The translations under genes were made by a program, and so were the position numbers. Below the pieces are notes generated by a model, which worked only from the letters and a program-made list of their open reading frames with translations, made no database searches and was not told the origin of the DNA. Below, in pieces: positions 1 to 64,000 of a stretch of 64,000 nucleotides of DNA. Source of the DNA: a virus. How positions within the stretch are numbered: the first letter of the stretch is position 1; each line of letters begins with the position of its first letter. Where the stretch lies: positions 1-64,000 of IMG/VR virus record IMGVR_UViG_3300019762_000005, one strand, 5' to 3'.

Positions 1-2
1 AG

Positions 3-1487
3 AGCATCAGTATCTTTAGTAGCTATACCGAATACAGATTTCTGAAGTTTAGCTCCGTGAATATTTGTAGTCTCATAATCAAGATTACCTACTATATTGT
101 CTATAGTTGCTCCATCTAATCCTTTACCGTCAAGTGCTGATCTAAGTATGTTCTCTCCTAATAATGTGTTAGCAGCTATGACTTCTTCCCCTGTATCTTT
201 AGGTGCTGAGATATACATATCTAGTAATTCTGCATCTAAATGATTATACTTGCTCTTGATCGCATTGTTCAATTCTTCTTTAGCTCTAAGTCTTTCTGGA
301 TGAGCTTGATTATACTGCTCATCATGGAATCCTTTTATCTGCTTACTACGTTCGTAGTTAGATTTTCTAGCTCGTTCAGAAGCAGTAAGAACTTCTCCTC
401 TTTCCAATTTCTTATTGATAGATCTAACGCCTTTACGAGCTTCAGCCCAGTTGGCATTTCCTTTATCATCAACCTTTACATTCTCTTGAGTCTCAAAAAG
501 TCTCAACCGATTATCTTCTTCAACTTTAGTAGGTGTAGCTTTTGCTCTAGCTTCAGCTTGCATTGCTGCAGCAGACTTAGTAAGTTGTCCATGTTTCTTT
601 TCTTTAGAGAAAGAGTACGCATTTATAGCAGATGTAATAGCAGCTCCTAGTTCAGTGTTAGGGTTAATCTTTCCTGTAGCTGTATCAATAGCATAGTTAC
701 CTCCTTCACCTTCAAGATTCCCTTGAGTATCTATACCAAGGTTCGCTCTTCCACCTACTTGAGCCATACGAGCAAACTCATCACGCTTCGCCATGATACC
801 AGGAATAATACTAGACCCAAGTTTTGCTTTATCAACAAATACTTTTTGACCCTGTATTACAAGTTCGTAATATGGATTACCAGGAACAGGTTTAGTAGTG
901 ACACCAAGGTCAATACCATCTTCCTTTACACGTTTACCTAAATCGTCAGTGTACTTAATAGGGTCAACACGGTCAAGTATGTCAGCTCGTTCTCCGCTCA
1001 ACCCTTCTAAGTACGAAAGAGATGCGTCGTCACCTCCGCTATAAGCTGTTTGCTTATCTATGAATGCTTGTTTTTGAGCAAAGACATGTTGCCTGTCTGC
1101 TGTTGTTTTAGCCGCTTTAGCAGCTTCATCAAAATTAGAAATAGTACTATCATAATCTTTTTTCCTTTGTATGTACGGAGCTAAATCGCCACTCTTAGTA
1201 GCTTTCCTGAAATCTCTATTAAGATCCATTATCTGAGACGTTAAACTCCTAGAGTCTTCTAAAGCTCCCGGGGTATTAATTAGGTCTTGAACCTGTTGGT
1301 TATATGGATCAAGAGTACTACTTAGGTTAGCTCTGTCCGCATCTATTCCTTCTACGTCAAAAGGATTGGCAGATATAGTATTTTTGAGTCCGTCTTGTGC
1401 AACTTTCTTTTTAGCTAAAGCTGCATAATAAGGCTGAGTATTTATATCTATTCCTCCTAGTATTGGATTACTGAATTTGTTTGGCAT
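3..1487 (-). CDS. Putative virion cargo/ejection protein, partial (runs off left edge)
   Basis: Not in ORF track; ATG at 1487 (MPNKFSNPILGGIDINTQPYY...) reads open to the window edge. Directly downstream of the cargo-1-like gene, where crAss-like phages encode ejected cargo proteins and the virion RNAP. Confidence 0.65.
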   Translation of the reverse strand, partial: MPNKFSNPILGGIDINTQPYYAALAKKKVAQDGLKNTISANPFDVEGIDADRANLSSTLDPYNQQVQDLINTPGALEDSRSLTSQIMDLNRDFRKATKSGDLAPYIQRKKDYDSTISNFDEAAKAAKTTADRQHVFAQKQAFIDKQTAYSGGDDASLSYLEGLSGERADILDRVDPIKYTDDLGKRVKEDGIDLGVTTKPVPGNPYYELVIQGQKVFVDKAKLGSSIIPGIMAKRDEFARMAQVGGRANLGIDTQGNLEGEGGNYAIDTATGKINPNTELGAAITSAINAYSFSKEKKHGQLTKSAAAMQAEARAKATPTKVEEDNRLRLFETQENVKVDDKGNANWAEARKGVRSINKKLERGEVLTASERARKSNYERSKQIKGFHDEQYNQAHPERLRAKEELNNAIKSKYNHLDAELLDMYISAPKDTGEEVIAANTLLGENILRSALDGKGLDGATIDNIVGNLDYETTNIHGAKLQKSVFGIATKDTDA

Positions 1488-1490
1488 ATC

Positions 1491-3122
1491 TTATCCTCTT
1501 TTATAATTCTTCATAAATTCTGGATTCTGCATAATCAAGAAAGCTTCTTCGGCATTCTTAGCATAGCCCATTTGTACAAGCTCGTTTGCAGTTGCTTTGT
1601 TAAATCTGTTCTGAGCATAGGTATTAGCTATTTGCTGACCTTGTAATGCTGCAGCTCCTAGATGAGACTCCTTAGCTGCCACAGAAGCTTGATTCGTTTC
1701 ATCAACTCTGAATTGACGTTGAGCATTCAAGTTGTCAACATTTAGCTGATTCCCGATATTGAATTGGTCTGCACCCATTTGTCTTTGAGCGTCAATGTTC
1801 TCTTTTTGCACTAATGCTGCTGAGTCAGCTCTCTGCTTATTAACTTGAGCGTTTGCAATGTTCGACAAGTATGAGCCTGAAGAACCAGCACTTGCTGAAG
1901 CTATAGCATCACGTTGAGCGTTGAAAGTCTCCACATTTTTAGCTATGAGCGGATTGATATTTACCTCTGGAGCTTTCAACTTCCCAACTGATGTTTGATA
2001 ATCTTGAGCTCTTAATTTGTCTGCAGGTTTTAATCCCTGTACTAAATTGTACGCCAATGGAGCGTAAGCACCTACATTTTCGATTCCTTTGAGTAAAGGC
2101 TCGGTATTTCCAAGATCTCCACCGTTAGCGTACATCTTGTCCATATTCCCTCCGTAAGCATAAGGTTGACCTTGAGGATGAGTTGCTCCAGCCATCATTG
2201 ATCCATCTGGCATTTGATGTTGCGGTTGTTGCGGTTGAGGCATCTCTACTCTTTTAAAAGCTTCTTGTGCTTCTATAAGTCGCTTCATTTCTTCCTTCTT
2301 TGAGTTAGCATCTATACGATCACCTTTTCTCATGGAATACTTTTTATCTAGCTCTTTAGAATAGTCTGAAAATGACTTTCCTACAAACTTCTCTGGAATC
2401 TTAAACTCTCCTGCTAATTGTTTATTGATAAGTATCCTGTCAGAAAACACATAATTCTCTGGAGTGTACTCAGTCTCACCTTGTTCAACAGAATTTCCGT
2501 TACCCATAGGTACTCCTCCTAAAGGATTTTGTTCGTGTAAACCTCCAGCGTCAAAAGATACAAGATCTTCCATACCTCCAGCTCCTTGTTGAGACATTCC
2601 TCCACCCATAGCAAACTGCCCTCCTTGACCTACGTTTGTAATAACGCTTGTCGGTTGATACAACCTTTGTTGTTCTAGGCTTAGAGATTTGTTTTGTTTT
2701 TCTTGATTGGCTAGATTTAAACTTTCTAGTTCTTTGGACTGTTGGTTCTCAGCATGAGCTCCAAGTCCTGCAGCTAATCCGCCAAGAACAGCTCCACCAG
2801 CAATACCCCAAGGCCCTAAAGCTGCGCCTGCACTCGCTCCAGAAATAGCTCCTTGACCAAAACTACCAATAAGGTTAGCGTTGTTCTTGTCCATACCTCC
2901 ACCATAAGCTAGTTGCTGTAAAGGCATTCTGTTAATTTCAGGCATCGCGCCCATTTGAGGCAAAGCTAAAGTGTCAAGCCCTCCTTGCATTACATCTATA
3001 TTTATAGGAGCAATAAGAGGAAAATCTTGATCCTCAGCTGGTATTCCAGTGTAAACTTTCTTTTTCTTCTTATTCTTGTCTCCTGGACCTCCTCTGTAGA
3101 TACCGTTTAAATTGTTAGCCAT
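1491..3122 (-). CDS. Virion cargo protein 1-like (ejected protein with membrane segment)
   Basis: Gly/Ala-rich hydrophobic hairpin (GAISGASAGAALGPWGIAGGAVLGGLAAGLGA), GGLHEQNPLGGV...VEQGE motif, repeated (Y/F)A(Y/M/N)GG motifs; follows the muzzle gene as in crAss-like phages. Confidence 0.75.
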   Translation of the reverse strand: MANNLNGIYRGGPGDKNKKKKKVYTGIPAEDQDFPLIAPINIDVMQGGLDTLALPQMGAMPEINRMPLQQLAYGGGMDKNNANLIGSFGQGAISGASAGAALGPWGIAGGAVLGGLAAGLGAHAENQQSKELESLNLANQEKQNKSLSLEQQRLYQPTSVITNVGQGGQFAMGGGMSQQGAGGMEDLVSFDAGGLHEQNPLGGVPMGNGNSVEQGETEYTPENYVFSDRILINKQLAGEFKIPEKFVGKSFSDYSKELDKKYSMRKGDRIDANSKKEEMKRLIEAQEAFKRVEMPQPQQPQHQMPDGSMMAGATHPQGQPYAYGGNMDKMYANGGDLGNTEPLLKGIENVGAYAPLAYNLVQGLKPADKLRAQDYQTSVGKLKAPEVNINPLIAKNVETFNAQRDAIASASAGSSGSYLSNIANAQVNKQRADSAALVQKENIDAQRQMGADQFNIGNQLNVDNLNAQRQFRVDETNQASVAAKESHLGAAALQGQQIANTYAQNRFNKATANELVQMGYAKNAEEAFLIMQNPEFMKNYKRG

Positions 3123-3126
3123 GTTG

Positions 3127-3134
3127 CAAATATA
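3127..3134 (-). promoter_or_regulatory. Bacteroidota -7 promoter element TATATTTG
   Basis: Matches TAnnTTTG; 4 nt upstream of ATG at 3122. Confidence 0.65.
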
Positions 3135-3141
3135 TTAAAAA

Positions 3142-6100
3142 TTAAAACATCTGAAAGTCAAAGTACGATAATACTCTATCCATCTTGAATGTCTTGTTGT
3201 TATTATTTTGAAAGTAAAACTCTACTACGAAGTATGTTGAACGCATTCTTGACTTCCCAACATTACTGTGAGATGGTCTATTGTCCGTTAACTGATTGTC
3301 TCTTGGAATTTTTAGTCTCCATTTGTCAAACCTTCTTTCTATGTACTTGTTTACTGTTACTCCTCTTATCTGTCTAGTCTGAGAAAGATCTACTTTCCCT
3401 GTGTCTTGATTATCGTTATACACTCTAACTGCAGAAATTGTTTCATTTCTTAATGATGATTCTATTAAAGGATTTACAACTCCGTTAAAATCTTCATCGT
3501 AAAACGTTCCTTTGTCATGCAGCATATTAACTTTAGAGTTAAACTCTATAAATCTGAGTATCTTGTTGTAGTCAGACCTTTCGTTAACTACGATACTAAT
3601 CATAGACTCTACCGGATCGTTATCGTAATATACTCCATGTTCTCCGCAGCCGTGTCTATACACTTGAGTATTGTTCTCTGGGTTAGGAGAGAAAATAGTT
3701 CCGTTGTTATTGACGTAAATGTTTGGCCTAAACTTGTAGAAAGAGTTGAATGCGGCATTCATTTCATTAAAAGCCATTGTGTATCCAGTTCTTCTATTAA
3801 CTAAGTAAGGAGGGTTCGTTATAGCACTGTCATCTAGGTATTGTTGCCAAGTGAATCCAGCATTAAAAGTTTGAGTGGTATTGCCAGTGTATTGAACCAG
3901 CTGACCATCTATAACTATGTGCTCTCCTGGATTCAATGTCGTACCAGCCAATATAGGCTTGGTAGAGCTCGTGTCTCCATTGCTTCTTTTTTCAACCCCT
4001 AAAAAGGTATAGACAACAATCTTTTCTTTCGTATCATAAGTACAATGAACTCCTTTGTCTAGCAACGGATTGTCTCCGCCGTCAGATTTAGTCAGTAAGA
4101 CATCTTGATGTAGTGTTCTGTTGAAGAATCCATGAAAACCTTTTAAGTCGCTTATAGGTCCGTTTCCTCCTCCAGTAAACCTCATCATCTTTCTATGAGT
4201 AGCATCGAAATACCAAATACTATTGTCGGTTGCTAGAGCTCCCCATTGATGTATGCATCCGTGTTTTGTCGAGATATATCCATAATCTCGCAATCCTTGA
4301 CCTGTACCAAGCTCTGTAGATACTCCATCAGAAGCAACTACTAATGCTCTTTCATTAATCAAGAACTTTCCAAATCCTCTGTCTTGTAAGTAATAAATCT
4401 CATCATTAAGATTTAAAAGCCTATTGATTGGTCCGTACTTAGTGTCAACATCTAAATAGTTGTTTGTTCTAAATTTCGACCAAGAATCTACAGTCTCTCC
4501 ATTAATCTTTGCATCAGATATAAATGTTCTAACATCTTGAGTCTTAGGACAAGAACAATCGCTAAATTCTATAGGTTTCGGAAAGTACGTAACGTTTCTA
4601 TCTACCTCGGAATATACAGTATTGTATAGGAACATATCTCCTTCAGTACCTCCAGTCTCAACTCGTCTATAGCCATCTGGATTTCCATCATCATCATGGT
4701 CAAAAGAATTGCCTTTGTTGTAGGTGTTCCCATGAGTAAGCTCCAGATTGATTCTTGATTCCACAGGTATCATAGCTACCTCAAAGTAGGAGTCATTATC
4801 GTCAGTCACGTTAGCAGATAGTCCTCTTGTTTGAGCAAAGCTATCCCAGAACAATCTTAAGAAGTCAAAGTATCCTACATATATATCTCCTCCGAATACA
4901 GTAGTTGTAGTTGCTCCATTTCGTAAAAGGTGAGTACAAGGTATAAATACATTCGACGCTACCTTTTCTGGACCAGTTCCTCCGTATTGTTCTGTAACGT
5001 ACCTTTGGTACTCCAAAATGTTTCTTGTGAAGTTTCCTGGATTTGCGGTTGGAACATAAGCCGTATTAGCTACTCCACCTGCTACAGGGGTGCTGAATAC
5101 ATTTGCTCCCTGGTGGTTAAGTGTTAACGTAAGATTTGTACCTTGGAAAGCTCCTTGAGTATAGTCGGAAGAATCTACCGCTAATCCACCTGCACCATAG
5201 ATACCATAGTTTCTAAAGTTCTGAGTATTCACGTTTTGAAGAGCAAAGTCTCCTTGTCCTCCACCAGTTCTAACGAATCCTGTTATTATAGCGGTATTGT
5301 CTACTCCAGCAAAACCAGGAAGCCCTCCAGCAACTCTAGTTTTATCAACAACTTCTTGTCCACCTATATACCCAGGGTTTGCAGGGTTCTCTCCTGGAGT
5401 GGTAGAAGCTCCTCCTGAAGCAACATCTTCAGCACTTATATTGTTGTACAATCCTACAGATCGAATAACATCATTACCGTCAACAAATCCAGAAGTAAAA
5501 GCATTGTATGTTTGCTCTGGACTAAAGAAAGAGATCATGTCAGAATTAGAAGTTCCTCCGTTGTAATTGTTAGGAGAAGACATTGTAAATCTACTTCCTA
5601 TAGATGGGGGTGTGAAATTGACTCCTCCGTGAGTGTAGTATTTGACACCTACGCCTTGGTAAAGCTTTGTTGAATTTTGAACGTTTCTATCGACACGAAC
5701 AATTTTGTACCCTGATATTTGAGCAGTAAGACAAGCTGGTAGTGCAATCTCAAAGTCAACTCCAAGAGTAAAACCTTTTACATTTCCAAAAGCATCTACT
5801 TCTGTTATAGGAGCATTCGTAACAGACGGCATACGTATATCACCAATGTAATATACGAATGACGCTGTACCCTTTTTAGAGAAGAATACTATTCCAAAAC
5901 GATAGATTTCTCCTCGTTTATATCCGGTCTTATGACCTGCAATGTATGATGAAGCGAAATTGTCATGACGCTTTCTAACGTGTGTGTATTCAGAACTGAT
6001 ATTAAATGTCCCATCTCCAAAAGGAGTAGAACCAAATTGACTGTTCAACCCATCATCTAACAAGAACTCTTCGTTCTTAAATGTATATTTTACATAACCG

Positions 6101-7395
6101 TTTGGACTTTCACCTCCAAGCTGATTATCCAATCTAAACCTGTATCTTCGATGCGAGGTTGACCAGTCATTTATAGTTCCAGTAGGATTCGATCCGTTTG
6201 CTCTTCCTGAATCGTCATTGTATGGATTGCTATACAAAGCTTCACGAGCAGTAAGTCCATGAGTCGCTTGCATGAATGTTTGATGACTTGCAGTTGGCAC
6301 ACCACCAAAGGCGTATCTCAATGTTACAAAGTCATCAGTATCTATACAAGTCGGTTCGAAGCAGTCCTCTTTAATATTTGATGCTAACAGGATATTGTCT
6401 TTTACTTCAAATGTTTTGTTAGTGTGAAAAGGATAGAAGTTCTGAACGTAATCAGCAAAAGTTATTGCTATCGCATTCGATTCATTACCAGAGTCAGTAA
6501 CTGTATAGTCTGTTCCTCCGTCAACATTTACCGTATCAATCTGATGTATAACAGGAGCATTTCCGTAAGTATCCTTAAAGATTCTTATCAGAGTAAGTGT
6601 ACTGTAATTACTCACATTAATAGTTGACAAATCAATATCTACTTGTATCGCCTTTCCAGTATTAGTACCTCTTACACTACCTTCTATATCCGAAGTGTTG
6701 GTGTTGTCAGTACCCTGGTATAGGGGTATAAGCTTTGATGCATGAGCAATGATAGTTTGCTTCCCGTCATCACTAAGTAATCTATAGGCGTACTGATATA
6801 CACCTGCAGCTAAGTTACCTCCTCCGATAATGTTTGTTAATACAGGGTTCAATAGAGTAGCATCTGGATGTATGTCTAAGTCGCTTGGAGTTATACCTCC
6901 ATAAGAAGTTGGTCCAGTGTAAGCACCAGTACCAAAATTCGGATCTGAAATATTAATAGATCGAGTAGCTTCGTTGTAGTCAGAAAACACTACCCTTCTA
7001 GTACACTCATTTTCCCATCTACCTACAGCTTCTATTGGGTGAAAAGCTGAGAAGTTCAAGTCTGGATGGTCGTACACTAGATTCAGAGTCGCTCCACAAT
7101 CAGTATCGTAGTCAACTCTGTAGATGTACCCATGTCCTCCGACTTGTGTATCTACGGTAGATGTGAAAAGAATAATCTGCTCTCGTATATGTGCAGATCC
7201 TATAATTTTCTCATTAGTATTTGGAAGAGTAATATTCAAACTATTACCTCTAAAGTTTATGACAGAATGGTTTGAATCACCATCTGTAGTAATAACTTTA
7301 ATATCCTCTGCGTGATAATAAGTAGAATTCTTTACTGAATTAACAGAAGAATCCTTATCCATTCCTCCATTGAATGTATTAATAGTTTGTTGCAT
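3142..7395 (-). CDS. Tail muzzle / stabilization protein
   Basis: 1417 aa; N-terminal NTFNGGMDKD, GYKRGEIYRFGIVF, DSWSKFRTNNYLDVDTKYGPI, C-terminal RMRSTY; crAss-like synteny. Confidence 0.85.
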   Translation of the reverse strand: MQQTINTFNGGMDKDSSVNSVKNSTYYHAEDIKVITTDGDSNHSVINFRGNSLNITLPNTNEKIIGSAHIREQIILFTSTVDTQVGGHGYIYRVDYDTDCGATLNLVYDHPDLNFSAFHPIEAVGRWENECTRRVVFSDYNEATRSINISDPNFGTGAYTGPTSYGGITPSDLDIHPDATLLNPVLTNIIGGGNLAAGVYQYAYRLLSDDGKQTIIAHASKLIPLYQGTDNTNTSDIEGSVRGTNTGKAIQVDIDLSTINVSNYSTLTLIRIFKDTYGNAPVIHQIDTVNVDGGTDYTVTDSGNESNAIAITFADYVQNFYPFHTNKTFEVKDNILLASNIKEDCFEPTCIDTDDFVTLRYAFGGVPTASHQTFMQATHGLTAREALYSNPYNDDSGRANGSNPTGTINDWSTSHRRYRFRLDNQLGGESPNGYVKYTFKNEEFLLDDGLNSQFGSTPFGDGTFNISSEYTHVRKRHDNFASSYIAGHKTGYKRGEIYRFGIVFFSKKGTASFVYYIGDIRMPSVTNAPITEVDAFGNVKGFTLGVDFEIALPACLTAQISGYKIVRVDRNVQNSTKLYQGVGVKYYTHGGVNFTPPSIGSRFTMSSPNNYNGGTSNSDMISFFSPEQTYNAFTSGFVDGNDVIRSVGLYNNISAEDVASGGASTTPGENPANPGYIGGQEVVDKTRVAGGLPGFAGVDNTAIITGFVRTGGGQGDFALQNVNTQNFRNYGIYGAGGLAVDSSDYTQGAFQGTNLTLTLNHQGANVFSTPVAGGVANTAYVPTANPGNFTRNILEYQRYVTEQYGGTGPEKVASNVFIPCTHLLRNGATTTTVFGGDIYVGYFDFLRLFWDSFAQTRGLSANVTDDNDSYFEVAMIPVESRINLELTHGNTYNKGNSFDHDDDGNPDGYRRVETGGTEGDMFLYNTVYSEVDRNVTYFPKPIEFSDCSCPKTQDVRTFISDAKINGETVDSWSKFRTNNYLDVDTKYGPINRLLNLNDEIYYLQDRGFGKFLINERALVVASDGVSTELGTGQGLRDYGYISTKHGCIHQWGALATDNSIWYFDATHRKMMRFTGGGNGPISDLKGFHGFFNRTLHQDVLLTKSDGGDNPLLDKGVHCTYDTKEKIVVYTFLGVEKRSNGDTSSTKPILAGTTLNPGEHIVIDGQLVQYTGNTTQTFNAGFTWQQYLDDSAITNPPYLVNRRTGYTMAFNEMNAAFNSFYKFRPNIYVNNNGTIFSPNPENNTQVYRHGCGEHGVYYDNDPVESMISIVVNERSDYNKILRFIEFNSKVNMLHDKGTFYDEDFNGVVNPLIESSLRNETISAVRVYNDNQDTGKVDLSQTRQIRGVTVNKYIERRFDKWRLKIPRDNQLTDNRPSHSNVGKSRMRSTYFVVEFYFQNNNNKTFKMDRVLSYFDFQMF

Positions 7396-7405
7396 GTTTT
7401 TGTAT

Positions 7406-8164
7406 TTATGATCCGTCTACATTCTTGCGCCAGTGCCTAATTTCAGGAGCTTGCATATTCTTAAAGAATGTAGAGTGGTCGTTTATCTCAGAAATCATAG
7501 AAGTTCTATCGTTCTTGAATCCTTCCATTCTATCTAAAGAAGGCATCTTCGAGTAGTTAACTGCTTGAGCAAAATACCAATCTCTTTCTCTTTCGTAGTG
7601 GAAGTATTTACCATCGCTTAAATCGTCTCTTTGCCAAAGTATAGACGCAACCTTATGAGCTATAAAACTAGTAGCTCCTTGTATCCATTGTTGATCAGCA
7701 GGAATCATAGGATCTCCTTCATCGTTAGTTGGTAGAGCTTTATACGAAAGTATAACATAACCTTTGTCTTGAGATGTGAATATGTAATTGCTATTAACCT
7801 GGTATGTTAATGAACTAGGACATTTATAATCAGCATCACTACAATGATAGTTTGTATGAAACTTGTCAGTAGCCCATCTCATAGGATGTAGCTTCGCTTT
7901 GCCGCAGTTAATATCTTCAGCAGAACCATACGCAAAAGCAGCCTGAACTATCAAGCTTAAGTCTGATGGTAGAGAACCTCTAGCATCTTTTATTTCTATA
8001 GCTTCTATCTTCGTTGTTAATACTAACGGACTATTAGTTGCAGCCATGAATTCGAATAGCCATATCATAGCCTCTTCGTTGGACATGGTATAGTTCAGTC
8101 CTGAGTTATCTCTATAGTATTTATCAACAATAGATTGGTAGCTAACTAATCTTCCATTCTCCAT
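7406..8164 (-). CDS. Tail ring (tubular) protein
   Basis: 252 aa; YQVNSNYIFTS...LSYKALPTNDEGDPMIP motif; immediately upstream of muzzle. Confidence 0.75.
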   Translation of the reverse strand: MENGRLVSYQSIVDKYYRDNSGLNYTMSNEEAMIWLFEFMAATNSPLVLTTKIEAIEIKDARGSLPSDLSLIVQAAFAYGSAEDINCGKAKLHPMRWATDKFHTNYHCSDADYKCPSSLTYQVNSNYIFTSQDKGYVILSYKALPTNDEGDPMIPADQQWIQGATSFIAHKVASILWQRDDLSDGKYFHYERERDWYFAQAVNYSKMPSLDRMEGFKNDRTSMISEINDHSTFFKNMQAPEIRHWRKNVDGS

Positions 8165-8427
8165 TATAGATTTCCTTCTTTCATAAATTTAGCAAGCTTA
8201 TCCGCTAAAGATAGCTCTTCCATTGGATTAGTTTCTGAGATATACTTTTTAGTGTTATACTCCCATTCTCCATCTGCATTCTTTCCTTCAGTAGAAATAG
8301 TCTTTATGTATCCATTTTCAACTTGCTCTACTACTACAGTTTCTCGGTTTCCATCTTCTTCTATAGACTTCTCCCATCTTTTATATTCTTTTTTAGCCAT
8401 TGGTGATTCTTTTGGTATTAGTGTCAT
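8164..8427 (-). CDS. Small hypothetical protein (start may be ATG 8400)
   Basis: Abuts neighbours in the operon; VEQVENGYI motif. Confidence 0.6.
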   Translation of the reverse strand: MTLIPKESPMAKKEYKRWEKSIEEDGNRETVVVEQVENGYIKTISTEGKNADGEWEYNTKKYISETNPMEELSLADKLAKFMKEGNL

Positions 8428-8954
8428 TGCTCAGTGAAATATACGGTATTTTTTCCATTTGGAGTTTTTAAGTGTTTGGACAACTTCTGTCTAAACCCTT
8501 TTACAGGTACAACTTTATAAAAAGCACTACCCTTTATTACTCCGTTTCTGAGAGTTGCTCTCATCTTATAATAGTATCCATCATTAGAACTATTATCTGA
8601 GAACAAAACTTTCTTATCTTTTATAGCGACAATCTCTTCTCTTGTCATTCCTTTATACTTATCATGCCAAAACTTCCAAGTCTTACCCCAATCTGGATAA
8701 AGATACTTAGTAGTGAAATTTCCTTCCTTATCTGTATATGTAGTTTTTCTCATTTCTACCATTACAGTCATTAAGCTTGGTATGATGAATTTCTTACCTT
8801 CTGTTATTACTTTTTCGATACATCTGTTGTTTACTTCTGATATTAATGAAGCGAAGTCTGAACGAGGCATAGGGTTCTTAACCTCTTTTGGATACCTCTT
8901 TAGTATATGAGACTTCTTAAAATCTATCTTTTCTGCTAATTTTCTTGCTGTCAT
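8424..8954 (-). CDS. HU/IHF-like DNA-binding protein of the crAss tail module
   Basis: Basic 176 aa; helix pair then beta-arm, PDWGKTWKFW motif; position between ring protein genes. Confidence 0.6.
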   Translation of the reverse strand: MTARKLAEKIDFKKSHILKRYPKEVKNPMPRSDFASLISEVNNRCIEKVITEGKKFIIPSLMTVMVEMRKTTYTDKEGNFTTKYLYPDWGKTWKFWHDKYKGMTREEIVAIKDKKVLFSDNSSNDGYYYKMRATLRNGVIKGSAFYKVVPVKGFRQKLSKHLKTPNGKNTVYFTEQ

Positions 8955-8962
8955 ACTTTCTA

Positions 8963-9661
8963 TTAAGCTTTTACGTCTTGTGAATCATTCATTTCATCCT
9001 TTCCAGTCAGTTGCTTTCTCATCATCTGCTCTACTATTATAGGTTTCATGTACTCCCACATCCACATATTTAAAGGATATCCTTCTTCGTAGTTCTCACA
9101 AACAACAGTTGGATCTAAAGACCCGCATTTATTGAACCTCATAACCTCTAAAGGATCTTCAAATACTCCTCTACACTTGATCTTCTCAATCATTAAGAAT
9201 CTTTCGTCAAGAGAATACATATACAGCCTCCTATTGTAAAGAAACACGTAAGTTTGAGCCTTTCCATATAGGGGCTTAGCTAGAAACTCTATCCTTTTGT
9301 AATTTACAAAGTTAAACCTTTTAGCTATTATATCTACAGGTCCTATATCAGTCAGTGCTTTAGAGCTATAAAACTCTATCGAGTTAGGTATGATTTCTTT
9401 AGACCTCAATATTTTACAACCTACAGGAATCACTTCTCCACAACATTCCGCAGAATTAACAACTTCCATTTCTATACACCTTAAGTCCTGTATGACGTTT
9501 GGGTCAATACTTCTTTTGTTCTTATTGTATTCGTTACGCATCCATAAAACACGTTGTTGATTAATAAGATCTACTTGATAGTCTCTGGAAAATGTGGTCT
9601 CCACCTGATTGATATTTAATGCTTCATCAAGTTGAGACGTTAATGTGTCTATTGTAACCAT
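8963..9661 (-). CDS. Tail ring protein
   Basis: 232 aa; QDLRCIEMEVV..CC..GCKILRSKEIIP, GVFEDP, YPL motifs typical of crAss ring proteins. Confidence 0.75.
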   Translation of the reverse strand: MVTIDTLTSQLDEALNINQVETTFSRDYQVDLINQQRVLWMRNEYNKNKRSIDPNVIQDLRCIEMEVVNSAECCGEVIPVGCKILRSKEIIPNSIEFYSSKALTDIGPVDIIAKRFNFVNYKRIEFLAKPLYGKAQTYVFLYNRRLYMYSLDERFLMIEKIKCRGVFEDPLEVMRFNKCGSLDPTVVCENYEEGYPLNMWMWEYMKPIIVEQMMRKQLTGKDEMNDSQDVKA

Positions 9662-9665
9662 ACGT

Positions 9666-9673
9666 CAAATATA
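9666..9673 (-). promoter_or_regulatory. Bacteroidota -7 promoter element TATATTTG
   Basis: TAnnTTTG, 4 nt upstream of ATG 9661. Confidence 0.65.
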
Positions 9674-9679
9674 ATGTTT

Positions 9680-9964
9680 TTACTCGTTTCTTTTAAGAAT
9701 ACTATAAGCCTTTTCTATAACGCACTTCAATTGAGCCTTAGTGGTTTTATTATAAGTAGCTGTTGATAACGGTATATCTCTTGAATCGTACCTATTAGCA
9801 CTACTGATAAGTCCGTTTGTAATCCTAATGTCTTTAAGTAAGTTATCACAAGAAACTCCATATTTCATTTTTTTTATATGTTTCAACACCATAGAAGCAT
9901 ACCTACATTGCAGTATCACTCTATGCTTATTCAAACATTCTACTGTAGATATATCTATTCCCAT
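9680..9964 (-). CDS. Putative small tail hub protein
   Basis: 94 aa helical, Cys-containing; synteny next to ring protein. Confidence 0.5.
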   Translation of the reverse strand: MGIDISTVECLNKHRVILQCRYASMVLKHIKKMKYGVSCDNLLKDIRITNGLISSANRYDSRDIPLSTATYNKTTKAQLKCVIEKAYSILKRNE

Positions 9965-10863
9965 TATATAGTTGTTTTAGCACTGTTATAAGCTGTTACA
10001 AATATAGACCTAACTGTTAAAGTTGGATTTCCCGATTTAGCGAAAACACTAGTTAACGACATTACAAGGTCTGCACTTATTGGTATGTTCAGCAATTGAG
10101 ACGATACACCTGATGGATCTGTGGTCCAAGGAGCTAAGTTTGGATTATGAACTGTTGTTGTAACTGTACCTGTAGCTGTAGTAGCTGTACTCATTCGAGC
10201 TTTTATAACTGTCTTAAGCATAGATGCATCCGTCGCATTTAAAACACCAGTCTGAAAAGCTGTTCCGTTCAAGTCTCCGTTTAAAATATGACTACTCGTT
10301 AATACTGTAGGGATAGAAAGCCAGTCTATCTCAATCTCAAACTCTGCACCAGGAGTACTTAAAAAAGCATACGGTATAGTAGGAGCAGTATATGGAGCTC
10401 CTAAAGCTTCATTCACGTCTGCAGTAACTGTATTATGTGAAAAGTCAGCGTTTGTATTCTGCTTAAACTCCAGAGTAGGCTGATTAATCATAAAGTATTG
10501 ACCAGCAAAATCAGAAGCTACTGGTATTCCTCCTGATATAGTAGTTACTAAAGCCATAAATCCAGTATTGCTAGGAGCTAACGTGAAGCCGTTTCCAGCT
10601 GCGTCATCAGCCCAAGCTGCATAAAAAGCACCTACCAGAGGCTCTGTTAAACTTGTTGTGGTAGCATCATCAAAAGTTACTATCCATTGATTACCTACAT
10701 GGGTAATAGTAGATATACTTCTGCCATTTGTCCCATTCGTTCCGTTAGTACCATTTACTCCGTTCGTTCCTGGTGCTCCTACGGCTCCAGTATCTCCTTT
10801 ATCACCTTTTATGTTTGTAAGGTCCATGCCTGTTCTTCCACAAGCGTCACATGATTCTGCCAT
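9964..10863 (-). CDS. Collagen-repeat tail fibre-like protein (likely start ATG 10863)
   Basis: N-terminal CxxC (MAESCDACG), GXY repeats (KGDKGDTGAVGAPGTNGVNGTNGTNG), beta-rich C-terminus. Confidence 0.65.
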   Translation of the reverse strand: MAESCDACGRTGMDLTNIKGDKGDTGAVGAPGTNGVNGTNGTNGTNGRSISTITHVGNQWIVTFDDATTTSLTEPLVGAFYAAWADDAAGNGFTLAPSNTGFMALVTTISGGIPVASDFAGQYFMINQPTLEFKQNTNADFSHNTVTADVNEALGAPYTAPTIPYAFLSTPGAEFEIEIDWLSIPTVLTSSHILNGDLNGTAFQTGVLNATDASMLKTVIKARMSTATTATGTVTTTVHNPNLAPWTTDPSGVSSQLLNIPISADLVMSLTSVFAKSGNPTLTVRSIFVTAYNSAKTTI

Positions 10864-10867
10864 ATTT

Positions 10868-11923
10868 TTAGTTGCTACATCCGCAGTCTTCAGTAAAGAA
10901 TCCACAGATTTTGTTTAAAGTTGTTATAATTTCTGAACTATCTGTTACACTCAAGCAAGTAAGACCTGCTTTAACACCGTCCAATAGTAATTGTGCTTCT
11001 AATACTTTGTCTTCTAAAGCTTTGAATGCAGTATCAGAACACTTATCTGTAGATGCATATTTAGCCCAAAGACCATCTATACAGTTCTGAGCATTGCAGT
11101 AGAAGAATCTCTTTTGAGTAAGTAGTGTTCTAGTGTATGCTGGTTGATGGTATCTATATACATCCATCTTGTAGGCGAACTCATAGTATCCATCTGTCTG
11201 ACCCCAAGTATGTTCTGGCAAGTCAAAAGACCCAGTATGAGTTGTAGGCCAATTGTTTGTAACAGTAGTTACTACAAATGTAGTAAGATTAAGCGTTTTC
11301 TCTACCAATACTATAGTGTCTACAACGTTTCCATTAATATCTTTAACTTCTATATATAGCTTTGTTAATACAGTGAAGCCATTCAAAGGATAAGTACCAG
11401 GATTAATAGTCCATCCGTTATCATTATCAGGAGAACCTCCGTCTATAGAAGTAGTTTCCTTAATGTTCAACTTGTTGCAAGTACTAGCCATACATATAGT
11501 AAGAGATGTTTCTGGTAGTGGAACTTGGTACAAGAATGCTGGATTCAATAAGCTGTACTTGTATGCTGCAGATGTAGGTGTACACGCTGTGTCAAACGTA
11601 TATGTAGCTTCAGCCTCGTAGTCTCCATCTCCATGAGCATAAGGAAATGTTCCTAAAGAGAATCTATCTGTAGGTGTCGCAGGAAGATTAGCTATAGGAA
11701 CAATTATAGTTTCTATTAATACTCTTATTGCTGGATTGGTATCAAATATATCTATCGAAATACCTGTTACGTTTCCAGTTCCTGCTGCTGGATCTGCTGG
11801 ATTACAATACCCTGCAGAACCCCATCCGTCAGTAACTCCACCAGTAAGCAATCCAGAGACATCAAATATCTCTATAGTGCTACTATCGTCATTACCTCTT
11901 ACTTCTATTTTTGGTACAAACAT
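10868..11923 (-). CDS. Putative large tail hub protein
   Basis: Two similar beta-rich modules (each with a GW..G motif and a DG.Y motif) and a Cys-rich helical C-terminus ending CGCSN; synteny. Confidence 0.55.
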   Translation of the reverse strand: MFVPKIEVRGNDDSSTIEIFDVSGLLTGGVTDGWGSAGYCNPADPAAGTGNVTGISIDIFDTNPAIRVLIETIIVPIANLPATPTDRFSLGTFPYAHGDGDYEAEATYTFDTACTPTSAAYKYSLLNPAFLYQVPLPETSLTICMASTCNKLNIKETTSIDGGSPDNDNGWTINPGTYPLNGFTVLTKLYIEVKDINGNVVDTIVLVEKTLNLTTFVVTTVTNNWPTTHTGSFDLPEHTWGQTDGYYEFAYKMDVYRYHQPAYTRTLLTQKRFFYCNAQNCIDGLWAKYASTDKCSDTAFKALEDKVLEAQLLLDGVKAGLTCLSVTDSSEIITTLNKICGFFTEDCGCSN

Positions 11924-12519
11924 TAAAATTTCGTTTTTAGAGGAAGCTTTATACCTGCCTCATGTTCATTATTGCTGTTAAGTCTTATGTTGTGCTGATA
12001 AAATATCTGCATGTCGTTCTTTAGCTTCACTGTAGCATTCAGTCCAATCTTCGTTACTGTACTATCGAATCCTACTGATCCACCTACAAATAACATATTC
12101 TTCTTTGCTGAAATATACTTTTCAATTATTAGAGAATCAGTATTTGTTACTACCCTCTCAACCTCTATTGTTTTGACAGGACACATTACACTGTAATTGA
12201 AATTGCTTTCCACTATTGTTCCATCCACTACAGCTGTAAAGTTAGCTTTTAAATCTGGCTTCATAACATGATACGTGTAATTCATGTATTGATTCGAATC
12301 CAAGTACACGGTATCAGGCTTTAGATACACATACCTAGTAGGGCCTTCTTTGTATTCTATAAAACTGTCAACTCTTGTTACAGTATCTGAAGTGTGTACA
12401 TATCGAATAACCTCTTTCTCTATAGTCTCAGAATGATCCCTTTTGCAGGAGTTAATCTGTGAAACCACAAAGAATGACATTACAGATAATAGTAACGCTA
12501 ATAATAAATTTGCTCTCAT
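11923..12519 (-). CDS. Membrane-anchored lysis accessory protein (spanin-like)
   Basis: N-terminal TM, DTV/DSL repeats, C-terminal beta-strands ending in F; adjacent to endolysin. Confidence 0.5.
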   Translation of the reverse strand: MRANLLLALLLSVMSFFVVSQINSCKRDHSETIEKEVIRYVHTSDTVTRVDSFIEYKEGPTRYVYLKPDTVYLDSNQYMNYTYHVMKPDLKANFTAVVDGTIVESNFNYSVMCPVKTIEVERVVTNTDSLIIEKYISAKKNMLFVGGSVGFDSTVTKIGLNATVKLKNDMQIFYQHNIRLNSNNEHEAGIKLPLKTKF

Positions 12520-12992
12520 ACGTCAAAAAGGTACACTTTTGGATTATCAATATCACAATGAACGTCAAGGTGTACCCAAGATATTGGCTTACCGTTCTTG
12601 TTATGTTCTAGTCTTAATCTGTAAGGGAATAAATCTTCGTTAGCTACAATCCACATTCTAACTTGTTCAGCTGTCATACCTTCTACTTTGAAGTCTAACG
12701 CCTTACCCATTATGTGAGCAGATAAGTATAATCTCCCTTTCTTTGTCCTGTTCTTCAGGACGTCAGTCATGTTATCCCTAAGTCCTCTCTCATCGTATAT
12801 ACCACCTTTCTTCCAAGTGTTAGCTGTGAAAGGTAGGTTCAAATTCTTTCTGAGTATAAGTATCGTCTCAAGTAGCCTGGGACATAGAAACCTCCAAGCA
12901 GCTTCTCCATACTTTTTGTAGACTATTGGACCTACTAGTTCCTCTATACTGAAAAACTTTTTAATTCCTTTATAAACTTCTTCTTCAGTCAT
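12516..12992 (-). CDS. Endolysin, peptidase M15 family
   Basis: SAHIMGKALDF (H-x6-D) and WVHLD zinc-binding motifs. Confidence 0.85.
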   Translation of the reverse strand: MTEEEVYKGIKKFFSIEELVGPIVYKKYGEAAWRFLCPRLLETILILRKNLNLPFTANTWKKGGIYDERGLRDNMTDVLKNRTKKGRLYLSAHIMGKALDFKVEGMTAEQVRMWIVANEDLFPYRLRLEHNKNGKPISWVHLDVHCDIDNPKVYLFDV

Positions 12993-13830
12993 GTAGTATT
13001 CCTATTTCTGTACCTTGTACGTATGATTTGTAAGTTTCCGAAGGTTTGAATATCATTGGCTGTATGCTTGACTTCTTTTTCATAAAGATCATTTCAACGT
13101 TTTTACCGTCTTCTACTGCGTCTCTTCCGTCTTGAATATCCTTGATAAGATTCGCTCTAAAAAGCAATCTAGGAATTGAAAGTATCCCTTGTATAATGTT
13201 GTCGTTTCTGAAATCGTGTACTGGATCTTCCTCATCAAGAACAATAGCTCTTACTATATCAGAGTTCTGAATAGCGTAATCTATCGGCAAGGAAGTAGAA
13301 AACCCTCCATCTCCGTATTCTACACCATCTACAAATTCTGTAGCTGTGTAAGGATATGCTAATGTCGAAATCCAAACCCACTTTGTAAACTCCTTCCAGT
13401 TGTGGTCCATGTTAGACTTGTATAGGGATTTACTAGTGCTCATGTCTGTTACTACTACAACAATCTCTTTGCCTTCTTTCTTGAGTCTTCTGTGAGTCTC
13501 TTGAGTGTACTCTCTTCGTATTGTTTCTAGTAGCTTGTTAGTAGTTCCAATAGGATTCTCCATTACAAAGTTCCATGCTAGAACACCTTTTCTAAGCTCT
13601 CCGCTACTATCAAATGGTGCTCTATCGTATATAGATTTGTTAGTAGAAGAAAGAAAAAGCTTTTTAGCTTCAGAGTTCTTTCCTTGAGCGATCATAATAC
13701 ATACCAAAGCTCCTGTACTAGTGCCTACGTATAAGTCGTAGCTTCTTCTTCTGATAGATTCTACACCTACAGCAAAAGCTCCGTTGAAGCCTCCGCCAGA
13801 TATTACTATTGAATTAATCTTTTTTTTCAT
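12985..13830 (-). CDS. Patatin-like phospholipase
   Basis: SGGGFNG oxyanion loop, GTSTG nucleophile elbow, DGG catalytic Asp motif. Confidence 0.9.
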   Translation of the reverse strand: MKKKINSIVISGGGFNGAFAVGVESIRRRSYDLYVGTSTGALVCIMIAQGKNSEAKKLFLSSTNKSIYDRAPFDSSGELRKGVLAWNFVMENPIGTTNKLLETIRREYTQETHRRLKKEGKEIVVVVTDMSTSKSLYKSNMDHNWKEFTKWVWISTLAYPYTATEFVDGVEYGDGGFSTSLPIDYAIQNSDIVRAIVLDEEDPVHDFRNDNIIQGILSIPRLLFRANLIKDIQDGRDAVEDGKNVEMIFMKKKSSIQPMIFKPSETYKSYVQGTEIGILHD

Positions 13831-14347
13831 CTGTCGGTAATTTAATGTTTAACCAAGACTTTGCTTTCTTAAGTATAGGCATAAATTCATCCCATCCGAG
13901 ACGAATAAAGTTCTCTATGTTTGATATGAAAAAGTTTATCAGTACAAAATTGAAGAAGGCATAGTGCAACCATTCATAATAATTGAATTCTACACCAAAT
14001 ATAGGTTTAATCTTTACGTTGTTTGCTAATACGTGAGCGAACCCAATCATCAACATGTACACAAATAGCTTTACCCAACCCCTCTGAAACTTATTGGATT
14101 CAAAAGGCTTTCCTTCTTTCTTTGAAGCCTTGATTCCAGACCACATTTCTACAGCAAACAACCCTAACATTACCACTCCTACTACAGACTCTATGCCCAC
14201 AAACTGTTCAAAGTAGTAGGCTAGTGTAGCTAGTATTACGGAAGAGGTGGCCAATATCCCTTTAGTGTTATGGAATAAGCTGTCTAAAAAATCATTGTAG
14301 TCTCTGAAGCCTAAAAATAGGAATGTTGTATGGATAATCTTTTTCAT
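13814..14347 (-). CDS. Holin
   Basis: 3-4 TM segments, SGIKASKKEG..FESNK, SNIENFIRLG; heads the lysis cassette. Confidence 0.75.
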   Translation of the reverse strand: MKKIIHTTFLFLGFRDYNDFLDSLFHNTKGILATSSVILATLAYYFEQFVGIESVVGVVMLGLFAVEMWSGIKASKKEGKPFESNKFQRGWVKLFVYMLMIGFAHVLANNVKIKPIFGVEFNYYEWLHYAFFNFVLINFFISNIENFIRLGWDEFMPILKKAKSWLNIKLPTDEKKD

Positions 14348-14365
14348 AGTCGTTTTTTATTATTG

Positions 14366-14373
14366 CAAATATA
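14366..14373 (-). promoter_or_regulatory. Bacteroidota -7 promoter element upstream of lysis cassette
   Basis: TATATTTG, 18 nt upstream of holin ATG. Confidence 0.6.
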
Positions 14374-14377
14374 GAAA

Positions 14378-14656
14378 TTATTTCTCTACTTCTACAGTTC
14401 CCCAATGATCTTTCCCTCTGAGCCTGCCTCTATTGGACTTTCTTAAAACTTTATTGTTGTTCACCTCAAATTCAAAAAGCTCGTCTTCAGAGCAAGGAAA
14501 CACTGTTCCATCTACACAATGCACTATCAATTGCCTAGACTTCTTCTCTACCTTGATGTAGTCAACTACTTTTAACTCTTCTTCGTAATATATTCTTGCC
14601 CCTGAGCAAGTGACGTTTAACGCCATTTCTGTGAATGAAAATATTCCTTTTGCCAT
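14378..14656 (-). CDS. Hypothetical protein
   Basis: Co-oriented ORF, tight spacing. Confidence 0.6.
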   Translation of the reverse strand: MAKGIFSFTEMALNVTCSGARIYYEEELKVVDYIKVEKKSRQLIVHCVDGTVFPCSEDELFEFEVNNNKVLRKSNRGRLRGKDHWGTVEVEK

Positions 14657-14660
14657 CTTT

Positions 14661-15359
14661 TTATACTTTTACTCCGTATCTAAACCATTTCATTAAATCT
14701 TCTCTAAGAGGACTCATGTTCCCATCACCAGCATTTCCTAAAAAGCCTTGGGAGTCAAGCCCTACCGTTGCGTATACTGTTCCTGGAGTGTCTTCTATAA
14801 AGTCGAAAAATCCAACTCCCATACCTGGGCTGTCTACAGTACCTTTTAGTGCTTGACGTTCATAAGCAGCAGAAAGATTCTGCGTTAAAGAGAAAAAAGA
14901 AGCTGCTTCTCCTAAAGGTAGATGCTTTCCTATTATAAAGTATAAATACTCATCGTTCATCCTTTTAGAGCAAGCCTCTATGTTTTTAATGTGATCCTTT
15001 GAAAAAGCTACTAAAAGAGTTTCTCTGGCTTGTTCTAAAGAGTAACCTTTACCCATCAAGTACGGAACAGAATCAGTATCAGAAGAAAGGTCTAAGGCAA
15101 TCAATGCATCTTTATCTCCGTCTGTTAGTAAAGCCCAACCGTTAGTATTTAAATAGTCTTTACACCATTGCTTAGCAACGCTATATTCTTCTATTGAATT
15201 ATTGAAATTTTTAAACCATTCTTCTATAGAATCCACTAACATAGAGTTAGGTTCTGATAGGTTTTCAGAAGTAAAGTACTCAAATTTTACATTTGGATCT
15301 TCAGCTATTAAAGCTGAATATGTTTTTCCTGCTGGAATTATTCTGTGTAAGTGTAACAT
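14661..15359 (-). CDS. Hypothetical protein (fibre-associated?)
   Basis: 232-aa ORF in fibre cluster. Confidence 0.6.
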   Translation of the reverse strand: MLHLHRIIPAGKTYSALIAEDPNVKFEYFTSENLSEPNSMLVDSIEEWFKNFNNSIEEYSVAKQWCKDYLNTNGWALLTDGDKDALIALDLSSDTDSVPYLMGKGYSLEQARETLLVAFSKDHIKNIEACSKRMNDEYLYFIIGKHLPLGEAASFFSLTQNLSAAYERQALKGTVDSPGMGVGFFDFIEDTPGTVYATVGLDSQGFLGNAGDGNMSPLREDLMKWFRYGVKV

Positions 15360-15360
15360 A

Positions 15361-15918
15361 TTATAATATTTTTTGCCAACGGCTTATATTTGTATTGTAA
15401 ACTGCCATGAACCCAGTCTTAGAAGGTACATTCATGTTCGAACCTATGTCCCATCTATGTATAGCAAGACTGTTAGAATCTTGATTTCTAAGGTTAATAT
15501 TGAAATTTCCTTGATTGAAAAAGAAAACTGGTTGACTGGTATTGGCAGGAACTAACCCTCTTATTCTTCTATTATTTGAAGTAGAAGAAAGATATACTAT
15601 AGTTACATTATCTAGATTTCCTGTACCAGCTGGATCGTAGTCATCCTGATGACTCGAAAAAGAAATTGGAGTTATAGAGCTAGAAGAAATGTTTAACCCT
15701 GTAGGTGAGATTACAGAAGCCACACTAATCTCTCTAACGCTTTCAGATACTAGCCCATCAATATTTACATAAGCATAATTTCCATTATTAAATCTAAATG
15801 TTTTATCATTGTAAGCAGGATTTGGAAGAGCTGCATTTAACTCTGCTAAATCTATAGCTTTAAAATGCACTGGTGTCTGAATTAATACAGATCCACCTGT
15901 TACGGATGTTATTGCCAT
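15361..15918 (-). CDS. Putative fibre/structural protein
   Basis: Beta-rich, C-terminal AVYNTNISRWQ; fibre cluster. Confidence 0.5.
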   Translation of the reverse strand: MAITSVTGGSVLIQTPVHFKAIDLAELNAALPNPAYNDKTFRFNNGNYAYVNIDGLVSESVREISVASVISPTGLNISSSSITPISFSSHQDDYDPAGTGNLDNVTIVYLSSTSNNRRIRGLVPANTSQPVFFFNQGNFNINLRNQDSNSLAIHRWDIGSNMNVPSKTGFMAVYNTNISRWQKIL

Positions 15919-15924
15919 GTTCTA

Positions 15925-17130
15925 TTAATTTTCTAAAACCGATTTTGCTACAGCTATACCTGTGTATCTAGCACCAGCAACTAACGTGACAGGAGCTACA
16001 TTTAATATGTCAATTCTGTAAATCGGATTGTCTTTGTTTACTAAAGCACCTAACTGTACTTCGTCTTCTTCAACTCCAGTCATTGTAAAATTCTGACCAT
16101 TCATAGAGAACTCAGAAATTCTATCAAACTTTGTAGGCTCTACATTCAACTGTAACTTATACCCTAACTTAAGCTTTGAAACATTCAAAGGAAGATTTAC
16201 GCTATTCACGATATGAGTAGCATAGTCAGCATACCCAGCAGGACTAGGATGTACATCATCAGCAAAGCTATTAGCTCTCAATGTTGAGTAGTTTCTAGTT
16301 CCTCCGGTAGACCAATCCAAGTAGTCAACTATCGTTACTTGTGGATTATTAGTCTTAAAATCTCCTTCAAGCCAAGTGTTGATTTCTAAAGCCTTAGCTT
16401 CTCTAGTAGCATTATAAGCGGCATGAGAACCAATATTGGCTACTACCAAATCTATATTATTGTCTAAACAGCTTTGAGCAAAGAACTCAAAATTGTTCTT
16501 TATTGTTTGCGAAGGAGTGTTATGAAACACATCGTTTATTCCACAATGTAAGAAAACTGCTGTAGGCTTTTGACCTCCAAAGTCTAAAGTCCTTGTTCCT
16601 CTTCCATCGCCTACGTTTGTATCAATAGCTAATACATCTCTGCTCCATCTGTTACGAACCATTTGAGTAGTTTGACCACCTATACCTTGATTGATTATAG
16701 GGATGTTCCAGTGTTGTGCTAACTCATAGCTCAATTGACCTGGCTCAGAAATGTTTAATGGATCATAAATATTTGCTGCTGGATGTAATCTTCCGTGCAA
16801 AGTAGGATGTCCTTCTGATATAGAATCTCCTATTACGACCATATAAGGAAGTACTAAGTCAATACTTTTCTCATTTAAATTAGCAATCAATACACCTCCA
16901 TATCCAGTTCTGTTTAAATGTCCAAGAGTATTAACGTCAGATGGCTTCCATAATGAAGGTGATAAACGAGTAGATGCATCTACACAAGCAACATCTATTT
17001 CCTTGTATATTGGCTGTTCATTTGTTCCTCCTGAATTGTTAGACCCTCCGCTATTGTCACAAGGGCAAGTTGTAGAAGTCGAGATTGATCCATCGTCGAA
17101 TACTGTAATGTAATTAGTTATATTAGGCAT
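15925..17130 (-). CDS. SGNH/GDSL hydrolase-domain protein, probably virion-associated
   Basis: Blocks GDSISEG, NQGIGG, GIND and DDVHP all intact. Confidence 0.85.
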   Translation of the reverse strand: MPNITNYITVFDDGSISTSTTCPCDNSGGSNNSGGTNEQPIYKEIDVACVDASTRLSPSLWKPSDVNTLGHLNRTGYGGVLIANLNEKSIDLVLPYMVVIGDSISEGHPTLHGRLHPAANIYDPLNISEPGQLSYELAQHWNIPIINQGIGGQTTQMVRNRWSRDVLAIDTNVGDGRGTRTLDFGGQKPTAVFLHCGINDVFHNTPSQTIKNNFEFFAQSCLDNNIDLVVANIGSHAAYNATREAKALEINTWLEGDFKTNNPQVTIVDYLDWSTGGTRNYSTLRANSFADDVHPSPAGYADYATHIVNSVNLPLNVSKLKLGYKLQLNVEPTKFDRISEFSMNGQNFTMTGVEEDEVQLGALVNKDNPIYRIDILNVAPVTLVAGARYTGIAVAKSVLEN

Positions 17131-17150
17131 TTGTCTTAAAATTTTAATGT

Positions 17151-18179
17151 TTATGAAATTATATTTCCATCAGAAACTCTTCTGAAGTTTGTTCCGTCAC
17201 CCACAGCAATAGTATGTCCTCCTGACTCATCTGTTACTACTATAACACTACCATTTCTAGCAGTTAAAGCTAAAGCTGTAGCTACAGTAAATACGTTATT
17301 CAATTGGAATTGACCGTCTCTATGAACAGTTGTTTTTACAGCTCCGTCTATTAACACTTGTTGTTCTACTGTACCATCTGTATTAGATACAGCTTTAATC
17401 TCATTAGTAGTAGACATCCTAGTAGCTCCTGTCCAATACTCAGAATCCATCCTTATAGTAGAGGTCTTCTGGAGATTGGTTACTGAAGAAGCATCGTTTA
17501 AAAGAAATATTGTAGTGTCGTCTACCTGCTTCTGTATAGTAGCAAAAGTATATGCATTAGTAGCGTCTCTTATGTCAAACTTACTACTTCTAGTAGCTAG
17601 ATATGTAGAGTTTGTAAAGTTAGAATCTCTAAGTATTGTAGTATCTATCTTTAAGTACCAATTTATAGGAGCTGTTATAGCTGAAGTTACCAATGATGCA
17701 TTCCCGAAAGAAGCATTAGTAGAGGTAGAAAAAGCACCTGTAACTGATAAAGCAGCTCCATTTATTTTTGCATGCCCCTCACTAGGTCCTATTGACAATC
17801 CTCCAGTTGAACCTGAAGCATAGAAATGTGATCTTCCAACACTATTCATATTGAAGTAGTTGTCCTTAGTCTCGTCTCCTACTTTAAATACGTGTTGACC
17901 TGCTTCTGCGAATATTTCAAATTTGTGAGTAGTAGGTGCAGTTCCAACTCCTACTCTATTAGTATTTGCATCTACAAGCAGGTCTCCTGAGATTGAAGTT
18001 AATCCAGATGCACCTCCACTTCTAGGATCTATAAAAGAAACTCCAGCAGTATCCTGTATTCTGTCTCCATTAGAAACAATTATATGTTGACCTCCAGTAA
18101 AGTTTCCAATATCTAGAGTCTCGTCAAGGTTCTCTCCTCCTCCTTGAGGAGTTCTTATTTCGGTTGAAGTATTCGCCAT
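17151..18179 (-). CDS. Tail fibre protein (likely start ATG 18179)
   Basis: LDETLDIGN, NRVGVGTAP, C-terminal VTDESGG..IAVGDGTNFRRVSD fibre-tip-like motif. Confidence 0.7.
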   Translation of the reverse strand: MANTSTEIRTPQGGGENLDETLDIGNFTGGQHIIVSNGDRIQDTAGVSFIDPRSGGASGLTSISGDLLVDANTNRVGVGTAPTTHKFEIFAEAGQHVFKVGDETKDNYFNMNSVGRSHFYASGSTGGLSIGPSEGHAKINGAALSVTGAFSTSTNASFGNASLVTSAITAPINWYLKIDTTILRDSNFTNSTYLATRSSKFDIRDATNAYTFATIQKQVDDTTIFLLNDASSVTNLQKTSTIRMDSEYWTGATRMSTTNEIKAVSNTDGTVEQQVLIDGAVKTTVHRDGQFQLNNVFTVATALALTARNGSVIVVTDESGGHTIAVGDGTNFRRVSDGNIIS

Positions 18180-18183
18180 ATTG

Positions 18184-18191
18184 CAAATATA
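18184..18191 (-). promoter_or_regulatory. Bacteroidota -7 promoter element
   Basis: TATATTTG, 4 nt upstream of ATG 18179, directly after a terminator. Confidence 0.65.
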
Positions 18192-18192
18192 T

Positions 18193-18222
18193 AAAAAAAG
18201 AGGACACATTTTTATCTCCTCT
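18193..18222 (-). terminator. Intrinsic terminator
   Basis: Minus strand AGAGGA...TCCTCT stem followed by a T run. Confidence 0.6.
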
Positions 18223-18240
18223 AATTGATTGGTTAATAAA

Positions 18241-18555
18241 TTATGATAACCAGCTAACGAAAGCTGTTTGACCTGCTACAGGAGTTACTGTAATAGATGT
18301 AGGAGATACATTGTCTACGTCATCACTCACTGAAAAATCTTGTGTAGATACTGCTCCTGGAATTGTAGCTACATATCCTCCGGTACAAGCTATATCTCCA
18401 AAAGCCCCTGTTCCGTCTCCTAAATTTGCTACAGAGAATGACTTTACACCTGCAGGTATTACTGCTGGAACTCCGTTTGTAGCTAAGACAGAGTTAGGTG
18501 TTAAATTTATAGGTGTCTGTACCTGTATAATATTTACTGAACTTGATGTACTCAT
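18241..18555 (-). CDS. Small beta-rich structural protein (head fibre-like)
   Basis: 104 aa rich in T/S/V/G; structural block. Confidence 0.5.
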   Translation of the reverse strand: MSTSSSVNIIQVQTPINLTPNSVLATNGVPAVIPAGVKSFSVANLGDGTGAFGDIACTGGYVATIPGAVSTQDFSVSDDVDNVSPTSITVTPVAGQTAFVSWLS

Positions 18556-18576
18556 TTCTTTTTCACTTTTAGTGGT

Positions 18577-19056
18577 TTATAAAAATATAGCTGTTATAGA
18601 GTTTTCTACCCCAGCAGTTATCGCAAATGCAACAGTTCTACCTACTTCTACGTGTAAATTATTAGACGTACTTGTAACACCATCTTTCAAAATAGTGAAT
18701 GTTCTTCCATCTCCAGCAAGAAATTCTGGTTCAGCTACAGTACCAATTGGTGGTGGAGCTATAGCATACATAATAGGCACTCCTTCTCTTTGATTCCCAT
18801 TTACTAAGGCTGTTCCTATGTCTATAGCGCTTAACCCGTTTAATGCAGGGATAGTAGATATAGTTGAGAAGTTAACCTTTGACTGGCTTTTAGACACCTC
18901 TGTTCTTGTAGGGCCTCCATCAAAGATAGTAGGAAAGCCTGATTCATCGTAGATAAAGATGTTTCCTGTATCTGTTGCTAAATACATCGTACCTCCTTCT
19001 AACTTTCCTGGTTTGTCTTTTTCAACACCGTATAGTGTTCTTAATACTGCTCTCAT
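18577..19056 (-). CDS. Putative structural protein
   Basis: GTMYLATDTGNIFIYD fibre-type motif. Confidence 0.5.
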   Translation of the reverse strand: MRAVLRTLYGVEKDKPGKLEGGTMYLATDTGNIFIYDESGFPTIFDGGPTRTEVSKSQSKVNFSTISTIPALNGLSAIDIGTALVNGNQREGVPIMYAIAPPPIGTVAEPEFLAGDGRTFTILKDGVTSTSNNLHVEVGRTVAFAITAGVENSITAIFL

Positions 19057-19202
19057 GATTCTTCTTTTTTGTTTTCTGTTTCTTGTACGTTAATCTGATT
19101 TTGAATGTTGCTGATTAATTCTGCAACTTGACTATAAGGTAAACTTGATAAAGCCTGCCCTACAATGTTTACTTCTCCTTCTGTTAATTTCAATTCAATC
19201 AT
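19053..19202 (-). CDS. Small protein, 49 aa (MIELKLTEGEVNIVGQALSSLPYSQVAELI...)
   Basis: Below the ORF-track cutoff; fills the gap exactly with ATGA overlap; ALxxLPYxxVxxLI motif common beside phage fibre genes. Confidence 0.65.
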   Translation of the reverse strand: MIELKLTEGEVNIVGQALSSLPYSQVAELISNIQNQINVQETENKKEES

Positions 19203-19212
19203 AATCCTTTTT

Positions 19213-19683
19213 TTAAGTTCTTGCATAAACGATTCTTACTAGTGATCCCGCACCTACTGTTAATACTGGAGCTGTACTTGTTGTTGTAGCGTTTCTAGGT
19301 CTTTCCCAAGAAAAAGATTCACCATTCTGTAGTGTCACAGTATTACCATCATCGTCAGCAAATGTTATTGCAGCTGCTAGTGTTATAACTCTAATGGTGT
19401 ATGATTCAGTTGTAGCTAATGGACTCCAAGTTCCTGGCCCTTGATCCGTAAGACCTGTAAATGCCGTTGTTGGAGTTGTAGTTGGCAAAGGTGGGGACAA
19501 TGCTCCAACTGGAACTATAGCTGCTCCTCCTGGGCCTGTCAAGTGACTAGTAGTCCCGTCTAAGTTTGTTATTGTGTATATAGGTGTCCCAGCTGAATCA
19601 ATAGACCAAGAGCCTGCTCCTGTTCCTGTGACAGCTCCACCTCCTCCACCTGCTGCGGGTGTAATTCCTGAAGTTAACGGCAT
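19213..19683 (-). CDS. Putative head fibre/decoration protein
   Basis: Gly/Thr-rich, beta-rich C-terminal domain. Confidence 0.5.
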   Translation of the reverse strand: MPLTSGITPAAGGGGGAVTGTGAGSWSIDSAGTPIYTITNLDGTTSHLTGPGGAAIVPVGALSPPLPTTTPTTAFTGLTDQGPGTWSPLATTESYTIRVITLAAAITFADDDGNTVTLQNGESFSWERPRNATTTSTAPVLTVGAGSLVRIVYART

Positions 19684-19686
19684 ATC

Positions 19687-20049
19687 TTAGTATTTTCTTT
19701 TATCGGTTGGTTCGGTGTAGTCTAATACTACCTCTGTTACAGTTGTGTCTGCGATTACGATTCCTTTTATAACTCTATGGAAATCTCCTTGACAGTTCTT
19801 AAATAATACAGAACCTCTAGGATGCATTATGTTAGATGCTGGTATTACACGGATGTTACCTCCTGTGTTAATCCACATCGTACAATTATATGGTAACGGT
19901 ATGAATAGACCGGTTGAATCTACTGGGTAAATCTGACCTGACTCAAGCGTTAAGCCTATTCCAGATATAGTTCCTCCTTCACATCTCGTTGGTTGAAAAT
20001 TAACTGGTGTTCCAGAGAATCCTCGTATTTTTGCAAAAATGTTTTTCAT
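19687..20049 (-). CDS. Putative head fibre/decoration protein
   Basis: 120 aa beta-rich, follows auxiliary capsid gene. Confidence 0.5.
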   Translation of the reverse strand: MKNIFAKIRGFSGTPVNFQPTRCEGGTISGIGLTLESGQIYPVDSTGLFIPLPYNCTMWINTGGNIRVIPASNIMHPRGSVLFKNCQGDFHRVIKGIVIADTTVTEVVLDYTEPTDKRKY

Positions 20050-20063
20050 ATTACGAATTTATA

Positions 20064-20103
20064 AAAAAAAAGGATGGGATCGACAGCTAACCCCACCCTT
20101 TTC
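20064..20103 (-). terminator. Intrinsic terminator after capsid operon
   Basis: Minus strand AAGGGTGGG...CCCATCCTT stem plus T run; followed by the promoter variant TAAATTCG (20054-20061). Confidence 0.7.
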
Positions 20104-20133
20104 AAGATTTTTAAAATTGTATGTTACTACGTC

Positions 20134-21396
20134 TTACTCGTTTAAGCTTGTAGGAACAAGTCCTCTTGCAGCTAAAGCAGCGTTAGTAATAAACTGTCCT
20201 AGCAATACTCCACCTCCATTCGCTCCAACTAAGGTATCAGGATTAGTGTTTGCTAATTCGAAGTAAACCAATACGCTTCCTTTTGCATTCTGAGTAGACA
20301 ATAAGTCTCTGTGCTCTTCTCTCCAACGAAGTTGTAAAACTCCGTAAGTAGCTAAAGCTACAACGTTTTGATCTCTAGCAGTTGGAGGAGTAGACAACAT
20401 GTGATTCTGTCCTTCGAATCCATGAGATAAGTACTCATTCATCGCCACATCTTCGTACTCTCCTACACCTTCGTAAGAAGCAGCAACAACTGCTGGTCTA
20501 ACTAACGAGTCAGAGAAGTAAACTTCAAAACGATTCGTGTAGTAATCTCTGAATGTGTTAACATCAAAGTAGTTTCTGATTCCTACGAATCTTAATCCGT
20601 AGTTTGTTGCTGGCGTACCAAAGGCATCATCAACTGCAACTACAGCAGCACTGTTCCCTCTATAAGGAGACTTCAATGTTATAGTGTTATTCACTAAATC
20701 AATACTGTCGATGATGTAAGAATCACCTAAGATTTGAATCTCATTACCTACTGCAGGAGCACCAGTGATAGCACCTGCGAATTGTACCAATGTAGAATTG
20801 AACGCTACAGATGCATTACCTAATGCATTGGCAATTATAGTAGCATCTGAAGTTATAGAAACAGACAAATAGTTTTGCTCTCCTAATCCTATTCCTAAAG
20901 ATTCTAAAGCTAAGTTTCTACCTAACTGTTCAGCTAATCCGTGAGCAACTTCTAACTGAGAAGCAGTACTATCAGTTTTGTATTGACCTGCTATAGCAGT
21001 TTGAGGAAACTTTCTGTTGGCAGCATCATTGTCGCGCTTGTTTATTCTTACGTGGTAAGAAGTATTGTTACCTGACGGTAAAGAACCTGCTGTACCATCC
21101 CATCCAAGAACAACTTCATGTTGAACTGCTGGTCTGTAATTCTTCCAAGAAACTTCAGTCTTCTCAACATCCATGATGTCCTTAAAGATTAAATCCTTGT
21201 TAGGCCCTTGTGATTGAACAATCCTTACTGGACCTGTTACAGGATAACCAGCGATAACCTTGTTCTCTAAGTTCGTTAATATTACCTCTCCAGCATTGGT
21301 GTTGAATGGAGTAACTATAGTTCCAACCGCAAGTCCTGAAGAAGTTACGTTTCCTGCGATGAACGTATAAGTATTATGATCTTGTTTTCTTAACAT
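20134..21396 (-). CDS. Auxiliary capsid protein
   Basis: 420 aa; GVGEYEDVAMNEY-type motif; crAss-like synteny downstream of MCP and ring gene. Confidence 0.65.
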   Translation of the reverse strand: MLRKQDHNTYTFIAGNVTSSGLAVGTIVTPFNTNAGEVILTNLENKVIAGYPVTGPVRIVQSQGPNKDLIFKDIMDVEKTEVSWKNYRPAVQHEVVLGWDGTAGSLPSGNNTSYHVRINKRDNDAANRKFPQTAIAGQYKTDSTASQLEVAHGLAEQLGRNLALESLGIGLGEQNYLSVSITSDATIIANALGNASVAFNSTLVQFAGAITGAPAVGNEIQILGDSYIIDSIDLVNNTITLKSPYRGNSAAVVAVDDAFGTPATNYGLRFVGIRNYFDVNTFRDYYTNRFEVYFSDSLVRPAVVAASYEGVGEYEDVAMNEYLSHGFEGQNHMLSTPPTARDQNVVALATYGVLQLRWREEHRDLLSTQNAKGSVLVYFELANTNPDTLVGANGGGVLLGQFITNAALAARGLVPTSLNE

Positions 21397-21430
21397 TTTT
21401 CTATGTTTTTTTTATTATTAATTTTTAACG

Positions 21431-22168
21431 TTACTCCAGTGTGTTTATTGGAGGTATGTACTCTTGCTTTTGTTCTTTTATTATTCCTAGAACTAAATCT
21501 CTAGCAATGTCTATTATAATCTCCTGAGCAGTCTCATTCAATATACAATTTCTTTGGTTAGTCAGTATTGTTCTATCAACAATTATCTGACTAGCTTTAC
21601 TGAGATAGTTAATCCTATATCCAGTAATAGTAAACGTTCCATCACTAACAAGTTGATGCCTTCTAGCTGTACCAGAGTTAGTTATATTGCTTGTTTGTCT
21701 TGAGTACTGCATTCTCCAAACCAAAGGTTCTAAACCGTCTAGTTTTGGCTTCTTGTACTTGTTACGTTTCAAGCGTCTAAACTCGTGATGAGCTGTAGGT
21801 TTAACGTCAATCACTAAAGGATTTCCATCGCAATCAGTTCTATTAACAGTAGCGTCTTCATATATGGTGTACATGAGATCTTCTGGTAAGTCGAAAAATC
21901 TACCATCTCTAAGTACCCCAGTCTGACTAGCAGACACAGGGCAATTAAAGAAGTTTATCAATTCTGCTATAGATTGGTTCTTAGCTTCAGTCTCTTCGAA
22001 ACCTTGACCCTTTCTATTGTTTAAATGGTCGTACTGTTGTTTGATGAAATAATTCTGAGCATTAGTCAAAAAGCTTGACAACTCGAAGTCCTCATACCCT
22101 GGCGAACCATTGGTATGACCTCTATCGAGCAAAAGCTCTAATCCATCTGCCATTTCATTACTAGTCAT
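21431..22168 (-). CDS. Tail ring protein
   Basis: PGYEDFELSSFLTNAQ, GFEETE, LPED, CILNETAQEIIID motifs. Confidence 0.75.
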   Translation of the reverse strand: MTSNEMADGLELLLDRGHTNGSPGYEDFELSSFLTNAQNYFIKQQYDHLNNRKGQGFEETEAKNQSIAELINFFNCPVSASQTGVLRDGRFFDLPEDLMYTIYEDATVNRTDCDGNPLVIDVKPTAHHEFRRLKRNKYKKPKLDGLEPLVWRMQYSRQTSNITNSGTARRHQLVSDGTFTITGYRINYLSKASQIIVDRTILTNQRNCILNETAQEIIIDIARDLVLGIIKEQKQEYIPPINTLE

Positions 22169-22169
22169 C

Positions 22170-23207
22170 TTATCTTGTACGGTTTATTCTGTTTTCAATT
22201 TGCATTTTTAATTCTTGGTTCTCAGGATCTCTTAAGAAGTATGCCATATCTCTAAGCTCTCCTACTTCCTTCCCGTTATCCAAGGCATAAATATTACCAG
22301 CTACTTTCTTGATAGCTTCAACTCTTAAAGCATCATAAATGAATACCTTGTCATCGAACAACTCATCTTCAACGATTTCTAAGAACTTGTTATGGTCTCT
22401 TTCAAGAGTTGCCATTACTTTGTCCTTTAAGTAATCAGTGTTGTATCTAGCAGGTATATTATTACCCATAGACTTGATGAAGTTAACCATCTTACTATCT
22501 GACCCCATTAGCTCAGCAAGTAAAGCGTATGCTTTAGCTTTGCTCTTAGAATCTTCAAGTCTTTGTGAAAGAACTTTATTCTCATCGACTATGGCGAAGT
22601 CAAAGTTTCCGTCAAATCTAGTCTCCCAAGAACTAGCGATAGCCGCTTGCTTCTTAAGTATCATATAGTGTACCATGTGAAGAGGGTCTGAAAGATCTAG
22701 TCTTAAACCTTCTCTAGTAACGGTAACTCTTCCTCTAGCGTCTGTTTTCCAAAAATTCTTTATACCACTAATTTCATTAGGAACTGTCATAGTTCCCATG
22801 TCACAACCCATTATCTTTTCGAAGAATCCTTGTTGTGTCAATTTTTCATTAGGAAATTGGACAGTATAGAACTGTTCAAAGTTGTCAAATATCTTGGACA
22901 AACCACCTTGTCTGAAGAATGGTAACTGAAAGCTACGTTTAGCTCTCTTTAATATGAAAGGTTCGTTATCTACATCTTTACCATTAACTAGTAATGTAGA
23001 CCACTTACCTGTTCCAGCAACGGGAACAATCTTTACGATTCTGTTCTCTAAAAAGTTTTTCAACTTCTTCACCTTTTTTATCGGCTCTTTAGCTACGATT
23101 GGTGCTGCTGGTGTACTCTCTGGAGTTGGGGCAGAAGCAACTACCTTCTCAGTAGTTGCCTTTGCTTTGTTATCTCCTTTATCTAAACTATCTTTCTGTG
23201 CTGTCAT
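22170..23207 (-). CDS. Conserved crAss-like protein downstream of MCP
   Basis: LDLSDPLHMVHYMILK motif; synteny. Confidence 0.7.
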   Translation of the reverse strand: MTAQKDSLDKGDNKAKATTEKVVASAPTPESTPAAPIVAKEPIKKVKKLKNFLENRIVKIVPVAGTGKWSTLLVNGKDVDNEPFILKRAKRSFQLPFFRQGGLSKIFDNFEQFYTVQFPNEKLTQQGFFEKIMGCDMGTMTVPNEISGIKNFWKTDARGRVTVTREGLRLDLSDPLHMVHYMILKKQAAIASSWETRFDGNFDFAIVDENKVLSQRLEDSKSKAKAYALLAELMGSDSKMVNFIKSMGNNIPARYNTDYLKDKVMATLERDHNKFLEIVEDELFDDKVFIYDALRVEAIKKVAGNIYALDNGKEVGELRDMAYFLRDPENQELKMQIENRINRTR

Positions 23208-23219
23208 TTGTTTATTTTT

Positions 23220-24740
23220 TTAGAAATTAGAAACTGCTAATTGCATGTCAATTATTTTCGTTGGATCTTCGATCATCATTCCTCCTGCCTTCATAAAGTG
23301 CACTTGGTATCCATCTACTGACGATACTGCGAATGAACTCGCTGAGTTCTTCTTAGTACCTGGAGAGAACGGATCTCTCATCCCTGGTAAGTACTTCCAG
23401 ATTAGGTCATCATAACCTTTGGCAGTCGTTCTGTAAACACCTGCTTCTTCTCCGAATCCCATTGTAATCATTCTATGTGATTCAATAGTTCCTTTTCCAT
23501 CTGGATGTCTACGAGAGAAGTGAGTTTCATCATCGAAGAAGTCGATAATCTCAACAGTTAAACGAATACCATTGTAGTACTCATACTCGTTGAATTGGTA
23601 TCCATATCCTAACGTGTTCTTAGAACCTAAATTACTAGGACTAGTAGACTTACTAGCGAACCCGTGATTGATGATAGTCCATCTACTTGAAGCTTTAGCC
23701 TCAATCTGCTTGTGGATTTCAATTGCTCCCCATTCACCAGTCATAACATGTACGTGACGTTTATCACGAGACATCTTACCAATAGACATATCCAGGATTA
23801 ACTCCATGTGGAAATCTAAATCGTAAGAGTTATAGTAGTGACGATTTGATGGTGCGATTTGCTCGAAGAAACCTGCACCTGCTTCAATAGCAAATTTAGT
23901 TTTATCGTCAAAGTTTAAGTACTTGTGGTCAGAACCCCAGTTACGCTTACCGTAAACTTGCATTCTCGCAAACATCTCTTCACATTGGTGATGAGCAACC
24001 ATATCTTGATAGTTGATCCATACCTTTTCTTGAATCTTTCCACCATCAGCAGAGAATCCAAATTCTAAAGGTTCGTTATCACCTTTGTTAATTACGTTAC
24101 CAGGAACTTCATACTCCATTCTCATTTGAGAAAGTCTGTTTTCCATTCTCCAAGGAGACGTAAATGTAGGCTTAGCACCTTGGTAAGATAACGTTGAAGG
24201 AGTAGCTCCATAGAATTTAGAGAAGCGAATACCTCTTACTAATTCTTGAACTGGAACGGCAATTCTTAAGTTTGCGTTCAATAACTCTACTTCATACTTG
24301 AACAAAGAATCTTCTCCGTAAGCACGCTTTACTAAAAAGTGGTAATCATCTACCTCTCCTTTTAATACGTTTGTTTCTTCGAAAAGCCCTTCTTTAAAGA
24401 CTAAGATGAAACGTCCTCTTTGAGCTCCTATCACTGCTGGGAAGTTCCCTGCTGATACTGACTCTCCAGTTAATGTTTCTGCATCCTCTAATGGAATGTT
24501 CTTTTCTTCTTGTCCTTTCAGCATCCACTGATAGAATCCGTTTTCTTGAGTAACCTCTTTTACAGGAAATCTTGATACAAACTCTCTAAGCTTACCAGAA
24601 AGGTTATTCTTATAGATGCTTCTAATAGCTGTATCAATTAACTCAGGCTGTTGTTGGTACAACGTATAAAAATGATTATCGGTAACTAAACCGTTGTAAT
24701 CAACTGCTTCATACATTTGTAATGGAAGTAATTTTGCCAT
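23220..24740 (-). CDS. Major capsid protein
   Basis: 506 aa; GLVTDNH, GAGFFEQI, TGEWG, GMRDPF, SSVDGY motifs of crAss-type MCP. Confidence 0.9.
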   Translation of the reverse strand: MAKLLPLQMYEAVDYNGLVTDNHFYTLYQQQPELIDTAIRSIYKNNLSGKLREFVSRFPVKEVTQENGFYQWMLKGQEEKNIPLEDAETLTGESVSAGNFPAVIGAQRGRFILVFKEGLFEETNVLKGEVDDYHFLVKRAYGEDSLFKYEVELLNANLRIAVPVQELVRGIRFSKFYGATPSTLSYQGAKPTFTSPWRMENRLSQMRMEYEVPGNVINKGDNEPLEFGFSADGGKIQEKVWINYQDMVAHHQCEEMFARMQVYGKRNWGSDHKYLNFDDKTKFAIEAGAGFFEQIAPSNRHYYNSYDLDFHMELILDMSIGKMSRDKRHVHVMTGEWGAIEIHKQIEAKASSRWTIINHGFASKSTSPSNLGSKNTLGYGYQFNEYEYYNGIRLTVEIIDFFDDETHFSRRHPDGKGTIESHRMITMGFGEEAGVYRTTAKGYDDLIWKYLPGMRDPFSPGTKKNSASSFAVSSVDGYQVHFMKAGGMMIEDPTKIIDMQLAVSNF

Positions 24741-24785
24741 ACTGTGTTATTATTTGCTTTTTTTATTATTATTATTAACTATTCC

Positions 24786-25964
24786 TTACTTTGCTCCGAA
24801 TATCTTGCTAAGATTGCTAAGCTTATCCTCAACTGTCTTACTTTCATTCGGTTTGAATCCTTCTGCTGAATCAGAGCTATTTAGTAATGAATCTAATTCG
24901 CTAGAAGCTTTAGATTTCGATACCTTCATTAACTTACTGATGTCAGGAGTGAAGTCTCCATTTTTATCTTGTTTGAACACCCCTAAGACGTTCAAGTAAT
25001 TTATCAATGTTGCGAACCCTTCTGGATTCTTATTCTGTTTGTAGGCGATTTCAGTGAACTTTCTACCGTCTTCTCCAACGTGAACTGTTTCAGACATACT
25101 AGACTTAATCTTATCTCTAGTGACTTTGTTCAATGCTAAACCTTCAATGAAGTGATCTTTCTCATCAATCATTGTTGTTATCTTCTGAACAATTTCTTTT
25201 TGAGAATTTTCAAACTTTTCTTCAGCCAACTTCTTAGCATCTGCTTGTTGCTTTACAAAAGCGTTTGTCATCGTCTTTAAAGGTTCTACTGAACTTTTAG
25301 CTTTATCAGTCAATTTGTCTAACAATTTAGCATCGTCTACCATTTCAGTGATTTGATCGTCAGTTAATCCAGTTGCTTTCAAGTACTTTGTATATACTTG
25401 TTCAGCTACCTTTTCATCTTTAAGCTTATCATCTGTAATGTCTTCGTAGAATGCTAAATCTTTAGCTACGTTTATCGCTACACTTTCATCGTCAAACGAC
25501 GATTCTATTTCTAAGAACTTTTTCTTCGCACCAGAGAACTTGTCTCCATACGAACTTTCAAACTTTTTCTTCTTCTCCTCAAGAGTCTTTTCAACCAACT
25601 CTTTAAGATCATCAGCCGACTTAATCTCTCCTTCTTCAAATTCTCCAAGAGCTCCCATTTCTGCTAGTTCTTTTGCGAATACTGAATATTTGTTTTTAGC
25701 ACCTTCTCCTTCTTCTGGAGGTTTAGCCCCTTCTACAGGAGGAGTTCCTTCTGTAGGTGTATTTTCTGGAGCAGCATCTCTTTTTACTGGGGTTATCTCT
25801 ACGTAACCTTCAGGCTTAGTGTCTTCCTTGTTAGCTTCAGGTCCTTTCGGATCTTCTGTAGCTCCTGGAGCTTCCTCACCTTTATTCTTTAAATCTTCTA
25901 GTTGGCTTACTGGAACTATCTCTAGCCCTTCAAACAAACCATCATTCATGCTGTCAAAATCCAT
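24786..25964 (-). CDS. Putative scaffolding protein
   Basis: Acidic, Pro-rich N-terminus plus coiled coil; between portal and MCP. Confidence 0.65.
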   Translation of the reverse strand: MDFDSMNDGLFEGLEIVPVSQLEDLKNKGEEAPGATEDPKGPEANKEDTKPEGYVEITPVKRDAAPENTPTEGTPPVEGAKPPEEGEGAKNKYSVFAKELAEMGALGEFEEGEIKSADDLKELVEKTLEEKKKKFESSYGDKFSGAKKKFLEIESSFDDESVAINVAKDLAFYEDITDDKLKDEKVAEQVYTKYLKATGLTDDQITEMVDDAKLLDKLTDKAKSSVEPLKTMTNAFVKQQADAKKLAEEKFENSQKEIVQKITTMIDEKDHFIEGLALNKVTRDKIKSSMSETVHVGEDGRKFTEIAYKQNKNPEGFATLINYLNVLGVFKQDKNGDFTPDISKLMKVSKSKASSELDSLLNSSDSAEGFKPNESKTVEDKLSNLSKIFGAK

Positions 25965-26045
25965 AACGTATTATTTGTTATAATACAATGTTACAAAAAT
26001 TATAACGTCCTCTAACATTCTTGTCATGACTCGTTATAATAATTA

Positions 26046-28457
26046 TCACTTCGTATTATTGCTGTTTGGCACATTTTTTTTCCTGTCTATTGCTTCCTGA
26101 GCTTTGTTGTGTCTTACATTCTCTTTCAGCGTATCTCTTTTTATCTCGTTGTCACTTATTACTTTTTGTCTCTCAAGCTCATTCTTACTTCTTTCAAGTC
26201 CATCATCTACACCATTACTGTTAGAATCTAATTTTCTTGATGAATCAATATCTTTCTGACCTACATTAGTATATAGTTCCTCTCTCTTGAAATCTAGTTC
26301 CTCTCTTTTTAGAGCCATCTCATCTTGATGCTTTTGAACTTCCCAATCTCTAGCTTCTTTTTTATCTTGAGCATCTAATTGTTGAGCTTGCTTAGCAACT
26401 TCGTTCTGTTCCATTTGCATCTTCTCATTACGCTCTCTCAATTCTTCAGCACTATTTTTTAACTTTCTGCTTAACTCTTGTACAGACTCAGATTGATACA
26501 TATCTATAATATCAGACAATTCTGCATTACCATTTTGTATCGCTGCATGAGCTAACTGTTTAAGATCTGCGAATAACTGAGCGTCACTTGTGCTATCTGA
26601 AAGATGCAGGTCAAATTCTGCAGATGGAAACTCATCTATCTGGTCCAAAAATACTTGCCCCATGTCATCTAACATGTAAGCACCGTTTTGAGGATTTGTT
26701 TTGTAGGCGAACTGACAAGCTTCAAGATACTTTTTAAGTACCCTTTTTACGAAGTTGTTTTGTATTGAGAACCATTTTTCAGTAATGTGAGACGATTGAT
26801 TAATCTCTCTCTCAACATTTCCAACAGCTTCATTGCTTCCAATAGCTCCTTCTCTTCCTGCTGATACACCAGTTATTCTACCCATAGTTTGTTCTATATG
26901 GAATAACTGATCGTTATACATTTGAATTTCTTTACCATCTCCACTTAAGTCGATAGTAGTTCCTGTTAATGTATTGAATGCACCTGCAGATTTACCTTGA
27001 GAAGGGCCTTTTAATATCTCATTTGTTGGGTCTAAGAACCCTAATTTGTTTACTGTTAAGTACTTAATCCAGTCTTCGGCTTCCCATCCTGAAGGTATCA
27101 TTGATGCGTTTATTAACGCTGCAGACCCTTTATGGGTAGCCAATGCAATCTCTCTTTTCCACCATAGAATATCATAGGCGTAGTCTAATGGCTTGGATAT
27201 ATCTGTTAAAGATGTAGCTCCTACTGTTCCGATATAGTTTGGAGTTACCAGTGATGGATTGACAATCGACCTACCTTGGAATGGAATTACTTCTCCTTTT
27301 ACATAGATGTCTTCTCCGATCACAGCTATCTTATGCCATTCACTTATCCATCTAACCGCTACAAGCTCTTCCCCAACAACGTCATCAAGAATGTAGTTTT
27401 CATTCCTGTAGTCGTACATTGCCTCTCCGTCTTCGTACCATTTAATATATTGTACCTTTCTTTTTCCTTTCCAAGAAACTCTCATTATCCTTATCAGGCC
27501 TTGATCGTTTACTGTCGCTCCAAAAGAATGTTGAGACTTTATCTGAGACCCTGGCACTATTTGAACACCGTCAGGACCTTGAGGTCCATATCTATCGAAT
27601 ACACTTTGATCTCCTCCGTAACCATAGCTACCTTGAGAACCTTCTGAGTATTTTTCAATTTTAGTTATATCTGCAGATGACAATTCATCATTATAATCAT
27701 CCAGTAACTTTCCTGGACCAGAGTACCCAAACTCTACAATTATCTCTGCATCTTCTATTTTCTTAGAATCTCCAGAACCCCATGTGTACATGTTTCTTGG
27801 GTCAACTCTTCTAATTACGGGCTTTCCTGCTAGAACATCTATGTAAACCATTTGCTCTGCTGAAACCAATAAATCTTCAAATTCTTCTTCGAATAAGAAA
27901 GCTAGGAACTGTTCCTTGTATTCTTTCTTTAATATTTTGTTAGCTGTAATCTCAAGTATGTCTTGGTAGTCGTACTTGATGTATTTTTGAAAAGCTTTGA
28001 TTTCTTTTTCCAGTTCTTCTTGATTAATAGACTCTCTAGTTATTTTGTCAATTATGAACTTTTCGAATTTCTTCTTGATGTCCTTTTCTTTACTGCTGCT
28101 ACCTTCCTTATCGTTTGCTGATAGGAAAGCTTTAAAGTCTTTCTTTCTTTTTATGTATTCACCTACAAGTAGGTTTATCTTAGAGTTCCCAATTCCTACG
28201 TGCTTAAATTGTGATGGTAATTTATCAAGACCTATGTCGTCTAAATCAATGTACTTTTTGAAATTGTTGATGTTTATCCTGTTCTCTCTCAAGTCAAAAT
28301 TCTCTTGTTTGTTCTCAAACATTTGTTTCAACCCACCACCATATATAAGAGACTTGGCAAACTCTGCGTTCTTTATGTACCAGTTCTTATTCTTTTTATT
28401 AGAGGCAATTTTCTGTGCTGGAAAAGTTGTTACTCTTTTATTGTGTTTGATTTCCAT
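26046..28457 (-). CDS. Portal protein
   Basis: 803 aa; FPAQKI, KINLLVGEYIKR, GVSAGREGAI..EAVGNVER, C-terminal coiled coil. Confidence 0.9.
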   Translation of the reverse strand: MEIKHNKRVTTFPAQKIASNKKNKNWYIKNAEFAKSLIYGGGLKQMFENKQENFDLRENRININNFKKYIDLDDIGLDKLPSQFKHVGIGNSKINLLVGEYIKRKKDFKAFLSANDKEGSSSKEKDIKKKFEKFIIDKITRESINQEELEKEIKAFQKYIKYDYQDILEITANKILKKEYKEQFLAFLFEEEFEDLLVSAEQMVYIDVLAGKPVIRRVDPRNMYTWGSGDSKKIEDAEIIVEFGYSGPGKLLDDYNDELSSADITKIEKYSEGSQGSYGYGGDQSVFDRYGPQGPDGVQIVPGSQIKSQHSFGATVNDQGLIRIMRVSWKGKRKVQYIKWYEDGEAMYDYRNENYILDDVVGEELVAVRWISEWHKIAVIGEDIYVKGEVIPFQGRSIVNPSLVTPNYIGTVGATSLTDISKPLDYAYDILWWKREIALATHKGSAALINASMIPSGWEAEDWIKYLTVNKLGFLDPTNEILKGPSQGKSAGAFNTLTGTTIDLSGDGKEIQMYNDQLFHIEQTMGRITGVSAGREGAIGSNEAVGNVEREINQSSHITEKWFSIQNNFVKRVLKKYLEACQFAYKTNPQNGAYMLDDMGQVFLDQIDEFPSAEFDLHLSDSTSDAQLFADLKQLAHAAIQNGNAELSDIIDMYQSESVQELSRKLKNSAEELRERNEKMQMEQNEVAKQAQQLDAQDKKEARDWEVQKHQDEMALKREELDFKREELYTNVGQKDIDSSRKLDSNSNGVDDGLERSKNELERQKVISDNEIKRDTLKENVRHNKAQEAIDRKKNVPNSNNTK

Positions 28458-28496
28458 AGTCTTTGTAATTCTGTAAAAATACTAAAAATATCAATA

Positions 28497-31100
28497 CTAT
28501 TTAAGTATGCCCATTTTTTTAAAGTAGTTGCTCTGTAGGAAACTCTTTTCTACTTTGGTTGCTTCAGTCTTTATAGCTCTGTATTGAGTCTGGTCATGCC
28601 ACATTAACATACACATAGCTGATACCCTATCAAAGTTGGCATCTGGATTGTAAAGGATACATTCCTTAAGAAGTGCTGGGAACTTTATTGTACTTAACAT
28701 CCTAACGTCGCTACTCTTATTAATCTTCTCTAACATCCAAGATTTAAAGAATCTAAGACCAGTTTCATTTATAGGACCAGATGCATTTATACCTTTTGAA
28801 GTATTCGTTCCAGCTTTGTAGGTGTCTGTATTTCTAAGATGAGGAGGGGTTTCTGCTAGTAAGTATGTCTGCTTTCTGTTTTCGAAGTAAGTGTATAACC
28901 CTGGTAAATTCTTCTCATACATTAACGTACCATTGTAATATAGACATAATTTTCTACACATCTCGTAGAAGTCATTAGGATCATCTGTACGACCTGTATA
29001 TTCAGCAACTATTCTACGTGTGAATCTATTCATTACAAATACCGATGTTAGCGAGTCTGTTGATGATACTGCTTTATCAACTGTATCTCCTCCTAACAAG
29101 TAAGTTCCTGCTGGAACTTGTCCATCTACCTTTTGAGGCTTCTCTGAAATTTCTAATGCTCCAACTTTGTTTAGTGATTTCTTTGACAGTGGATAATCTC
29201 TAATTGGTTCTAATTCTGTGTCATTTTTAAACTCTACTTCTCCAGCTTCATTGAACTCCAGCTTACCAACAAAATTAGCATCTAACTCTGTACTACTGTA
29301 TTCTAATTCAGTAAGTGTGTCTTTAAGATCTGCTGCTGGAAAGAATCCTCCTTCAGACACTAAGAATATTTCTGACGGAATAAGAGGTCTGTTAATTATG
29401 AAGGAAAAGTACTTCTCTTTAGAAGATCTCTTCATTTCTTCCCTTCTGTCCTTCCAGTACTTCTCAGCCATAGTGAAGTTGGTTAACTTGTTTGGACCTT
29501 CTTTGAATCTGTTTACTGCCATTGATGCAGGAACGAAGTATCCAATCTTCTTGGATCTATTCTCCCATTGGTCGTGAAATGCTAAACAGTTGTAATCTTC
29601 TGGATTTTCAAATATCTTTTTAAGGTGAGTTACTGAGTTTCCTTTTACAAATCCTCCAGTACCAAACATATATACAGTTCCGTATTGTCTACCATCATCA
29701 GATACAGTATCTTCCAGTCCTCCAAGAACTTCCTCGATATTATTCATAAATCCAACTTCCTCAAGCGCAACCAGCGATGGTCTTGAACCTGCAGCTGCTA
29801 ATGGATCTTTCTCGAATGTCCTATGTATCAGCTTAGAAGCTGACTTTTTAGCCTCTACTGTTTGCTCTGCATTCTTGAACGAACCTTTGCTAGGAACATA
29901 AAGTGGAGACGGATAAAACTCTCCTCCAAACCATATTGATCCTGGTAGATTGTCTAATCCAATCGTAGCTTTACTTAGGAGCTCCATAGAATATTTGGCC
30001 TCTATAGCACCTACAAGAGTCTCTGATGCGAGTGGTGTTTTATTTCTTTTATTCTCCAAATAGAAGTCATAATCAATAGCTCCGTCAAACATCCAGTTAT
30101 GTCCAATCCATACTCCTGCATTGTATGATTTACCCGTATTGTGTTGAACTACATAGTCTGACTTTACAAACAAGTGATCCCCGTCAAGCTTGAATCCAAA
30201 AAACTCTCCTTTGCCTATGTACTCCATATCGAATGAAGATTCCTGCACATTGCTACGATTCGTTAACCCTTTTATCTTTATACTCGACTTATAGAGCTTT
30301 ATTGATTGCAACAAAGATTGATGTTTGAACACGATTTTGGTTCTGATATTTATGTGTTTTCCGTAGTTTGAAACCTGTAATTTATGGTTACTATTTGTTA
30401 CAAATTCATCAAATCCTCCTGTTGTAGGTTTTATCTTATACAGGTCATCTATTCCAGAGTGAGTCCATTGTACATTTCTAGGGCCTCCATCTGGACCCAT
30501 GACTACATCTCCTTTTACAATATCTTGCACAAGCTTTATAGTTCCATCGTACATGACAACCTCAGTATCTTTACCAAAGCAATCTCTACTCTCCAGATCA
30601 ATCACGTTCATTGCTGAATTCTTGTATTGAGGTTTACCCATGCTACCTTTAACATGAACCCTCCTTAAGTATTCTCTGGCTGTGACGTATTCCTTTCTTT
30701 GGCCGTTAGCTTTAAAAGCCTCTGGTACTCCTATCTTCAGCAACGCTTCGCTACCAAAATCCCGTACACCTTGCTCAAATCTAAAACAAGTCTCTTCTGT
30801 ATCTCCTTCAAATCCAGAGAACCCTCTAGCTTCAGCAAGGTTCAAATGCTTATCCCATTCAAGATCACGAATGTACGGCCTACCTAATATCTTTCCGATA
30901 GATTTTTCTGAAGACATTTTGATATGCCAAACGTTAGCAAAAGTATATAATGTTCCTGGCATCCACTTTCCGCCAACCCACATTCCTTCTATACATTTAC
31001 GCTTGACATCTCCCCAATAAGCCAACCTTTCGTACCGTTGAGATACAGGATTGTAACTAGGATGTTCCTTCGTTATAAAGTTCTGAGTGTTATATAGCAT
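28497..31100 (-). CDS. terL: Terminase large subunit (intein-containing)
   Basis: Walker A SRD|TGKS split by intein, Walker B VALEEVG, FGTGG, RNase H-like GGDT...EKN...NFDRV nuclease motifs. Confidence 0.93.
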   Translation of the reverse strand: MLYNTQNFITKEHPSYNPVSQRYERLAYWGDVKRKCIEGMWVGGKWMPGTLYTFANVWHIKMSSEKSIGKILGRPYIRDLEWDKHLNLAEARGFSGFEGDTEETCFRFEQGVRDFGSEALLKIGVPEAFKANGQRKEYVTAREYLRRVHVKGSMGKPQYKNSAMNVIDLESRDCFGKDTEVVMYDGTIKLVQDIVKGDVVMGPDGGPRNVQWTHSGIDDLYKIKPTTGGFDEFVTNSNHKLQVSNYGKHINIRTKIVFKHQSLLQSIKLYKSSIKIKGLTNRSNVQESSFDMEYIGKGEFFGFKLDGDHLFVKSDYVVQHNTGKSYNAGVWIGHNWMFDGAIDYDFYLENKRNKTPLASETLVGAIEAKYSMELLSKATIGLDNLPGSIWFGGEFYPSPLYVPSKGSFKNAEQTVEAKKSASKLIHRTFEKDPLAAAGSRPSLVALEEVGFMNNIEEVLGGLEDTVSDDGRQYGTVYMFGTGGFVKGNSVTHLKKIFENPEDYNCLAFHDQWENRSKKIGYFVPASMAVNRFKEGPNKLTNFTMAEKYWKDRREEMKRSSKEKYFSFIINRPLIPSEIFLVSEGGFFPAADLKDTLTELEYSSTELDANFVGKLEFNEAGEVEFKNDTELEPIRDYPLSKKSLNKVGALEISEKPQKVDGQVPAGTYLLGGDTVDKAVSSTDSLTSVFVMNRFTRRIVAEYTGRTDDPNDFYEMCRKLCLYYNGTLMYEKNLPGLYTYFENRKQTYLLAETPPHLRNTDTYKAGTNTSKGINASGPINETGLRFFKSWMLEKINKSSDVRMLSTIKFPALLKECILYNPDANFDRVSAMCMLMWHDQTQYRAIKTEATKVEKSFLQSNYFKKMGILK
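30138..30581 (-). mobile_element. Mini-intein (148 aa) in TerL Walker A
   Basis: Starts CFGKDTEV, block B VTNSNH, ends VQHN followed by Thr; no homing endonuclease. Confidence 0.92.
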
Positions 31101-31380
31101 TCTCTTCTTTGTATTTGTTCCAATCTTCTTCTCCCATTAAGTCTGGGAACTTGTTTCCTCCGCACTGCTTAGTAACAAAGAACTTCCCGGGTGTGCTACA
31201 TCCGCAATGTTGACACTTGAATTTGCAAGAGTCCTCACATACTTTCATTCTGTAAGCCACTTGCTCTTTCTTATACTCTGGTAAATGCATAAACTCCGCA
31301 GCCTTAATAGGTGGGAGTTTACTTATTATCAACCTAGTGTTACCTTGGATGAATTCCGATATGTTTTTTAGTGTTATCAT
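31090..31380 (-). CDS. Small Cys-rich putative Zn-binding protein upstream of TerL
   Basis: CEDSCKFKCQHCGC...C; crAss-like synteny. Confidence 0.65.
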   Translation of the reverse strand: MITLKNISEFIQGNTRLIISKLPPIKAAEFMHLPEYKKEQVAYRMKVCEDSCKFKCQHCGCSTPGKFFVTKQCGGNKFPDLMGEEDWNKYKEENAI

Positions 31381-31958
31381 TAGAAGTCGTCGCTATCTGA
31401 GTCATAGACTACCTTTCCGTTATCTTTTGACAAACTAAGGTCTAAGTTCTTTTTAGTATCAGCGTACTCTTTAAAGTATTTAGCAGTACTGGCTAGTAAT
31501 TTGTCTAGTGCTTCTACAGATTTGAAGTTGACTACATTTAGTCCTGTTTCAGGATCTTCTCTCCCTTCTAGTTCTTCTATATACCATTTCTTAAGAGAAG
31601 ACTGTCTCATCCTCATTATCTCGTACCATTCGTTCATTTCAAACTCTAATGGATCAAGTGCAACCTCTTTGTATTTAGCTATCAAGCTTAAGGAAAACTC
31701 TGATTTCCAATCAAAGTTGACATCCTTTATTATGTCTTTTGCTAATTGAACTTGCTTCTCATCTTCGTTCAACATATACAATTTAGATGCTGGATTGTAG
31801 GCGTAATGTAGTGCCCACATAACCTTGCTTGAGTAAGCTTTCATTCTACTAGCCTTATCGTCTTTGTATAGCGTTTTGAACGGCTCAACGTATTTAAGTT
31901 CTGGGAACTCGTCCCAAAATCTCTTTGTATGGTCAAAATGATTTCTAAGGTTGCTCAT
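31380..31958 (-). CDS. Conserved crAss-like protein (possible terminase small subunit)
   Basis: FWDEFPEL..FKTLYKDDK...SSKVMWA; helical; near terL. Confidence 0.5.
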   Translation of the reverse strand: MSNLRNHFDHTKRFWDEFPELKYVEPFKTLYKDDKASRMKAYSSKVMWALHYAYNPASKLYMLNEDEKQVQLAKDIIKDVNFDWKSEFSLSLIAKYKEVALDPLEFEMNEWYEIMRMRQSSLKKWYIEELEGREDPETGLNVVNFKSVEALDKLLASTAKYFKEYADTKKNLDLSLSKDNGKVVYDSDSDDF

Positions 31959-32208
31959 CTAATTTCTTTCTTTTATATTCTCTTCGTCTTTCTAACTTGT
32001 ACTTATTCGGCATTATCTTAGCTATACCGCTGAGATGTAGAACACTCAGAGATTCTTCTATAGCTCCAAGATCATCTTCTTTATACTTTTCAGACATCAA
32101 CTTAGCAGCAGTACGTCCGTAATCTCTGTAAGCTTGAAGGGCCTTTCTTTCGTTAAGACCCTTCTCCCTTGCCACTTCTCTAATTATATCTTCCTGCCAC
32201 TTCTCCAT
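31945..32208 (-). CDS. HU/IHF-like protein
   Basis: IIREVAREKGL..., LHLSGIAKI beta motif. Confidence 0.55.
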   Translation of the reverse strand: MEKWQEDIIREVAREKGLNERKALQAYRDYGRTAAKLMSEKYKEDDLGAIEESLSVLHLSGIAKIMPNKYKLERRREYKRKKLDEQP

Positions 32209-32880
32209 TTATAAACTCTTTATAAATTCATGTAGTTTTAAATTCCATTTAGCGTCGTCAAGAGCATTGTGTTCATTACTTTGTTTAGGGTAGTTTTCTA
32301 ATCTTTTACAATACTTTAAATGTTTGTTAAAACTCTCTTGTGTAATACACATTCCAGCATTTCTAACTTTACTATCTAACTCTTGCTTTAAATCTATACA
32401 GTACATTGGGAATCCTTTTGGTAGGTCAATCATACGTCCAAATAACCAACAGAATACTACCCAATCGTAATCAGCATAGTATGCGTAGAAATTTATGTCT
32501 TTCGGTATAATCTTCTCTGTGTTTTCCTTTGGGTAGCCTGTAACAGCGAATCCGTAAGTAAACTCTATAATTTCATTTGCTATTTGAGTCTTTGATTTAC
32601 CCTTCCAATCAATCAATCTTTTAAACCCTTTGTACGTAAAATCTTCTTTATGGTAAGTAGTTTCAGAATTTAATTCTTTCCATATATCTTTAAGTACATT
32701 TTCTCTTAACCACTCATTATTCCAAGCAGCTCTTACGTCAAACTCTTTACAAACATTGTAGTATTCTCTACCGTCTTCCGCTACAATACCTATTGAAATA
32801 AGCTCTATAGTGTCTGTAGCTTTACCTATAAAAGGTTTCTTTTTGTATTCGTGAAATTCTGTGTCTATATAATAATTCAT
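32209..32880 (-). CDS. DEDDh 3'-5' exonuclease (Rv2179c-like)
   Basis: IDTEF, LISIGIV, YADYDWV, HNALDDA motifs. Confidence 0.85.
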   Translation of the reverse strand: MNYYIDTEFHEYKKKPFIGKATDTIELISIGIVAEDGREYYNVCKEFDVRAAWNNEWLRENVLKDIWKELNSETTYHKEDFTYKGFKRLIDWKGKSKTQIANEIIEFTYGFAVTGYPKENTEKIIPKDINFYAYYADYDWVVFCWLFGRMIDLPKGFPMYCIDLKQELDSKVRNAGMCITQESFNKHLKYCKRLENYPKQSNEHNALDDAKWNLKLHEFIKSL

Positions 32881-32900
32881 GCTGTCTTTATTGTATTTGT

Positions 32901-33077
32901 TTAAAACCCTGGTTTAGATTCTTCTTTACGATTCTCGTTGAGATCGTGAGTAGCATCCATTGTTCTCTTTATGATTAATATTCCTAAGAAGTATATCTTA
33001 ACTATCGTCTCTTCATTACAAATGTTGTCTTTTATTGACATCCATTTAATTTTTTGCTCTGTGACTCTTTTAATCAT
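32901..33077 (-). CDS. Small hypothetical protein, 58 aa
   Basis: MIKRVTEQKIKW...KPGF; fills the intergenic gap. Confidence 0.55.
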   Translation of the reverse strand: MIKRVTEQKIKWMSIKDNICNEETIVKIYFLGILIIKRTMDATHDLNENRKEESKPGF

Positions 33078-33079
33078 AA

Positions 33080-33301
33080 CTACTCAGTAAAGTTTGCTTT
33101 AACTGCAAAATGACAAGCTCCTTCTAATTCTGTTTGAGCTATAGATATTACTCTATGCTTTTCTCCAGAAGCTTCTTCAGTTCTCATGCCTTCAAGAAGG
33201 TCTATTACTTCAGCAACTTTGTTTTTGATTTCATCAACCGTGCTGTTCTTTGCTGGATTAAATTCAGCCTTTACTCTTTTTTGTCCTAGTGTTTGTCCCA
33301 T
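33080..33301 (-). CDS. Acb2/Tad1-like helical hairpin protein (candidate immune-signal sponge)
   Basis: LGQKRV..FNP...VDEIK...IDL...R..SIAQTELEGACHFAVKA pattern. Confidence 0.6.
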   Translation of the reverse strand: MGQTLGQKRVKAEFNPAKNSTVDEIKNKVAEVIDLLEGMRTEEASGEKHRVISIAQTELEGACHFAVKANFTE

Positions 33302-33303
33302 GA

Positions 33304-33762
33304 TTACTTTTCTTTTTGATCTTCTGTTAATTCAGATACTATTCTAGTATCTTTTGATAATTCTGCTTCAGTAATTACATCTCCTCTTCTGTAGATTAAC
33401 CTATAAGGTCCGTTAACCTCTGTAAGAGATTTAAGGTTTTCTGCATTCTTTTCCGATTCATTGTCATATATGAATACTAATCCGTTAGCTTCACATTCCC
33501 ATTTAGTGAAAGGAGATACAACCTCGTCGCTCTTCAATAAGAATATATCTCTAGCCGTCTTTCTATAAACTCTAAGATTATGACTAGACTCTCTCATAAG
33601 TCTTTGAAATATTCTGTTTGCTAAATGCTCGTGAGCTATATCGTTGTCGTGATGATCCGTAACTGTAACGCTACCATTCTTGTATAATTCTTGGATGTGT
33701 GAATCTACCAATCTAGTAGTTCTACCTGTTCCTCTAAACTCGTCTTCTTTTAATTCTGCCAT
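33304..33762 (-). CDS. Hypothetical protein with N-terminal P-loop-like motif
   Basis: FRGTGRTTRLVD; no Walker B evident. Confidence 0.55.
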   Translation of the reverse strand: MAELKEDEFRGTGRTTRLVDSHIQELYKNGSVTVTDHHDNDIAHEHLANRIFQRLMRESSHNLRVYRKTARDIFLLKSDEVVSPFTKWECEANGLVFIYDNESEKNAENLKSLTEVNGPYRLIYRRGDVITEAELSKDTRIVSELTEDQKEK

Positions 33763-33771
33763 GATTATTTT

Positions 33772-34404
33772 TTATGAAAATTTAATATCTATTTTTTTCT
33801 TCTTTATTACTTCAGCCTCAGACGAATCTGCTATTTCCTTACCTAGCGTAGATGAGCTAGGAACTTTAGGAAACTCGAATCCACCTATAGAATGAGCTGG
33901 TTTTGCTACTGATTCTATTTCTTGCTCTTCTTTAATCGGTAAAACTTCGTCTATGATTTCTTCCGGTACTGAAGGAGTAGGCTTTGGTATAGGTGTCGGA
34001 GTAGGATACACAGCCTTAGCTGGCTCTTCTTTCCTTGTTAGGATTAGTCCTAGTTCTATACCTTCTTCTGACGGTTCAATGATAAGCGTCTTGTTTAAGA
34101 CTCCGCTCTCTGATAATATCTCCTTTCCAAAAAACTTCTTCGTTTTTAATCTTTTAAGTACTTGGGAGAAGGCAGTAGACTTCATTCCTAAGTCTCTATA
34201 TATCTCCTGTCTAATTTCAGTCGATAGTATAAATTTAGCTCTTTTGTTTTCTTCAATCGAACTATACTCAATATTGTACTCTATGAGCTTAGCTAGTACT
34301 AACTGCTCTTGAGGACTTAGATTTAACGAGAAATTCAGGAAAGCCACCACTTGTCTGTAGACTTGGCCACCTACAAATGGTAATGCTAACTTGAATTCTT
34401 TCAT
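33772..34404 (-). CDS. Winged-helix DNA-binding protein (RepL-like)
   Basis: LSPQEQLVL...RQEIYRDLGMKSTAFSQVLKRLK HTH, then Pro/Glu-rich tail. Confidence 0.55.
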   Translation of the reverse strand: MKEFKLALPFVGGQVYRQVVAFLNFSLNLSPQEQLVLAKLIEYNIEYSSIEENKRAKFILSTEIRQEIYRDLGMKSTAFSQVLKRLKTKKFFGKEILSESGVLNKTLIIEPSEEGIELGLILTRKEEPAKAVYPTPTPIPKPTPSVPEEIIDEVLPIKEEQEIESVAKPAHSIGGFEFPKVPSSSTLGKEIADSSEAEVIKKKKIDIKFS

Positions 34405-34776
34405 TTAGTTTTCTTGCTGTTTGATAAATATACCTTTAGCTTCTTTCTGCATCTCTTCATCAGTTCTCATCTGAACCGCAGCCTGGTTAATCACAAGCAT
34501 ACCAGTACCCATAAGGTATTGGATCATCTTCTTATACATAACAACGTATTGTTTGAAGACTTGGATTTCCTTGCTAATAGTTATAGCGAACTCTTGTAAC
34601 GCTATGGTCCTATTTACACCTGCTGATTTGGTTGTTAGAGTGATTGAAAACACACCATTCTTAGTGTTGTCCTTAATATTGAATGATTGCCCCATAGAGA
34701 CAAATTCTTTATTAATCTCGTTTACCATTGATTCAGTAAACTTCTTTAGGTAATTAAATTCTGCCGTATCTGTCAT
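34405..34776 (-). CDS. Hypothetical protein
   Basis: Co-oriented ORF. Confidence 0.6.
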   Translation of the reverse strand: MTDTAEFNYLKKFTESMVNEINKEFVSMGQSFNIKDNTKNGVFSITLTTKSAGVNRTIALQEFAITISKEIQVFKQYVVMYKKMIQYLMGTGMLVINQAAVQMRTDEEMQKEAKGIFIKQQEN

Positions 34777-34786
34777 TACGTGTTAT

Positions 34787-35071
34787 TTATTTAGTGAAAC
34801 CTAACGCTACTAATTTATCCTCTGGAGAATTCTTAACAGCTACTTTTTCACTCAACTTCTCAATGAAGCTGTCATGAGCCTCTTCAATAGGCATCTTAGT
34901 ATCGTAATATTTAACACCTAATTCCTTTCCTAACTTGTCAGTAGCAATGAACTCGTTGAACACTTCTTGATCCTCAGACTCAGGATACTCACCTTTTTTG
35001 ATTCTTTTAGGTGAAGAAAGTTCTACTGTAATGATTACTACTTCTCCGTTGATTGTGGTTGTTTTTACCAT
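34787..35071 (-). CDS. Hypothetical protein (likely start ATG 35071)
   Basis: The longer ORF-track version crosses a terminator; ATG 35071 follows an A-rich leader. Confidence 0.6.
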   Translation of the reverse strand: MVKTTTINGEVVIITVELSSPKRIKKGEYPESEDQEVFNEFIATDKLGKELGVKYYDTKMPIEEAHDSFIEKLSEKVAVKNSPEDKLVALGFTK

Positions 35072-35146
35072 TGTAATGTTTTGTTCGTTTATATATATAT
35101 GAACTGTAAAGATAGGTAAAAATTTGTAATAGAAAAATCTAGGCAT

Positions 35147-35177
35147 AAAAAAGCCCCTACATAATTGCAGAGGTGTA
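35147..35177 (-). terminator. Probable intrinsic terminator
   Basis: Minus strand CCTCTGCA-ATTA-TGTAGGGG stem then T5. Confidence 0.5.
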
Positions 35178-35599
35178 TTTTCTTCCATCAACTCATCACT
35201 AGATGGTATCTTATATTCTTTCGGCTTCCTTAGACTCAAAAGTTTTTAATAAGTAATTAAAAATTTATCGCTTCGTCATCCTCATAAAGAAGATTGTTAA
35301 TCTCCTTCATCGCATAGCGATGGTTACGGCTTCGCCTATCTACGCTGTTTTGTAGAGAATTGATGCCTAAGAAGTGAATGTTATACCTTTCTTCGTTACC
35401 GTTGTTTGCTTTCAGATTCATATCGCTTCCGTCACGACTTAGATTCTGTAAGTTTTATGTTGTCTCTAAACAGCTATGTATTTATTGACTTGTTATCACG
35501 ATACTTACTAAAAGGATAGCTTGGAATTAAGAGGTCCCGTAACCAAGAATTTTCATTCCTCAACCGGCAAGCTCCACTATTTGCTCAAACATCCAGATG

Positions 35600-35607
35600 C
35601 AAATATA
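35600..35607 (-). promoter_or_regulatory. Bacteroidota -7 promoter element at the head of the leftward block
   Basis: TATATTTG(C). Confidence 0.55.
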
Positions 35608-35689
35608 AGGTTTTATTGCTTATGTGCCAAGATATTAGGTGTGTTTTTTATATTTTTTTTTGGGACTTTTGTATACGAATTGTATGGGT

Positions 35690-35782
35690 TTTTAATTTTT
35701 AGACCCCCCCCTATACTTTTTATATGTTAGCTTCTATAGACTTTTAATTTTTTAGAACCCCATATGTTAGCTTCTAAAGACT
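35690..35782. repeat. Imperfect tandem duplication at the strand switch
   Basis: TTTAATTTTT(T)AGA(A)CCCC...ATATGTTAGCTTCTA(T/A)AGACT occurs twice. Confidence 0.8.
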
Positions 35783-35864
35783 ATCCACCCAAACAACCCC
35801 TACTAAGTTTTAGCGGGAAAAGGTCCCGCCCCTTAAATTGCCAATCGGCCAAACAATTACTACT

Positions 35865-36119
35865 ATGGACATTATTATCGACAAAATTACGAACTCAGAA
35901 AAGAACGAAGGATTATCACACTTATCTATGACTGCTAGTGTAAAGACTAAGTTTGGTCTTAACACTACAAAGATGTACATGTGGGTGATGGATACTGAAC
36001 TTAGCGAGGGTGATACTATTACTGTATCTTCTAGCGACTTCACGTCTTATCAGAAAGAGATGACTGGTGATGATGGTGTTACTAGAGTATTGACATACCT
36101 GAAGCCTTCTGTATTCTAA
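35865..36119 (+). CDS. First early gene, hypothetical (likely start ATG 35865)
   Basis: A/C-rich leader; beta-rich 84 aa; followed by hairpin. Confidence 0.6.
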   Translation: MDIIIDKITNSEKNEGLSHLSMTASVKTKFGLNTTKMYMWVMDTELSEGDTITVSSSDFTSYQKEMTGDDGVTRVLTYLKPSVF

Positions 36120-36680
36120 TACCTTAATAGGGTGAGTGACCTGTAATGGTTGCTCATCTGTTACCGAGGTTGTATGTGATATGCATGCTTATTGGTTTGA
36201 TAACTACCGACTGTACCAGACTGGACCAGACTGTAACAACAAGGTCGTAGACTATACCTTATTATATAGACACCTGCAGAATTGGAACTTTAGCAAAATA
36301 TCAATACGTACAACATTAGCACATTACGGTCCTTATTGGACCAATATTACTAGACTGTACTGTTATGTACTGACTGTTAACCAGTTAGGCCTTGATAGGA
36401 CTACACTTCTTGGATGGGAAATGTTGAAAAGTGTTGGAAAGTGTTAGCAAGTGTGGATGTAATTTACTTATGCTCTCTCGTACCAATCCCATCATACCAA
36501 CATACATCCATTTTAAAGAGCTTAATGTTATTGTCCTTAACAACCAGTCCAGAAGAATACAACAGTCCGTAAGGATTACATTTTACTAGCATTATACATA
36601 AAATACTATGTGTGTGTTAGCAACCTATTACATAAACAAACAACTTTTTTACACAACAATCATTAAAAACTACTACAATT

Positions 36681-37097
36681 ATGGGATTTCAAATACAAAC
36701 TAGTGAAAAGAAAGCAATAGCTATTAACGATTTAGATATTGAAGCATGTGCTCTATGGGGACATGAAGTTGACAAGAAAGCATACGCTAAACCTCTTAGC
36801 AGAGATAAGTTCGAGAACTCTATGGATTATCATTTCCAATCCAATTGGTTTGATGCCATTGGAGGTATGATAGCTCATCCATCAAAATCACCTTACTATA
36901 GTGGGTGGAAAGAGATTAAGCATGGGTTTATTAAACTACATATGGCATCACATTACTTCAAGGGAGATACTTTAGAGTGTCAATCACCAGAGTATATTGC
37001 TGAAGCATACAAACATGTTGTTAAGTATGTAGAGCCATATTTATCATTAATAGATCATTGGGAGTCTAAAGGATATATTCCAGTTAAAATAGATTAA
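36681..37097 (+). CDS. Early hypothetical protein
   Basis: CATTAAAAACTACTA leader. Confidence 0.7.
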   Translation: MGFQIQTSEKKAIAINDLDIEACALWGHEVDKKAYAKPLSRDKFENSMDYHFQSNWFDAIGGMIAHPSKSPYYSGWKEIKHGFIKLHMASHYFKGDTLECQSPEYIAEAYKHVVKYVEPYLSLIDHWESKGYIPVKID

Positions 37098-37133
37098 AAC
37101 AAAACTGTAACAAACATTAAAAACTACTATATC

Positions 37134-37445
37134 ATGAAGGAATTATTAGAACAATTGTTAGAGTCTTACAGAGAAAGACTTGAGTATGCAATCCTTAAAG
37201 AAGGAAAAGATAATCTTTATTACATTATAGGATTATGTAATAGTGTTAGACATGCTGCTTCAAATATAGAAGACTTCTATAAGCTTAAAGATTATCTTAG
37301 AAAGAATCTGCCTGATAAAGTACATAGACCTTGTGATGGAGGAAGAATTTGGGAAATAAGTGATGATAACTATTCTTTCCCATTAACTATCAAAGGTCAC
37401 GATATGCGTGAAGCTTGGATGATAGAACATATTAACAAACATTAA
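37134..37445 (+). CDS. Early hypothetical protein
   Basis: Same CATTAAAAACTACTA leader. Confidence 0.7.
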   Translation: MKELLEQLLESYRERLEYAILKEGKDNLYYIIGLCNSVRHAASNIEDFYKLKDYLRKNLPDKVHRPCDGGRIWEISDDNYSFPLTIKGHDMREAWMIEHINKH

Positions 37446-37543
37446 GATATTAATAGAGGACAATAAACGATAGGTTTTATTAGGGGTAGTCATTTCCTAT
37501 CGGTCCTCTATTATTCATTTATACCCATAAAAAACAACAACCC

Positions 37544-37711
37544 ATGAAAATAGCATTATCATTAATATTAGTAGGAGTAGTATTCGCAATATTATTCATA
37601 GCCTTTATGGCTACATTAGGAGCGATCAACAACCTTATGTTGAGTAACTCATTTATAGCAGTAATAATAACTGCGTCGGTATTATTATACTTCAATAGAG
37701 AAAGAAAATAA
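37544..37711 (+). CDS. Small 2-TM membrane protein, 55 aa
   Basis: MKIALSLILVGVVFAILFIAF...; below track cutoff; A-rich leader. Confidence 0.6.
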   Translation: MKIALSLILVGVVFAILFIAFMATLGAINNLMLSNSFIAVIITASVLLYFNRERK

Positions 37712-37733
37712 CAACCCTTAAAAATAGATTAAG

Positions 37734-37946
37734 ATGAGATATTCGCAACAAATAATAATTGAAGACTTGAAAAAGCTTATAGGAAAAAATGTACACTTCT
37801 CTAATTATGGAGGAAGAAACATAGATATTAAGCATGTATTTGCTGACATTGAATGTGATCAGACAATATATGTAGCTGATGATAATGTAGCTTTAGCTAT
37901 TAACATCTCTGCATTAAAGTATAAAATAAGACAAGAGTCTAAATAA
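37734..37946 (+). CDS. Early hypothetical protein
   Basis: TAACAACCCTTAAAAA leader shared with next gene. Confidence 0.6.
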   Translation: MRYSQQIIIEDLKKLIGKNVHFSNYGGRNIDIKHVFADIECDQTIYVADDNVALAINISALKYKIRQESK

Positions 37947-37968
37947 CAACCCTTAAAAACCTAGAGAC

Positions 37969-38211
37969 ATGAAACATTTACCATTTGTATTAATTGTAAT
38001 ATCAATATTATCAATATTAACAGCGTTAATCTTCAGTGAGACTGGAGTAGCTGTAACGTTAGGAGTAACAATATTACCTATATCATTAAAGATATGGATA
38101 GAGCAAGGTCATTATAATGACAAGAAAGTAGTTAATCGCTACAAGTCAAGACATGCTTATGATAGAATTAATAACCCAAGAGCTGTTAATCGCTATAAAC
38201 AACAAAGATAG
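37969..38211 (+). CDS. Small membrane protein
   Basis: Two hydrophobic segments, basic tail. Confidence 0.6.
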   Translation: MKHLPFVLIVISILSILTALIFSETGVAVTLGVTILPISLKIWIEQGHYNDKKVVNRYKSRHAYDRINNPRAVNRYKQQR

Positions 38212-38213
38212 TT

Positions 38214-38471
38214 ATGAATCCAATGTATGTATTTGAGTCACCTATATCTTCAGTGGAAGAGAGTAGCGAGACTATCAGAAGAATAGCAGTATTCACAAAG
38301 AGACAAGGCTTTAAGTTTATCAAAAAGAATCAATCTCCTCTTGCTAAAAGTAAGCTTAATATCAGCGGAATGAAACATGGTGAACATCTTATGTTTCAAG
38401 GAAGAATATTAATTAGAATCCGAGAGGATCAATGCGTAGGTGCTGAAATAAAAACAGTTAACCTAAAGTAA
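38214..38471 (+). CDS. Hypothetical protein
   Basis: Co-oriented ORF. Confidence 0.6.
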   Translation: MNPMYVFESPISSVEESSETIRRIAVFTKRQGFKFIKKNQSPLAKSKLNISGMKHGEHLMFQGRILIRIREDQCVGAEIKTVNLK

Positions 38472-38573
38472 ATATTTAAGGAGCGCATAATGCGCTATAA
38501 TCAGAAGTGGTGTTGTAGTAGTCATCACTTCTGATTTAAAAACAAACTACTAATAAAACCAATCCCTATTATT

Positions 38574-38975
38574 ATGGCAAAGCCAAGAACATTAAAATCG
38601 TTAGAAGAATTAGCAACAGTATTCGCAGTAATGAATAAAGAAATTGCTGAGAAGCAAAGTTCTCATGTATTATACATTGAGATGTTAAGAAGACAGTTAG
38701 TTAGCACTCATGAGTTTCATATGCTAATCGACTCTATTAATTCCGAAAAGAAAGAACCAAAGAAAGAAATTAAAGTTCCTTCTAAAGAAGAAGTTGAAGG
38801 TATATTAGCTGAAATGGCACTTGAAATATTACCAATAGATGTTGACAAGACGGTTGAAACTATTAGAGATCATATTTCAAAAGGAATAAGCTTTGATGAT
38901 ATTAGAGCTAAAATGAAACATGAGATGCAAAAAGCATCAATATTAGGTATGATTAAATCATCAATAGAAAATTAA
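38574..38975 (+). CDS. Hypothetical helical protein
   Basis: Co-oriented ORF with A-rich leader. Confidence 0.65.
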   Translation: MAKPRTLKSLEELATVFAVMNKEIAEKQSSHVLYIEMLRRQLVSTHEFHMLIDSINSEKKEPKKEIKVPSKEEVEGILAEMALEILPIDVDKTVETIRDHISKGISFDDIRAKMKHEMQKASILGMIKSSIEN

Positions 38976-39152
38976 GATTAAAAGATCACAAATAAGAAAT
39001 GAGTAGTAGTACAGAGGAGAGAACGCTGTACTACTATTTATACTACACACTCAGGTAATAGCGAGCTGTTCAAATGAAATGTAAAGAAGTCTCAACCAAA
39101 TCAAAACCAAAAATTAAAACCAGGGTTATAAAACCCACAACAAGAAAAGATT

Positions 39153-39671
39153 ATGAAAAACACAAACACAAGTCCGAAAGCATTATTTGTTAAAGCTGTT
39201 ACTTCAGTAGATGAAGAAAACGAACAATTAGTAGATAAGAATGGTAGAGAGTATAAAAGAATTACTGTCTCAAAAGTAGATTATTCTTTGGTCTTTAATC
39301 CTATTACAGGTAAAGACGAAGTTGCCGTTGGTAAAACTAAAGAATCAGGATTCAAAGCCTATAAAAAGAACTATTTAGATCGTGAAGATTTTGGATGGAC
39401 TCTTGAACCAGGTAAAATGATCCTTGGTGATTTAATAACTAAGAATACTACTCCTTATGAAATTGATGGTAGAATTGTTAATACAGCTACAGCTTTAGTA
39501 GTTGCTAACACTAACGAACCTGAAAACTTTAAAAGAGCTACTGCAGCTGCATTTAAAGATTTAGCATCACAAGGTAAGGATCAACCAGTGAGATTCACGG
39601 TTATCGAAGACGTTGTTGAGGAAGCTGCAAGTGCTGTAGTATCTGCAATTCCTGAAGGAATGGAGGGGTAA
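39153..39671 (+). CDS. Putative single-stranded DNA-binding protein (crAss type)
   Basis: DKNGREYKRI, PYEIDGRIVNT, acidic C-tail, followed by a strong terminator. Confidence 0.55.
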   Translation: MKNTNTSPKALFVKAVTSVDEENEQLVDKNGREYKRITVSKVDYSLVFNPITGKDEVAVGKTKESGFKAYKKNYLDREDFGWTLEPGKMILGDLITKNTTPYEIDGRIVNTATALVVANTNEPENFKRATAAAFKDLASQGKDQPVRFTVIEDVVEEAASAVVSAIPEGMEG

Positions 39672-39693
39672 TTACCTTCATTAAATGTTGAAT

Positions 39694-39729
39694 AAAAAGA
39701 CCTATAGCATAAGTTATAGGTCTTTTTTT
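39694..39729 (+). terminator. Intrinsic terminator
   Basis: AAAAAGACCTATAGC-ATAA-GTTATAGGTCTTTTTTT. Confidence 0.85.
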
Positions 39730-39731
39730 AT

Positions 39732-39842
39732 AGTCAAGTGGCGGAGTTGGTTTCAACGCTCCACTAAATAAAGTGGCAACTGAGTAGTTTAATTATAGCT
39801 AATTAAATAAAAGGTACGCAGGTTCGAATCCTGCCTTGACTA
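39732..39842 (+). tRNA. Atypical tRNA-like RNA (111 nt, no assignable anticodon)
   Basis: Acceptor AGTCAAG/CTTGACT, D arm GCG..TGG..CGC, T arm GCAGG-TTCGAAT-CCTGC; abnormal anticodon loop; long variable region. Confidence 0.65.
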
Positions 39843-39854
39843 CAAGTTAAATAG

Positions 39855-40027
39855 ATAATTCCGAAGAAGGAATATATGTAGCTGACTAATAATACTAATC
39901 GTTGTGCAATCTTACTATAAAACCTGCATAGGTAAACGTGAGTGGTAAATAGCAGAAGTGCTAACAACGTGATATAAGGGTAGACTCTATGTGTAAGTTC
40001 GAATGCGAAGCACTAGAGCTACCCTTT
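39855..40027 (+). ncRNA. Putative structured RNA
   Basis: Stems ATTCC/GGAAT, CGTTG/CAACG, ACCT/AGGT, TAGCA/TGCTA, AAGGGTAG/CTACCCTT with CTCTA/TAGAG. Confidence 0.4.
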
Positions 40028-40057
40028 ATTTATTTATTTATTAAAAAACAAAACCCA

Positions 40058-40261
40058 ATGAAAAAAGCAATTATTATAATAACAACAATCATAGCAACTA
40101 GTTGTGCTAATGTTGACAATTCAGAAGACAAGATTATACACGATCAAGGAAGAATAAAATTTATAGACTTTAAGAGTGAAGGCGCTATAGACTTACATAT
40201 AATCGAAATAGACGGACAGGAGTATCTTGTTAGCTATAGAGGAGGAATTATAAAACTATAA
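40058..40261 (+). CDS. Small lipoprotein (likely start ATG 40058)
   Basis: MKKAIIIITTIIATS-C lipobox. Confidence 0.65.
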   Translation: MKKAIIIITTIIATSCANVDNSEDKIIHDQGRIKFIDFKSEGAIDLHIIEIDGQEYLVSYRGGIIKL

Positions 40262-40275
40262 TAAAACAAACCCTC

Positions 40276-40614
40276 ATGAAGTATAATTTTACAGTAAGAG
40301 TACATGCCGACGAAGATAGAAGTAGCGGAGGTTTAAGTGACATTAGATACATTGATATATCTGGAATAGTCTTAATATCTAAGCCAGAGAAATTCGGAGG
40401 AGTATGTTTTCATAAAGGAAATCAGAAAAAACACAAGTACACTATGAATTTGTCAAAGAATTTTGCATATGTGGCAGGGTCTATTAACTATCCAATACTG
40501 TGGATAAATAAAGGATTCATTGATATAGTTGTTAAAAACTTCCCAAGAAAACCAGAGTTGAATCTTAATGAATACCAATTAAAGTACAGAAAAATAGAAA
40601 TTATCAACCAATAA
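40276..40614 (+). CDS. Hypothetical protein
   Basis: Co-oriented ORF. Confidence 0.6.
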   Translation: MKYNFTVRVHADEDRSSGGLSDIRYIDISGIVLISKPEKFGGVCFHKGNQKKHKYTMNLSKNFAYVAGSINYPILWINKGFIDIVVKNFPRKPELNLNEYQLKYRKIEIINQ

Positions 40615-40625
40615 AAACTACACCC

Positions 40626-41054
40626 ATGAATATACATAAAGATTTAGAGAAGATTACTATGATTGCAATGCATTATGCTAAAGAGCATAAATGCAACTAC
40701 TATATCATAATGACGAATCCTGATGAAAATGGAGAGTTTCAAGACTCTAGCACTTATGAATATGTTGCTGCAAGCTATTTTGAAAAAGAGAGAACTTGCA
40801 AGGTTATATCTACTACTGAAGAACTATGGAGCAGAGAAGAGATAGAGCCAGGCAGTCCTTTTAAACAGATCGACCATGAAGCTTTCATAAATGAAGTAAA
40901 TAGTAGTTATAAAATCAGGAACTATTCATCTCCAACAGAAGAAAGTAGGTACAGAAGACCACAACAATACAGGAGAGAGTCTCCAAAGATTCAGAGGAAC
41001 AGTAAGTGTCCATGTGAGTCAGGAAAGAAATACAAGCATTGTTGCTTGAAATAA
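40626..41054 (+). CDS. SEC-C motif protein
   Basis: C-terminal KIQRNSKCPCESGKKYKHCC. Confidence 0.85.
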   Translation: MNIHKDLEKITMIAMHYAKEHKCNYYIIMTNPDENGEFQDSSTYEYVAASYFEKERTCKVISTTEELWSREEIEPGSPFKQIDHEAFINEVNSSYKIRNYSSPTEESRYRRPQQYRRESPKIQRNSKCPCESGKKYKHCCLK

Positions 41055-41063
41055 CTAGATATT

Positions 41064-41531
41064 ATGACAGATCAATTAGTAAGCAAGAAAGTAGCAATAC
41101 TAGCTAGAAAGAAAGCGTTCAACAAGCCTTGCAGGTGGGTTCACTATATGCAAGAAGAGCAAGAAGTGCCAAGTAAAATAGATTCAGAAGAGATATTTAA
41201 CTCTGATATAGAAAAAAAGATAGTTGCTACTCCTACTCAGACATCACTATCGACTTGGATTAGAAAGATGAGAGGTGTTCATATTGAAATTGGAAGAAGT
41301 GCATCTGGATACTATTGGGATATGTGTATGTCAGATTCAGGAACTAATCTAGGTGGTAGCGGAATTACTGGTCCAAATGATAGTGGTCAATGGGATGAAT
41401 ATGAAGATGCTTTAGAAGACGCATTAGAACTTCAATTATCAATGGACTTACCAGAAAACTTCAACTCAATAAAACATTGGAGTAATTATGCTCATTTTGC
41501 ACAAAAGAAAAGAAAAAAGAATAACAAGTAA
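41064..41531 (+). CDS. Hypothetical phage protein
   Basis: VSKKVAILARKKAF..PTQTSLSTWIR..YEDALE, a recurrent Bacteroidota-phage pattern. Confidence 0.65.
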   Translation: MTDQLVSKKVAILARKKAFNKPCRWVHYMQEEQEVPSKIDSEEIFNSDIEKKIVATPTQTSLSTWIRKMRGVHIEIGRSASGYYWDMCMSDSGTNLGGSGITGPNDSGQWDEYEDALEDALELQLSMDLPENFNSIKHWSNYAHFAQKKRKKNNK

Positions 41532-41554
41532 AACATTTAAAAATCAACAACAAC

Positions 41555-42394
41555 ATGGCTATAAAGAAGAAAAAACCAATGAAAATAGTAGGACAAGAAG
41601 CTTTAATAAAAGAAGTAGGAAATGTCTTCAAGGTATTTAAAGCTTCAGAAGGAGAGTTAAGACCACATTTTATACTTACTGGACCAAGTGGTTCAGGTAA
41701 GACAGTAACAATTCAAAGTATGTGTGATGAGCACGAGTTGAATTATGTAGAAATTAACGCTGCTCAGTTAACAAAAGAAGGAACGAGTGGTAATTCATTA
41801 TCAAAAGCTTTAGGTCCTTTAGGTCAAAGCCAAGGAAAGATGACAGTATGTTTTGTCGATGAATTCGATAAGCTTTTTATATCTGGAAATAGTAATGATA
41901 GTTCAGCACATGAATCATCAACTGGAGTTCAGAATGAATTTCTAAAAGTATTAGAATCAGATACTACGCAAGTATTTGGTGATTATGGAAAATTCATTAG
42001 CATTCCTATCAAGAATGTATTATTCATTTTTGCTGGAGCGTTTAATGGAGAAGAGCATATCACAGTTGATAGACTTCGAGAGATAGGAATTAAGACAGAG
42101 TTTTTAGGTAGAGTTGGATTAGTGTATAATACTCAAAAGCTTTCATTGGAGGCTTTGTATACAATAGTTGAAAACTCTCCTTTACTTGCTAAATATCTTT
42201 TGATATATAAAGACGTAAAACGAGAAGATGTAGAATCAACTATTAAAGACTATATTAAAAATAATTTCGAGTTGAACACTTTAGGTGCTAGACTAATATC
42301 TACGCTTATTCATCAATACTTCATTAAAGGAGGTAAAATTGGTGAAGACGAGGTTAAAGAATTAACTTTTCAAAAGACTTTAACTCTTGACTAG
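41555..42394 (+). CDS. ClpX/HslU-like AAA+ ATPase
   Basis: IVGQE, GPSGSGKT, FVDEFDKL, GVQNEFLKVLE, LFIFAGAF, EFLGRV, LGAR. Confidence 0.85.
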   Translation: MAIKKKKPMKIVGQEALIKEVGNVFKVFKASEGELRPHFILTGPSGSGKTVTIQSMCDEHELNYVEINAAQLTKEGTSGNSLSKALGPLGQSQGKMTVCFVDEFDKLFISGNSNDSSAHESSTGVQNEFLKVLESDTTQVFGDYGKFISIPIKNVLFIFAGAFNGEEHITVDRLREIGIKTEFLGRVGLVYNTQKLSLEALYTIVENSPLLAKYLLIYKDVKREDVESTIKDYIKNNFELNTLGARLISTLIHQYFIKGGKIGEDEVKELTFQKTLTLD

Positions 42395-42557
42395 AGATTA
42401 AAACATACAGTTGTAGGATTAAAACCAGCGACTACTAACAATGAAAATTGCAGCTAGGTCTGTATGTTTTATAATTATAAATCACTAAAAGGAAAGCTTT
42501 ATTAGACCATCAAGACTACATCAAATTCTTAGAAGCTGAATTAGAAATGTAAAACAT

Positions 42558-42724
42558 TAACTACAGAATGAACAGAGTGCCTGTGCAGAAATGCAATTTA
42601 ACATAGTCAGGTTCGATCAGAGGAATGACTCGGGAATAGGTTCAAGAAAGGTGATAAACAGGATATTTAGTTATCAGGCCTATTATTGATTAGCGTTAGG
42701 ACTATCATAGTCATTCTGTAGTTA
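42558..42724 (+). ncRNA. Putative structured RNA closed by a 14-bp stem
   Basis: TAACTACAGAATGA/TCATTCTGTAGTTA with internal ATAGTC/GACTAT, AATAGG/CCTATT, TGATAA/TTATCA. Confidence 0.5.
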
Positions 42725-42874
42725 TTAGTAAAGTGAGAGCCAAACACTTAAAAAGCGAGGTTCGTATATGACCTGTAAACAAAGATATAATAGTAATGCT
42801 AGAAATCGCTATGAAAATTAGTGAGCTGCTCGGAAAAGAAGCGGTCAGTAGTATTATGATAAACAAACTGTAAA

Positions 42875-42948
42875 GTGTCGTTAGTAGAGTGGCCTAGCAC
42901 GTCTTGTGTAAAAACGAGGAAACATTGGTTCGAATCCAATACGGCATT
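42875..42948 (+). tRNA. tRNA with 8-nt anticodon loop (undetermined/pseudo)
   Basis: Acceptor GTGTCGT/ACGGCAT, T arm ATTGG-TTCGAAT-CCAAT, anticodon stem TCTTG/CGAGG with loop TGTAAAAA. Confidence 0.7.
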
Positions 42949-42963
42949 CAATTATTATTAAAA

Positions 42964-43046
42964 GGGGAGGTAAAGGCAACAATATAGGTTTAGTAGATTT
43001 CTATTAGATAGGGGTCTAAATGCAGGTTCGAGTCCTGTCCTTTCCA
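42964..43046 (+). tRNA. tRNA-like RNA with degenerate D/anticodon arms
   Basis: Acceptor GGGGAGG/CCTTTCC, T arm GCAGG-TTCGAGT-CCTGT; central 8-bp hairpin with 4-nt loop. Confidence 0.55.
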
Positions 43047-43084
43047 CTTATTACAAAAAAACACATTTAAAAAAAAACAATCCT

Positions 43085-43288
43085 ATGAAAGGACTAAGAC
43101 AAAAGTTTGAAAAAGATGAAATAGTAGGTCTTGATAAAGATTTAGCAACTAGTAGTGAAGTCAAAGTGGTTTCACAATCATCAGGAAGGTTATATACAAC
43201 TGTTACAGCAAGCGACTATAGATGGTCTGTTATGACGTATAGGTTAAGTAAATTGAATCCTGAGAAAGAAGAAGATATTAAAACCTAG
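43085..43288 (+). CDS. Hypothetical protein
   Basis: Co-oriented ORF. Confidence 0.6.
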   Translation: MKGLRQKFEKDEIVGLDKDLATSSEVKVVSQSSGRLYTTVTASDYRWSVMTYRLSKLNPEKEEDIKT

Positions 43289-43292
43289 CGAA

Positions 43293-43892
43293 ATGATAGT
43301 AGATATTAAAGATGAAAATAGTTCTGAGGAAAGAAGTGCAGAAATAAACGATCTTTTACCAAAAGTTCCGTTAACAACTTCAATTCATAAAAAGATTGAA
43401 AAGCTCCTATGTCCTTTGATGGTGAAAGCTATAAAAGCTGAACTTGAGATATACAGAGCCTATCCTAAAAGAATGAATGAAGATCCAAAAGTGGCTACTA
43501 AAACATTTGACACTAGGAATCCTTCAACATGTTTTGTTGGTAAAGGATTTAAAATGAATTCTTCCTTGGTAGATAAGGAGTTAGCAATATATAGGAGCAA
43601 AATAGGAACTATAGAACACAAAGAATGGGGTAACTGTACCTTGTTAGAAATATGGGGAGGCGACCATTTTGCTGAACATCCTAAGATGGTTAAAGCTGCA
43701 TTTTCTTATGGAGTTGGACTTCGTGATACTATGCCTACAATAAAGATTTACGTTAATCCTCTTGTATATACTGAAAAATCAGGAAAGACTAAGTACACTC
43801 AGGAGGAAATCGAAGAAAGAGAAGCGTTTGACCTAATGGTCGCTAAAGCTCAGTTATTTGGAGTAAAAGAACCTAAAAAACGAAGAAGGTAA
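43293..43892 (+). CDS. Hypothetical protein
   Basis: 199-aa ORF. Confidence 0.7.
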   Translation: MIVDIKDENSSEERSAEINDLLPKVPLTTSIHKKIEKLLCPLMVKAIKAELEIYRAYPKRMNEDPKVATKTFDTRNPSTCFVGKGFKMNSSLVDKELAIYRSKIGTIEHKEWGNCTLLEIWGGDHFAEHPKMVKAAFSYGVGLRDTMPTIKIYVNPLVYTEKSGKTKYTQEEIEEREAFDLMVAKAQLFGVKEPKKRRR

Positions 43893-44104
43893 TGTATAAA
43901 ACTGAACCACATATTCTAATTCATAAAGAAACGAAAGAGTTTGTGTACTACGATGAAGATGGAGTAAGCTAAACTTCTAAAGACGGAAAGAAAGCTAAAA
44001 TATTTATGGGATTAAAAAGTGCTAACTCCTATAAGAATGTAATGTTGAGTGACGATTACAAAGCATATAAAGTATCAAAGATAATCGTTAAAGAAAATTT
44101 ATAA
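43892..44104 (+). pseudogene. Small gene interrupted by an in-frame TAA (43970-43972)
   Basis: MYKTEPH...EDGVS*TSKDGKKAKIF...KENL*; the frame continues 43 codons after the stop and fills the gap exactly. Confidence 0.5.
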
Positions 44105-44111
44105 ATTAGAT

Positions 44112-44807
44112 ATGAAAAAAATTGAAAGCAAATTGAAAGAATTTCTTACTTCTGTTTCTAGTGGAAATGGATATGGACATGGATATGGAGATGGAAATGG
44201 AAATGGACGTGGACATGGATATGGAAATGGACGTGGAGATGGAAATGGAGATGGAAGTGGAGATGGATATGGAGATGGAAGTGGAGATGGATATGGAAAT
44301 GGAGATGGGAGCGGAGATGGGAGCGGAGATGGATATGGACATGGATATGGAATCATAAGTTTTTGTGGAGATCCTGTAGTTTATATTGACTCCACAAAAA
44401 CTGTGGTAAGTCACATTAAAGGAAAAATACTTCAAGGATATATATTAGATGAAAGTTTAAGATTAACTCCTTGTTTCGTTGTTAAAGAAAAAGATGTATT
44501 TGCTCATGGAGAGTCTTTAAAAAAGGCTTATAAATCTTTAAAAGAGAAGATCTTATTAAAAAACCCCATTGAAGATAGAATCCAAGCTTTTGTTGACGTA
44601 TTCGAAAAAGGAATAAAATACAAAGCTGAAGAGTTTTACAACTGGCACTTTATTTTAACAGGTAGTTGTCAGATAGGGAGAGATATTTTTTTAAAAGAAA
44701 ACGACATATCATTATCTAGTAAGATGACAGTGAAGGAATTTATTGAAAAAACAGAAGATAAATATCAGGGAGATATTATAAAACAATTAAAATTAAAATA
44801 TAAATAA
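44112..44807 (+). CDS. Gly-X repeat (GDGYG-type) protein
   Basis: ~65 aa G-x dipeptide repeat, then FAHGE..., WHFILTGSC..GR..F domain. Confidence 0.8.
   Translation: MKKIESKLKEFLTSVSSGNGYGHGYGDGNGNGRGHGYGNGRGDGNGDGSGDGYGDGSGDGYGNGDGSGDGSGDGYGHGYGIISFCGDPVVYIDSTKTVVSHIKGKILQGYILDESLRLTPCFVVKEKDVFAHGESLKKAYKSLKEKILLKNPIEDRIQAFVDVFEKGIKYKAEEFYNWHFILTGSCQIGRDIFLKENDISLSSKMTVKEFIEKTEDKYQGDIIKQLKLKYK
44160..44352 (+). repeat. Hexanucleotide coding repeat (GGA-NAT type)
   Basis: ggaaat/ggatat/ggagat/ggacat units. Confidence 0.9.
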
Positions 44808-44809
44808 TT

Positions 44810-45100
44810 ATGATAGGCAAAAAAGTTATCACAAGAAATGATGGAGCTGGAGTGTTTTTTGGAGAATTAGTCTCAGCTAAAAAGGACAAAGTAATACTTA
44901 AAAATGTTAAAAAGCTATATTATTGGTCAGGAGCGGCAGCAATTGAACAATTAGCTGTAGAAGGAGTAAAGTCGCCAGAAAAATGTAAATTTACAGTAGT
45001 TGTAGAGGAAATGGAAATAGGTCAAACATTGCAAATAATTCCATGTACAAAAGAAGCTATAAAAAATATTGAAGCCGTTCCTACTTGGAGAATTGATTAA
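44810..45100 (+). CDS. Sm-like/DUF6948-type protein, usual partner of Gly-X repeat genes
   Basis: IGKKVITR..AGVFFG..LYYWSGA..LAVEG..IIPC pattern. Confidence 0.7.
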   Translation: MIGKKVITRNDGAGVFFGELVSAKKDKVILKNVKKLYYWSGAAAIEQLAVEGVKSPEKCKFTVVVEEMEIGQTLQIIPCTKEAIKNIEAVPTWRID

Positions 45101-45120
45101 AGTATCAAAAATAAATTACC

Positions 45121-45441
45121 ATGCTCGAAATAGGAAACAAAGTAATATGTGTAGATGCAAGCATCCAGAATCACATGATAGAAGAGCTATCTAAAGACGT
45201 TCCTAATTGGGTGAAGCAAGACGAAATATATACCGTCAGAGGCTTTAACAACAACAAAGGAATAGTAGTAGGTGTCCTTTTAGAGGAAATAAGTAATCCA
45301 ATAAAATTCTTTAAACTAACAGGTGAATATCAAGAACCTGCTTTTGCTACTTGGAGATTTAGAAAACAAGAAGAAGCATATATTGATTCGCTAGAAATTG
45401 AAGAAGAAAGTATTAGAGAGTTTGAGGTTTTAGAAAACTAA
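45121..45441 (+). CDS. Hypothetical SH3-like phage protein
   Basis: GNKVICVD..YTVRG..GVLLEEI.NP..EPAF..WRF. Confidence 0.65.
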   Translation: MLEIGNKVICVDASIQNHMIEELSKDVPNWVKQDEIYTVRGFNNNKGIVVGVLLEEISNPIKFFKLTGEYQEPAFATWRFRKQEEAYIDSLEIEEESIREFEVLEN

Positions 45442-45475
45442 CCCCTCCGCCTCCACAAGAAAAAAAAAGAAAGCG

Positions 45476-45823
45476 ATGTTAAAAATTAAATGGAAAAAAT
45501 CAAAAGGAGGAAGAGCTTTTGAGCACATATTAGAAGGGTGGGTTGGAAATCTACACTCTTTCAATATAGAAGGTCGTTTATGTGTAACTGACCTAAGAGG
45601 GATTAGAAAAACCCCTTGGCAAGCACCAAAACACTACATCATAGATGAGGTAGATAACAAAAGAGAGTTTGCTAAAAACATGGCTTATGAAATTTTAAAC
45701 AACATAAATCCAGAAGTTTACAAAGCTAACTTAGAAAAGCAAAGAATTGATAACGAGAGAACTCAAAAAGTCATGAAAGAGGCACAAGACTTTTTAGATA
45801 AGATTCAAAAAAAACAACAATAA
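45476..45823 (+). CDS. Hypothetical protein
   Basis: Co-oriented ORF. Confidence 0.6.
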   Translation: MLKIKWKKSKGGRAFEHILEGWVGNLHSFNIEGRLCVTDLRGIRKTPWQAPKHYIIDEVDNKREFAKNMAYEILNNINPEVYKANLEKQRIDNERTQKVMKEAQDFLDKIQKKQQ

Positions 45824-45825
45824 CT

Positions 45826-46035
45826 ATGAAAATATTTGAAGTTAAAGAATTTACAGATGGAGGTCCTAACGATAAAGGAGTCTTAATTGGCTACGAAAAA
45901 GGAGAGTCAAGTGAACAGTTAAAAAAGAAAAATGGAATAACTCATGGTTTCATATCTTTTCATGAAATATCTCAAGAGGAATATAACCGAAGAAAAGAAG
46001 GAGCTCGTAGACATTTTGAGTCGTTCACCTTTTAA
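45826..46035 (+). CDS. Hypothetical protein
   Basis: Co-oriented ORF. Confidence 0.6.
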   Translation: MKIFEVKEFTDGGPNDKGVLIGYEKGESSEQLKKKNGITHGFISFHEISQEEYNRRKEGARRHFESFTF

Positions 46036-46061
46036 TTATTAACAATATTAAAAACTATATT

Positions 46062-46244
46062 ATGACAATAGGAGAAATCAACTTACTATTAATATTATCA
46101 ATCTGTATTGTAATAGGGTTATTTACTAGCGATTTTCTATGGTTTTTACAACCTCTAAGAAGCTGGGAAGGAAGAATACTAATATTAATGCTAATAATAT
46201 TAACAACAGCTCTATCGTACTTAATATGGTGGATGAATCATTAA
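46062..46244 (+). CDS. Small 2-TM membrane protein
   Basis: Two hydrophobic helices. Confidence 0.6.
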   Translation: MTIGEINLLLILSICIVIGLFTSDFLWFLQPLRSWEGRILILMLIILTTALSYLIWWMNH

Positions 46245-46362
46245 AATATTAACATTTATAAATTATCCTCCTTATGTATTTGAAAGAGTACGCATTATAA
46301 AAACTAGGCTGTAGAGGTAACGCGCAGTATAGGGGAAGTTTATAAATAAAACAAAAAGACTC

Positions 46363-48141
46363 ATGAAAGACGAAGAATTATTAAGAAAAGCAAATTGGCT
46401 GTATCCAAAAGGCACAGTATTTAACTCTTTAGGAGGGGTGAAAAACATTACAGTTGATGAGTTGAACTTAAAAAAATCAAACACAAGAACCATAGAATGT
46501 AAAGAGGGATACCTTTATAATAAAGTAGACGATAAATGGGCTGAGATAGTTTCAAGACCAAATCAATACTTCCGAGTGTCAGATGTAGGAGAATACTACC
46601 CTTCAAGATCAGAAGGAAAAAAATATCCAGGATACATACCTGAAAAATCAATGACTACAGGTCTTTATAAAGTCATAGGAAGAGAGTTTTCAGAAAATAT
46701 AGGAGAACTTTTAGTACTTTCAAATAAAAGTGGAGTGTTTTTTTACAAAGGAACTTCAAGACATCTTGAAGAAATTTCTAAAGAAGAGTATGGAGGTACA
46801 CCTGCAAATAGGTATAAAGGAGATTTAAAAGGATTCCCTACTGAAGTAGTAGAGAAAATGCTAGAATTTCAAGTAGCTCAAGGTAATAAAAGAGATGTAA
46901 CTGTGTTTGAAAATGATAAACGGGGGGTAAAAGACGATGGTGGTTTTGATTGGCGTAGTGACAACATTGTAGGTATTCCAGATTTTTTCAGTAGAGTTAT
47001 AGGTGAAAGAGATTTTAGCTTGTTCTTTAAAGTATTTCCTAATCCAGAGACTTTCTCAGGAAAGATAAAGGGATGGCCTAAAGAAATTGTACATGCTATG
47101 ATCTCTAACCAAGTAAAACAAGGTAACAAGCCAGATAAATCTATATTCGAAGAAATTCCATCAAGAAATCTTTATAATAGAGGATTTGACTGGGATAAAT
47201 CTACAGAAGGTTCACTTTTATGGGAAAAAGTTTTAGCAAATGGAAATCATAAAGCTTTCTTTGATAAAGATATTGAAGAAAGTAAGCCTGATGTAGATCT
47301 AAAAAACTTAGAAGAAGTAAAGAAAGCTATATTATCTGGAGAATTGTGGATAGATAATAATTCTAAAAAACTTAAACCTGAGGATCTAAAAAGTTTAATT
47401 TCAGAAGATACCAGAAGTAGGTGTAGTTACAAATATTACTATAAAAATTCTTTGAATGATAATATAGGGTTTTCAAATTCAGATAAGAAGAAATCGTTAA
47501 TACCAACTATAGAAGCTAAAGATCTTCAAAAAATGTTGAATGTACGTGAAGAGTTTAAAAAAGGAGAGTATATAGTCCTAATAGAAGATAATGGAAGTTC
47601 AGCTTTTAAAGGAAATCACTGTTATAAACAAGCTTGCAATAGAGGTCATATTTACGTAGAAATATCTTCTAGTCAAATTAAAAACGGTCAATGGGCTATT
47701 TATAAATTCAAAGACAAAGACAAAACTTGGAGGTATGCTACGATGTTAGAAATAGCAGAGTACAACGAAAGAGGCAAGCCTTATGACGTTAGTGAAGTGA
47801 AGCCTTTAGAATTTAAAACTGTGCCAAGATCAGCACACGCTTCTAAAGGAGGTAGACCTTCTAGCTTTGGACAAATTGTATTGTATGGAACTGGAGGTGA
47901 AGTGAATGGAAAAGGTTTCTTTGAAAAACAATTTATAACAGGTGTTGATCCAATAATTGAAGATTGCTCCGACTTTTTAACAGAGTATCCTTTTACTACT
48001 GAAGAGTCGTTCAAGAAGAAGAATTGGTCAAGACAATTAGTATCAGATCATTTTTCACCAATAAAAGAAAAACAAGAGGCAGAGGTAAGCCTTCGATTAC
48101 CTAGTGAAATAAATATTTACAAACATTTAAAAAACCATTAA
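46363..48141 (+). CDS. Mosaic multi-domain protein A (592 aa) with TerL-like motif segment
   Basis: Internal duplication (KG[FW]PxE[VI]VxxM..QVxQGNK..GFDW x2); modules shared with 51942..53723; TerL-like motifs at aa 492-550. Confidence 0.75.
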   Translation: MKDEELLRKANWLYPKGTVFNSLGGVKNITVDELNLKKSNTRTIECKEGYLYNKVDDKWAEIVSRPNQYFRVSDVGEYYPSRSEGKKYPGYIPEKSMTTGLYKVIGREFSENIGELLVLSNKSGVFFYKGTSRHLEEISKEEYGGTPANRYKGDLKGFPTEVVEKMLEFQVAQGNKRDVTVFENDKRGVKDDGGFDWRSDNIVGIPDFFSRVIGERDFSLFFKVFPNPETFSGKIKGWPKEIVHAMISNQVKQGNKPDKSIFEEIPSRNLYNRGFDWDKSTEGSLLWEKVLANGNHKAFFDKDIEESKPDVDLKNLEEVKKAILSGELWIDNNSKKLKPEDLKSLISEDTRSRCSYKYYYKNSLNDNIGFSNSDKKKSLIPTIEAKDLQKMLNVREEFKKGEYIVLIEDNGSSAFKGNHCYKQACNRGHIYVEISSSQIKNGQWAIYKFKDKDKTWRYATMLEIAEYNERGKPYDVSEVKPLEFKTVPRSAHASKGGRPSSFGQIVLYGTGGEVNGKGFFEKQFITGVDPIIEDCSDFLTEYPFTTEESFKKKNWSRQLVSDHFSPIKEKQEAEVSLRLPSEINIYKHLKNH

Positions 48142-48142
48142 A

Positions 48143-48538
48143 ATGGCAGGAAAAAAATTAATGACAAGGTACAAAGATGAATTGAAGAAATCTTCAGAAG
48201 ACATCTTAATTGAAACTTTAGAGCATCGTGTAGAAGACTTCAGAGATAATACTGATGAAACTATCGACAAGCTAAAAAGAGAGAAGGAAGTAGAATTTCC
48301 TAAATTAATTAAAAGAGCCAAAGCTAAGGTAAGCAAAGCAAAAGAAGATCTTAAGAAGGTTAAAACTTTTGGACCTATGAGTCATAAAAACTTTGACTCA
48401 TACATAAGTGCGGTCATCTCTGCTGAAAAAGAAGTTTCGGTAGTAGAATCAGCATTGAACGTTCTTGAAGGTCAATTGAGCTCTACAGAAGCTCAATTAG
48501 CTTTTTATGAAGATATTAAAGAGTCAATTTCTGACTAA
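48143..48538 (+). CDS. Coiled-coil partner protein A
   Basis: Aligns by eye with 53726..54166. Confidence 0.7.
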   Translation: MAGKKLMTRYKDELKKSSEDILIETLEHRVEDFRDNTDETIDKLKREKEVEFPKLIKRAKAKVSKAKEDLKKVKTFGPMSHKNFDSYISAVISAEKEVSVVESALNVLEGQLSSTEAQLAFYEDIKESISD

Positions 48539-48544
48539 TTGATA

Positions 48545-48920
48545 AAGGAACTGAAACCCTTTCAGCCTTAATATTGAAATTACATAGTAATATGTAGAAC
48601 ACCTCCGATGTAATCCGTATGCGGAGCAAAGGTGTTGGGAGTCGGGAGCAAGGCTTAAAGGTCGTGATCCATCTATTCGTCGCGAAAACAAGTATTTAGT
48701 TACTGAGACAATAGGTGGATGCTAAGAAAAGGAACACCTCTGTAACGAAGACTAATTGAATCGCTATTATTAGTGAGAATATTACTTAGTAAGAACAAGT
48801 GTAGGTTTTTAATGTGCTGAAAATAGACAGGAATAATAGTCACCTGCGTAGCTATATTGTTACTACCGTCGTTTAATCGTCGTGAGTTTTAAACATATCA
48901 AACATTTGCGTGCACATTTT
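48545..48920 (+). ncRNA. Putative large structured RNA(s)
   Basis: ORF-free ~400 nt with many stems, e.g. AACACCT/AGGTGTT, ATCCATCTATT/AATAGGTGGAT, AATGTGC/GCACATT. Confidence 0.5.
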
Positions 48921-48950
48921 TAATTTTACAATTCAACAAAACAATATATT

Positions 48951-49145
48951 ATGTATCACATCAAGAGAGATGGAGCTTTATTCTGTCAAACAAAAAGAAA
49001 CAAATCTTTTATTAAAGCTAGGTATAACACAATCTCCTATAAAGATGCTCACAAGTTAAGACTTATGAATGGATGCTGTGGCGTATGCAAGAAAGTGTAT
49101 TTTGAGAAAGTCTCAAAAGAATTAATAGTTGTAGAAACAGAATAA
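48951..49145 (+). CDS. Small putative Zn-binding protein
   Basis: H..C..CxxC pattern. Confidence 0.6.
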   Translation: MYHIKRDGALFCQTKRNKSFIKARYNTISYKDAHKLRLMNGCCGVCKKVYFEKVSKELIVVETE

Positions 49146-49168
49146 TTTCTATATATTTGAAAACAATT

Positions 49169-49417
49169 ATGACAACAACAATAATCATATCTAAAATACT
49201 ATTTGTCGTATCCTTATGGGTTATAGCTGTTGTGGCAGATTACTTAAACAACTTAGACAATAGAGGTCTGAAACTAAAGAGGTCGCAGAACATACTCTAT
49301 ATATTCAAACAGCCGACACTAAGGTCTTGGATATATAAGATAGATCTGGGGTTTACACCTTGGATCGTTTACCATGATGGGTTAACATACGACCAGTGCA
49401 TTACTCTGAAGAGCTGA
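49169..49417 (+). CDS. Small membrane protein (likely start ATG 49169)
   Basis: N-terminal TM; TATATTTG element at 49152-49159 upstream. Confidence 0.55.
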   Translation: MTTTIIISKILFVVSLWVIAVVADYLNNLDNRGLKLKRSQNILYIFKQPTLRSWIYKIDLGFTPWIVYHDGLTYDQCITLKS

Positions 49418-49487
49418 GTGCTGTTGTAAAAAAGTATAAAAAAAAACGGGTAGGACTAAATCGCCCATGAAATAATATTGAAAACTA

Positions 49488-49527
49488 AAAAAAACCTCTT
49501 TGTATGATACGCAAAGAGGTTTTTTTT
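49488..49527 (+). terminator. Intrinsic (bidirectional) terminator
   Basis: AAAAAAACCTCTTTG-TATGATACG-CAAAGAGGTTTTTTT. Confidence 0.85.
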
Positions 49528-49545
49528 ATGCTTAAAAACAAGATT

Positions 49546-49947
49546 ATGAAAAGAAATAAAAAAGTAGTAATAGTTTGTGGTCCAGGAATATTATCTCACA
49601 TTAGAGAAGTAAATGCAGCTGCTAAAGTGAAAGCTCTATCGTCTAGCGATTTAAGAACGATAGATAGTAAACCAAGATTTGTAACTTCTTTAGCAGGTGC
49701 AAAACAACTAGAGGCGTGCCTTGAGAAAGAATTCAATAATACCCTTAGAATGCCTGCTGAACTACTAATAAAAGCTAATCCAGGAGCAATAGGTCCTAAT
49801 GTAAAATTGCTAGAACATTATGATAAAGCTAATTACTTTAGAGGAAAAGTTAGCAAGGTTAACTGTAAGAAAGAAGAAGCATCATTTGCTAAAGCAAGAA
49901 AGAAACGTAAAAAAACAAAAAAATGTCGAAAAAGGAAGAAAAAATAG
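49546..49947 (+). CDS. Basic hypothetical protein (likely start ATG 49546)
   Basis: Lys/Arg-rich C-terminus. Confidence 0.6.
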   Translation: MKRNKKVVIVCGPGILSHIREVNAAAKVKALSSSDLRTIDSKPRFVTSLAGAKQLEACLEKEFNNTLRMPAELLIKANPGAIGPNVKLLEHYDKANYFRGKVSKVNCKKEEASFAKARKKRKKTKKCRKRKKK

Positions 49948-50207
49948 AAATGCCAAAAAAGCATACAGATCTAGTTGGTACTAAGAGGATATTTTCTGGA
50001 GGTCTTTTTTCTAGCAATAGAGATGAGCCAGAAGCAGAATACGACATCTTAAAATGGAGATGGGGCAGTGCTAGTATATGTGACATGAAGACTATGAAGC
50101 TTAAGCATCCAACTATAGAATACCTCATCAAGAAGGAAGGAATGAAGCGTAGCAGATGGACCAGAGGTTTTCCTGTTATAGAGATAGAACTTATAGACGA
50201 ACATTAA
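49923..50207 (+). CDS. Hypothetical protein
   Basis: Co-oriented ORF. Confidence 0.6.
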   Translation: MSKKEEKIEMPKKHTDLVGTKRIFSGGLFSSNRDEPEAEYDILKWRWGSASICDMKTMKLKHPTIEYLIKKEGMKRSRWTRGFPVIEIELIDEH

Positions 50208-50219
50208 AATACTTTGATT

Positions 50220-50477
50220 ATGTCAGAAAAAACAATACCAGTATCAGTAAAAAGAGAACTGAAAACTTTAGGAGTTATGTATGGTGAATCTTTTTCTGCT
50301 ATAATGGAAAAGAAATGCACCTATATATACATAGAAGAGGATTTATCTAATCTGTCAAAATACGAGATTGATTTAATGTTTAACATTTACCCAGCTCTAT
50401 TAGACTACAGTTATATATCTAAAAAAATACAAAATGAGATCCAAGAAGCATTGGATTTTGTAAAAGACACATTATAA
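50220..50477 (+). CDS. Hypothetical protein
   Basis: Co-oriented ORF. Confidence 0.55.
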   Translation: MSEKTIPVSVKRELKTLGVMYGESFSAIMEKKCTYIYIEEDLSNLSKYEIDLMFNIYPALLDYSYISKKIQNEIQEALDFVKDTL

Positions 50478-50481
50478 TCAA

Positions 50482-50703
50482 GAGGGAATGACGGAATGGT
50501 AGACGTATAGCTTATCGGGCTAGAATGGAAAGGAGACGTGCTTAGGGTGCACAAGTCAGGTAAATACGAGTTACCTAAGACTTTCCAATAAGATTGATGA
50601 AAATATTAACGATTATCCGTACTAAGCTACCTGTTTACAGGATAGATAGCGTGCTGACTAACATCAATTATAATTCGTGCAGGTTCGATTCCTGCTTCCC
50701 TTA
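50482..50703 (+). ncRNA. tRNA-scaffold RNA with ~155-nt structured insertion (222 nt)
   Basis: Acceptor GAGGGAA/TTCCCTT, Leu-like D arm ACG-GAATGGTAGA-CGT, T arm GCAGG-TTCGATT-CCTGC; insert with two multibranch domains. Confidence 0.7.
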
Positions 50704-50722
50704 CTAAAACAACAACAACGAC

Positions 50723-50971
50723 ATGAAATTAGAGATTCATCCAGACGGAGAGTGGAATACAGAAAGATATGAATACAAAGGTAGAACTATAGAAATCAAA
50801 TCTAGGGATGACCACGGAATAAAGGCTCATTGTTACCACCAAGGTAAGGTAGTGTTTACCCAAAGATTTGTATTTATTAGACCAGCAAGACTTCTTAAGA
50901 GAATGGAAAGAAGAATTGACATGTGGATTAGTGGAGAATGGACTCCAAAGAAGTTACTAAAACAGAGATAA
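50723..50971 (+). CDS. Hypothetical protein
   Basis: A-rich leader, co-oriented. Confidence 0.6.
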   Translation: MKLEIHPDGEWNTERYEYKGRTIEIKSRDDHGIKAHCYHQGKVVFTQRFVFIRPARLLKRMERRIDMWISGEWTPKKLLKQR

Positions 50972-50972
50972 T

Positions 50973-51203
50973 ATGTGGAATGTAAAAAAAATAGAAGATT
51001 TGAACTTTGTTTTAATATCTAGTCACAATCAATGGTGTCATTTTAGAGGTCATGGATTTGATGTTCATGTAAATTTAAACACTAAAAACGGAAGTGGCAA
51101 TTACTTCAATTTCCATTCCTACAAATCAAATTTTAAAGGAAATTTTAAAGCTATAATAGAAACAGAAGAAGAATTCAAATCTTTGTTAAAAATGATACAA
51201 TAA
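50973..51203 (+). CDS. Hypothetical protein
   Basis: Co-oriented ORF. Confidence 0.55.
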   Translation: MWNVKKIEDLNFVLISSHNQWCHFRGHGFDVHVNLNTKNGSGNYFNFHSYKSNFKGNFKAIIETEEEFKSLLKMIQ

Positions 51204-51421
51204 TGAAATTCATATCAACATCAGAAAGCTTTCCAAAAAACAACAATGTAAAAAACGTGTTAGTCAAAACAATAACAGGTAGATACCTTGTTACTAGGTA
51301 TTCGACGTATAATAGGTTTTTTAAATTTGATCAATACGACGAACCAGAATTTTGGCAATCAGGAGGTAAAACTTTTAAAAAAGCAAGCATCGTATCTTGG
51401 TGCTATATAACAGAAGATTGA
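51203..51421 (+). CDS. Hypothetical protein (DUF551-like pattern)
   Basis: FISTSESFP..VLV..IVSW pattern. Confidence 0.55.
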   Translation: MKFISTSESFPKNNNVKNVLVKTITGRYLVTRYSTYNRFFKFDQYDEPEFWQSGGKTFKKASIVSWCYITED

Positions 51422-51442
51422 CATTTTAAAAACAACAACAAC

Positions 51443-51934
51443 ATGAAAACATTAAAAATATTATTAGTACTAGCAATTGGATTAATGATTCAATCTTGCT
51501 CAAAAGAAAAGAAACTTGAAAGACAAGTTGAAAAGAAAGGATGCCTTGGAGGCGGAGTAGTAGGCTACGTAGTAGACGAATGTACATTAACAATACCTAA
51601 TATCATATCTGTAAATGGAGATGGAGTTAACGAAATGTTTTCGATAACGGTTCACAACCTAAGTGAAGATGATACTATTATAGAGAGATTAATAATCACT
51701 CATAATGGAGGTGCGTTGATGGATAACAATACTAGAGTTTGGCAACCGATAAGAAGCATCGTGGATGAAGGTTTTTACACCTACAGATACAGAGGGTCTA
51801 TTAACGGAGAGACGTTTGATTTACAAGGAGATTTCACACTTGTAAAATACCAAAGAGCCATTAAGAAATGTGAACAGTGTATAACCGTATACGGAAACAG
51901 TATCGCTAATGATCCTGGATTAAGTTGTAAATAA
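51443..51934 (+). CDS. Lipoprotein with CHU_C / T9SS type-B CTD-like domain
   Basis: Lipobox MIQS-C; IPNIISVNGDGVNEMF..W..G.YTY..G.FTLVK. Confidence 0.75.
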   Translation: MKTLKILLVLAIGLMIQSCSKEKKLERQVEKKGCLGGGVVGYVVDECTLTIPNIISVNGDGVNEMFSITVHNLSEDDTIIERLIITHNGGALMDNNTRVWQPIRSIVDEGFYTYRYRGSINGETFDLQGDFTLVKYQRAIKKCEQCITVYGNSIANDPGLSCK

Positions 51935-51941
51935 CAATGTT

Positions 51942-53723
51942 ATGAAAATAGAAGATTTAAAACCTGGTCAATTTATCGCTATAGAAAGCTGCCCAGGAGG
52001 AGTTTACATGAGTCCAGATGGGAAAATATCAGGAAACAGCATTAAAGCTTTGTATGAAGACTTATATTTCACTTGTTCTCTTGAAGTAGATGAAGAAGAA
52101 GGAGACGAACCTCTAGGAGAAATAACAGTCCTTAATAACGATTCTTTAGAAGCTATACAATTGAAAGCTTGCATTGAAAAAGACAAATATGTTAGCCTAG
52201 AAGATGCTGCATTAGATTACGCTAGAAAACATTATCCTGTTGGAACTAAATTCAGTCCAGCTCACACCGACGATACTTACGATAAGGAAAATCAATGCAT
52301 AATCACAAGTGATGGTCAATTCCACTTAGAATACGGGGTTATTTGCAACTCTATTAATGGAGATTGTTGGACTAGCTTAGAAAATCCTAAGTATGGAAAT
52401 ACAACAAAGAATAGAAATGTATTCTATAAAGGAATATGGGCTAAAAAAGAACCAGCTAATGAAGAGAGAGCTCAGTCTATACGCAAACATCCGATAATTA
52501 AGAAAGGAATGTATATTGTTATTCTTGATGATGCTAAAGGGCTTATCCCAGGAAGACACGTTTATAGGCAAAAAAAAGACAACAGTAGAGTTTGTCCAGA
52601 ATTAGACATTATAGAAGGTAATAATAATGAAAGAATAAGTGTTAAACCTTGGAGATACGCTACTGAAGAAGAAATAAAACATTACGATGCTATAGGTAAA
52701 CCTTATGATGTTACAATGCCTAGAGCTGTAGTGGATTCAGTTTTAGGTAAGTTTACTGTTGGAAAATGGTATTCAAATCCAAAGAACAGGCACATGGATT
52801 ACGGAAGAGTTTCAAAAGCTGAAGTAAAGGGCTCTTCCCACAGATACAACACGATTCATTTTGACTCAATTGTAAAAGATGGAGTTCAGTCAGATTATAA
52901 AGGTACTCAAAGTAACCTTAATTTCGATAGAGAAATGAGAGAGATAGATTTTGATGATATTCCTATTAAGTCTAATAATGGACAAGAAGAGCTTATAGTT
53001 GGAAAATGGTATTATTACAATAAGTATTACATAAAATTCTTAAAAGTAGAAAGAGGGCTAGTAATATCAAGTGAGTCGATAGACGATAAAGGCTATCACA
53101 TATTTAAAGAAGAGCCTTATGGTCCTCTTGAGATGAATAAGGGACAGTATGAATCTGCAAACATGAGAGGTGTAGAAATATTACTACCATCTGGACATCC
53201 TGAAAAGAAAACTATAACTCTTAGAGAGCTTAAAGATGGGGAAACGTACTTCTTCGATTACGTAACCGGTAAGTACATAAATAAGATAACCGACAAGAGT
53301 CGTCATCTATGCACTTCAATAGAAGTTTGCGGAGATGAAGAAATTCCAAAGCTTAATACTGGATCTATGTACGGAACAGCACATATTAGAGTTGCAACAA
53401 AGGAGGAAAAGCATTGGATGAATCTTTGTATCAAAAAAAATAAAGGTATATCTTTGTCTGAAGCAAGGTTAGAAGATAAAAAGGATTTAGAGTTAGCTCT
53501 TGAAAAAGAAGAAGGTAAAAAGGAATATGAATTTCCTGGAAGAATAGAATTAAGAATAAGCAACAATAGCAACACAACGGTAAAAACAAAGAAAAGATCA
53601 GTACCGATTAGCGTATCTAAAAGCTTAGAGTTAAAAATAGAGGTACGTACACCTAAAAAAAGTACAGAATTATTAACTAATAAAAGAACCACCTCGTTAA
53701 AAATAAGAGGTAAAAACAATTGA
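51942..53723 (+). CDS. Mosaic multi-domain protein B (593 aa)
   Basis: Shares YP.GT.F...WA and KKG.YIV...WRYAT..EI..Y...GKPYDV modules with 46363..48141; VGKWY repeated. Confidence 0.75.
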   Translation: MKIEDLKPGQFIAIESCPGGVYMSPDGKISGNSIKALYEDLYFTCSLEVDEEEGDEPLGEITVLNNDSLEAIQLKACIEKDKYVSLEDAALDYARKHYPVGTKFSPAHTDDTYDKENQCIITSDGQFHLEYGVICNSINGDCWTSLENPKYGNTTKNRNVFYKGIWAKKEPANEERAQSIRKHPIIKKGMYIVILDDAKGLIPGRHVYRQKKDNSRVCPELDIIEGNNNERISVKPWRYATEEEIKHYDAIGKPYDVTMPRAVVDSVLGKFTVGKWYSNPKNRHMDYGRVSKAEVKGSSHRYNTIHFDSIVKDGVQSDYKGTQSNLNFDREMREIDFDDIPIKSNNGQEELIVGKWYYYNKYYIKFLKVERGLVISSESIDDKGYHIFKEEPYGPLEMNKGQYESANMRGVEILLPSGHPEKKTITLRELKDGETYFFDYVTGKYINKITDKSRHLCTSIEVCGDEEIPKLNTGSMYGTAHIRVATKEEKHWMNLCIKKNKGISLSEARLEDKKDLELALEKEEGKKEYEFPGRIELRISNNSNTTVKTKKRSVPISVSKSLELKIEVRTPKKSTELLTNKRTTSLKIRGKNN

Positions 53724-53725
53724 TT

Positions 53726-54166
53726 ATGTCAGAAAATGGAAATGCAGCAGTAGGATCAGAAAACACTAACCCAACTTTAGGAGCTTACGCTAGAGAAGTA
53801 TTAGCTGGACTTAACAAGAGTGATGCTGAAAAAGCTGCTGAAAGAGTAAACGTTTTAGTGGAGAACTACATCATTGAGACTGAAATGCAAATTTCAACTT
53901 TAAAAACTGGTAAACTTCCTCACTTAAACAATGAGATTAGAAGAGCTAAAGAAAGCATTAAAAATGCCAAAAAAGCTGAAGAAAAAGCTATGTTGGATAT
54001 TTTAGGGTCTTCAAGTTACGAAGATTTCATTGGAAGAGTGAATGAAAAGTCTTTAGCTATTGATGAAGCTAAGGAAAGAATAGAAGCGTTAGAAGCTAAG
54101 AAAGTTACTCACGAGGCTGAAATTGCTAAGTATGAGTCTATATTAGAAAAATTCAAAGCTGCTTAA
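53726..54166 (+). CDS. Coiled-coil partner protein B
   Basis: Paralog of 48143..48538. Confidence 0.7.
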   Translation: MSENGNAAVGSENTNPTLGAYAREVLAGLNKSDAEKAAERVNVLVENYIIETEMQISTLKTGKLPHLNNEIRRAKESIKNAKKAEEKAMLDILGSSSYEDFIGRVNEKSLAIDEAKERIEALEAKKVTHEAEIAKYESILEKFKAA

Positions 54167-54194
54167 TTGGGCTTGGAGTGTTAGTATAAAATGT

Positions 54195-54228
54195 AAATGG
54201 GAGCTGTATATCAGTTCCCATTTTTTTT
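54195..54228 (+). terminator. Intrinsic terminator
   Basis: AATGGGAGCTG-TATAT-CAGTTCCCATT plus T run. Confidence 0.8.
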
Positions 54229-54262
54229 ACCAATTCTGACACCCAAAAAAAAAGATAATATC

Positions 54263-54763
54263 ATGAGAACAATAGAAATGTATTGCGATGGAGGAGCGAG
54301 ACCTACCAATCCTGGAACAGCTGCTAACGCTTTTTGTGTTATAGAAAATGAAGAGTTGTTGGATAGTGATTCTGAATTTCACGAACACGCCACTAATAAC
54401 CAAATGGAACTTAAAGCTCCTATAAATGGGTTGAGGTTGATTGCTTCTATTTTTAAGCAGGAGCCTAAAGAGTCTATGCCTAAAAAGGTACTTATACATG
54501 TTGATTCTCAATATGTAAACAAAGGGATAAGCGAATGGATATTTGGATGGATAAAGAAAGGTTGGAAAACGGCCTCAAGAAAACCAGTCAAGAATAAAGA
54601 CTTATGGATTGATCTACTTAAAGCCTCTGAAAAAGTTCAGAAGATAGGGATAGAAGTAGAGTTTAAATGGGTAAAGGCCCACAATGGAAATAAATTTAAC
54701 GAAATGGTAGACTCAATGTGTACTGAATGCATAACTGTAAATACAAAAAAAAATGAGCAATAA
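54263..54763 (+). CDS. rnhA: Ribonuclease HI (likely start ATG 54263)
   Basis: YCDGG, TNNQMEL, DSQYV, WIKKGWK..PVKNKDLW, WVKAH..NEMVD. Confidence 0.93.
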   Translation: MRTIEMYCDGGARPTNPGTAANAFCVIENEELLDSDSEFHEHATNNQMELKAPINGLRLIASIFKQEPKESMPKKVLIHVDSQYVNKGISEWIFGWIKKGWKTASRKPVKNKDLWIDLLKASEKVQKIGIEVEFKWVKAHNGNKFNEMVDSMCTECITVNTKKNEQ

Positions 54764-55376
54764 AGAAATTTTGTCAGAAGAAGAAAGATTATTAACAATG
54801 TTATTAAACATCTTTCATAACAAAACCCCTTTCAAAAACTTATCAAAAAAAGTAGAGGAAGAAGGAATGAATAAGTACTATTCTGTAGTTCTAAACAAGA
54901 CTAATCTTTTAACTAAAGATTCAGATGGTTATATTTCTTGGTCTAATGAAGTTATACCTAATGTCGAGACAGCAAAAAAACTTCTTAAGATGAAGAAGAA
55001 ATATGCTTTAGAGCTTAGAGAAAACGAAAAAATAGCTAGAAAGAAAAGACGAGAAAAAGCTAAAAAGAGAGGTGTTTCTGCAGGTGCAAAAAAGGTTATT
55101 CAGAAAGCTAAAAAAGCTAAACAAGCAGGACAAGCTAAACCAACTCCTAAGCTTGAAAAGCCTGGGTTAACTCCTGAAACAAGAAAAGCTATAGCGGACT
55201 TAAAAGAGAAAATGAATGCTAATCATGAAGCTCCTTCTGCTCCTATAGAAGAGGAAGTAGAAGCTAAAAACGAAGTTGCATTTACTCATCCTCCAGTAGA
55301 GCCAGTTGAAGAAACTGTAATCCTTCCTCAAAAAAAGTCTCGATGGAAGAGATTCTTGGCTTGGATGAATCGGTAG
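54753..55376 (+). CDS. Hypothetical protein
   Basis: Basic middle, Pro/Glu-rich tail. Confidence 0.65.
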   Translation: MSNKEILSEEERLLTMLLNIFHNKTPFKNLSKKVEEEGMNKYYSVVLNKTNLLTKDSDGYISWSNEVIPNVETAKKLLKMKKKYALELRENEKIARKKRREKAKKRGVSAGAKKVIQKAKKAKQAGQAKPTPKLEKPGLTPETRKAIADLKEKMNANHEAPSAPIEEEVEAKNEVAFTHPPVEPVEETVILPQKKSRWKRFLAWMNR

Positions 55377-55401
55377 CTCTGCTATATTAATATTTTTACT
55401 G

Positions 55402-55764
55402 TTGACTATGAGCTCTTTTACAGCTCGTAGTCAAACAGTTGATTCTGTTTACAGTTATCTAGTAGAGATAGGTGTAAAACACCCTGAGATAGTACTAAGA
55501 CAATCAATTCAAGAGACTGGATGGTACAAGTGCAAGAATTGCTCTTTAAGTAGAAATAACATATTTGGGTTCTGGTATAAAAAGAAATACATAGAGTACT
55601 TAGATTGGAAAGATTGCTGTAGGTATTATTTGCGTTGGCAGAATAGACACTACAAAGGAGGAGATTATTACGTATTCTTAAAAGAAAGAGGATACGCATC
55701 TGACCCTAATTACGAATCGCTTGTAAAAGCACTAAAACCATTTAAAAATGATGAAAAGAATTAG
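55402..55764 (+). CDS. Glucosaminidase (GH73)-like muralytic protein
   Basis: HPEIVLRQSIQETGW, NNIFG, GYASDPNY motifs; start uncertain. Confidence 0.75.
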   Translation: MTMSSFTARSQTVDSVYSYLVEIGVKHPEIVLRQSIQETGWYKCKNCSLSRNNIFGFWYKKKYIEYLDWKDCCRYYLRWQNRHYKGGDYYVFLKERGYASDPNYESLVKALKPFKNDEKN

Positions 55765-56017
55765 GAGGTATTTTAGACCTCCAGTATCAGGATATTACCA
55801 AGACTTTACGTTTTGGGACTATATGAGTCAGTATTTGTTTCTGTACGTATTAATAGCGATAGGAATATCACTAATGCATATATTCGATATGGCTCACAAG
55901 TTAGGATTAACGTACTTTTTGTTAATCTGGGGATTTTTGTGGTTTTGTGGCGGAATATATACATGGAATCACGACTTTAAGAAACGTCAAGAAAAGGACA
56001 AATGGAAGAAGTTTTAG
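55748..56017 (+). CDS. 2-TM membrane protein
   Basis: Two hydrophobic helices. Confidence 0.6.
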   Translation: MMKRIRRYFRPPVSGYYQDFTFWDYMSQYLFLYVLIAIGISLMHIFDMAHKLGLTYFLLIWGFLWFCGGIYTWNHDFKKRQEKDKWKKF

Positions 56018-56406
56018 CAGTTTTTTTAATCGTAAAAGCAATATCTGTATTCCTGTTGATGTATTCAGCAGGATACAGTAAAGCTTGCATGGATATAGTT
56101 CAACACAAATACAGTAGAAGTATATTTAGCTTAAGAAATAATCCTGGTTATTACAATCCAAAAGAATCCTGGAAAAGAAAACACGAGAAGAAAAGTTGGT
56201 TGTATAAAACCGTACTTGTATGGACTACTGATTTTTGGCACAAAAAAGGAATGCATTACTCAGTGTCTCTTTCTCTTGGTTTTTTTCTGATAGGAACAGG
56301 ATTCAATGAAAATCCTATAGCAACTTTGATCGTGTTTTTAGCATGTCAATATTACTATAGGGTTGTTTTTGAATATAATTACTCAATAAAACTAATGATA
56401 AAATGA
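56002..56406 (+). CDS. Membrane protein
   Basis: TM segments, SWKRK..TDFWH motif. Confidence 0.65.
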   Translation: MEEVLAVFLIVKAISVFLLMYSAGYSKACMDIVQHKYSRSIFSLRNNPGYYNPKESWKRKHEKKSWLYKTVLVWTTDFWHKKGMHYSVSLSLGFFLIGTGFNENPIATLIVFLACQYYYRVVFEYNYSIKLMIK

Positions 56407-56804
56407 GCAAAAAAAAAACGAAAGAAGACGAAGAAAGAACGTATAATTACGTAAAACTAGCAATTGCTACTCAGGTTATAATAGAGATGCAAGCCGAATT
56501 AAGAAACACAAACGTCTTCAATGGTAAGGCTAAGAATGCAGCTCTAGTAATTAGAAAACAAGCTAGTCATGATATAGAGAAGGATATTATAGGTATATAC
56601 GAAAGAGATAGCGATACTGCTAATAGCTTAATATCTGGAATAGAAACTGTAGCATCTCAACTAGCTACTCTTGACGTAAAAAGAATAGCTAATATGTCTC
56701 TTATTATTAAGAGAATAGAAGATCAAAATTGTATGCTTATAGATAGAGGTTATTATGAAGAGCTCGAAAAGATAAAAGAAAAATACAATAAACTTAAGAA
56801 GTGA
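56403..56804 (+). CDS. Hypothetical helical protein
   Basis: Overlapping start/stop with neighbours. Confidence 0.65.
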   Translation: MSKKKTKEDEERTYNYVKLAIATQVIIEMQAELRNTNVFNGKAKNAALVIRKQASHDIEKDIIGIYERDSDTANSLISGIETVASQLATLDVKRIANMSLIIKRIEDQNCMLIDRGYYEELEKIKEKYNKLKK

Positions 56805-57220
56805 TGGGACTAGAAGAGATAATAGGGTCTAACGAGATACTAGAAGAGTCTTCAATGTTTACTTGCTGGTTAAATGAAGAGGAAGAGTACTGCATGCATG
56901 TAAGAGGGTTGACTATTACCGACTTTTCTACTGACGAAAAAGGAGTGTTTTCTGGAGATATTGTTGAGCTTTTTGGCAAGACAGAAGTAATTCTCAATAC
57001 AAATACTACTCAAAGCTTAAAATCATTAATGGATGAAGTTTGTGCCTCTATTCGCAATATTACTATTAAAGACGGAGGGACGGAAGGTATGTCTCTTGTA
57101 TTAGATGCAGATAATAGGTTAACTCAGTTTGAAAATTATCAAATCTACAGATTTAGAACAATAAAATCTATTCAAATTGTAGGTGACAATCAATTAGTGT
57201 TAACATCTTACAAATTATAA
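56801..57220 (+). CDS. Hypothetical acidic protein
   Basis: Overlapping start; directly upstream of polB. Confidence 0.6.
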   Translation: MMGLEEIIGSNEILEESSMFTCWLNEEEEYCMHVRGLTITDFSTDEKGVFSGDIVELFGKTEVILNTNTTQSLKSLMDEVCASIRNITIKDGGTEGMSLVLDADNRLTQFENYQIYRFRTIKSIQIVGDNQLVLTSYKL

Positions 57221-57221
57221 T

Positions 57222-59042
57222 ATGACAAAGAAAAGAAGTAAATTTTTATACAGCTTGGAGTCTTTTAATGATTTATTTTGCGTTGTTTTTTTAAATACAG
57301 AGACAAAGGTCCACTTGTTTTATCAGATTAGTGAAAAGAATAATATGGTTGAAAAACTACAGAAATTTCTGATTAGCGGTATTCAATTGATAGGATACAA
57401 TAGCATTGGTCATGATTATCAGTTGTTGCACGAAATAGTACTAGCTGATAACAATATAGGGCCCGGTTATATTCGTAAGATTTCAAAAGAAATATTGAAA
57501 GGAGAAAGAGCTATAAGCAATTCCAGTATATTTCCTCAATTAGATCTTTACAGGATAAACGGATATAACTCTAAAAAAATACCATTAAGTTGGTTGCAAT
57601 TTTCTTACGGTAGAAAAGTAATAAGATCTATCCCTGTTCATAAAGATTATCTTTTAAAGAATGTCGACCATCCTTCTATAATTGATAGCTGTAGAGAGAA
57701 TGTAGATTTCTTGAATGAGATTTACGAGAATTCAAAGCCAGCTATTAGAAAAAGAATGGCTTTATCTAAAGAGCTTGGAAACAAGGTAATGAATATGTCA
57801 AACAGTAAAATTGGAGAGTTACTGATAAGGACTGAATTTGAAAAAATATCAGCAAAGACAATTAAAAAAGGAATGAAAACCAGTTCGGTAGAATCTATAA
57901 AACTTTCTGAAGTAATACCTGATGATATTGAATATAATCATGTAGAGCTAAAAAAGTTTGTATCTAGGTTGTCTAAACTTGAAATACATCCAAAAGATAG
58001 TCTTACTACGGATATTGACCTAGACGGACTTGTTATCACATTTTCAAAAGGAGGCTTGCACACCAACGATGTCTCAGGAGTTATAGAGAATACTAAAGGA
58101 GCACTTGAAGAGCATGATGTAATATCAATGCACTCTAGCACCATTGTTAACGAATCTATAGCTCCTAGACATTTAGGTAGGCCTTGGATTAAAGCTGTTG
58201 GAAAAGTTAAAGACATGCGAATGGAGACTATAAGAAAAGACCCTTTAAAGAAAGAGGTGTTTTTCAAAGAAGCCTTAAACGCAGGTTCTTACGGAAAGTT
58301 GAATTATGCTCCATCTTGGCAGTACGACCCTTTAGCCTCCTATAAAACAACGATAATTGGGGAACTTAGGATGTTGGAATTGATCGACAAGCTAATAGCT
58401 ATGGATGTTGAAGTGATTAGTGTAAATAATGACGGTCTAGTATTACATTATTCGGATTGGGATGAAAACCTAGTAGCTGATGTTATAGGTGCTTGGGAGT
58501 CAAAGAATGGATACTCTACAAAGAAAACTACTTTAAAAAAAATAGTTTATAACGGTATAAATAACTATATTGGATTCCTTACTGATGGACATCTACTTAA
58601 AGGTCAATTTGCTATTAACAAGAGCAAAGCTAAAGACAATTCTAGGAAGATAATTCCAATAGCACTGTTTGAGTATTTTGTGAATGGTAAATCCATAAAA
58701 GAAACAATAACCAACCATAAGAATATATTAGATTTTTGTGTTGGTTTGAAAGCTAAAGGTAAGGTGTACTGGATGTCTGACGAAGAAAATCCCATGAAAA
58801 TAGAAAGAGAAGTTATAAGGTATTTCGTCTCTAACGATTCTGTGAAAATATTTGAAGAAGACATTAGAGGTAACAAGATTCCTTTAGAAAAAGGATTAAA
58901 CATTACTATGTTTATGGAGGTTATAGAAGATGTTGATTATAATGTCAATTACAATTATTACATAAACGAATGCTCGAAGATTATTAGATCAGTAGAAGCA
59001 AGAAGAGACGATAAGAATTATAAACAAGAAAAACTATTTTAA
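57222..59042 (+). CDS. polB: Family B DNA polymerase (crAss type) with altered catalytic motifs
   Basis: GYN..HD, GGLH, motif A HDVISMHS, motif B KEALNAGSYGK, YDP, motif C NNDG, NNY, KGQF, C-terminal NYNYYI. Confidence 0.85.
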   Translation: MTKKRSKFLYSLESFNDLFCVVFLNTETKVHLFYQISEKNNMVEKLQKFLISGIQLIGYNSIGHDYQLLHEIVLADNNIGPGYIRKISKEILKGERAISNSSIFPQLDLYRINGYNSKKIPLSWLQFSYGRKVIRSIPVHKDYLLKNVDHPSIIDSCRENVDFLNEIYENSKPAIRKRMALSKELGNKVMNMSNSKIGELLIRTEFEKISAKTIKKGMKTSSVESIKLSEVIPDDIEYNHVELKKFVSRLSKLEIHPKDSLTTDIDLDGLVITFSKGGLHTNDVSGVIENTKGALEEHDVISMHSSTIVNESIAPRHLGRPWIKAVGKVKDMRMETIRKDPLKKEVFFKEALNAGSYGKLNYAPSWQYDPLASYKTTIIGELRMLELIDKLIAMDVEVISVNNDGLVLHYSDWDENLVADVIGAWESKNGYSTKKTTLKKIVYNGINNYIGFLTDGHLLKGQFAINKSKAKDNSRKIIPIALFEYFVNGKSIKETITNHKNILDFCVGLKAKGKVYWMSDEENPMKIEREVIRYFVSNDSVKIFEEDIRGNKIPLEKGLNITMFMEVIEDVDYNVNYNYYINECSKIIRSVEARRDDKNYKQEKLF

Positions 59043-59043
59043 C

Positions 59044-59841
59044 ATGGATTGCACAAGGTTGAAAGATTATGATTTAATAATACTTAATACAAGCGCAGGT
59101 AAGGATTCTCTAGTAATGATGTGGGACATCTTAAGAAGAGCAAAAAAGGAAAACTACCCAATTGAAAGAATAGTGTGCTCACATCAAGACTTAGGTAGGT
59201 TCGAATGGCCAGGAACAAAAGTTCTTGTTGAGACTCAAGCTAGTATATTTGGATTAAAGACTTATTATTCTAAAAGAAGAAACAAGGACGGATACGAAGA
59301 AAACCTGCTTGAATATGTTTTAAGAAGAAGGAAGTGGCCATCTAATAAACAAAGATGGTGTACTAGCGACTTTAAAAGAGGTCCTGGAGCAAGAGTAGTG
59401 ACTAAATTAACTAAAGATTTAGGCAAATGCAAAGTTTTATATGTGTTCGGATTTAGAAGCCAGGAAAGCCCTGCAAGAGCTAAAAAAAATGTTATAGAAA
59501 TAAACAAAAATCTATCAACAAAAAACAGGACGGTACATACTTTTAATCCTATTCTAGGGATGGACATAAAGAAAGTTTGGAGAATAATAAAATTATTCAA
59601 ACTTCCTTACCATTATGCTTATGACTTAGGAATGCCTAGACTTTCTTGTATATTTTGTATATTTTCTCCGTTTGACGCTTTAGTTATAGCTGGTATCGAA
59701 AATATGGAATTACTGGAAGAATATATTTCTGTTGAAGAAGAAATAAATCATACTTTTAGAGATAAGTTTTCGTTAAAAGAGGTTAGAAAAAGCATAGAAG
59801 AAGGGTATAGACCTAAAGGAATTCCAGACTGGGTTATGTAA
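59044..59841 (+). CDS. PAPS reductase family (PP-loop, Fe-S) protein
   Basis: SAGKDS, RWCTSDFK, GFRSQESPAR, RLSCIFC. Confidence 0.88.
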   Translation: MDCTRLKDYDLIILNTSAGKDSLVMMWDILRRAKKENYPIERIVCSHQDLGRFEWPGTKVLVETQASIFGLKTYYSKRRNKDGYEENLLEYVLRRRKWPSNKQRWCTSDFKRGPGARVVTKLTKDLGKCKVLYVFGFRSQESPARAKKNVIEINKNLSTKNRTVHTFNPILGMDIKKVWRIIKLFKLPYHYAYDLGMPRLSCIFCIFSPFDALVIAGIENMELLEEYISVEEEINHTFRDKFSLKEVRKSIEEGYRPKGIPDWVM

Positions 59842-59859
59842 GTACAAAAAAAAATTAAC

Positions 59860-60282
59860 ATGGAGAAATATCAAAAAAAATGTGATTGCTGTGGAAAACC
59901 CTTCAATGCTGGCTTTTTAGATGCTGGTAGTGAATGGTGTTCTATGAAGTGCTTAATAAAAGAGAACCAGAAAGACATTCCATCATATTCAAAGTCAGAT
60001 TGGGAAAAGGATTGTGAAATTTCTCCAGATGTATGTTACTATACTGAATGGGAGGAAATAGATGAGGACGAATGGTACAATAAAGACGGAGTATTATTCA
60101 GAACAGATACTGAGCAGCTTTTATACGAAAGGTTAAACGCTTGTCATTCAGCTATAGACTCATTCTCTGACTTCCAAAAAGAGCTAGGTATTGATAATCA
60201 AGAGTCTGAGTCTTACCTCGCTCTAATAGGAGAATTAGCAGAAAACGAATCATTATTAAAAAAGATAGAAGATGGCAAGTAG
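59860..60282 (+). CDS. Hypothetical Cys-rich protein
   Basis: CDCCGK..WCSMKC..YYTEWE. Confidence 0.65.
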   Translation: MEKYQKKCDCCGKPFNAGFLDAGSEWCSMKCLIKENQKDIPSYSKSDWEKDCEISPDVCYYTEWEEIDEDEWYNKDGVLFRTDTEQLLYERLNACHSAIDSFSDFQKELGIDNQESESYLALIGELAENESLLKKIEDGK

Positions 60283-60532
60283 ATTACAGAAACTGTCAAG
60301 AGACAGATCTCATTTTAAGTGGAGAATATCAGGAATGGTTATACCTGTAAAAGGATTGACTGATTTTGAACGTGAAATTGTTGAAGAGATTAATGTTAAG
60401 ATAAAGCTATTAAAGGATAACTTTGTTGAACAATCAAGAGTACTTGGATTAGACGCAAAACATAGATGTTCTTGCGGTAAAGTCGTTGAAAACAAAGGAG
60501 ACTCTTGTAAAATACACACTTGGGATGAGTAA
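60272..60532 (+). CDS. Hypothetical protein
   Basis: C-terminal CSC..C..H. Confidence 0.6.
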   Translation: MASRLQKLSRDRSHFKWRISGMVIPVKGLTDFEREIVEEINVKIKLLKDNFVEQSRVLGLDAKHRCSCGKVVENKGDSCKIHTWDE

Positions 60533-60731
60533 AATGACAAGAAAAACAAGAGATTTCGCAGAGTGCGAGACTCACGGTGTTACCAATTTTGAAGAAAATT
60601 CGTTCAAGAACTGTGACGAAAATTGCGAGATCTACAAGATAGGAACTATCACGGAAACTAGAGTAGCGACAACTACTCCTAAAAAGAGACAAGCATGGAC
60701 TCTAACAGAACTGAAAGACAAAAAGGATTAG
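60525..60731 (+). CDS. Small hypothetical protein (start uncertain)
   Basis: CxxH...CxxC; bridges to helicase gene. Confidence 0.45.
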   Translation: MSKMTRKTRDFAECETHGVTNFEENSFKNCDENCEIYKIGTITETRVATTTPKKRQAWTLTELKDKKD

Positions 60732-61873
60732 TCCTTGATTGGTTTTCTGCAAAAATGAAAGGTGTAGTATTAGCTGCTACTGGATTTGGAAAATCAAGAG
60801 TTGGACTACTAGCTATAAAAAGAGCTATAAAAGTCAAGGAATTAAAATCTTGCTTAATAATAGTTCCTTCAATAGGATTAAAAATACAATGGGAAAAGCT
60901 AGTTGCGGAAGCAGGTATTAACATTGTAGATGTAATGGTGATAAATACTGCAGCTAATAGAGCTGAAAATCTAAAGTATGAACTAGTGATATATGATGAA
61001 TTTCATAGAGCTGGTTCAGAGTTTTTTATAAAGGCTTTAGAAATTAAAAAAAAATATATCCTTGGTCTTACTGCTACGCTAGAAAGGCCTGATAACACTC
61101 ACTTGGAGTTGGTAAAAATAGCTCCTGTAATTGGAGAAGTTAAACTTGATGAGTGTTTAATAAAAGGATGGGTAAGTAATTATAGGATACTAAATTTAAT
61201 AGTTCCATTTACTAAAAAAGAAAGAGCAGCTCATGAAACAGCTGTTGGAACTTACGAGTACTACAATAAGCTTTGTACTGGAAATGGTAGATACGCTTTT
61301 GAAAATGCTAGAAGTTGGATTAAAGGTAGTGAGCCTACGTTAAAAAGGCAAGCTGCTAAATATTACAACGCTTTGAGAACAAAGAATGATTTAGCGAAGT
61401 ACAACGTGAACAAGATAGCTGTTATAGAAGACATTGTGAATAATAATTTTAGAGATAGAAAAGGATTCATATTCAGTACTTCTATAGAATTCGCTACCGA
61501 CTTGCAAGGTCTGATAGATAAGAAATCTATAATGTATCATAGTAAACTGAAGAAGAAAGAAAAGGAAAAGGCTGTAAAAATGTTTATTTCTGGGAAGAAA
61601 ACAGTATGCAATGCTGTTCAATCTATGAATGAAGGTCTTGATTTTCCAGACGCTTCTTTAGCTATTATACTAGACTCGGATAGTTCGGTAAGAAAAGCTA
61701 GACAGCAATTAGGAAGAATAATTAGAGCTACTGAAGATCCTGATAAGGTAGCAACGTTAATCAATGTTTGTTCGGAAGATTCCGTAGAAAATGGGTGGGC
61801 GGATAAGAAATTTCAGGGATTAAAAACAAAAACTGTCACTATTGACAAGTTAAAACTAATACTTAATGAGTAA
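60695..61873 (+). CDS. Superfamily 2 helicase
   Basis: ATGFGKS, DEFH, GLTAT, NEGLD, QQLGRIIR. Confidence 0.9.
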   Translation: MDSNRTERQKGLVLDWFSAKMKGVVLAATGFGKSRVGLLAIKRAIKVKELKSCLIIVPSIGLKIQWEKLVAEAGINIVDVMVINTAANRAENLKYELVIYDEFHRAGSEFFIKALEIKKKYILGLTATLERPDNTHLELVKIAPVIGEVKLDECLIKGWVSNYRILNLIVPFTKKERAAHETAVGTYEYYNKLCTGNGRYAFENARSWIKGSEPTLKRQAAKYYNALRTKNDLAKYNVNKIAVIEDIVNNNFRDRKGFIFSTSIEFATDLQGLIDKKSIMYHSKLKKKEKEKAVKMFISGKKTVCNAVQSMNEGLDFPDASLAIILDSDSSVRKARQQLGRIIRATEDPDKVATLINVCSEDSVENGWADKKFQGLKTKTVTIDKLKLILNE

Positions 61874-62423
61874 GATTGAAGTAGACCTTGTTAAATGTCA
61901 ACTAAACAATATTACTCCTAGCGATTATGTTTTGATACACCTCATGTATCACAGGGATTACAAAAGGATAGAAGGAATTTTCACTAGAAAAGGAGCTTCT
62001 GAGATCAAAAATGGACTAATAGGAAGCAAGTATATACTTAGCGGAAGAGAAGTTCCATTCAAAGAGACAATCCTTAGTTTGAAGAATGTTAAGTCCTTAT
62101 TGAATATCAAAGATGATACATTCGATTTTTGGAAATGGTATAGTATATATCCTCATAAAGTTGGATCGAGAATCCTTAGAGCTACTACACATGGCTCTAA
62201 AGCTGCAACGGACCACGAAAAGAAGTATAGACGAGTCGTTAAATCAATCGAGCATCACGATGAAATTTGCAAAAGGACTGAAAACTATGTAGAATCGCAA
62301 AGGATAGCTGAAAAGTTACCATATTTGCCGGCAATACTAACGGTTCTTAATGGTAGATTATGGGAGCAATGGGACGATATTGAAAAAGAGGAAGACGCAG
62401 CATGGAATCAGACGCTTATATAA
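61866..62423 (+). CDS. Conserved protein upstream of DnaB (possible initiator/loader)
   Basis: FDFWKWYSIYP...LNGRLWE, DnaD/replication-protein C-terminal-like pattern; synteny. Confidence 0.55.
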   Translation: MSKIEVDLVKCQLNNITPSDYVLIHLMYHRDYKRIEGIFTRKGASEIKNGLIGSKYILSGREVPFKETILSLKNVKSLLNIKDDTFDFWKWYSIYPHKVGSRILRATTHGSKAATDHEKKYRRVVKSIEHHDEICKRTENYVESQRIAEKLPYLPAILTVLNGRLWEQWDDIEKEEDAAWNQTLI

Positions 62424-64000
62424 AGAAGATATTACAAAACATCGAGAGAGGGAAGCAAGGTCTTAATGTTGGGTTGCCAATGGGTCTTAAAAGATTGGGC
62501 TCAGTGATAAGCAATATTCAGCCAAAAACGTACACTATTATATCTGGTGGAACTGGTTGTTACGACAGTAATACTGAGTACTTCAATGGAAAGCAATGGA
62601 AGTTCTTTAGTGACTATAAAAAAGGAGAGAAAGTCTTAATGTATAACGGTGACGGAACTGCAGAGTTAGTAATTCCTTCTGAATACATAAAGAAAAAAGC
62701 TTCTTACTTCTATAACTTCAAGAGCAAATACGGAATAGACCAGATGATTTCTGGAGAGCATACCGTGATTACTCTTTCAAAGCAGGGAAGTATAGTTAAA
62801 ACTAGAGCTGATAAGTTTGTTGAAGATCATAACAAGACATCAAGAGGGTCTAAAAAAGCATTTATAACTACGTTTAGGTACAAGCCTGAAAAAGAGATAG
62901 ATGTTAGTAAAGATTTGATAAGGAATTATATAGGCGCAAGAACTAAAGTTTTTCCTGATGAATGGTACAATATGTCTAGTTCTAGTTTGAAAGTTTTTCA
63001 TGACGAGCTTAAATACTGGGATGGTAGTATACCTAAGAATAGTAGCAAGCTGTACTCGTACTCTTCTAATAACAAGAAGAATATCGACTTCGTTCAGTTT
63101 GTCTGTTCCTCTTTAGGGTATAGAGCTAGTGTACACGTAGATGAAAGGTATGAGAATAAGAACTATACTATTTATCAATCCAATAGAACGAAGCCTATGA
63201 TGGTTAATTCTTTAGGAGTTGACAAGATAGATAAAGTCTATAACCACGATGGAATGAAATACTGTTTTACTGTTCCTTCAGGAATGTTAGTAACAAGAAG
63301 AAATGATTGTATAACTATATCTGGGAATACAGGAAAGACAGCTTTCGTTGATACAGCCTACGTTTCAAACCCTTACAGACATATATTGACAGGTAATAAC
63401 ATTTACGATTTGGAGGTTATTTATTTTTCGTTAGAGATAGATCCAGAACAGAAAATAACAAAGCTTATAGCTAATAAGTTATGGGCTGATTATGGATTAA
63501 AAACTACCGTAGGAGAGATACTTTCAAAAGGAGATAAAAGAATACCGCTAGAGGTCGATAGAGCTATAGGTGAAACTACTGATTATTTTGTCAAAATGGG
63601 AGACAAGATTAAGTATAGGAGTGCAGCTAGTCCAGATTATATCTATAGAGAGTTAATGAACTACGCTAAGAAAAGAGGTAAAATTACATTGAACGATAAG
63701 GGAATAGTTATTAACTATCAACCTCATAATCCAATGTTAGTAACCTTAGTTATTGTAGATCATATAGGTCTTATAAAGCCAAACTCTAAAGATAGAAACC
63801 TTAAAGAAGCTATAGATAGAGCTTCTAAAACGTTGATATACTTTAGGAATATATTTGGATTTGCTCCAGTTGTTGTTTCTCAGTTCAATAGAGCCATAGA
63901 GGGGCACGACAGGATGAAAGGCGATAACGAACCTAAGCTTAGTGATTTGAAAGAGTCTGGAGGCCCTAGTGAAGATGCTAATCTTGTTATAGGATTGTAC
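62402..64000 (+). CDS. dnaB: Replicative DnaB-like helicase, intein-containing, partial
   Basis: Not in ORF track; MESDAYIKK...GGTG|intein|TGKT, YFSLE, VIVDHIGL, VSQFNR, PKLSDLKESG; open to window end. Confidence 0.9.
   Translation, partial: MESDAYIKKILQNIERGKQGLNVGLPMGLKRLGSVISNIQPKTYTIISGGTGCYDSNTEYFNGKQWKFFSDYKKGEKVLMYNGDGTAELVIPSEYIKKKASYFYNFKSKYGIDQMISGEHTVITLSKQGSIVKTRADKFVEDHNKTSRGSKKAFITTFRYKPEKEIDVSKDLIRNYIGARTKVFPDEWYNMSSSSLKVFHDELKYWDGSIPKNSSKLYSYSSNNKKNIDFVQFVCSSLGYRASVHVDERYENKNYTIYQSNRTKPMMVNSLGVDKIDKVYNHDGMKYCFTVPSGMLVTRRNDCITISGNTGKTAFVDTAYVSNPYRHILTGNNIYDLEVIYFSLEIDPEQKITKLIANKLWADYGLKTTVGEILSKGDKRIPLEVDRAIGETTDYFVKMGDKIKYRSAASPDYIYRELMNYAKKRGKITLNDKGIVINYQPHNPMLVTLVIVDHIGLIKPNSKDRNLKEAIDRASKTLIYFRNIFGFAPVVVSQFNRAIEGHDRMKGDNEPKLSDLKESGGPSEDANLVIGLY
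62558..63328 (+). mobile_element. Intein (257 aa) in DnaB Walker A with remnant LAGLIDADG endonuclease
   Basis: Starts CYDSNTE, block B ISGEH, ELKYWDGS (one LAGLIDADG-like motif), block F YCFTVPSG, ends SGN followed by Thr. Confidence 0.9.

Follow-up and report, generated by a model that had tools for sequence, protein, structure and literature searches.

In large uncultured phages, the crAss-like ones included, no function has been assigned to the majority of early and accessory genes. The window, meaning the whole 64-kb stretch of DNA that was analysed, is the opening part of a complete 92.7-kb distant crAss-like phage. It carries two long open reading frames, both intact and each followed by a small gene, which the initial annotation took to be a duplicated cassette of a mosaic protein and a coiled-coil partner. 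The features of the two cassettes are listed below by position in the window.

46363..48141, + strand: P0001, the long module protein of cassette A, 592 aa (ORF, translation, local iterated HMM module map)
46390..46560, + strand: module A of P0001, aa 10-66 (third-party profile E 2e-7, all 57 positions)
46813..47265, + strand: tandem C modules of P0001, aa 151-223 and 231-301, QGNK...GFDW (repeat z 14.5 against shuffles)
47545..47814, + strand: module E of P0001, aa 395-484, predicted SH3/KOW-like barrel with C-terminal helix (profile E 5.5e-35)
48143..48538, + strand: P0003, the partner of cassette A, 131 aa, helical-hairpin family (whole-genome profile search E 1.6e-16)
51942..53723, + strand: P0002, the long module protein of cassette B, 593 aa (ORF, translation, module map, segment charge)
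52485..52721, + strand: module E of P0002, aa 182-260 (profile E 1.2e-27; BLASTP to the P0001 copy)
52749..53207, + strand: two F modules (VGKWY) of P0002, aa 270-340 and 350-422 (F1 and F2 profiles converge, hhalign 99.4%)
53217..53468, + strand: module H of P0002, aa 426-509 (profile E 1.3e-30)
53720..54166, + strand: P0004, the partner of cassette B, helical-hairpin family (phmmer to genes behind other module proteins)
54195..54223, + strand: terminator-like hairpin just 3' of cassette B, 12-bp stem and T run (consensus scan only)

The partner gene had been described as starting within 2 nt of the long gene. This held for P0003, which starts 2 nt past the end of the P0001 gene, while P0004 either begins at a TTG at 53720 that overlaps the P0002 stop (148 aa) or at an ATG at 53726 that lies 3 nt past it (146 aa). 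The terminator-like hairpin overlaps the annotated start of the RNase H ORF, in which the RNase H family match starts at residue 18.

The module order of P0001 was mapped as A (aa 10-66), B (66-150), C (151-223), C (231-301), D (306-394, without family), E (395-484) and G (485-592). P0002 comprises an acidic N region (1-91), A (92-145, perhaps to 180), E (182-260), F (270-340), F (350-422), H (426-509) and a basic tail (513-593). Module E, about 85 aa and marked by KKGEYIVL...WRYAT...GKPYDV, was common to both proteins. The two copies were aligned by BLASTP at 33% identity over 101 aa (E 1e-9) with a Smith-Waterman z of 22 against shuffles, bearing out the proposal that the long proteins share a short module in different order. 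The second proposed shared module, A (about 57 aa, YPKGTVF...KWAEI in P0001 and YPVGTKF...IWAKK in P0002), was not significant when the pair was compared alone (z 0.7). A profile made solely from third-party proteins detected it in P0001 at aa 14-66 (E 2e-7) and in P0002 at aa 94-114 (E 0.002), and searches seeded from either copy met on the same segments in 44 other proteins. Because this profile scores the full length of the P0001 copy and only the first 21 positions of the P0002 copy, we judge module A to be firmly assigned in P0001 and probable in P0002. As for the private repeats noted in each protein, the two C modules of P0001 form a clear repeat, whereas the two VGKWY units of P0002 were not significant as a pair (z 1.65) and were both assigned to family F by profile.

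These modules were traced in other proteins. Module C was also found in P0005, the closest full-length relative of P0001 (43% identity), in P0006 and in gp074 of Bacteroides phages DAC15 and DAC17. Family F was found in 45-52 fetched proteins, and module H was common to 10 fetched proteins and to free-standing genes of about 95-115 aa in other phages. A whole-genome search found the P0001 and P0002 modules in no other ORF of this genome. The modules of the long proteins are about 60-95 aa each, come from at least six sequence families and are fused in many orders and numbers in proteins of up to 1014 aa. They also occur as free-standing genes of about 95 aa (for example in L011, L022 and L032), which lie in different frames with overlapping start and stop codons. 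The long proteins thus proved to be arrays of interchangeable small domains, as had been suggested. Module E, which is the best conserved of these, is modelled as an SH3/KOW-like beta-barrel with a helix after it. The long proteins are taken to be soluble, as neither P0001 nor P0002 had a predicted membrane segment.

Turnover of the modules was visible between two phages that are about 98% identical (L035 and L036). Their partner genes together with the last ~33 codons of gene 1, the long module gene, were 99.6% identical, and the interior of gene 1 differed by module-sized insertions and deletions. From these comparisons, modules are gained, lost and reordered as whole units. Such whole-module turnover between near-identical phages likely marks the locus as a site of host-phage conflict.

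The two partner genes had been reported to align, and P0003 and P0004 were 28% identical over 118 aa (E 3e-5). The alignment had a z of 8.0 against plain shuffles and 8.7 against shuffles that kept the heptad register, and the observed score was reached by 0 of 1000 shuffles. We conclude from these scores that the partners are true homologues, beyond what heptad bias would give. An iterated search from P0003 alone recovered P0004 and 13 genes adjoining module proteins, searches seeded from P0003 or P0004 converged on the same 15 genes, and phmmer with P0004 matched the gene that follows the module protein in L030 (E 7e-16) and in L027 (E 1.5e-9). The family, which has no name, has conserved columns G, D, R, Q, L, AK..L and E..L and comprises 503 clusters (50% identity) at E 1e-10 or better. 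Its length is about 115 aa (93-146 aa among listed members), and the best 150 relatives were all 107-145 aa with no fusion of module protein and partner among them. The cassette duplication is judged to be old, because identity between the two partners of the window is only about 25-28% and two other phages have partners nearer to P0004 than P0003 is.

P0004 was modelled with AlphaFold2 (pLDDT 89.7) as an antiparallel hairpin, with a short helix at 20-29 and long helices at 33-90 (58 residues) and 98-145 (48 residues) joined by a loop at 91-97. Comparison with solved folds gave VIA Z scores of 12 or less, within noise for helical models. Vipp1 chains made up the first Foldseek rows (E 0.11; VIA Z 10.8, within that noise). 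In its layout, with a long antiparallel hairpin behind a short helix at the N terminus, the model recalls PspA/Vipp1/ESCRT-III proteins, but the partner is half their length and has no helices 4 and 5; full PspA_IM30/Snf7 membership was rejected, as helices 4/5, a length of ~220 aa and a Pfam match were all missing. Prefoldin chains scored a VIA Z of 9.8-10.3, again within noise, and prefoldin was rejected since the model has only the short loop between its helices and no strand.

To follow the pairing across phages, loci were collected from both sides. Among 20 distinct large module proteins fetched with module E, 11 adjoin a partner-family gene (with one ORF between the two in L030), and in 5 more the adjoining gene tops the sub-threshold partner list of ~1860 ORFs and was counted as a weak partner. 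Starting from the partner, all 29 loci had a gene of 289-1014 aa directly upstream, which carried recognisable A, E, F or H modules in 23. Across 29 non-redundant loci the only conserved neighbour positions were -1 and 0. The pairing, seen both in phages that have a crAss-type capsid gene and in phages that lack one, is conserved far outside this phage in both search directions. The two outcomes named by the initial annotation as refuting it, partners alike only through heptad bias and a pairing lost in related phages, were thus both looked for and neither was seen. Several complete phages had modules but no detectable partner, and the modules are therefore not dependent on it. On comparison of these loci, we conclude that the window carries two copies, diverged long ago, of a two-gene unit that is conserved in large uncultured phages, crAss-like and others, and whose second gene encodes a constant protein of 115-150 aa. 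This unit has not been described previously, and we are highly confident of its anatomy and conservation.

Function was then considered from homology and context. The modules and the partner matched no family of known function in Pfam, PHROGs, NCBIfam, PADLOC or the PDB, so the suggested anti-defence or host-binding role received no informative match from these databases. The suggestion of a scaffold displaying the modules likewise gained no support. P0001 and P0002 had no Pfam match at E up to 1. The only domain matches found in Pfam, NCBIfam and PADLOC were to a zinc-finger insert of the DnaJ type, which a few relatives carry. The cassette lies on the + strand in the replication gene block, with an AAA ATPase upstream and RNase H, DNA polymerase and helicase genes downstream; the capsid, portal and terminase genes are on the - strand at 23-31 kb, so the cassette is outside the structural block. 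A promoter scan gave chance-level results, and an early-gene leader motif of another phage was not enriched in this phage.

The reading that best explains the data as a whole, which we hold with slightly less than even confidence, is a variable module array with a constant hairpin subunit that serves in host takeover or counter-defence. The two cassette products would be made together and act as a complex, and a complex between them is somewhat probable. Against a complex counts that no fused form was seen among the best 150 partner relatives, and since neighbouring genes pass on together, the way in which gene 1 tail and partner vary jointly gives no separate sign of binding. The hairpin protein may be the constant subunit for docking, oligomerisation or stabilisation, and the module array may supply a variable, multivalent set of domains that bind macromolecules of the host or the phage, so that the cassette would act on host or phage factors early in infection. 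Given the position in the replication block, and given that whole-module turnover between near-identical phages is expected of loci under host-phage conflict, we tentatively favour host takeover or counter-defence over other roles, at less than even odds. A bolder form, which we regard as possible but doubtful, is a 'plug-and-play' effector platform widespread in large phages, in which the constant hairpin subunit and constant gene 1 tail would carry an exchangeable string of ~60-95-aa modules that each neutralise or capture a different host factor. If so, modules A, C, E, F and H, together with the versions that stand alone, would amount to a catalogue of new domains for counter-defence or host takeover, and two cassettes per genome would widen the repertoire.

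Two known arrangements resemble this array. Polyvalent proteins of phages and conjugative elements, which Iyer, Burroughs, Anand, de Souza and Aravind are said to have described in J Bacteriol in 2017, reportedly string independently occurring domains in variable order and are said to have been read as tools of host-phage conflict; they are reportedly very large, with recognisable enzymatic and anti-restriction domains. Gene 1 is likewise a single phage polypeptide stringing domains in variable combinations, but it is 290-1014 aa, has no detected enzymatic domain and comes with a constant small partner. Identity with polyvalent proteins was rejected, as this requires several enzymatic or anti-restriction domains and Pfam, NCBIfam and PADLOC found none. 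A modular receptor-binding protein with a small assembly chaperone behind it, as in a tail fibre and its assembly protein, also combines a variable recombining large protein, a more constant end and a small conserved gene next to it, but the cassette is in the replication block on the strand opposite to the structural genes and its modules are small globular barrels, not fibre repeats. This identity was rejected on the lack of any PHROG tail-fibre or structural match and on the position outside the structural block.

A replication or transcription accessory was weighed as an unlikely alternative, in which KOW/SH3-like modules would bind DNA, RNA or the replication or transcription machinery and the hairpin would oligomerise the array into a multivalent organiser of phage DNA or RNA, making it a replication hub and not a conflict factor. 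The cassette adjoins RNase H and DNA polymerase, polymerase or helicase genes are near some other cassette loci, and the tail ending P0002 is strongly basic (net +9.8). This reading also draws on the fold of module E. Its AlphaFold2 model (pLDDT 90.9) has strands at 11-14, 27-31, 37-42, 48-56 and 64-66 and then a helix at 69-78, forming the five-stranded, strongly bent antiparallel barrel of ~60-70 residues, and it is a predicted SH3/KOW-like beta-barrel with a C-terminal helix. The module opens with a KOW-like KKGDYIV strand, and the barrel and this strand recall KOW-type barrels (NusG/Spt5, uL24) and the SF1B 2B domain (RecD2, Pif1). Its weak fold neighbours were NusG/Spt5 KOW, ribosomal proteins and the SH3-like 2B domain of RecD2/Pif1 helicases. 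However, solved structures gave only generic SH3/KOW matches with a best VIA Z of 4.5 (an SH3 domain), NusG KOW scored 3.6 (rmsd 2.5 A over 56 residues) and Foldseek E-values were 0.75 or higher. The 52 relatives matched no curated KOW or SH3 family in Pfam at E up to 0.01, and a PDB sequence-profile search returned nothing relevant. Module E also differs from KOW/SH3 barrels in its conserved C-terminal helix, its WRYAT..EI..Y...GKPYDV signature, its lack of a Pfam profile match and its occurrence both within shuffled arrays and by itself as a phage gene of ~95 aa. As judged from the model, the fold matches are too weak to place it among KOW domains. Other observations also count against the accessory: most modules are near neutral in charge, no neighbour beyond the pair is conserved, and a housekeeping replication factor is not expected to be missing from many complete relatives or to swap whole modules between 98%-identical phages.

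The conserved end of gene 1 fits another reading, which we consider quite improbable, that the hairpin is a dedicated chaperone or targeting factor holding the constant tail of its cargo, either to help it fold or to load it into the virion as an ejected effector. Gene 1 varies in the main clade except for its last ~25 residues, which are conserved, and this tail stays linked to the partner through recombination. The abutting genes fit matched synthesis, and the arrangement of a small helical protein behind a large, variable one is reminiscent of chaperone-substrate pairs. Neither P0001 nor P0002 shows a detectable tail motif, the cassette is outside the structural gene block, no likeness to a known capsid-targeting signal or chaperone family was found, and the P0004 model has no prefoldin-type beta-hairpin.

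It is very unlikely that the genes have no joint function, the long proteins having arisen when small accessory genes fused by chance and the partner being no more than a conserved neighbour kept by linkage. Modules do occur as separate genes and in genomes without a partner, and adjacent small phage ORFs can fuse by mere loss of a stop codon, but the pair was kept in every one of the 29 loci found through the partner, whose flanks are otherwise unrelated, spans phages with and without the crAss-type capsid gene, is tightly spaced, and has frames of 290-1014 codons open in all 29 loci.

In polymorphic toxin systems the C-terminal toxin and the immunity gene vary together. A toxin paired with an immunity protein or antitoxin, as in polymorphic toxin or toxin-antitoxin systems, has in its favour a small protein directly behind a large variable one and, in one family member, a weak match (E 0.0036) to SUKH_5 (Pfam 'SMI1-KNR4 cell-wall'), which we take to be an immunity-type family, but it is extremely improbable and was rejected as an identity, as here the tail and partner are constant and the interior varies, and Pfam, NCBIfam and PADLOC detected no toxin, nuclease or other enzymatic domain.

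Together these data turn two 'hypothetical proteins' into a defined, searchable unit. Its signature is the partner family, which numbers about 500 clusters (50% identity) and is always encoded after a hypervariable protein whose shuffled small domains also circulate singly. If the modules bind or inhibit host factors, the cassette would be an easy genomic handle for harvesting many new small effector domains and would show one way for phages to bring them together on a single constant platform. If it serves replication instead, it would be a new multivalent organiser protein.

The two long ORFs and the two small ORFs directly downstream of them were all found as described in the initial annotation, which had also aligned the two small coiled-coil proteins with each other. 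The partner protein of cassette A (P0003, 48143-48538) and that of cassette B (P0004, 53720-54166) were 28% identical over 118 aa (E 3e-5), indicating that they are real homologues. The similarity exceeded heptad bias, lying 8.0 SD above plain shuffles and 8.7 SD above heptad-register shuffles, and none of 1000 shuffles reached the observed score. Iterated searches from P0003 alone and from P0004 alone, run against the six-frame ORFs of loci carrying modules of the long proteins and the called genes of this genome, recovered the same 15 ORFs, each other included, and all 13 foreign members of this converged set sat just 3' of a module-protein gene. When 1.84 billion representative proteins were searched in full with HMMER, 503 partner clusters scored E 1e-10 or lower. 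The top 150 of these 503 were all 107-145 aa and showed no fusion to anything, and the family members carried no Pfam domain and no meaningful name.

Co-occurrence of the two genes in related phages was tested from the module side and from the partner side, and the pairing was conserved in both. Among 20 distinct large module proteins at loci with module E (the KKGEYIVL segment of P0001), 11 had a family partner next door, and five more next-door genes (L025, L005, L018, L021 and L007) headed a sub-threshold list of about 1860 ORFs. At L030 one small ORF lay between module protein and partner. For the reverse test a partner alignment served to fetch 29 loci, six of which lay on contigs of the module set; the pattern scan used a closer subset of the alignment, which was too diverse as a whole. 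Every one of the 29 had an ORF of 289-1014 aa directly upstream of the partner, with recognisable A, E, F or H modules in 23. This partner-seeded test is cleaner than the module-seeded one.

BLASTP between the long proteins P0001 (592 aa, cassette A) and P0002 (593 aa, cassette B) detected one significant shared segment, the module E region, with residues 398-498 of P0001 aligned to 186-270 of P0002 at 33% identity (E 1e-9), which bore out the KKGEYIVL segment proposed earlier. Module maps were made by cutting the proteins into segments and iterating each against relatives from a large protein collection.

Module maps of the two long proteins (residue positions; letters denote modules).
P0001 (46363-48141): A, 10-66; B, 66-150; C, 151-223; C, 231-301; D (unassigned), 306-394; E, 395-484; G, 485-592
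P0002 (51942-53723): N region, 1-91; A, 92-145; E, 182-260; F, 270-340; F, 350-422; H, 426-509; basic tail, 513-593

A second motif that had been read as shared, module A, held only by profile, as direct comparison of the pair showed no significant similarity (z 0.7). A profile made from third-party proteins only matched the P0001 copy over its whole length (E 2e-7) and the P0002 copy over the first 21 positions (E 0.002). Seeding searches from either copy led to a shared set of segments in 44 other proteins. E-values of the local iterated searches apply to databases that were small, at about 190 to 1900 sequences. Together these profile data suggest that module A is firmly placed in P0001 and probably present in P0002. 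The private C repeat of P0001 (QGNK...GFDW) was clear (z 14.5), and the two VGKWY copies of P0002 were related through family F but not by direct similarity. None of these modules was found in the remaining ORFs of this genome. Residues 492-550 of P0001 (nucleotides 47836-48012) gave one 46-residue BLASTP match, centred on a YGTGG motif, to the phage's own terminase (28497-31100, minus strand); this lone match (E 0.006) is too weak to decide whether the stretch is a terminase-motif peptide.

About 60 proteins of 370-890 aa in a public collection shared module E with P0001, most commonly in the order F-F-E-A after a differing N-terminal region. Scanning IMG/VR with conserved module E motifs yielded 32 loci, in which fused module orders and copy numbers varied (four E in a row, A-E-H-A, H-F-E-A) and free-standing module genes of about 95-115 aa occurred, often in tandem. 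The free-standing modules came from these loci; a word index gave no candidate for short (<325 aa) module E relatives. At L011, L022 and L032 the small module genes were in different frames with overlapping stop and start codons, indicating separate genes. Unlike these, two single-E ORFs at L008:8010-8612 shared a frame, with one stop codon and one further codon between them, and could represent a reassigned or read-through stop instead of two genes. A few proteins of the common F-F-E-A type (L004:6930-8882 at residues 311-347, and the relatives P0022 and P0033) had a DnaJ-type CXXCXGXG zinc-finger segment inserted between F and E (PF00684 E 2.6e-6; TIGR02349 E 3e-4). A crAss-type capsid gene was present in only 7/29 carrier records (5/10 of those at least 90% complete), which means that the modules are not confined to crAss-like phages.

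In cultured phages the C module alone was found, in gp074, a 189-aa hypothetical protein of Bacteroides phages DAC15 and DAC17. The DAC15 copy (L064:4974-5543) was about 40% identical to P0001 residues 153-309 and lay among small hypothetical genes. By tblastn, P0001 detected the C repeat in DAC15 and DAC17 only, a typical F-F-E-A protein matched nothing beyond 38 residues in a Roseobacter phage, and P0004 had no match. GenBank phages searched by megablast with the 12-kb region likewise gave no match, as did exact-pattern IMG/VR scans with P0001, P0002 and their relative P0005. Sequence searches of Pfam, PHROGs, NCBIfam, PADLOC and PDB returned nothing informative, and a full-text literature search found no description of this cassette.

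Module turnover was seen between L035 and L036, which come from phages that share about 98% identity over the locus and have identical partner proteins. In one phage gene 1, the long module gene, codes for 599 aa including an E module; in the other it codes for 336 aa including an F module. The loci (L035:2795-4959 and L036:3464-4839) differ by insertions and deletions that are in frame and of module size. Gene 1 keeps ~70 codons at its start and ~33 at its end, and these last codons together with the partner gene were 99.6% identical in DNA. The same pattern was observed at L037, L038 and L039. The extreme C-terminus of gene 1 was conserved in this main clade, with a consensus near K-P-L-I-E-N-V-Q-S-V-D-V-N-L-R-T-K-K and ending K-F; in L003, L013, L017, L024 and L036-L049 the last ~25 residues (about KPLIENVQSVDVNLRTKK, ending KF) were conserved while the rest varied. 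This tail travels with the partner. L027 and L030 shared another tail type (z 7.5), and the tails of P0001 and P0002 had no demonstrable match to either type.

Among 17 records with a partner match, this genome alone had two full partner copies; the others had one strong match each, and two of them also had a second match that was weak and partial. A tree of 66 partners placed both copies from this genome with the L027 and L030 partners (support 93/92), all four on long branches, and P0004 was closer to the L027 and L030 partners than to P0003, indicating either that the duplication is old or that the second cassette was acquired separately.

The virus record is 92,675 bp with direct terminal repeats and is rated complete, the window being its first 64 kb. 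The gene layout is crAss-like: minus-strand structural genes reach to about 35 kb, a plus-strand block from 36 to 76 kb contains both cassettes, and minus-strand genes of 3618 aa and 1262 aa follow. The capsid protein was only ~31% identical to capsids of cultured Bacteroides crAss-like phages, indicating a distant member of the group.

Landmarks around the cassettes.
23220-24740, minus strand, major capsid protein
26046-28457, minus strand, portal
28497-31100, minus strand, terminase
41555-42394, AAA ATPase, upstream of the cassettes
54195-54223, terminator-like hairpin (12-bp stem and T run), directly 3' of cassette B
54197-54763, RNase H, downstream of the cassettes
57222-59042, DNA polymerase, downstream of the cassettes
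60695-61873, helicase, downstream of the cassettes

The terminator-like hairpin extends into the opening codons of the RNase H ORF when that ORF is taken from its first ATG. Two Rfam tRNA matches scored above gathering (39732-39842, 39.3 bits; 42875-42948, 33.8 bits), and ARAGORN reported only the one at 42875-42948, with the anticodon not assigned. Between the cassettes (48539-51941, 3.4 kb) lie about ten small ORFs and an ORF-free stretch of ~380 nt; none of these small ORFs carried a module or resembled another gene of the genome. The leader motif TCCTTAANAA of another phage's early genes was not enriched here (3 matches vs 1.8 expected), and a promoter scan was at chance level.

Structure models were made for module E and P0004. 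For module E the model (pLDDT 90.9, 41-sequence alignment) shows a small barrel of five strands and, after it, a helix. Its neighbours among solved structures were generic, namely SH3, NusG and Spt5 KOW domains, ribosomal proteins, PsaE and the SH3-like domain of RecD2/Pif1 helicases, with VIA Z of 4.5 or less and Foldseek E of 0.75 or higher. The Protein Atlas returned low-scoring leads and helicase 2B-domain look-alikes (TM about 0.55) for module E and nothing usable for the C repeat, and a viral structure library matched module E to uncharacterised proteins only (E 0.05 or higher). P0004 was modelled as a short helix and an antiparallel hairpin of 58 and 48 residues (pLDDT 89.7, 66-sequence alignment). 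Its fold neighbours (HP0958, IpaB, chemoreceptors, Vipp1, prefoldin and Snf7) all fell within the stated noise range and are those any long hairpin would find. No membrane segment was predicted in P0001, P0002, P0003 or P0004. Readings as a tail fibre, a prefoldin or a PspA-type protein were weighed and set aside.

Besides the role in host takeover or counter-defence favoured below, the cassette may encode an organiser of replication or transcription whose KOW-like modules bind nucleic acid or polymerase. The two proteins may instead form a chaperone-and-cargo pair, or the genes may merely be linked. Across the 29 non-redundant loci the genes at position -1 formed one similarity cluster of 27, as did those at position 0, and any other neighbouring position was common to at most six loci, indicating that the pair itself is the unit of conservation. 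A toxin-immunity pair was set aside as unlikely, since its layout of constant and variable parts would be the reverse of the one seen here.

The two genes of the cassette are tightly spaced and conserved as a pair; gene 1 consists of small autonomous domains joined in a string that recombines, and gene 2 is constant. We infer that both proteins work as a complex, in which the hairpin protein would be the constant subunit and the gene 1 modules would be binding domains. The initial annotation had suggested perhaps a display of anti-defence or host-binding modules. We tentatively favour a role in host takeover or counter-defence, possible though short of an even chance, because loci under conflict typically gain and lose whole modules between phages that are nearly identical.

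Follow-up and report, generated by a model that had tools for sequence, protein, structure and literature searches.

Non-decoding RNAs that resemble tRNA, among them tmRNA and the Y-RNA-like YrlA, have each revealed distinct biology, and tRNA processing signals are used to produce and stabilise other RNAs in gammaherpesvirus tRNA-miRNA units, mascRNA and engineered tRNA scaffolds. The latter systems are eukaryotic or synthetic, with the cargo released or replacing the anticodon loop, whereas the RNA described here is encoded by a phage and carries its cargo in the variable region. Lak megaphages, whose hosts are Prevotella (Bacteroidota), have tRNA genes with highly conserved 'enigmatic introns' that were tested against Rfam with no class reported (Devoto et al., 2019; 10.1101/356790). 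The tRNA region of T4 gives rise to RNAC and RNAD, small stable RNAs of unknown function (PMC3014915), and YrlA and other bacterial Y RNAs are non-coding tRNA mimics that also occur in phages (PMC4201824). In a large survey of viral structured RNAs, tRNA-like candidates are mentioned in general terms only (PMC10690425).

The element that we report is a tRNA-like non-coding RNA whose module is without match in Rfam 15 or in the literature searched. Like class II tRNA-Leu, it has a 7-bp acceptor stem, U8, a Leu-type D arm, a T arm, A73 and extra sequence at the position of the variable arm; it differs in lacking the conserved anticodon arm of 5 bp and 7 nt and in having as its variable region ~150 nt folded into two domains with a pseudoknot. 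It resembles YrlA in that T-arm and D-arm mimicry is joined to another functional helix, but YrlA carries its tRNA-like domain internally, and its ends make up the Ro-binding stem. By description, RNAC and RNAD of T4 are similar in being small phage RNAs from a tRNA gene region; they may be analogous to the element, to which they may also bear a structural likeness.

Results

Locus and layout of the element

The window analysed is the first 64 kb (64,000 nt) of a 92,675-bp IMG/VR viral record (IMGVR_UViG_3300019762_000005) with direct terminal repeats. Phage-family matches in the record comprise portal, large terminase, major head protein and DNA polymerase, and the closest cultured polymerases, those of Maribacter phage Panino and Cellulophaga phage phi14:2, are ~28% identical. 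The polymerase and family matches, together with the size of the genome, point to a crAss-like phage of Flavobacteriia, a host assignment based on one bacterial record (Myroides odoratus) and distant protein similarity. No close relative of the window phage was found, its polymerase relatives topping out at 41% identity, and the loci of these relatives (≤41% identical) lack a member of the family described below. The genes around the element form a tightly packed row on the + strand, in which it occupies a gap of 245 nt between two small + strand ORFs (50214–50477 and 50723–50971), with no + strand promoter-like or terminator-like site beside it. A neighbouring 593-aa protein has no relative among 5.8 billion proteins and none in viral contigs.

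The element is 222 nt long (50482–50704, + strand). Its acceptor stem has 7 bp, its D arm is of the tRNA-Leu type, its T arm is canonical and its discriminator is A; the acceptor, D and T parts enclose ~155 nt. The three arms, a hairpin at the anticodon position and the closing helices of two domains, all of which had been drawn in the original prediction, are present as follows (covariation and pairing are given for the 14 distinct sequences of the family):

50482–50488 (+): acceptor stem, 5' strand GAGGGAA; 7/7 paired with 50696–50702, and 7/7 pairs covary
50491–50506 (+): tRNA-Leu-type D arm ACGGAATGGTAGACGT, that is ACGG-AATGGTAGA-CGT; D stem covaries
50508–50522 (+): vestigial hairpin TAGC-TTATCGG-GCTA at the position of the anticodon arm; stems of 0–4 bp in homologues
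50526–50587 (+): domain 1, with outer helix a, inner helix b and a loop with the conserved ACA-AGUCAG-GUAAAUA
50526–50532 / 50581–50587 (+): helix a, TGGAAAG/CTTTCCA; covaries, 98.5% of cells paired
50541–50546 / 50574–50579 (+): helix b, CUUAGG/CCUAAG; covaries, 93.3% of cells paired
50554–50559 (+): pseudoknot strand 1, AGUCAG, in the domain 1 loop; pairs with 50654–50659
50593–50668 (+): domain 2, with helix c, the strand GAUGAAAAUAUUAAC (50596–50610), UAUCC, an expanded hairpin d and GUG-CUGACU-AA
50593–50599 / 50662–50668 (+): helix c, ATTGATG/CATCAAT; 100% paired, three covarying pairs
within domain 2 (+): hairpin d; covaries, with an expansion of ~25 nt private to the window phage
50654–50659 (+): pseudoknot strand 2, CUGACU, in the 3' internal loop of domain 2; pairs with 50554–50559
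50679–50695 (+): T arm GCAGG-TTCGATT-CCTGC; canonical T loop, stem covaries
50696–50703 (+): acceptor stem, 3' strand TTCCCTT (50696–50702), and discriminator A (50703), read from the sequence

CCA is not encoded, the bases after the discriminator being CTA; 10 of the 14 distinct sequences have A as the discriminator. The element's D arm is of the class II tRNA-Leu kind: its GGAATGGTAGAC motif also occurs in ordinary phage tRNA-Leu genes, and compared with the element the tRNA-Leu D arms of the Myroides host show a D loop 1 nt longer as the sole difference. Together with A73, this D arm makes the element a candidate mimic chargeable by LeuRS, for which leucylation is possible. In the window, the hairpin at the anticodon position has 4 bp and a 7-nt loop with the anticodon AUC, and across homologues it varies in stem length, in loop sequence and at position 33. 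The cloverleaf of the tRNA family (RF00005) is thus represented by covarying acceptor stem, D arm and T arm, but not by a 5-bp anticodon stem, a 7-nt loop, U33 or a conserved anticodon. Acceptor stems change rapidly, with pairing always kept. One ORF of 36 codons (50596–50706) overlaps the 3' half of the element: from its ATG at 50597 it crosses the T arm and stops at a TAA immediately beyond the acceptor stem. It is not conserved in homologues, whose frames differ, and it is therefore taken as non-coding.

Homologues of the element

An exact 22-mer of the D arm had no match in viral contigs, and BLASTN against GenBank phages returned none for the window element. A pattern of Leu-type D loop and T loop separated by 150–180 nt gave 10 distinct viral elements of 196–222 nt with perfect 7-bp acceptor stems, and a scan of bacterial genomes gave a 201-nt homologue in Myroides odoratus MIP2401, located in a phage-like region with PHROG matches that include a tail fibre. 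The window and Myroides elements have several blocks in common, with compensated helices. Patterns built from these blocks led to three further members (L183, L185 and L191), and the five sequences were used to build the covariance model R1, which recovered a non-training member, L092:11256–11455, at 159 bits. With the core pattern and then R1 applied, the count rose to 16 loci (14 distinct sequences) with scores of 100–221 bits; five of the 19 core-pattern matches were discarded as chance matches in coding sequence. The window element scores 181 bits as a training sequence and non-training members 100–186 bits, whereas ordinary tRNA-Leu genes and elements with other inserts score only 40–65 bits. 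The window element carries all that defines the family, namely helices a–d, a pseudoknot of the AGUCAG/CUGACU type, GUAAAUA, GAUGAAAAUAWUAA and ACUAACAUC. Besides it there are 13 distinct homologues, recovered through R1 and three independent patterns, 12 in IMG/VR viral contigs and one in the Myroides odoratus phage-like region, so that, judged from sequence, the module is present in at least 14 different phages. Most members were found by patterns that include the conserved blocks, so that the conservation of those blocks is in part ascertained. Discovery of the window–Myroides pair and of L092 did not depend on the core patterns, although the model that recovered L092 had been trained on sequences that included three members from the first core pattern.

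When the Myroides element was compared by BLAST with 400 genomes from the family of Myroides, only chance matches to the T arm or AT-rich sequence appeared, and R1 was likewise negative there. The L191 region is syntenic with the Myroides region, and the window phage has no detectable protein in common with the flanks of the element in L183, L185, L191 or the Myroides locus; no neighbouring protein common across the lineages was found. Homologues lie inside or adjoin phage tRNA clusters. In the Myroides odoratus phage-like region (L182:9600–10076), three Leu-like genes stand in tandem: a 77-nt tRNA(UAG) without a long variable arm, the 201-nt family member and a 136-nt Leu-type element with a different insert. 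Similarly, within 3 kb of a 186.8-kb viral contig (L092, 9418–12202) the family member is accompanied by at least four other Leu-type tRNA-like genes of 114–124 nt.

Covariation, the pseudoknot and conservation of the insert

We examined pairing in an alignment of the 14 distinct sequences (A5), which was fitted to the model for every helix except the pseudoknot, so that pairing counts favour the R1 helices. In it, standard pairs occupy 96.8% of the 600 pair cells, and compensatory changes on both sides are seen for 30 of the 44 pairs, both in the tRNA-like arms and, as the original prediction would require of a structured insert, within the insert. Partners slid out of register were paired in 31–50% of cells, and none of 500 shuffles reached the observed values. 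Covariation extends over the acceptor, D and T stems, helices a, b and c and hairpin d, with the two domain-closing helices (a and c) included, and a five-sequence MAFFT alignment that was not fitted to the model gave the same helix picture. The G-U pairs are consistent with an RNA of the + strand.

The two domains are further connected by a 6-bp pseudoknot, a helix that is not part of R1. It is paired in 14/14 sequences and occurs as seven haplotypes (AGUCAG/CUGACU, AGUCGG/CCGACU, AGUUAG/CUAACU, AGUUGG/CCAACU, AGUUGC/GCAACU, AGUCUA/UAGACU and AGUCAU/GUGACU); in one further member the first pair is a G-U. Among unpaired positions, strong conservation is seen in the blocks ACA and GUAAAUA on either side of the first pseudoknot strand, AAUAAG, GAUGAAAAUAWUAAC, UAUCC, and GUG and AA on either side of the second strand. 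This structure departs in part from the original prediction, whose drawing is matched by the minimum free energy (MFE) fold of the element. The inner helices proposed there for domain 1 (GTGC/GCAC, AGTC/GACT and AGGTAA/TTACCT) exist in the MFE fold only and are not conserved; they use nucleotides of the pseudoknot and therefore clash with AGUCAG/CUGACU. Those proposed for domain 2 (GCTA/TAGC and CCTGT/ACAGG) do occur in the sequence and in the MFE fold, but are confined to the private ~25-nt expansion of hairpin d. Folding energy is z = −2.0 against shuffles for the whole element and z = −1.46 for the insert alone, only mildly better than the shuffles, and the structure of the insert is therefore unproven on the window genome alone. 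For the window sequence, the MFE fold (−57.5 kcal/mol) offers no advantage over the family fold (−52.0 kcal/mol) combined with the pseudoknot (−6.3 kcal/mol). Look-alikes of a hammerhead, a C/D-box K-turn and a tetraloop receptor that were seen by eye are not kept in homologues.

Of all parts of the RNA, the insert is conserved best. Three of the 14 distinct sequences keep an intact core although their tRNA part is degenerate: the L214/L216/L220 type, which adjoins an array of 20 tRNAs, lacks a T arm and has its D arm reduced, and in L215 and L218 the T loops are aberrant. Because the core outlasts degenerate tRNA parts, it is the module that is conserved as a unit, and the tRNA-Leu body is a frame that is common but can be replaced. 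Taken alone, the claims on structure and family are in our view very probably correct on the comparative evidence.

Comparison with known RNA classes

Rfam 15 gave no family match at the element even at E ≤ 10, neither to a known intron nor to another non-coding RNA, and when gathering and permissive thresholds were used on the window, the locus and two sets of relatives (nine and six), the sole matches were to ordinary tRNA and tmRNA genes nearby. The tRNA model RF00005 is among those without a match at E ≤ 10, and ARAGORN in its default run missed the element as either tRNA or tmRNA, calling it only with lowered thresholds and an arbitrary intron. With Rfam and ARAGORN negative and no significant alignment to tmRNA, the element is neither a canonical tRNA nor a tmRNA, as had been predicted. 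For YrlA (RF02553), the relatives gave T-arm fragments only (E > 1), and the topology is reversed. The tmRNA of Myroides (L198; tag GENNYALAA) has in its PK1 the blocks GUUAGG, GUAAAUA and CUAAC, which also occur in the Myroides element, although in a different order, and this resemblance may be due to chance.

Other tRNA-like genes on Leu-type and other frames

A scan of metagenomes yielded more long Leu-like elements. Shorter forms, of 87–133 nt, were seen as well. Except among L082, L103 and L129, the inserts of this wider set have no similarity to each other or to the window insert above a shuffled null; none matches an Rfam family, and their folding energy has a mean z of −0.8 against shuffles. 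L082, L103 and L129 are near identical inside, with 6/7 acceptor pairs exchanged with full compensation. The first of these (L082:475–683) is a 209-nt Leu-type tRNA-like RNA with an unrelated insert of 113 nt, enclosed by a 10-bp stem in the anticodon position; after it comes a variable hairpin of the normal class II kind. This form, which like the window element was without a BLASTN match in GenBank phages, is identical on 16 metagenome contigs (L125 among the copies), at least four of them labelled human gut, and L103 carries the same insert on a completely different, fully compensated acceptor stem. A 46-codon ORF within the L082 insert was rejected as coding because L103 and L129 carry a stop. 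Another pair, L091 and L137, has common sequence blocks and one hairpin with three compensated pairs.

Further tRNA-like genes were also observed. In L009:7273–7417 and L016:3217–3369, from phages with related DNA polymerases, class I tRNA-like genes have 77–85 nt between covarying anticodon-stem strands (ACAGU/ACUGU vs CUUGU/ACAAG), the one in L016 adjoining a phage tmRNA gene. Contigs of 343–373 kb (L184, L186, L187, L188 and L195), as well as L196 and L197, carry tRNA-like genes of 101–113 nt in which an 8-bp stem takes the anticodon position and a 24-nt loop ends in AAUAACUAA before CAUC; these genes could be related to domain 2, as a minimal form that lacks domain 1.

The window phage itself has further tRNA-like genes. 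At 39732–39842 (+) there is one of Leu/Ser type, with the acceptor AGTCAAG, a loop of 6 or 8 nt at the anticodon position and a variable region of 39 nt with an 8-bp AT hairpin; it scores 39.3 bits with the Rfam tRNA model and 46.8 bits with R1, the level of an ordinary tRNA-Leu frame. Two more odd ones lie at 42875–42948 and 42964–43046 (+), of which one has an 8-nt anticodon loop (UGUAAAAA) and the other lacks a D stem and has an acceptor with G3-U70 and a long, irregular helix. No canonical tRNA was found by ARAGORN in the 92.7-kb genome, lowered thresholds included.

Discussion

We interpret the element as a non-decoding tRNA-Leu-derived RNA in which a pseudoknotted module of ~120–150 nt would be the working part and the tRNA body the frame, a reading to which we assign a probability of roughly 0.55. 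The tRNA-Leu body is most likely a processing and stability frame for the insert, given how the sequences compare: the module is kept beyond the frame, and the same frame is found with other inserts, both of which favour a scaffold. That tRNA ends might serve as a scaffold for a cargo RNA had been proposed in the original prediction and fits the comparative data, except that the insert is no featureless cargo but the best conserved portion of the molecule. We infer transcription, processing, stability, possible leucylation and any target of the element along the following lines. It would be co-transcribed with the neighbouring small early genes; the 'elbow' of acceptor, D and T arms would lead to excision by host RNase P, 3' trimming and CCA addition and would provide a compact, nuclease-resistant L-shaped body; and the pseudoknotted module, as the working part, would bind a host factor, a phage factor or a small ligand and so act in trans. 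Conceivably, though here we are tentative and would expect to be wrong rather than right, the tRNA-Leu body is a general platform on which phages, at least those of Flavobacteriia and other Bacteroidota, display and process several unrelated structured modules, the present one, with its pseudoknot and A-rich strand, being a new class of aptamer or ribozyme that binds a host factor or signalling molecule, for example in counter-defence, and that may carry leucine.

Alternatively, the gene could be that of an intron-containing tRNA, the insert being a new small intron, self-splicing or removed by enzymes, whose loss releases a decoding tRNA. The 'enigmatic introns' of Lak megaphage tRNAs (10.1101/356790) are a precedent, with over-long phage tRNA genes, conserved inserts and hosts in the Bacteroidota (Myroides odoratus in our case), and a conserved and pseudoknotted insert is what would be expected of a ribozyme core. 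ARAGORN with lowered thresholds can be made to force such a model, 'tRNA-Ala with a 134-nt intron', on the window element, and with the insert deleted in silico it calls tRNA(ATC); moreover, L083 resembles a tRNA-Leu(UAA) with ~49 nt inserted after U34. Yet the anticodons forced by ARAGORN differ in each of five homologues (Ala, Val, His, Pro and Arg), and the anticodon-position hairpin is not conserved in stem, loop or position 33, so that the element is not a decoding tRNA, nor does any single excision restore one with a conserved anticodon arm. The Lak inserts are set apart by their description as introns in tRNAs with assignable anticodons, whereas in the present element a decoding tRNA cannot be rebuilt and the insert persists longer than its tRNA frame: conservation lies with the 'intron' and decay with the 'exons', to the point that the L214 type lacks a T arm. 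Nor is there a match to group I (RF00028; E ≤ 10 in the window, E ≤ 5–10 in relatives) or to any other Rfam intron or ribozyme, and the insert lies in the variable region, 3' of the anticodon-position hairpin and not in an anticodon loop, with no Leu anticodon restorable. We therefore regard an intron as unlikely.

A tRNA-mimic decoy or sponge, whose activity would reside in the Leu-type acceptor and elbow, drawing off host factors or defence toxins that act on tRNA bodies or 3' ends, and whose insert would only block decoding, strikes us as improbable too. It would account for the finding that 4/4 tRNA-like genes of the window phage keep the acceptor stem and T arm and lack a normal anticodon arm, for the many phage Leu-type frames of normal length with degenerate anticodon arms (e.g. 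L101, 87 nt) and for acceptor stems that change fast yet stay paired. However, a decoy has no need of a conserved pseudoknotted core of 120 nt, three members keep that core and lose canonical tRNA features, and our analysis identified no defence system directed at tRNA-Leu bodies.

The architecture also recalls tmRNA, which has tRNA-like ends around a pseudoknot-containing insert and is often phage-encoded beside tRNA genes, and one could imagine a ribosome-directed RNA made up of a chargeable tRNA-like domain, a pseudoknot and an A-rich mRNA-like strand, with stalled ribosomes or the trans-translation machinery as its target. In this regard, the block GAUGAAAAUAAUAAC (window 50596–50610) agrees with the start of the Myroides tmRNA tag, GGCGAAAAUAAUUAC, at 12/15 positions, and phage tmRNA genes adjoin other long Leu-like elements in L094, L107 and L016. 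But the block match is post hoc and in A-rich sequence, and local alignment with the host tmRNA (score 18, within the shuffled null) shows no significant colinear similarity. Compared with tmRNA, the element is much smaller and has a Leu-type body with a full D stem and G3-C70 instead of G3-U70; the frames inspected include no tag reading frame or stop codon common to homologues; and neither Rfam (RF00023 and relatives) nor ARAGORN gives a tmRNA call. A tmRNA-like function is hence very unlikely. Finally, a decaying tRNA pseudogene or chance fold without function, for which one might cite the lack of canonical tRNAs in the phage and the unremarkable folding energy of the insert, is excluded for practical purposes by the covariation, with 14 distinct homologues that have no detectable nearby proteins in common, 30/44 compensated pairs and a covarying pseudoknot.

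The tRNA-Leu-framed RNA represents an RNA family supported by covariation and without a match in Rfam 15, carried on a leucine-tRNA body across phages that have no detectable nearby proteins in common. Alongside it are sister elements on the Leu body with different conserved inserts, one of them recurrent in human-gut metagenomes. The phage-like region of Myroides odoratus MIP2401 provides a cultivable carrier, which makes the question accessible to experiments at the bench. The finding also offers a testable explanation for the over-long 'tRNAs with enigmatic introns' of large phages, and the overall pattern points to a general phage strategy in which stable structured RNAs are made by way of the host tRNA maturation pathway.

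Follow-up and report, generated by a model that had tools for sequence, protein, structure and literature searches.

The only DNA polymerase of a complete crAss-like phage genome has lost proofreading residues and carries His in place of the steric-gate Tyr

Proofreading is almost always present in the replicases of dsDNA viruses, and substitution of a single DEDD carboxylate abolishes it in phi29, T4/RB69, and Klenow. To our knowledge, every family B enzyme characterised so far has Tyr or Phe at the steric gate. The closest described relatives of the polymerase analysed here form the "crAss-like" PolB group of Kazlauskas et al. 2020 (PMC7544198), which corresponds to phrog_1252. As named members we compared Crassvirales cr272_1 (YP_010113488.1), Maribacter phage Panino (WZE63574.1), and Salmonella phage 9NA gp65, all of which have the canonical motifs: ExoI D-x-E, ExoII N..D, ExoIII Y..D, motif A S-[MY]-Y-P, and motif C N-T-D-G. 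The polymerase encoded at 57222-59042 shares with them full-length homology, domain order, motif B, a motif C with a single Asp, a QxxLF tail, and location in the replication module. However, it has S-x-E, S..N, S-M-H-S, and N-N-D-G where they have the canonical ExoI, ExoIII, motif A, and motif C residues, and its identity to any of them is at most 29%.

The window, meaning the whole stretch of 64,000 nucleotides that was analysed, contains this gene as an open, uninterrupted frame encoding a protein of 606 residues, hereafter P0001. The gene and its motifs are as follows:

57222..59042, + strand: family B DNA polymerase gene (P0001), assigned by phrog_1252 and by AF2/Foldseek; the only phrog_1252 match in the genome
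57249..57260, + strand: ExoI, YSLE; catalytic Asp replaced by Ser11, Glu13 retained (Asp in 99% of the family)
57399..57416, + strand: ExoII, NSIGHD; Asn60 and Asp65 retained, aromatic F/Y replaced by His64
57687..57704, + strand: ExoIII, SCRENV; Tyr156 replaced by Ser, Asn159 by Glu, and catalytic Asp160 by Asn (Tyr in 99% and Asp in 98% of the family)
58116..58139, + strand: motif A, DVISMHSS; catalytic Asp299 retained, steric-gate Tyr replaced by His304 (codon CAC, 58131-58133), Pro305 replaced by Ser
58266..58298, + strand: motif B, KEALNAGSYGK; Lys349, Asn353, Tyr357, and Gly358 retained, in invariant or near-invariant columns
58425..58436, + strand: motif C, NNDG; catalytic Asp404 retained, Thr403 replaced by Asn
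59025..59039, + strand: QEKLF, a pentapeptide of the beta-sliding-clamp-binding type at the C-terminal end, from alignment and a complex model

P0001 genuinely belongs to family B, within its "crAss-like" group; fold and profile both bear out the family B assignment, which had been made in an earlier note on this DNA. It matches phrog_1252 along its full length (residues 2-601, E 8e-96), and 3373 relatives match at E<1e-3. The AF2 model is confident (pLDDT 87.4, pTM 0.82) and, by model and Foldseek alike, has both an exonuclease domain and the palm-fingers-thumb fold; its best Foldseek matches, KOD/9N/Tgo PolB, E. coli Pol II, and Pol alpha, are full-length with E 1e-14 and probability 1.00. 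Used alone as a query against Pfam and PDB sequences, P0001 gave no match, and the family profile was required for detection; in the motif B region that profile aligns to Pol alpha and KOD with E 1e-7. Neither P0001 nor anything else in the genome scored above the gathering score for PF00136, PF03175, or PF10108, because the whole group is too divergent for a Pfam polymerase match. Precomputed Pfam matches are rare in the relatives as well (1 of 58 and 5 of 120).

Conservation of the motifs was judged from an alignment of 314 family members. Re-translation together with this alignment confirmed what the earlier note had read from the sequence: YSLE and SCRENV in place of the canonical ExoI and ExoIII, DVISMHSS with its His codon, NNDG, and the retention of both catalytic Asp residues and motif B in an intact frame. 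The positions in question are 98-99% conserved across the 314 relatives, so that P0001 deviates in the most conserved columns of its family, far beyond chance. Read errors are ruled out by the occurrence of several independent codon changes within an intact frame.

In the exonuclease domain, the DEDDy 3'-5' exonuclease set is incomplete: two of the four DEDD carboxylates and the ExoIII Tyr are lost, and Glu13 and Asp65 are the only carboxylates that remain, with Asn60 also still present. From these residues, the 3'-5' exonuclease centre of P0001 is predicted to be dead. No separate 3'-5' exonuclease of the RNase_T/DnaQ, PolA-exo, PolB-exo2, or RNase_H_2 type (PF00929, PF01612, PF10108, PF13482) was detected in the genome. 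The only close relative, P0061, which is encoded on a 96.6-kb contig and is 41% identical, has lost three DEDD carboxylates (D to K, D to E, and D to T). With these losses in both proteins, the suggestion of an error-prone polymerase, in the sense of one without proofreading, is well supported by the sequence. In our survey of the phage "crAss-like" PolB group, exonuclease loss occurred about five separate times and was accompanied by faster polymerase evolution.

The polymerase centre, in contrast to the exonuclease centre, is intact, and P0001 is probably catalytically active. Asp299, Lys349, Gly358, Asn402, and Asp404 are invariant in the 314-member alignment and all are retained; Asp299, Asp404, Lys349, Asn353, Gly358, and Arg333 are present in both P0001 and P0061. 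Motif C of P0001 corresponds to DTDS of Pol alpha, and its first Asp is Asn throughout the "crAss-like" group. NTDG, previously given as the norm for this motif, is thus the norm of the phage group, while that of PolB in general is DTDS. The Asn of the group is compatible with activity, because piPolB also lacks the first motif C Asp (PMC7544198). The Thr that follows is found in 99% of the family, and Asn at 403 occurs in P0001 alone among the 314 sequences. Only 25 of 34 family-conserved palm/fingers columns are retained (the family mean is 96%), and with nine lost and the T403N change unique, reduced or altered catalysis is possible.

The gate column of motif A holds Tyr in 309 of the 314 sequences and His in five, and the next residue is Pro in 99%. 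Both Tyr/Phe and Pro are absent from P0001, which has His304-Ser305. The Tyr typical of the family falls opposite Y409 in the LDFRSLYPS motif of a Thermococcus-type PolB, and Asp299 opposite D404 of a PolB of this type, an alignment that supports the identification of the motif A Tyr as the steric gate. What His might do at this position can be approached by analogy with other polymerases. The Y100H change opens the gate of human PrimPol, brings the efficiency of NTP use to about that of dNTP use, and increases tolerance to dNTP depletion; AEP enzymes are split between Tyr and His (PMC6362072). The substitution is the same as in P0001, in a residue that faces the sugar 2' position. However, PrimPol has an AEP rather than a PolB fold, and because the pocket geometry differs its effect is not transferable to P0001. 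Conversely, His is a working gate in PolD (His931, PMC7708050) and PolC (His1275/His1268, PMC13492167), replicative polymerases that exclude rNTPs and in which His likewise lies beside the sugar of the incoming nucleotide, but these belong to families D and C, with active-site architectures unrelated to family B. Among phage PolA enzymes, the residue at Klenow position 762 varies naturally between Phe, Tyr, and Leu with phenotypic effect (bioRxiv 10.64898/2026.05.20.726624). This is also a case of one sugar-pocket residue varying naturally among phage replicases, although in family A and with a role at the 3' position, in ddNTP discrimination. The precedents point both ways; a materially relaxed discrimination against rNTPs through His304 is plausible, though less likely than not.

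The refuting possibility that the substitutions were unique to this assembly is not the case: P0061 shares both the exonuclease loss and the gate His, showing that the changes in P0001 are inherited. P0061 also has S-M-H in motif A, and its exonuclease is likewise predicted to be dead, through substitutions different from those of P0001. The two are sisters in the tree with support 1.0, and their stem branch measures 0.86 substitutions per site, where the 99th percentile of internal branches lies at 0.61. Synonymous sites are saturated between the two at 41% protein identity. Across the group, His arose at the gate at least three times, at least two of them in proofreading-intact members. The His/exonuclease-dead subclade comprises these two known sequences. 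Protein patterns made from P0001 and P0061 found no more such members in IMG/VR, the alignment of both searched against JGI metagenomes and IMG/VR found only relatives of at most 26% identity, and a word search with the motif A region in 5.8 billion proteins returned only P0001 itself. Beyond P0001, the sequences nearest to P0061 are P0212-P0215, and their motifs are canonical.

P0001 is the only DNA polymerase of its phage. The genome is complete at ~92.6 kb, with terminal repeats (123-bp terminal overlap, CheckV 100%), and when searched for further polymerases (PolA, PolB, protein-primed PolB, Pol III alpha) it yielded none, nor did it yield a second phrog_1252 copy. The proposal that P0001 is a repurposed paralog, with the true replicase outside the window, is therefore rejected for the phage genome. 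A candidate second paralog at 46363-48141, which gave weak recurrent tblastn matches, proved to be a repeat-bearing unknown protein with an hhalign probability of ~1%. The major capsid protein shares 31% identity with its counterparts in Bacteroides crAss phages (119 of 119 matches were crAss-type), and the genome also encodes portal, TerL, helicases, and primase. The polymerase gene occupies the position canonical for a polymerase within a complete replication module (RNase HI, two helicases, and primase), with these neighbours:

54197..54763, + strand: RNase HI gene, belonging to the polymerase's co-directional replication block (PF00075 E 2e-29; phrog_531)
59044..59841, + strand: PAPS-reductase-like gene, 1 nt past the polymerase stop codon (PF01507 E 5e-13; phrog_424)
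60695..61873, + strand: helicase of the replication module (phrog_16 E 5e-38)
62402..64000, + strand: DnaB-like replicative helicase, continuing to 64222, past the window (phrog_19, phrog_32482)

The last seven residues, YKQEKLF, are identical in P0001 and P0061. Of 298 family members, 122 carry a Qxx[LMIF]F tail, a frequent but not universal feature. A complex model of P0001 residues 560-606 with the E. coli beta clamp scored 0.63, against 0.00 for the best control; 51 of 78 solved complexes attain this mark, as do 2 of 108 mismatched pairs. Agreement between runs covers at least 91% of contacts, the partner pLDDT is at least 65, and the model places residues 597-606 in the canonical cleft (clamp residues 172-177, 242, 247, and 360-366). 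The model speaks for likeness only, since the E. coli clamp is a stand-in and similar peptide complexes have already been solved. No phage-encoded clamp (PF00712, PF02768) was found in the genome. P0001 may use a beta clamp through QEKLF.

We favour, with a probability of about 0.6, the reading that P0001 is a clamp-tethered, non-proofreading phage replicase with a remodelled sugar pocket. Proofreading would have been lost, and the gate changed from Tyr-Pro to His-Ser/Gly, before P0001 and P0061 split. Most likely P0001 would still act as replicase for the phage, held on the host beta clamp through its C-terminal QEKLF and copying the genome without intrinsic proofreading. Its exonuclease domain, which is no less conserved between P0001 and P0061 than in normal pairs, may have been retained for its scaffolding role, a situation known from eukaryotic Pol alpha and Pol zeta. 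The catalytic subunits of those two enzymes and archaeal B2 PolB have likewise kept the exonuclease fold after the catalytic residues were gone (PMC7544198), but they partner proofreading replicases and retain the gate Tyr, whereas P0001 is a sole polymerase with a changed gate. It is unlikely that P0001 is instead an accessory or specialised enzyme, engaged in bypassing lesions, filling gaps, or extending RNA primers while host Pol III, recruited by the phage helicase and primase, carries out bulk replication. Exonuclease-dead PolBs with rearranged active sites, such as archaeal B2, have been interpreted as polymerases for translesion synthesis (PMC7544198). Bulk replication need not fall to a phage polymerase, since some crAss-like phages lack one altogether (PMC7886860), and the long stem branch and the lost palm/fingers columns point the same way. 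Against this role stand the canonical slot of the gene, the retention of the clamp-type tail of replicative family members, and the fact that no crAss-like phage has been reported with two polymerases (PMC7886860), from which it follows that P0001 descends from a replicase. The lost columns and the branch length would also fit a decaying or non-catalytic remnant serving as scaffold only, but the frame is intact, the AF2 model is confident, all metal-ligand and triphosphate-binding residues are retained in two lineages that are 41% identical, and palm/fingers is the best-conserved region between them (46% identity); we consider this extremely improbable. Persistence of proofreading, by an altered but still active exonuclease site or by an unrecognised phage or host exonuclease acting in trans, is very unlikely. 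In its favour are the retained Glu13, Asn60, and Asp65, several small upstream ORFs (56002-57220) without a family match, and a normal level of constraint on the exonuclease domain: P0001 and P0061 have an exo/pol identity ratio of 0.82, at the 40th percentile of normal pairs. However, P0061 changed different catalytic residues, the pattern expected once selection is released; the genome search for exonuclease domains was negative; and the unmatched upstream ORFs encode 133-139 aa, short for a DEDD fold.

Two further readings concern the nucleotides that a replicase of this kind would use. If His304 opens the gate, a sole non-proofreading replicase could draw on the abundant rNTP pool and replicate despite a host dNTP-depletion defence, producing ribonucleotide-rich DNA that the co-encoded RNase HI would help to clean up. 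We regard this full scenario as quite unlikely; if true, PrimPol Y100H with its tolerance to dNTP depletion (PMC6362072) would have an equivalent in nature. Alternatively, the pocket change and the exonuclease loss might admit a modified dNTP and spare it from excision, the maker possibly being the adjacent PAPS-reductase-like protein. Such a gene near the polymerase is absent from the loci of 18 relatives (flanks up to 10 kb), and the genome has MazG-like and UDG-superfamily genes. However, PAPS-reductase-like homologues are common and scattered among unrelated phages, the steric gate touches the sugar 2' position and not the base, and a screen of ~50 ORFs revealed no recognisable pathway for base modification, with no match to thymidylate synthase-like, DpdA, PurZ, or glycosyl-/aminotransferase proteins. 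Use of a modified nucleotide, which has no support beyond the adjacent gene, is highly improbable.

A 92-kb phage thus appears to depend on one polymerase that has neither proofreading nor a Tyr/Phe gate, and the sister protein at 41% identity shows the long-standing stability of the exonuclease-dead, His-gate state. PolBs of this kind could serve the synthesis of modified nucleic acids. If P0001 is active as its residues suggest, it would offer a natural test case for three questions: what effect His has at a family B gate, up to what size a DNA genome can be replicated by a polymerase that does not proofread, and whether nucleotide selectivity is something that phages adjust, with dNTP-depletion defences as one possible reason.

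P0001, the polymerase of this crAss-like phage, is encoded by one open frame, and re-translation of the exact coordinates bore out every motif state given in the earlier note:

57222-59042, + strand: polymerase ORF, 606 aa, open frame on translation
57249-57260, + strand: ExoI, YSLE
57399-57416, + strand: ExoII, NSIGHD
57687-57704, + strand: ExoIII, SCRENV
58116-58139, + strand: motif A, DVISMHSS, with His304 as CAC at 58131-58133
58266-58298, + strand: motif B, KEALNAGSYGK
58425-58436, + strand: motif C, NNDG
59025-59039, + strand: C-terminal QEKLF
59044-59841: PAPS-reductase-like gene (PF01507), starting 1 nt after the polymerase stop codon

At 56002-57220, leading straight into the polymerase gene, are three small overlapping ORFs of 134, 133 and 139 aa; none matches a PHROG or a Pfam family, and they may encode replication accessory proteins.

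P0001 has no match in Pfam, and none in the PDB when searched as a single sequence; its full-length PHROGs match is phrog_1252, "DNA polymerase" (E 8e-96). By tblastn it matches 795 phage records, each at <30% identity, including Maribacter phage Panino, Salmonella phage 9NA, YuA/Kaya-like Pseudomonas phages, Seuratvirus, Rheinheimera barbaviruses and several Crassvirales. A 27-sequence family profile reaches the solved PolBs Pol alpha, KOD/9N/Tgo and Pol II at E ~1e-7, and the AlphaFold2 model of P0001 (pLDDT 87.4, pTM 0.82) gives full-length Foldseek matches to the same enzymes at E 1e-14. P0001 falls in what Kazlauskas et al. 2020 named the "crAss-like" PolB group, which they place as a divergent member within the EpsilonN-like clade, profoundly different in MotifC and KxY (PMC7544198). 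In the profile alignment, the family D-V-G-S-M-Y-P falls on L-D-F-R-S-L-Y-P-S (403-411) of a Thermococcus-type enzyme, which identifies the motif A Tyr with the Y409 steric gate, and the family N-T-D-G falls on D-T-D-S of Pol alpha. The Panino polymerase, the closest named relative (852 aa; L022 3503-6061), has an N-terminal extension of ~170 aa that is missing in P0001 and most family members.

Against 314 aligned relatives drawn from searches of 5.8 billion proteins and 1.84 billion representatives, the P0001 substitutions are rare. ExoI has Asp in 99% of relatives, where P0001 has Ser; ExoIII has Tyr in 99% and Asp in 98%, and here P0001 carries Y to S, N to E and D to N. At the motif A gate, Tyr is present in 309 of 314 and His in five, followed by Pro in 99%, and P0001 has replaced Tyr-Pro with His-Ser. 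The motif C Thr (99%) is Asn in P0001 and in no other aligned relative. Panino, cr272_1 and 9NA gp65 have canonical residues at every site changed in P0001. D299, K349, G358, N402 and D404 are invariant, and P0001 retains all catalytic polymerase residues. Of 34 family-conserved palm and fingers columns it keeps only 25, versus a family mean of 96%. Mutagenesis of the DEDD residues in phi29, T4/RB69 and Klenow abolishes exonuclease activity, and on these grounds P0001 is predicted to have lost it.

The changes are inherited, not unique to one assembly. P0061, the nearest relative in ~15 billion proteins (41% identity, 600 aa, 96.6-kb contig), is predicted to be exonuclease-dead too, by substitutions of its own (ExoI D to K, ExoII D to E, ExoIII D to T), and its motif A reads D-V-F-S-M-H-G-S-T-I. 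The two are sisters in the family tree with support 1.0, and the stem of this two-sequence subclade measures 0.86 substitutions per site, versus 0.61 for the 99th percentile of internal branches. Because the dead exonuclease site is shared but its replacements differ, and S-M-H-x-S-T-I is common to both, these sequences point to loss of both proofreading and the Tyr-Pro pair ahead of the split, after which the exonuclease residues drifted and the new motif A was retained. The two proteins are most alike in palm and fingers (46% identity). Their exonuclease-to-polymerase identity ratio, 0.82, is at the 40th percentile when set against ordinary pairs in the family with similar divergence; the exonuclease domain as a whole is thus still constrained, and persists as a scaffold, much as it does in Pol alpha and Pol zeta.

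Exonuclease loss occurs in about five family lineages. Besides P0001/P0061, the members P0186/P0287, P0158, P0154 and P0090 lack exonuclease catalytic residues but still have the gate Tyr; all but P0090, which is not unusually long, have root-to-tip lengths at the 88th-99th percentile. With a midpoint root, exonuclease-loss lineages have longer paths (Mann-Whitney p ~0.001, one value per lineage), three of the five at or above the 97th percentile. The gate His recurs in two more clusters from other metagenomes, P0185 (DVGSQHP) and P0092/P0210 (DVASLHP in P0210), with intact exonuclease motifs, the Pro kept and normal branch lengths. These are independent origins of the His gate in proofreading-competent enzymes, easily reached because one transition turns Tyr (TAY) into His (CAY). 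A gate His can clearly occur in an enzyme that is otherwise normal and proofreads, and fast evolution tracks exonuclease loss, not His.

The suggestion that the true replicase lies elsewhere in the phage is rejected, because the complete genome holds no other polymerase. One IMG/VR record of 92,675 bp, whose ends overlap by 123 bp and whose completeness is rated at 100%, supplies the window as its bases 1-64000; genome-wide no other PolA, PolB, protein-primed PolB or Pol III alpha, and no second phrog_1252 copy, was found. Two ~592-aa proteins (46363-48141 and 51942-53723) that have a W-R-Y-A-T...G-K-P-Y-D-V module in common, each with internal repeats of its own, were ruled out as polymerases (hhalign probability ~1%). 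The genome encodes a crAss-type capsid protein (31% identity to Bacteroides crAss phages), a portal, TerL, and giant ORFs of 1262 and 3618 aa at 76-91 kb. The large terminase (28497-31100, - strand; 867 aa) matches the TerL profile in two stretches; its N-terminal ~400 aa, outside that match, match an uncharacterised PHROG and may be an insertion or fused domain. The polymerase gene is part of a compact replication block whose genes all run the same way, with RNase HI (PF00075), the PAPS-reductase-like gene, a helicase, a DnaB-like helicase and a primase. In 18 relatives, the fetched flanks of the polymerase loci hold no PAPS-reductase-like gene. The block in this phage further holds PD-(D/E)XK nuclease, UDG-superfamily and MazG-like pyrophosphatase genes, clustered at genome positions 72412-75585 (L001 10412-13585) downstream of a ubiquitin-like operon, possibly a uracil/dUTP sanitising set for a replicase without proofreading.

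A Qxx[LMIF]F end, mostly QLxLF, the bacterial beta-clamp-binding consensus, closes 122 of 298 family members (~41%), including Crassvirales cr272_1 (QLELF) and Panino (QTSLF); P0001 and P0061 share an identical YKQEKLF. A complex model of P0001 residues 560-606 with the E. coli beta clamp scored 0.63 (best control 0.00), a value attained by 51 of 78 solved complexes and 2 of 108 mismatched pairs; this clamp belongs to a different host and serves as a substitute, and peptide complexes of this sort have already been solved, so the model indicates likeness, not proof. At least 91% of contacts recur between runs, the partner pLDDT is 65 or higher, and residues 597-606 are placed in the canonical cleft (clamp residues 172-177, 242, 247 and 360-366). 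The model supports tail-clamp binding and would fit a processive replicative role via the host clamp. No beta clamp gene was found in the whole genome, and with a clamp-type tail in a phage without its own clamp gene, the family probably borrows that of the host.

On the best-supported reading, P0001 would be an active replicase that is tethered to the clamp, lacks proofreading and has a remodelled sugar pocket. That host Pol III copies the genome and P0001 plays an accessory or translesion-type part is unlikely. Residual or in-trans proofreading is very unlikely: no DnaQ, PolA-exo, PolB-exo2 or RNase_H_2 exonuclease was found in the whole genome. Slightly less likely still is that the enzyme has adapted to a modified nucleotide connected with its PAPS-reductase-like neighbour. 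A decaying, non-catalytic remnant, with the polymerase residues intact, is the least likely of all.

For a replicase of this kind, that His304 materially relaxes rNTP discrimination is a tentative proposal, at rather less than even odds. In PrimPol, an unrelated AEP enzyme, Y100H lets NTPs be used about as efficiently as dNTPs and makes dNTP depletion better tolerated, and AEP enzymes with His at this site are proficient NTP users (PMC6362072). PolD His931 is a steric gate that also positions the dNTP (PMC7708050), and His1275/His1268 has been proposed as the gate in PolC (PMC13492167). That rNTP use is adaptive, for instance as a counter to defences that deplete dNTPs, with the phage's RNase HI clearing up afterwards, is quite unlikely. 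We found neither exonuclease loss nor a His gate mentioned for these polymerases in the papers that deal with crAss-type PolBs (PMC7544198, PMC7886860, PMC11348598). The crAss-like PolB as a kind, and exonuclease-dead PolBs, are already known; a His gate in family B, and its combination with exonuclease loss in a phage's sole replicase, would be new.
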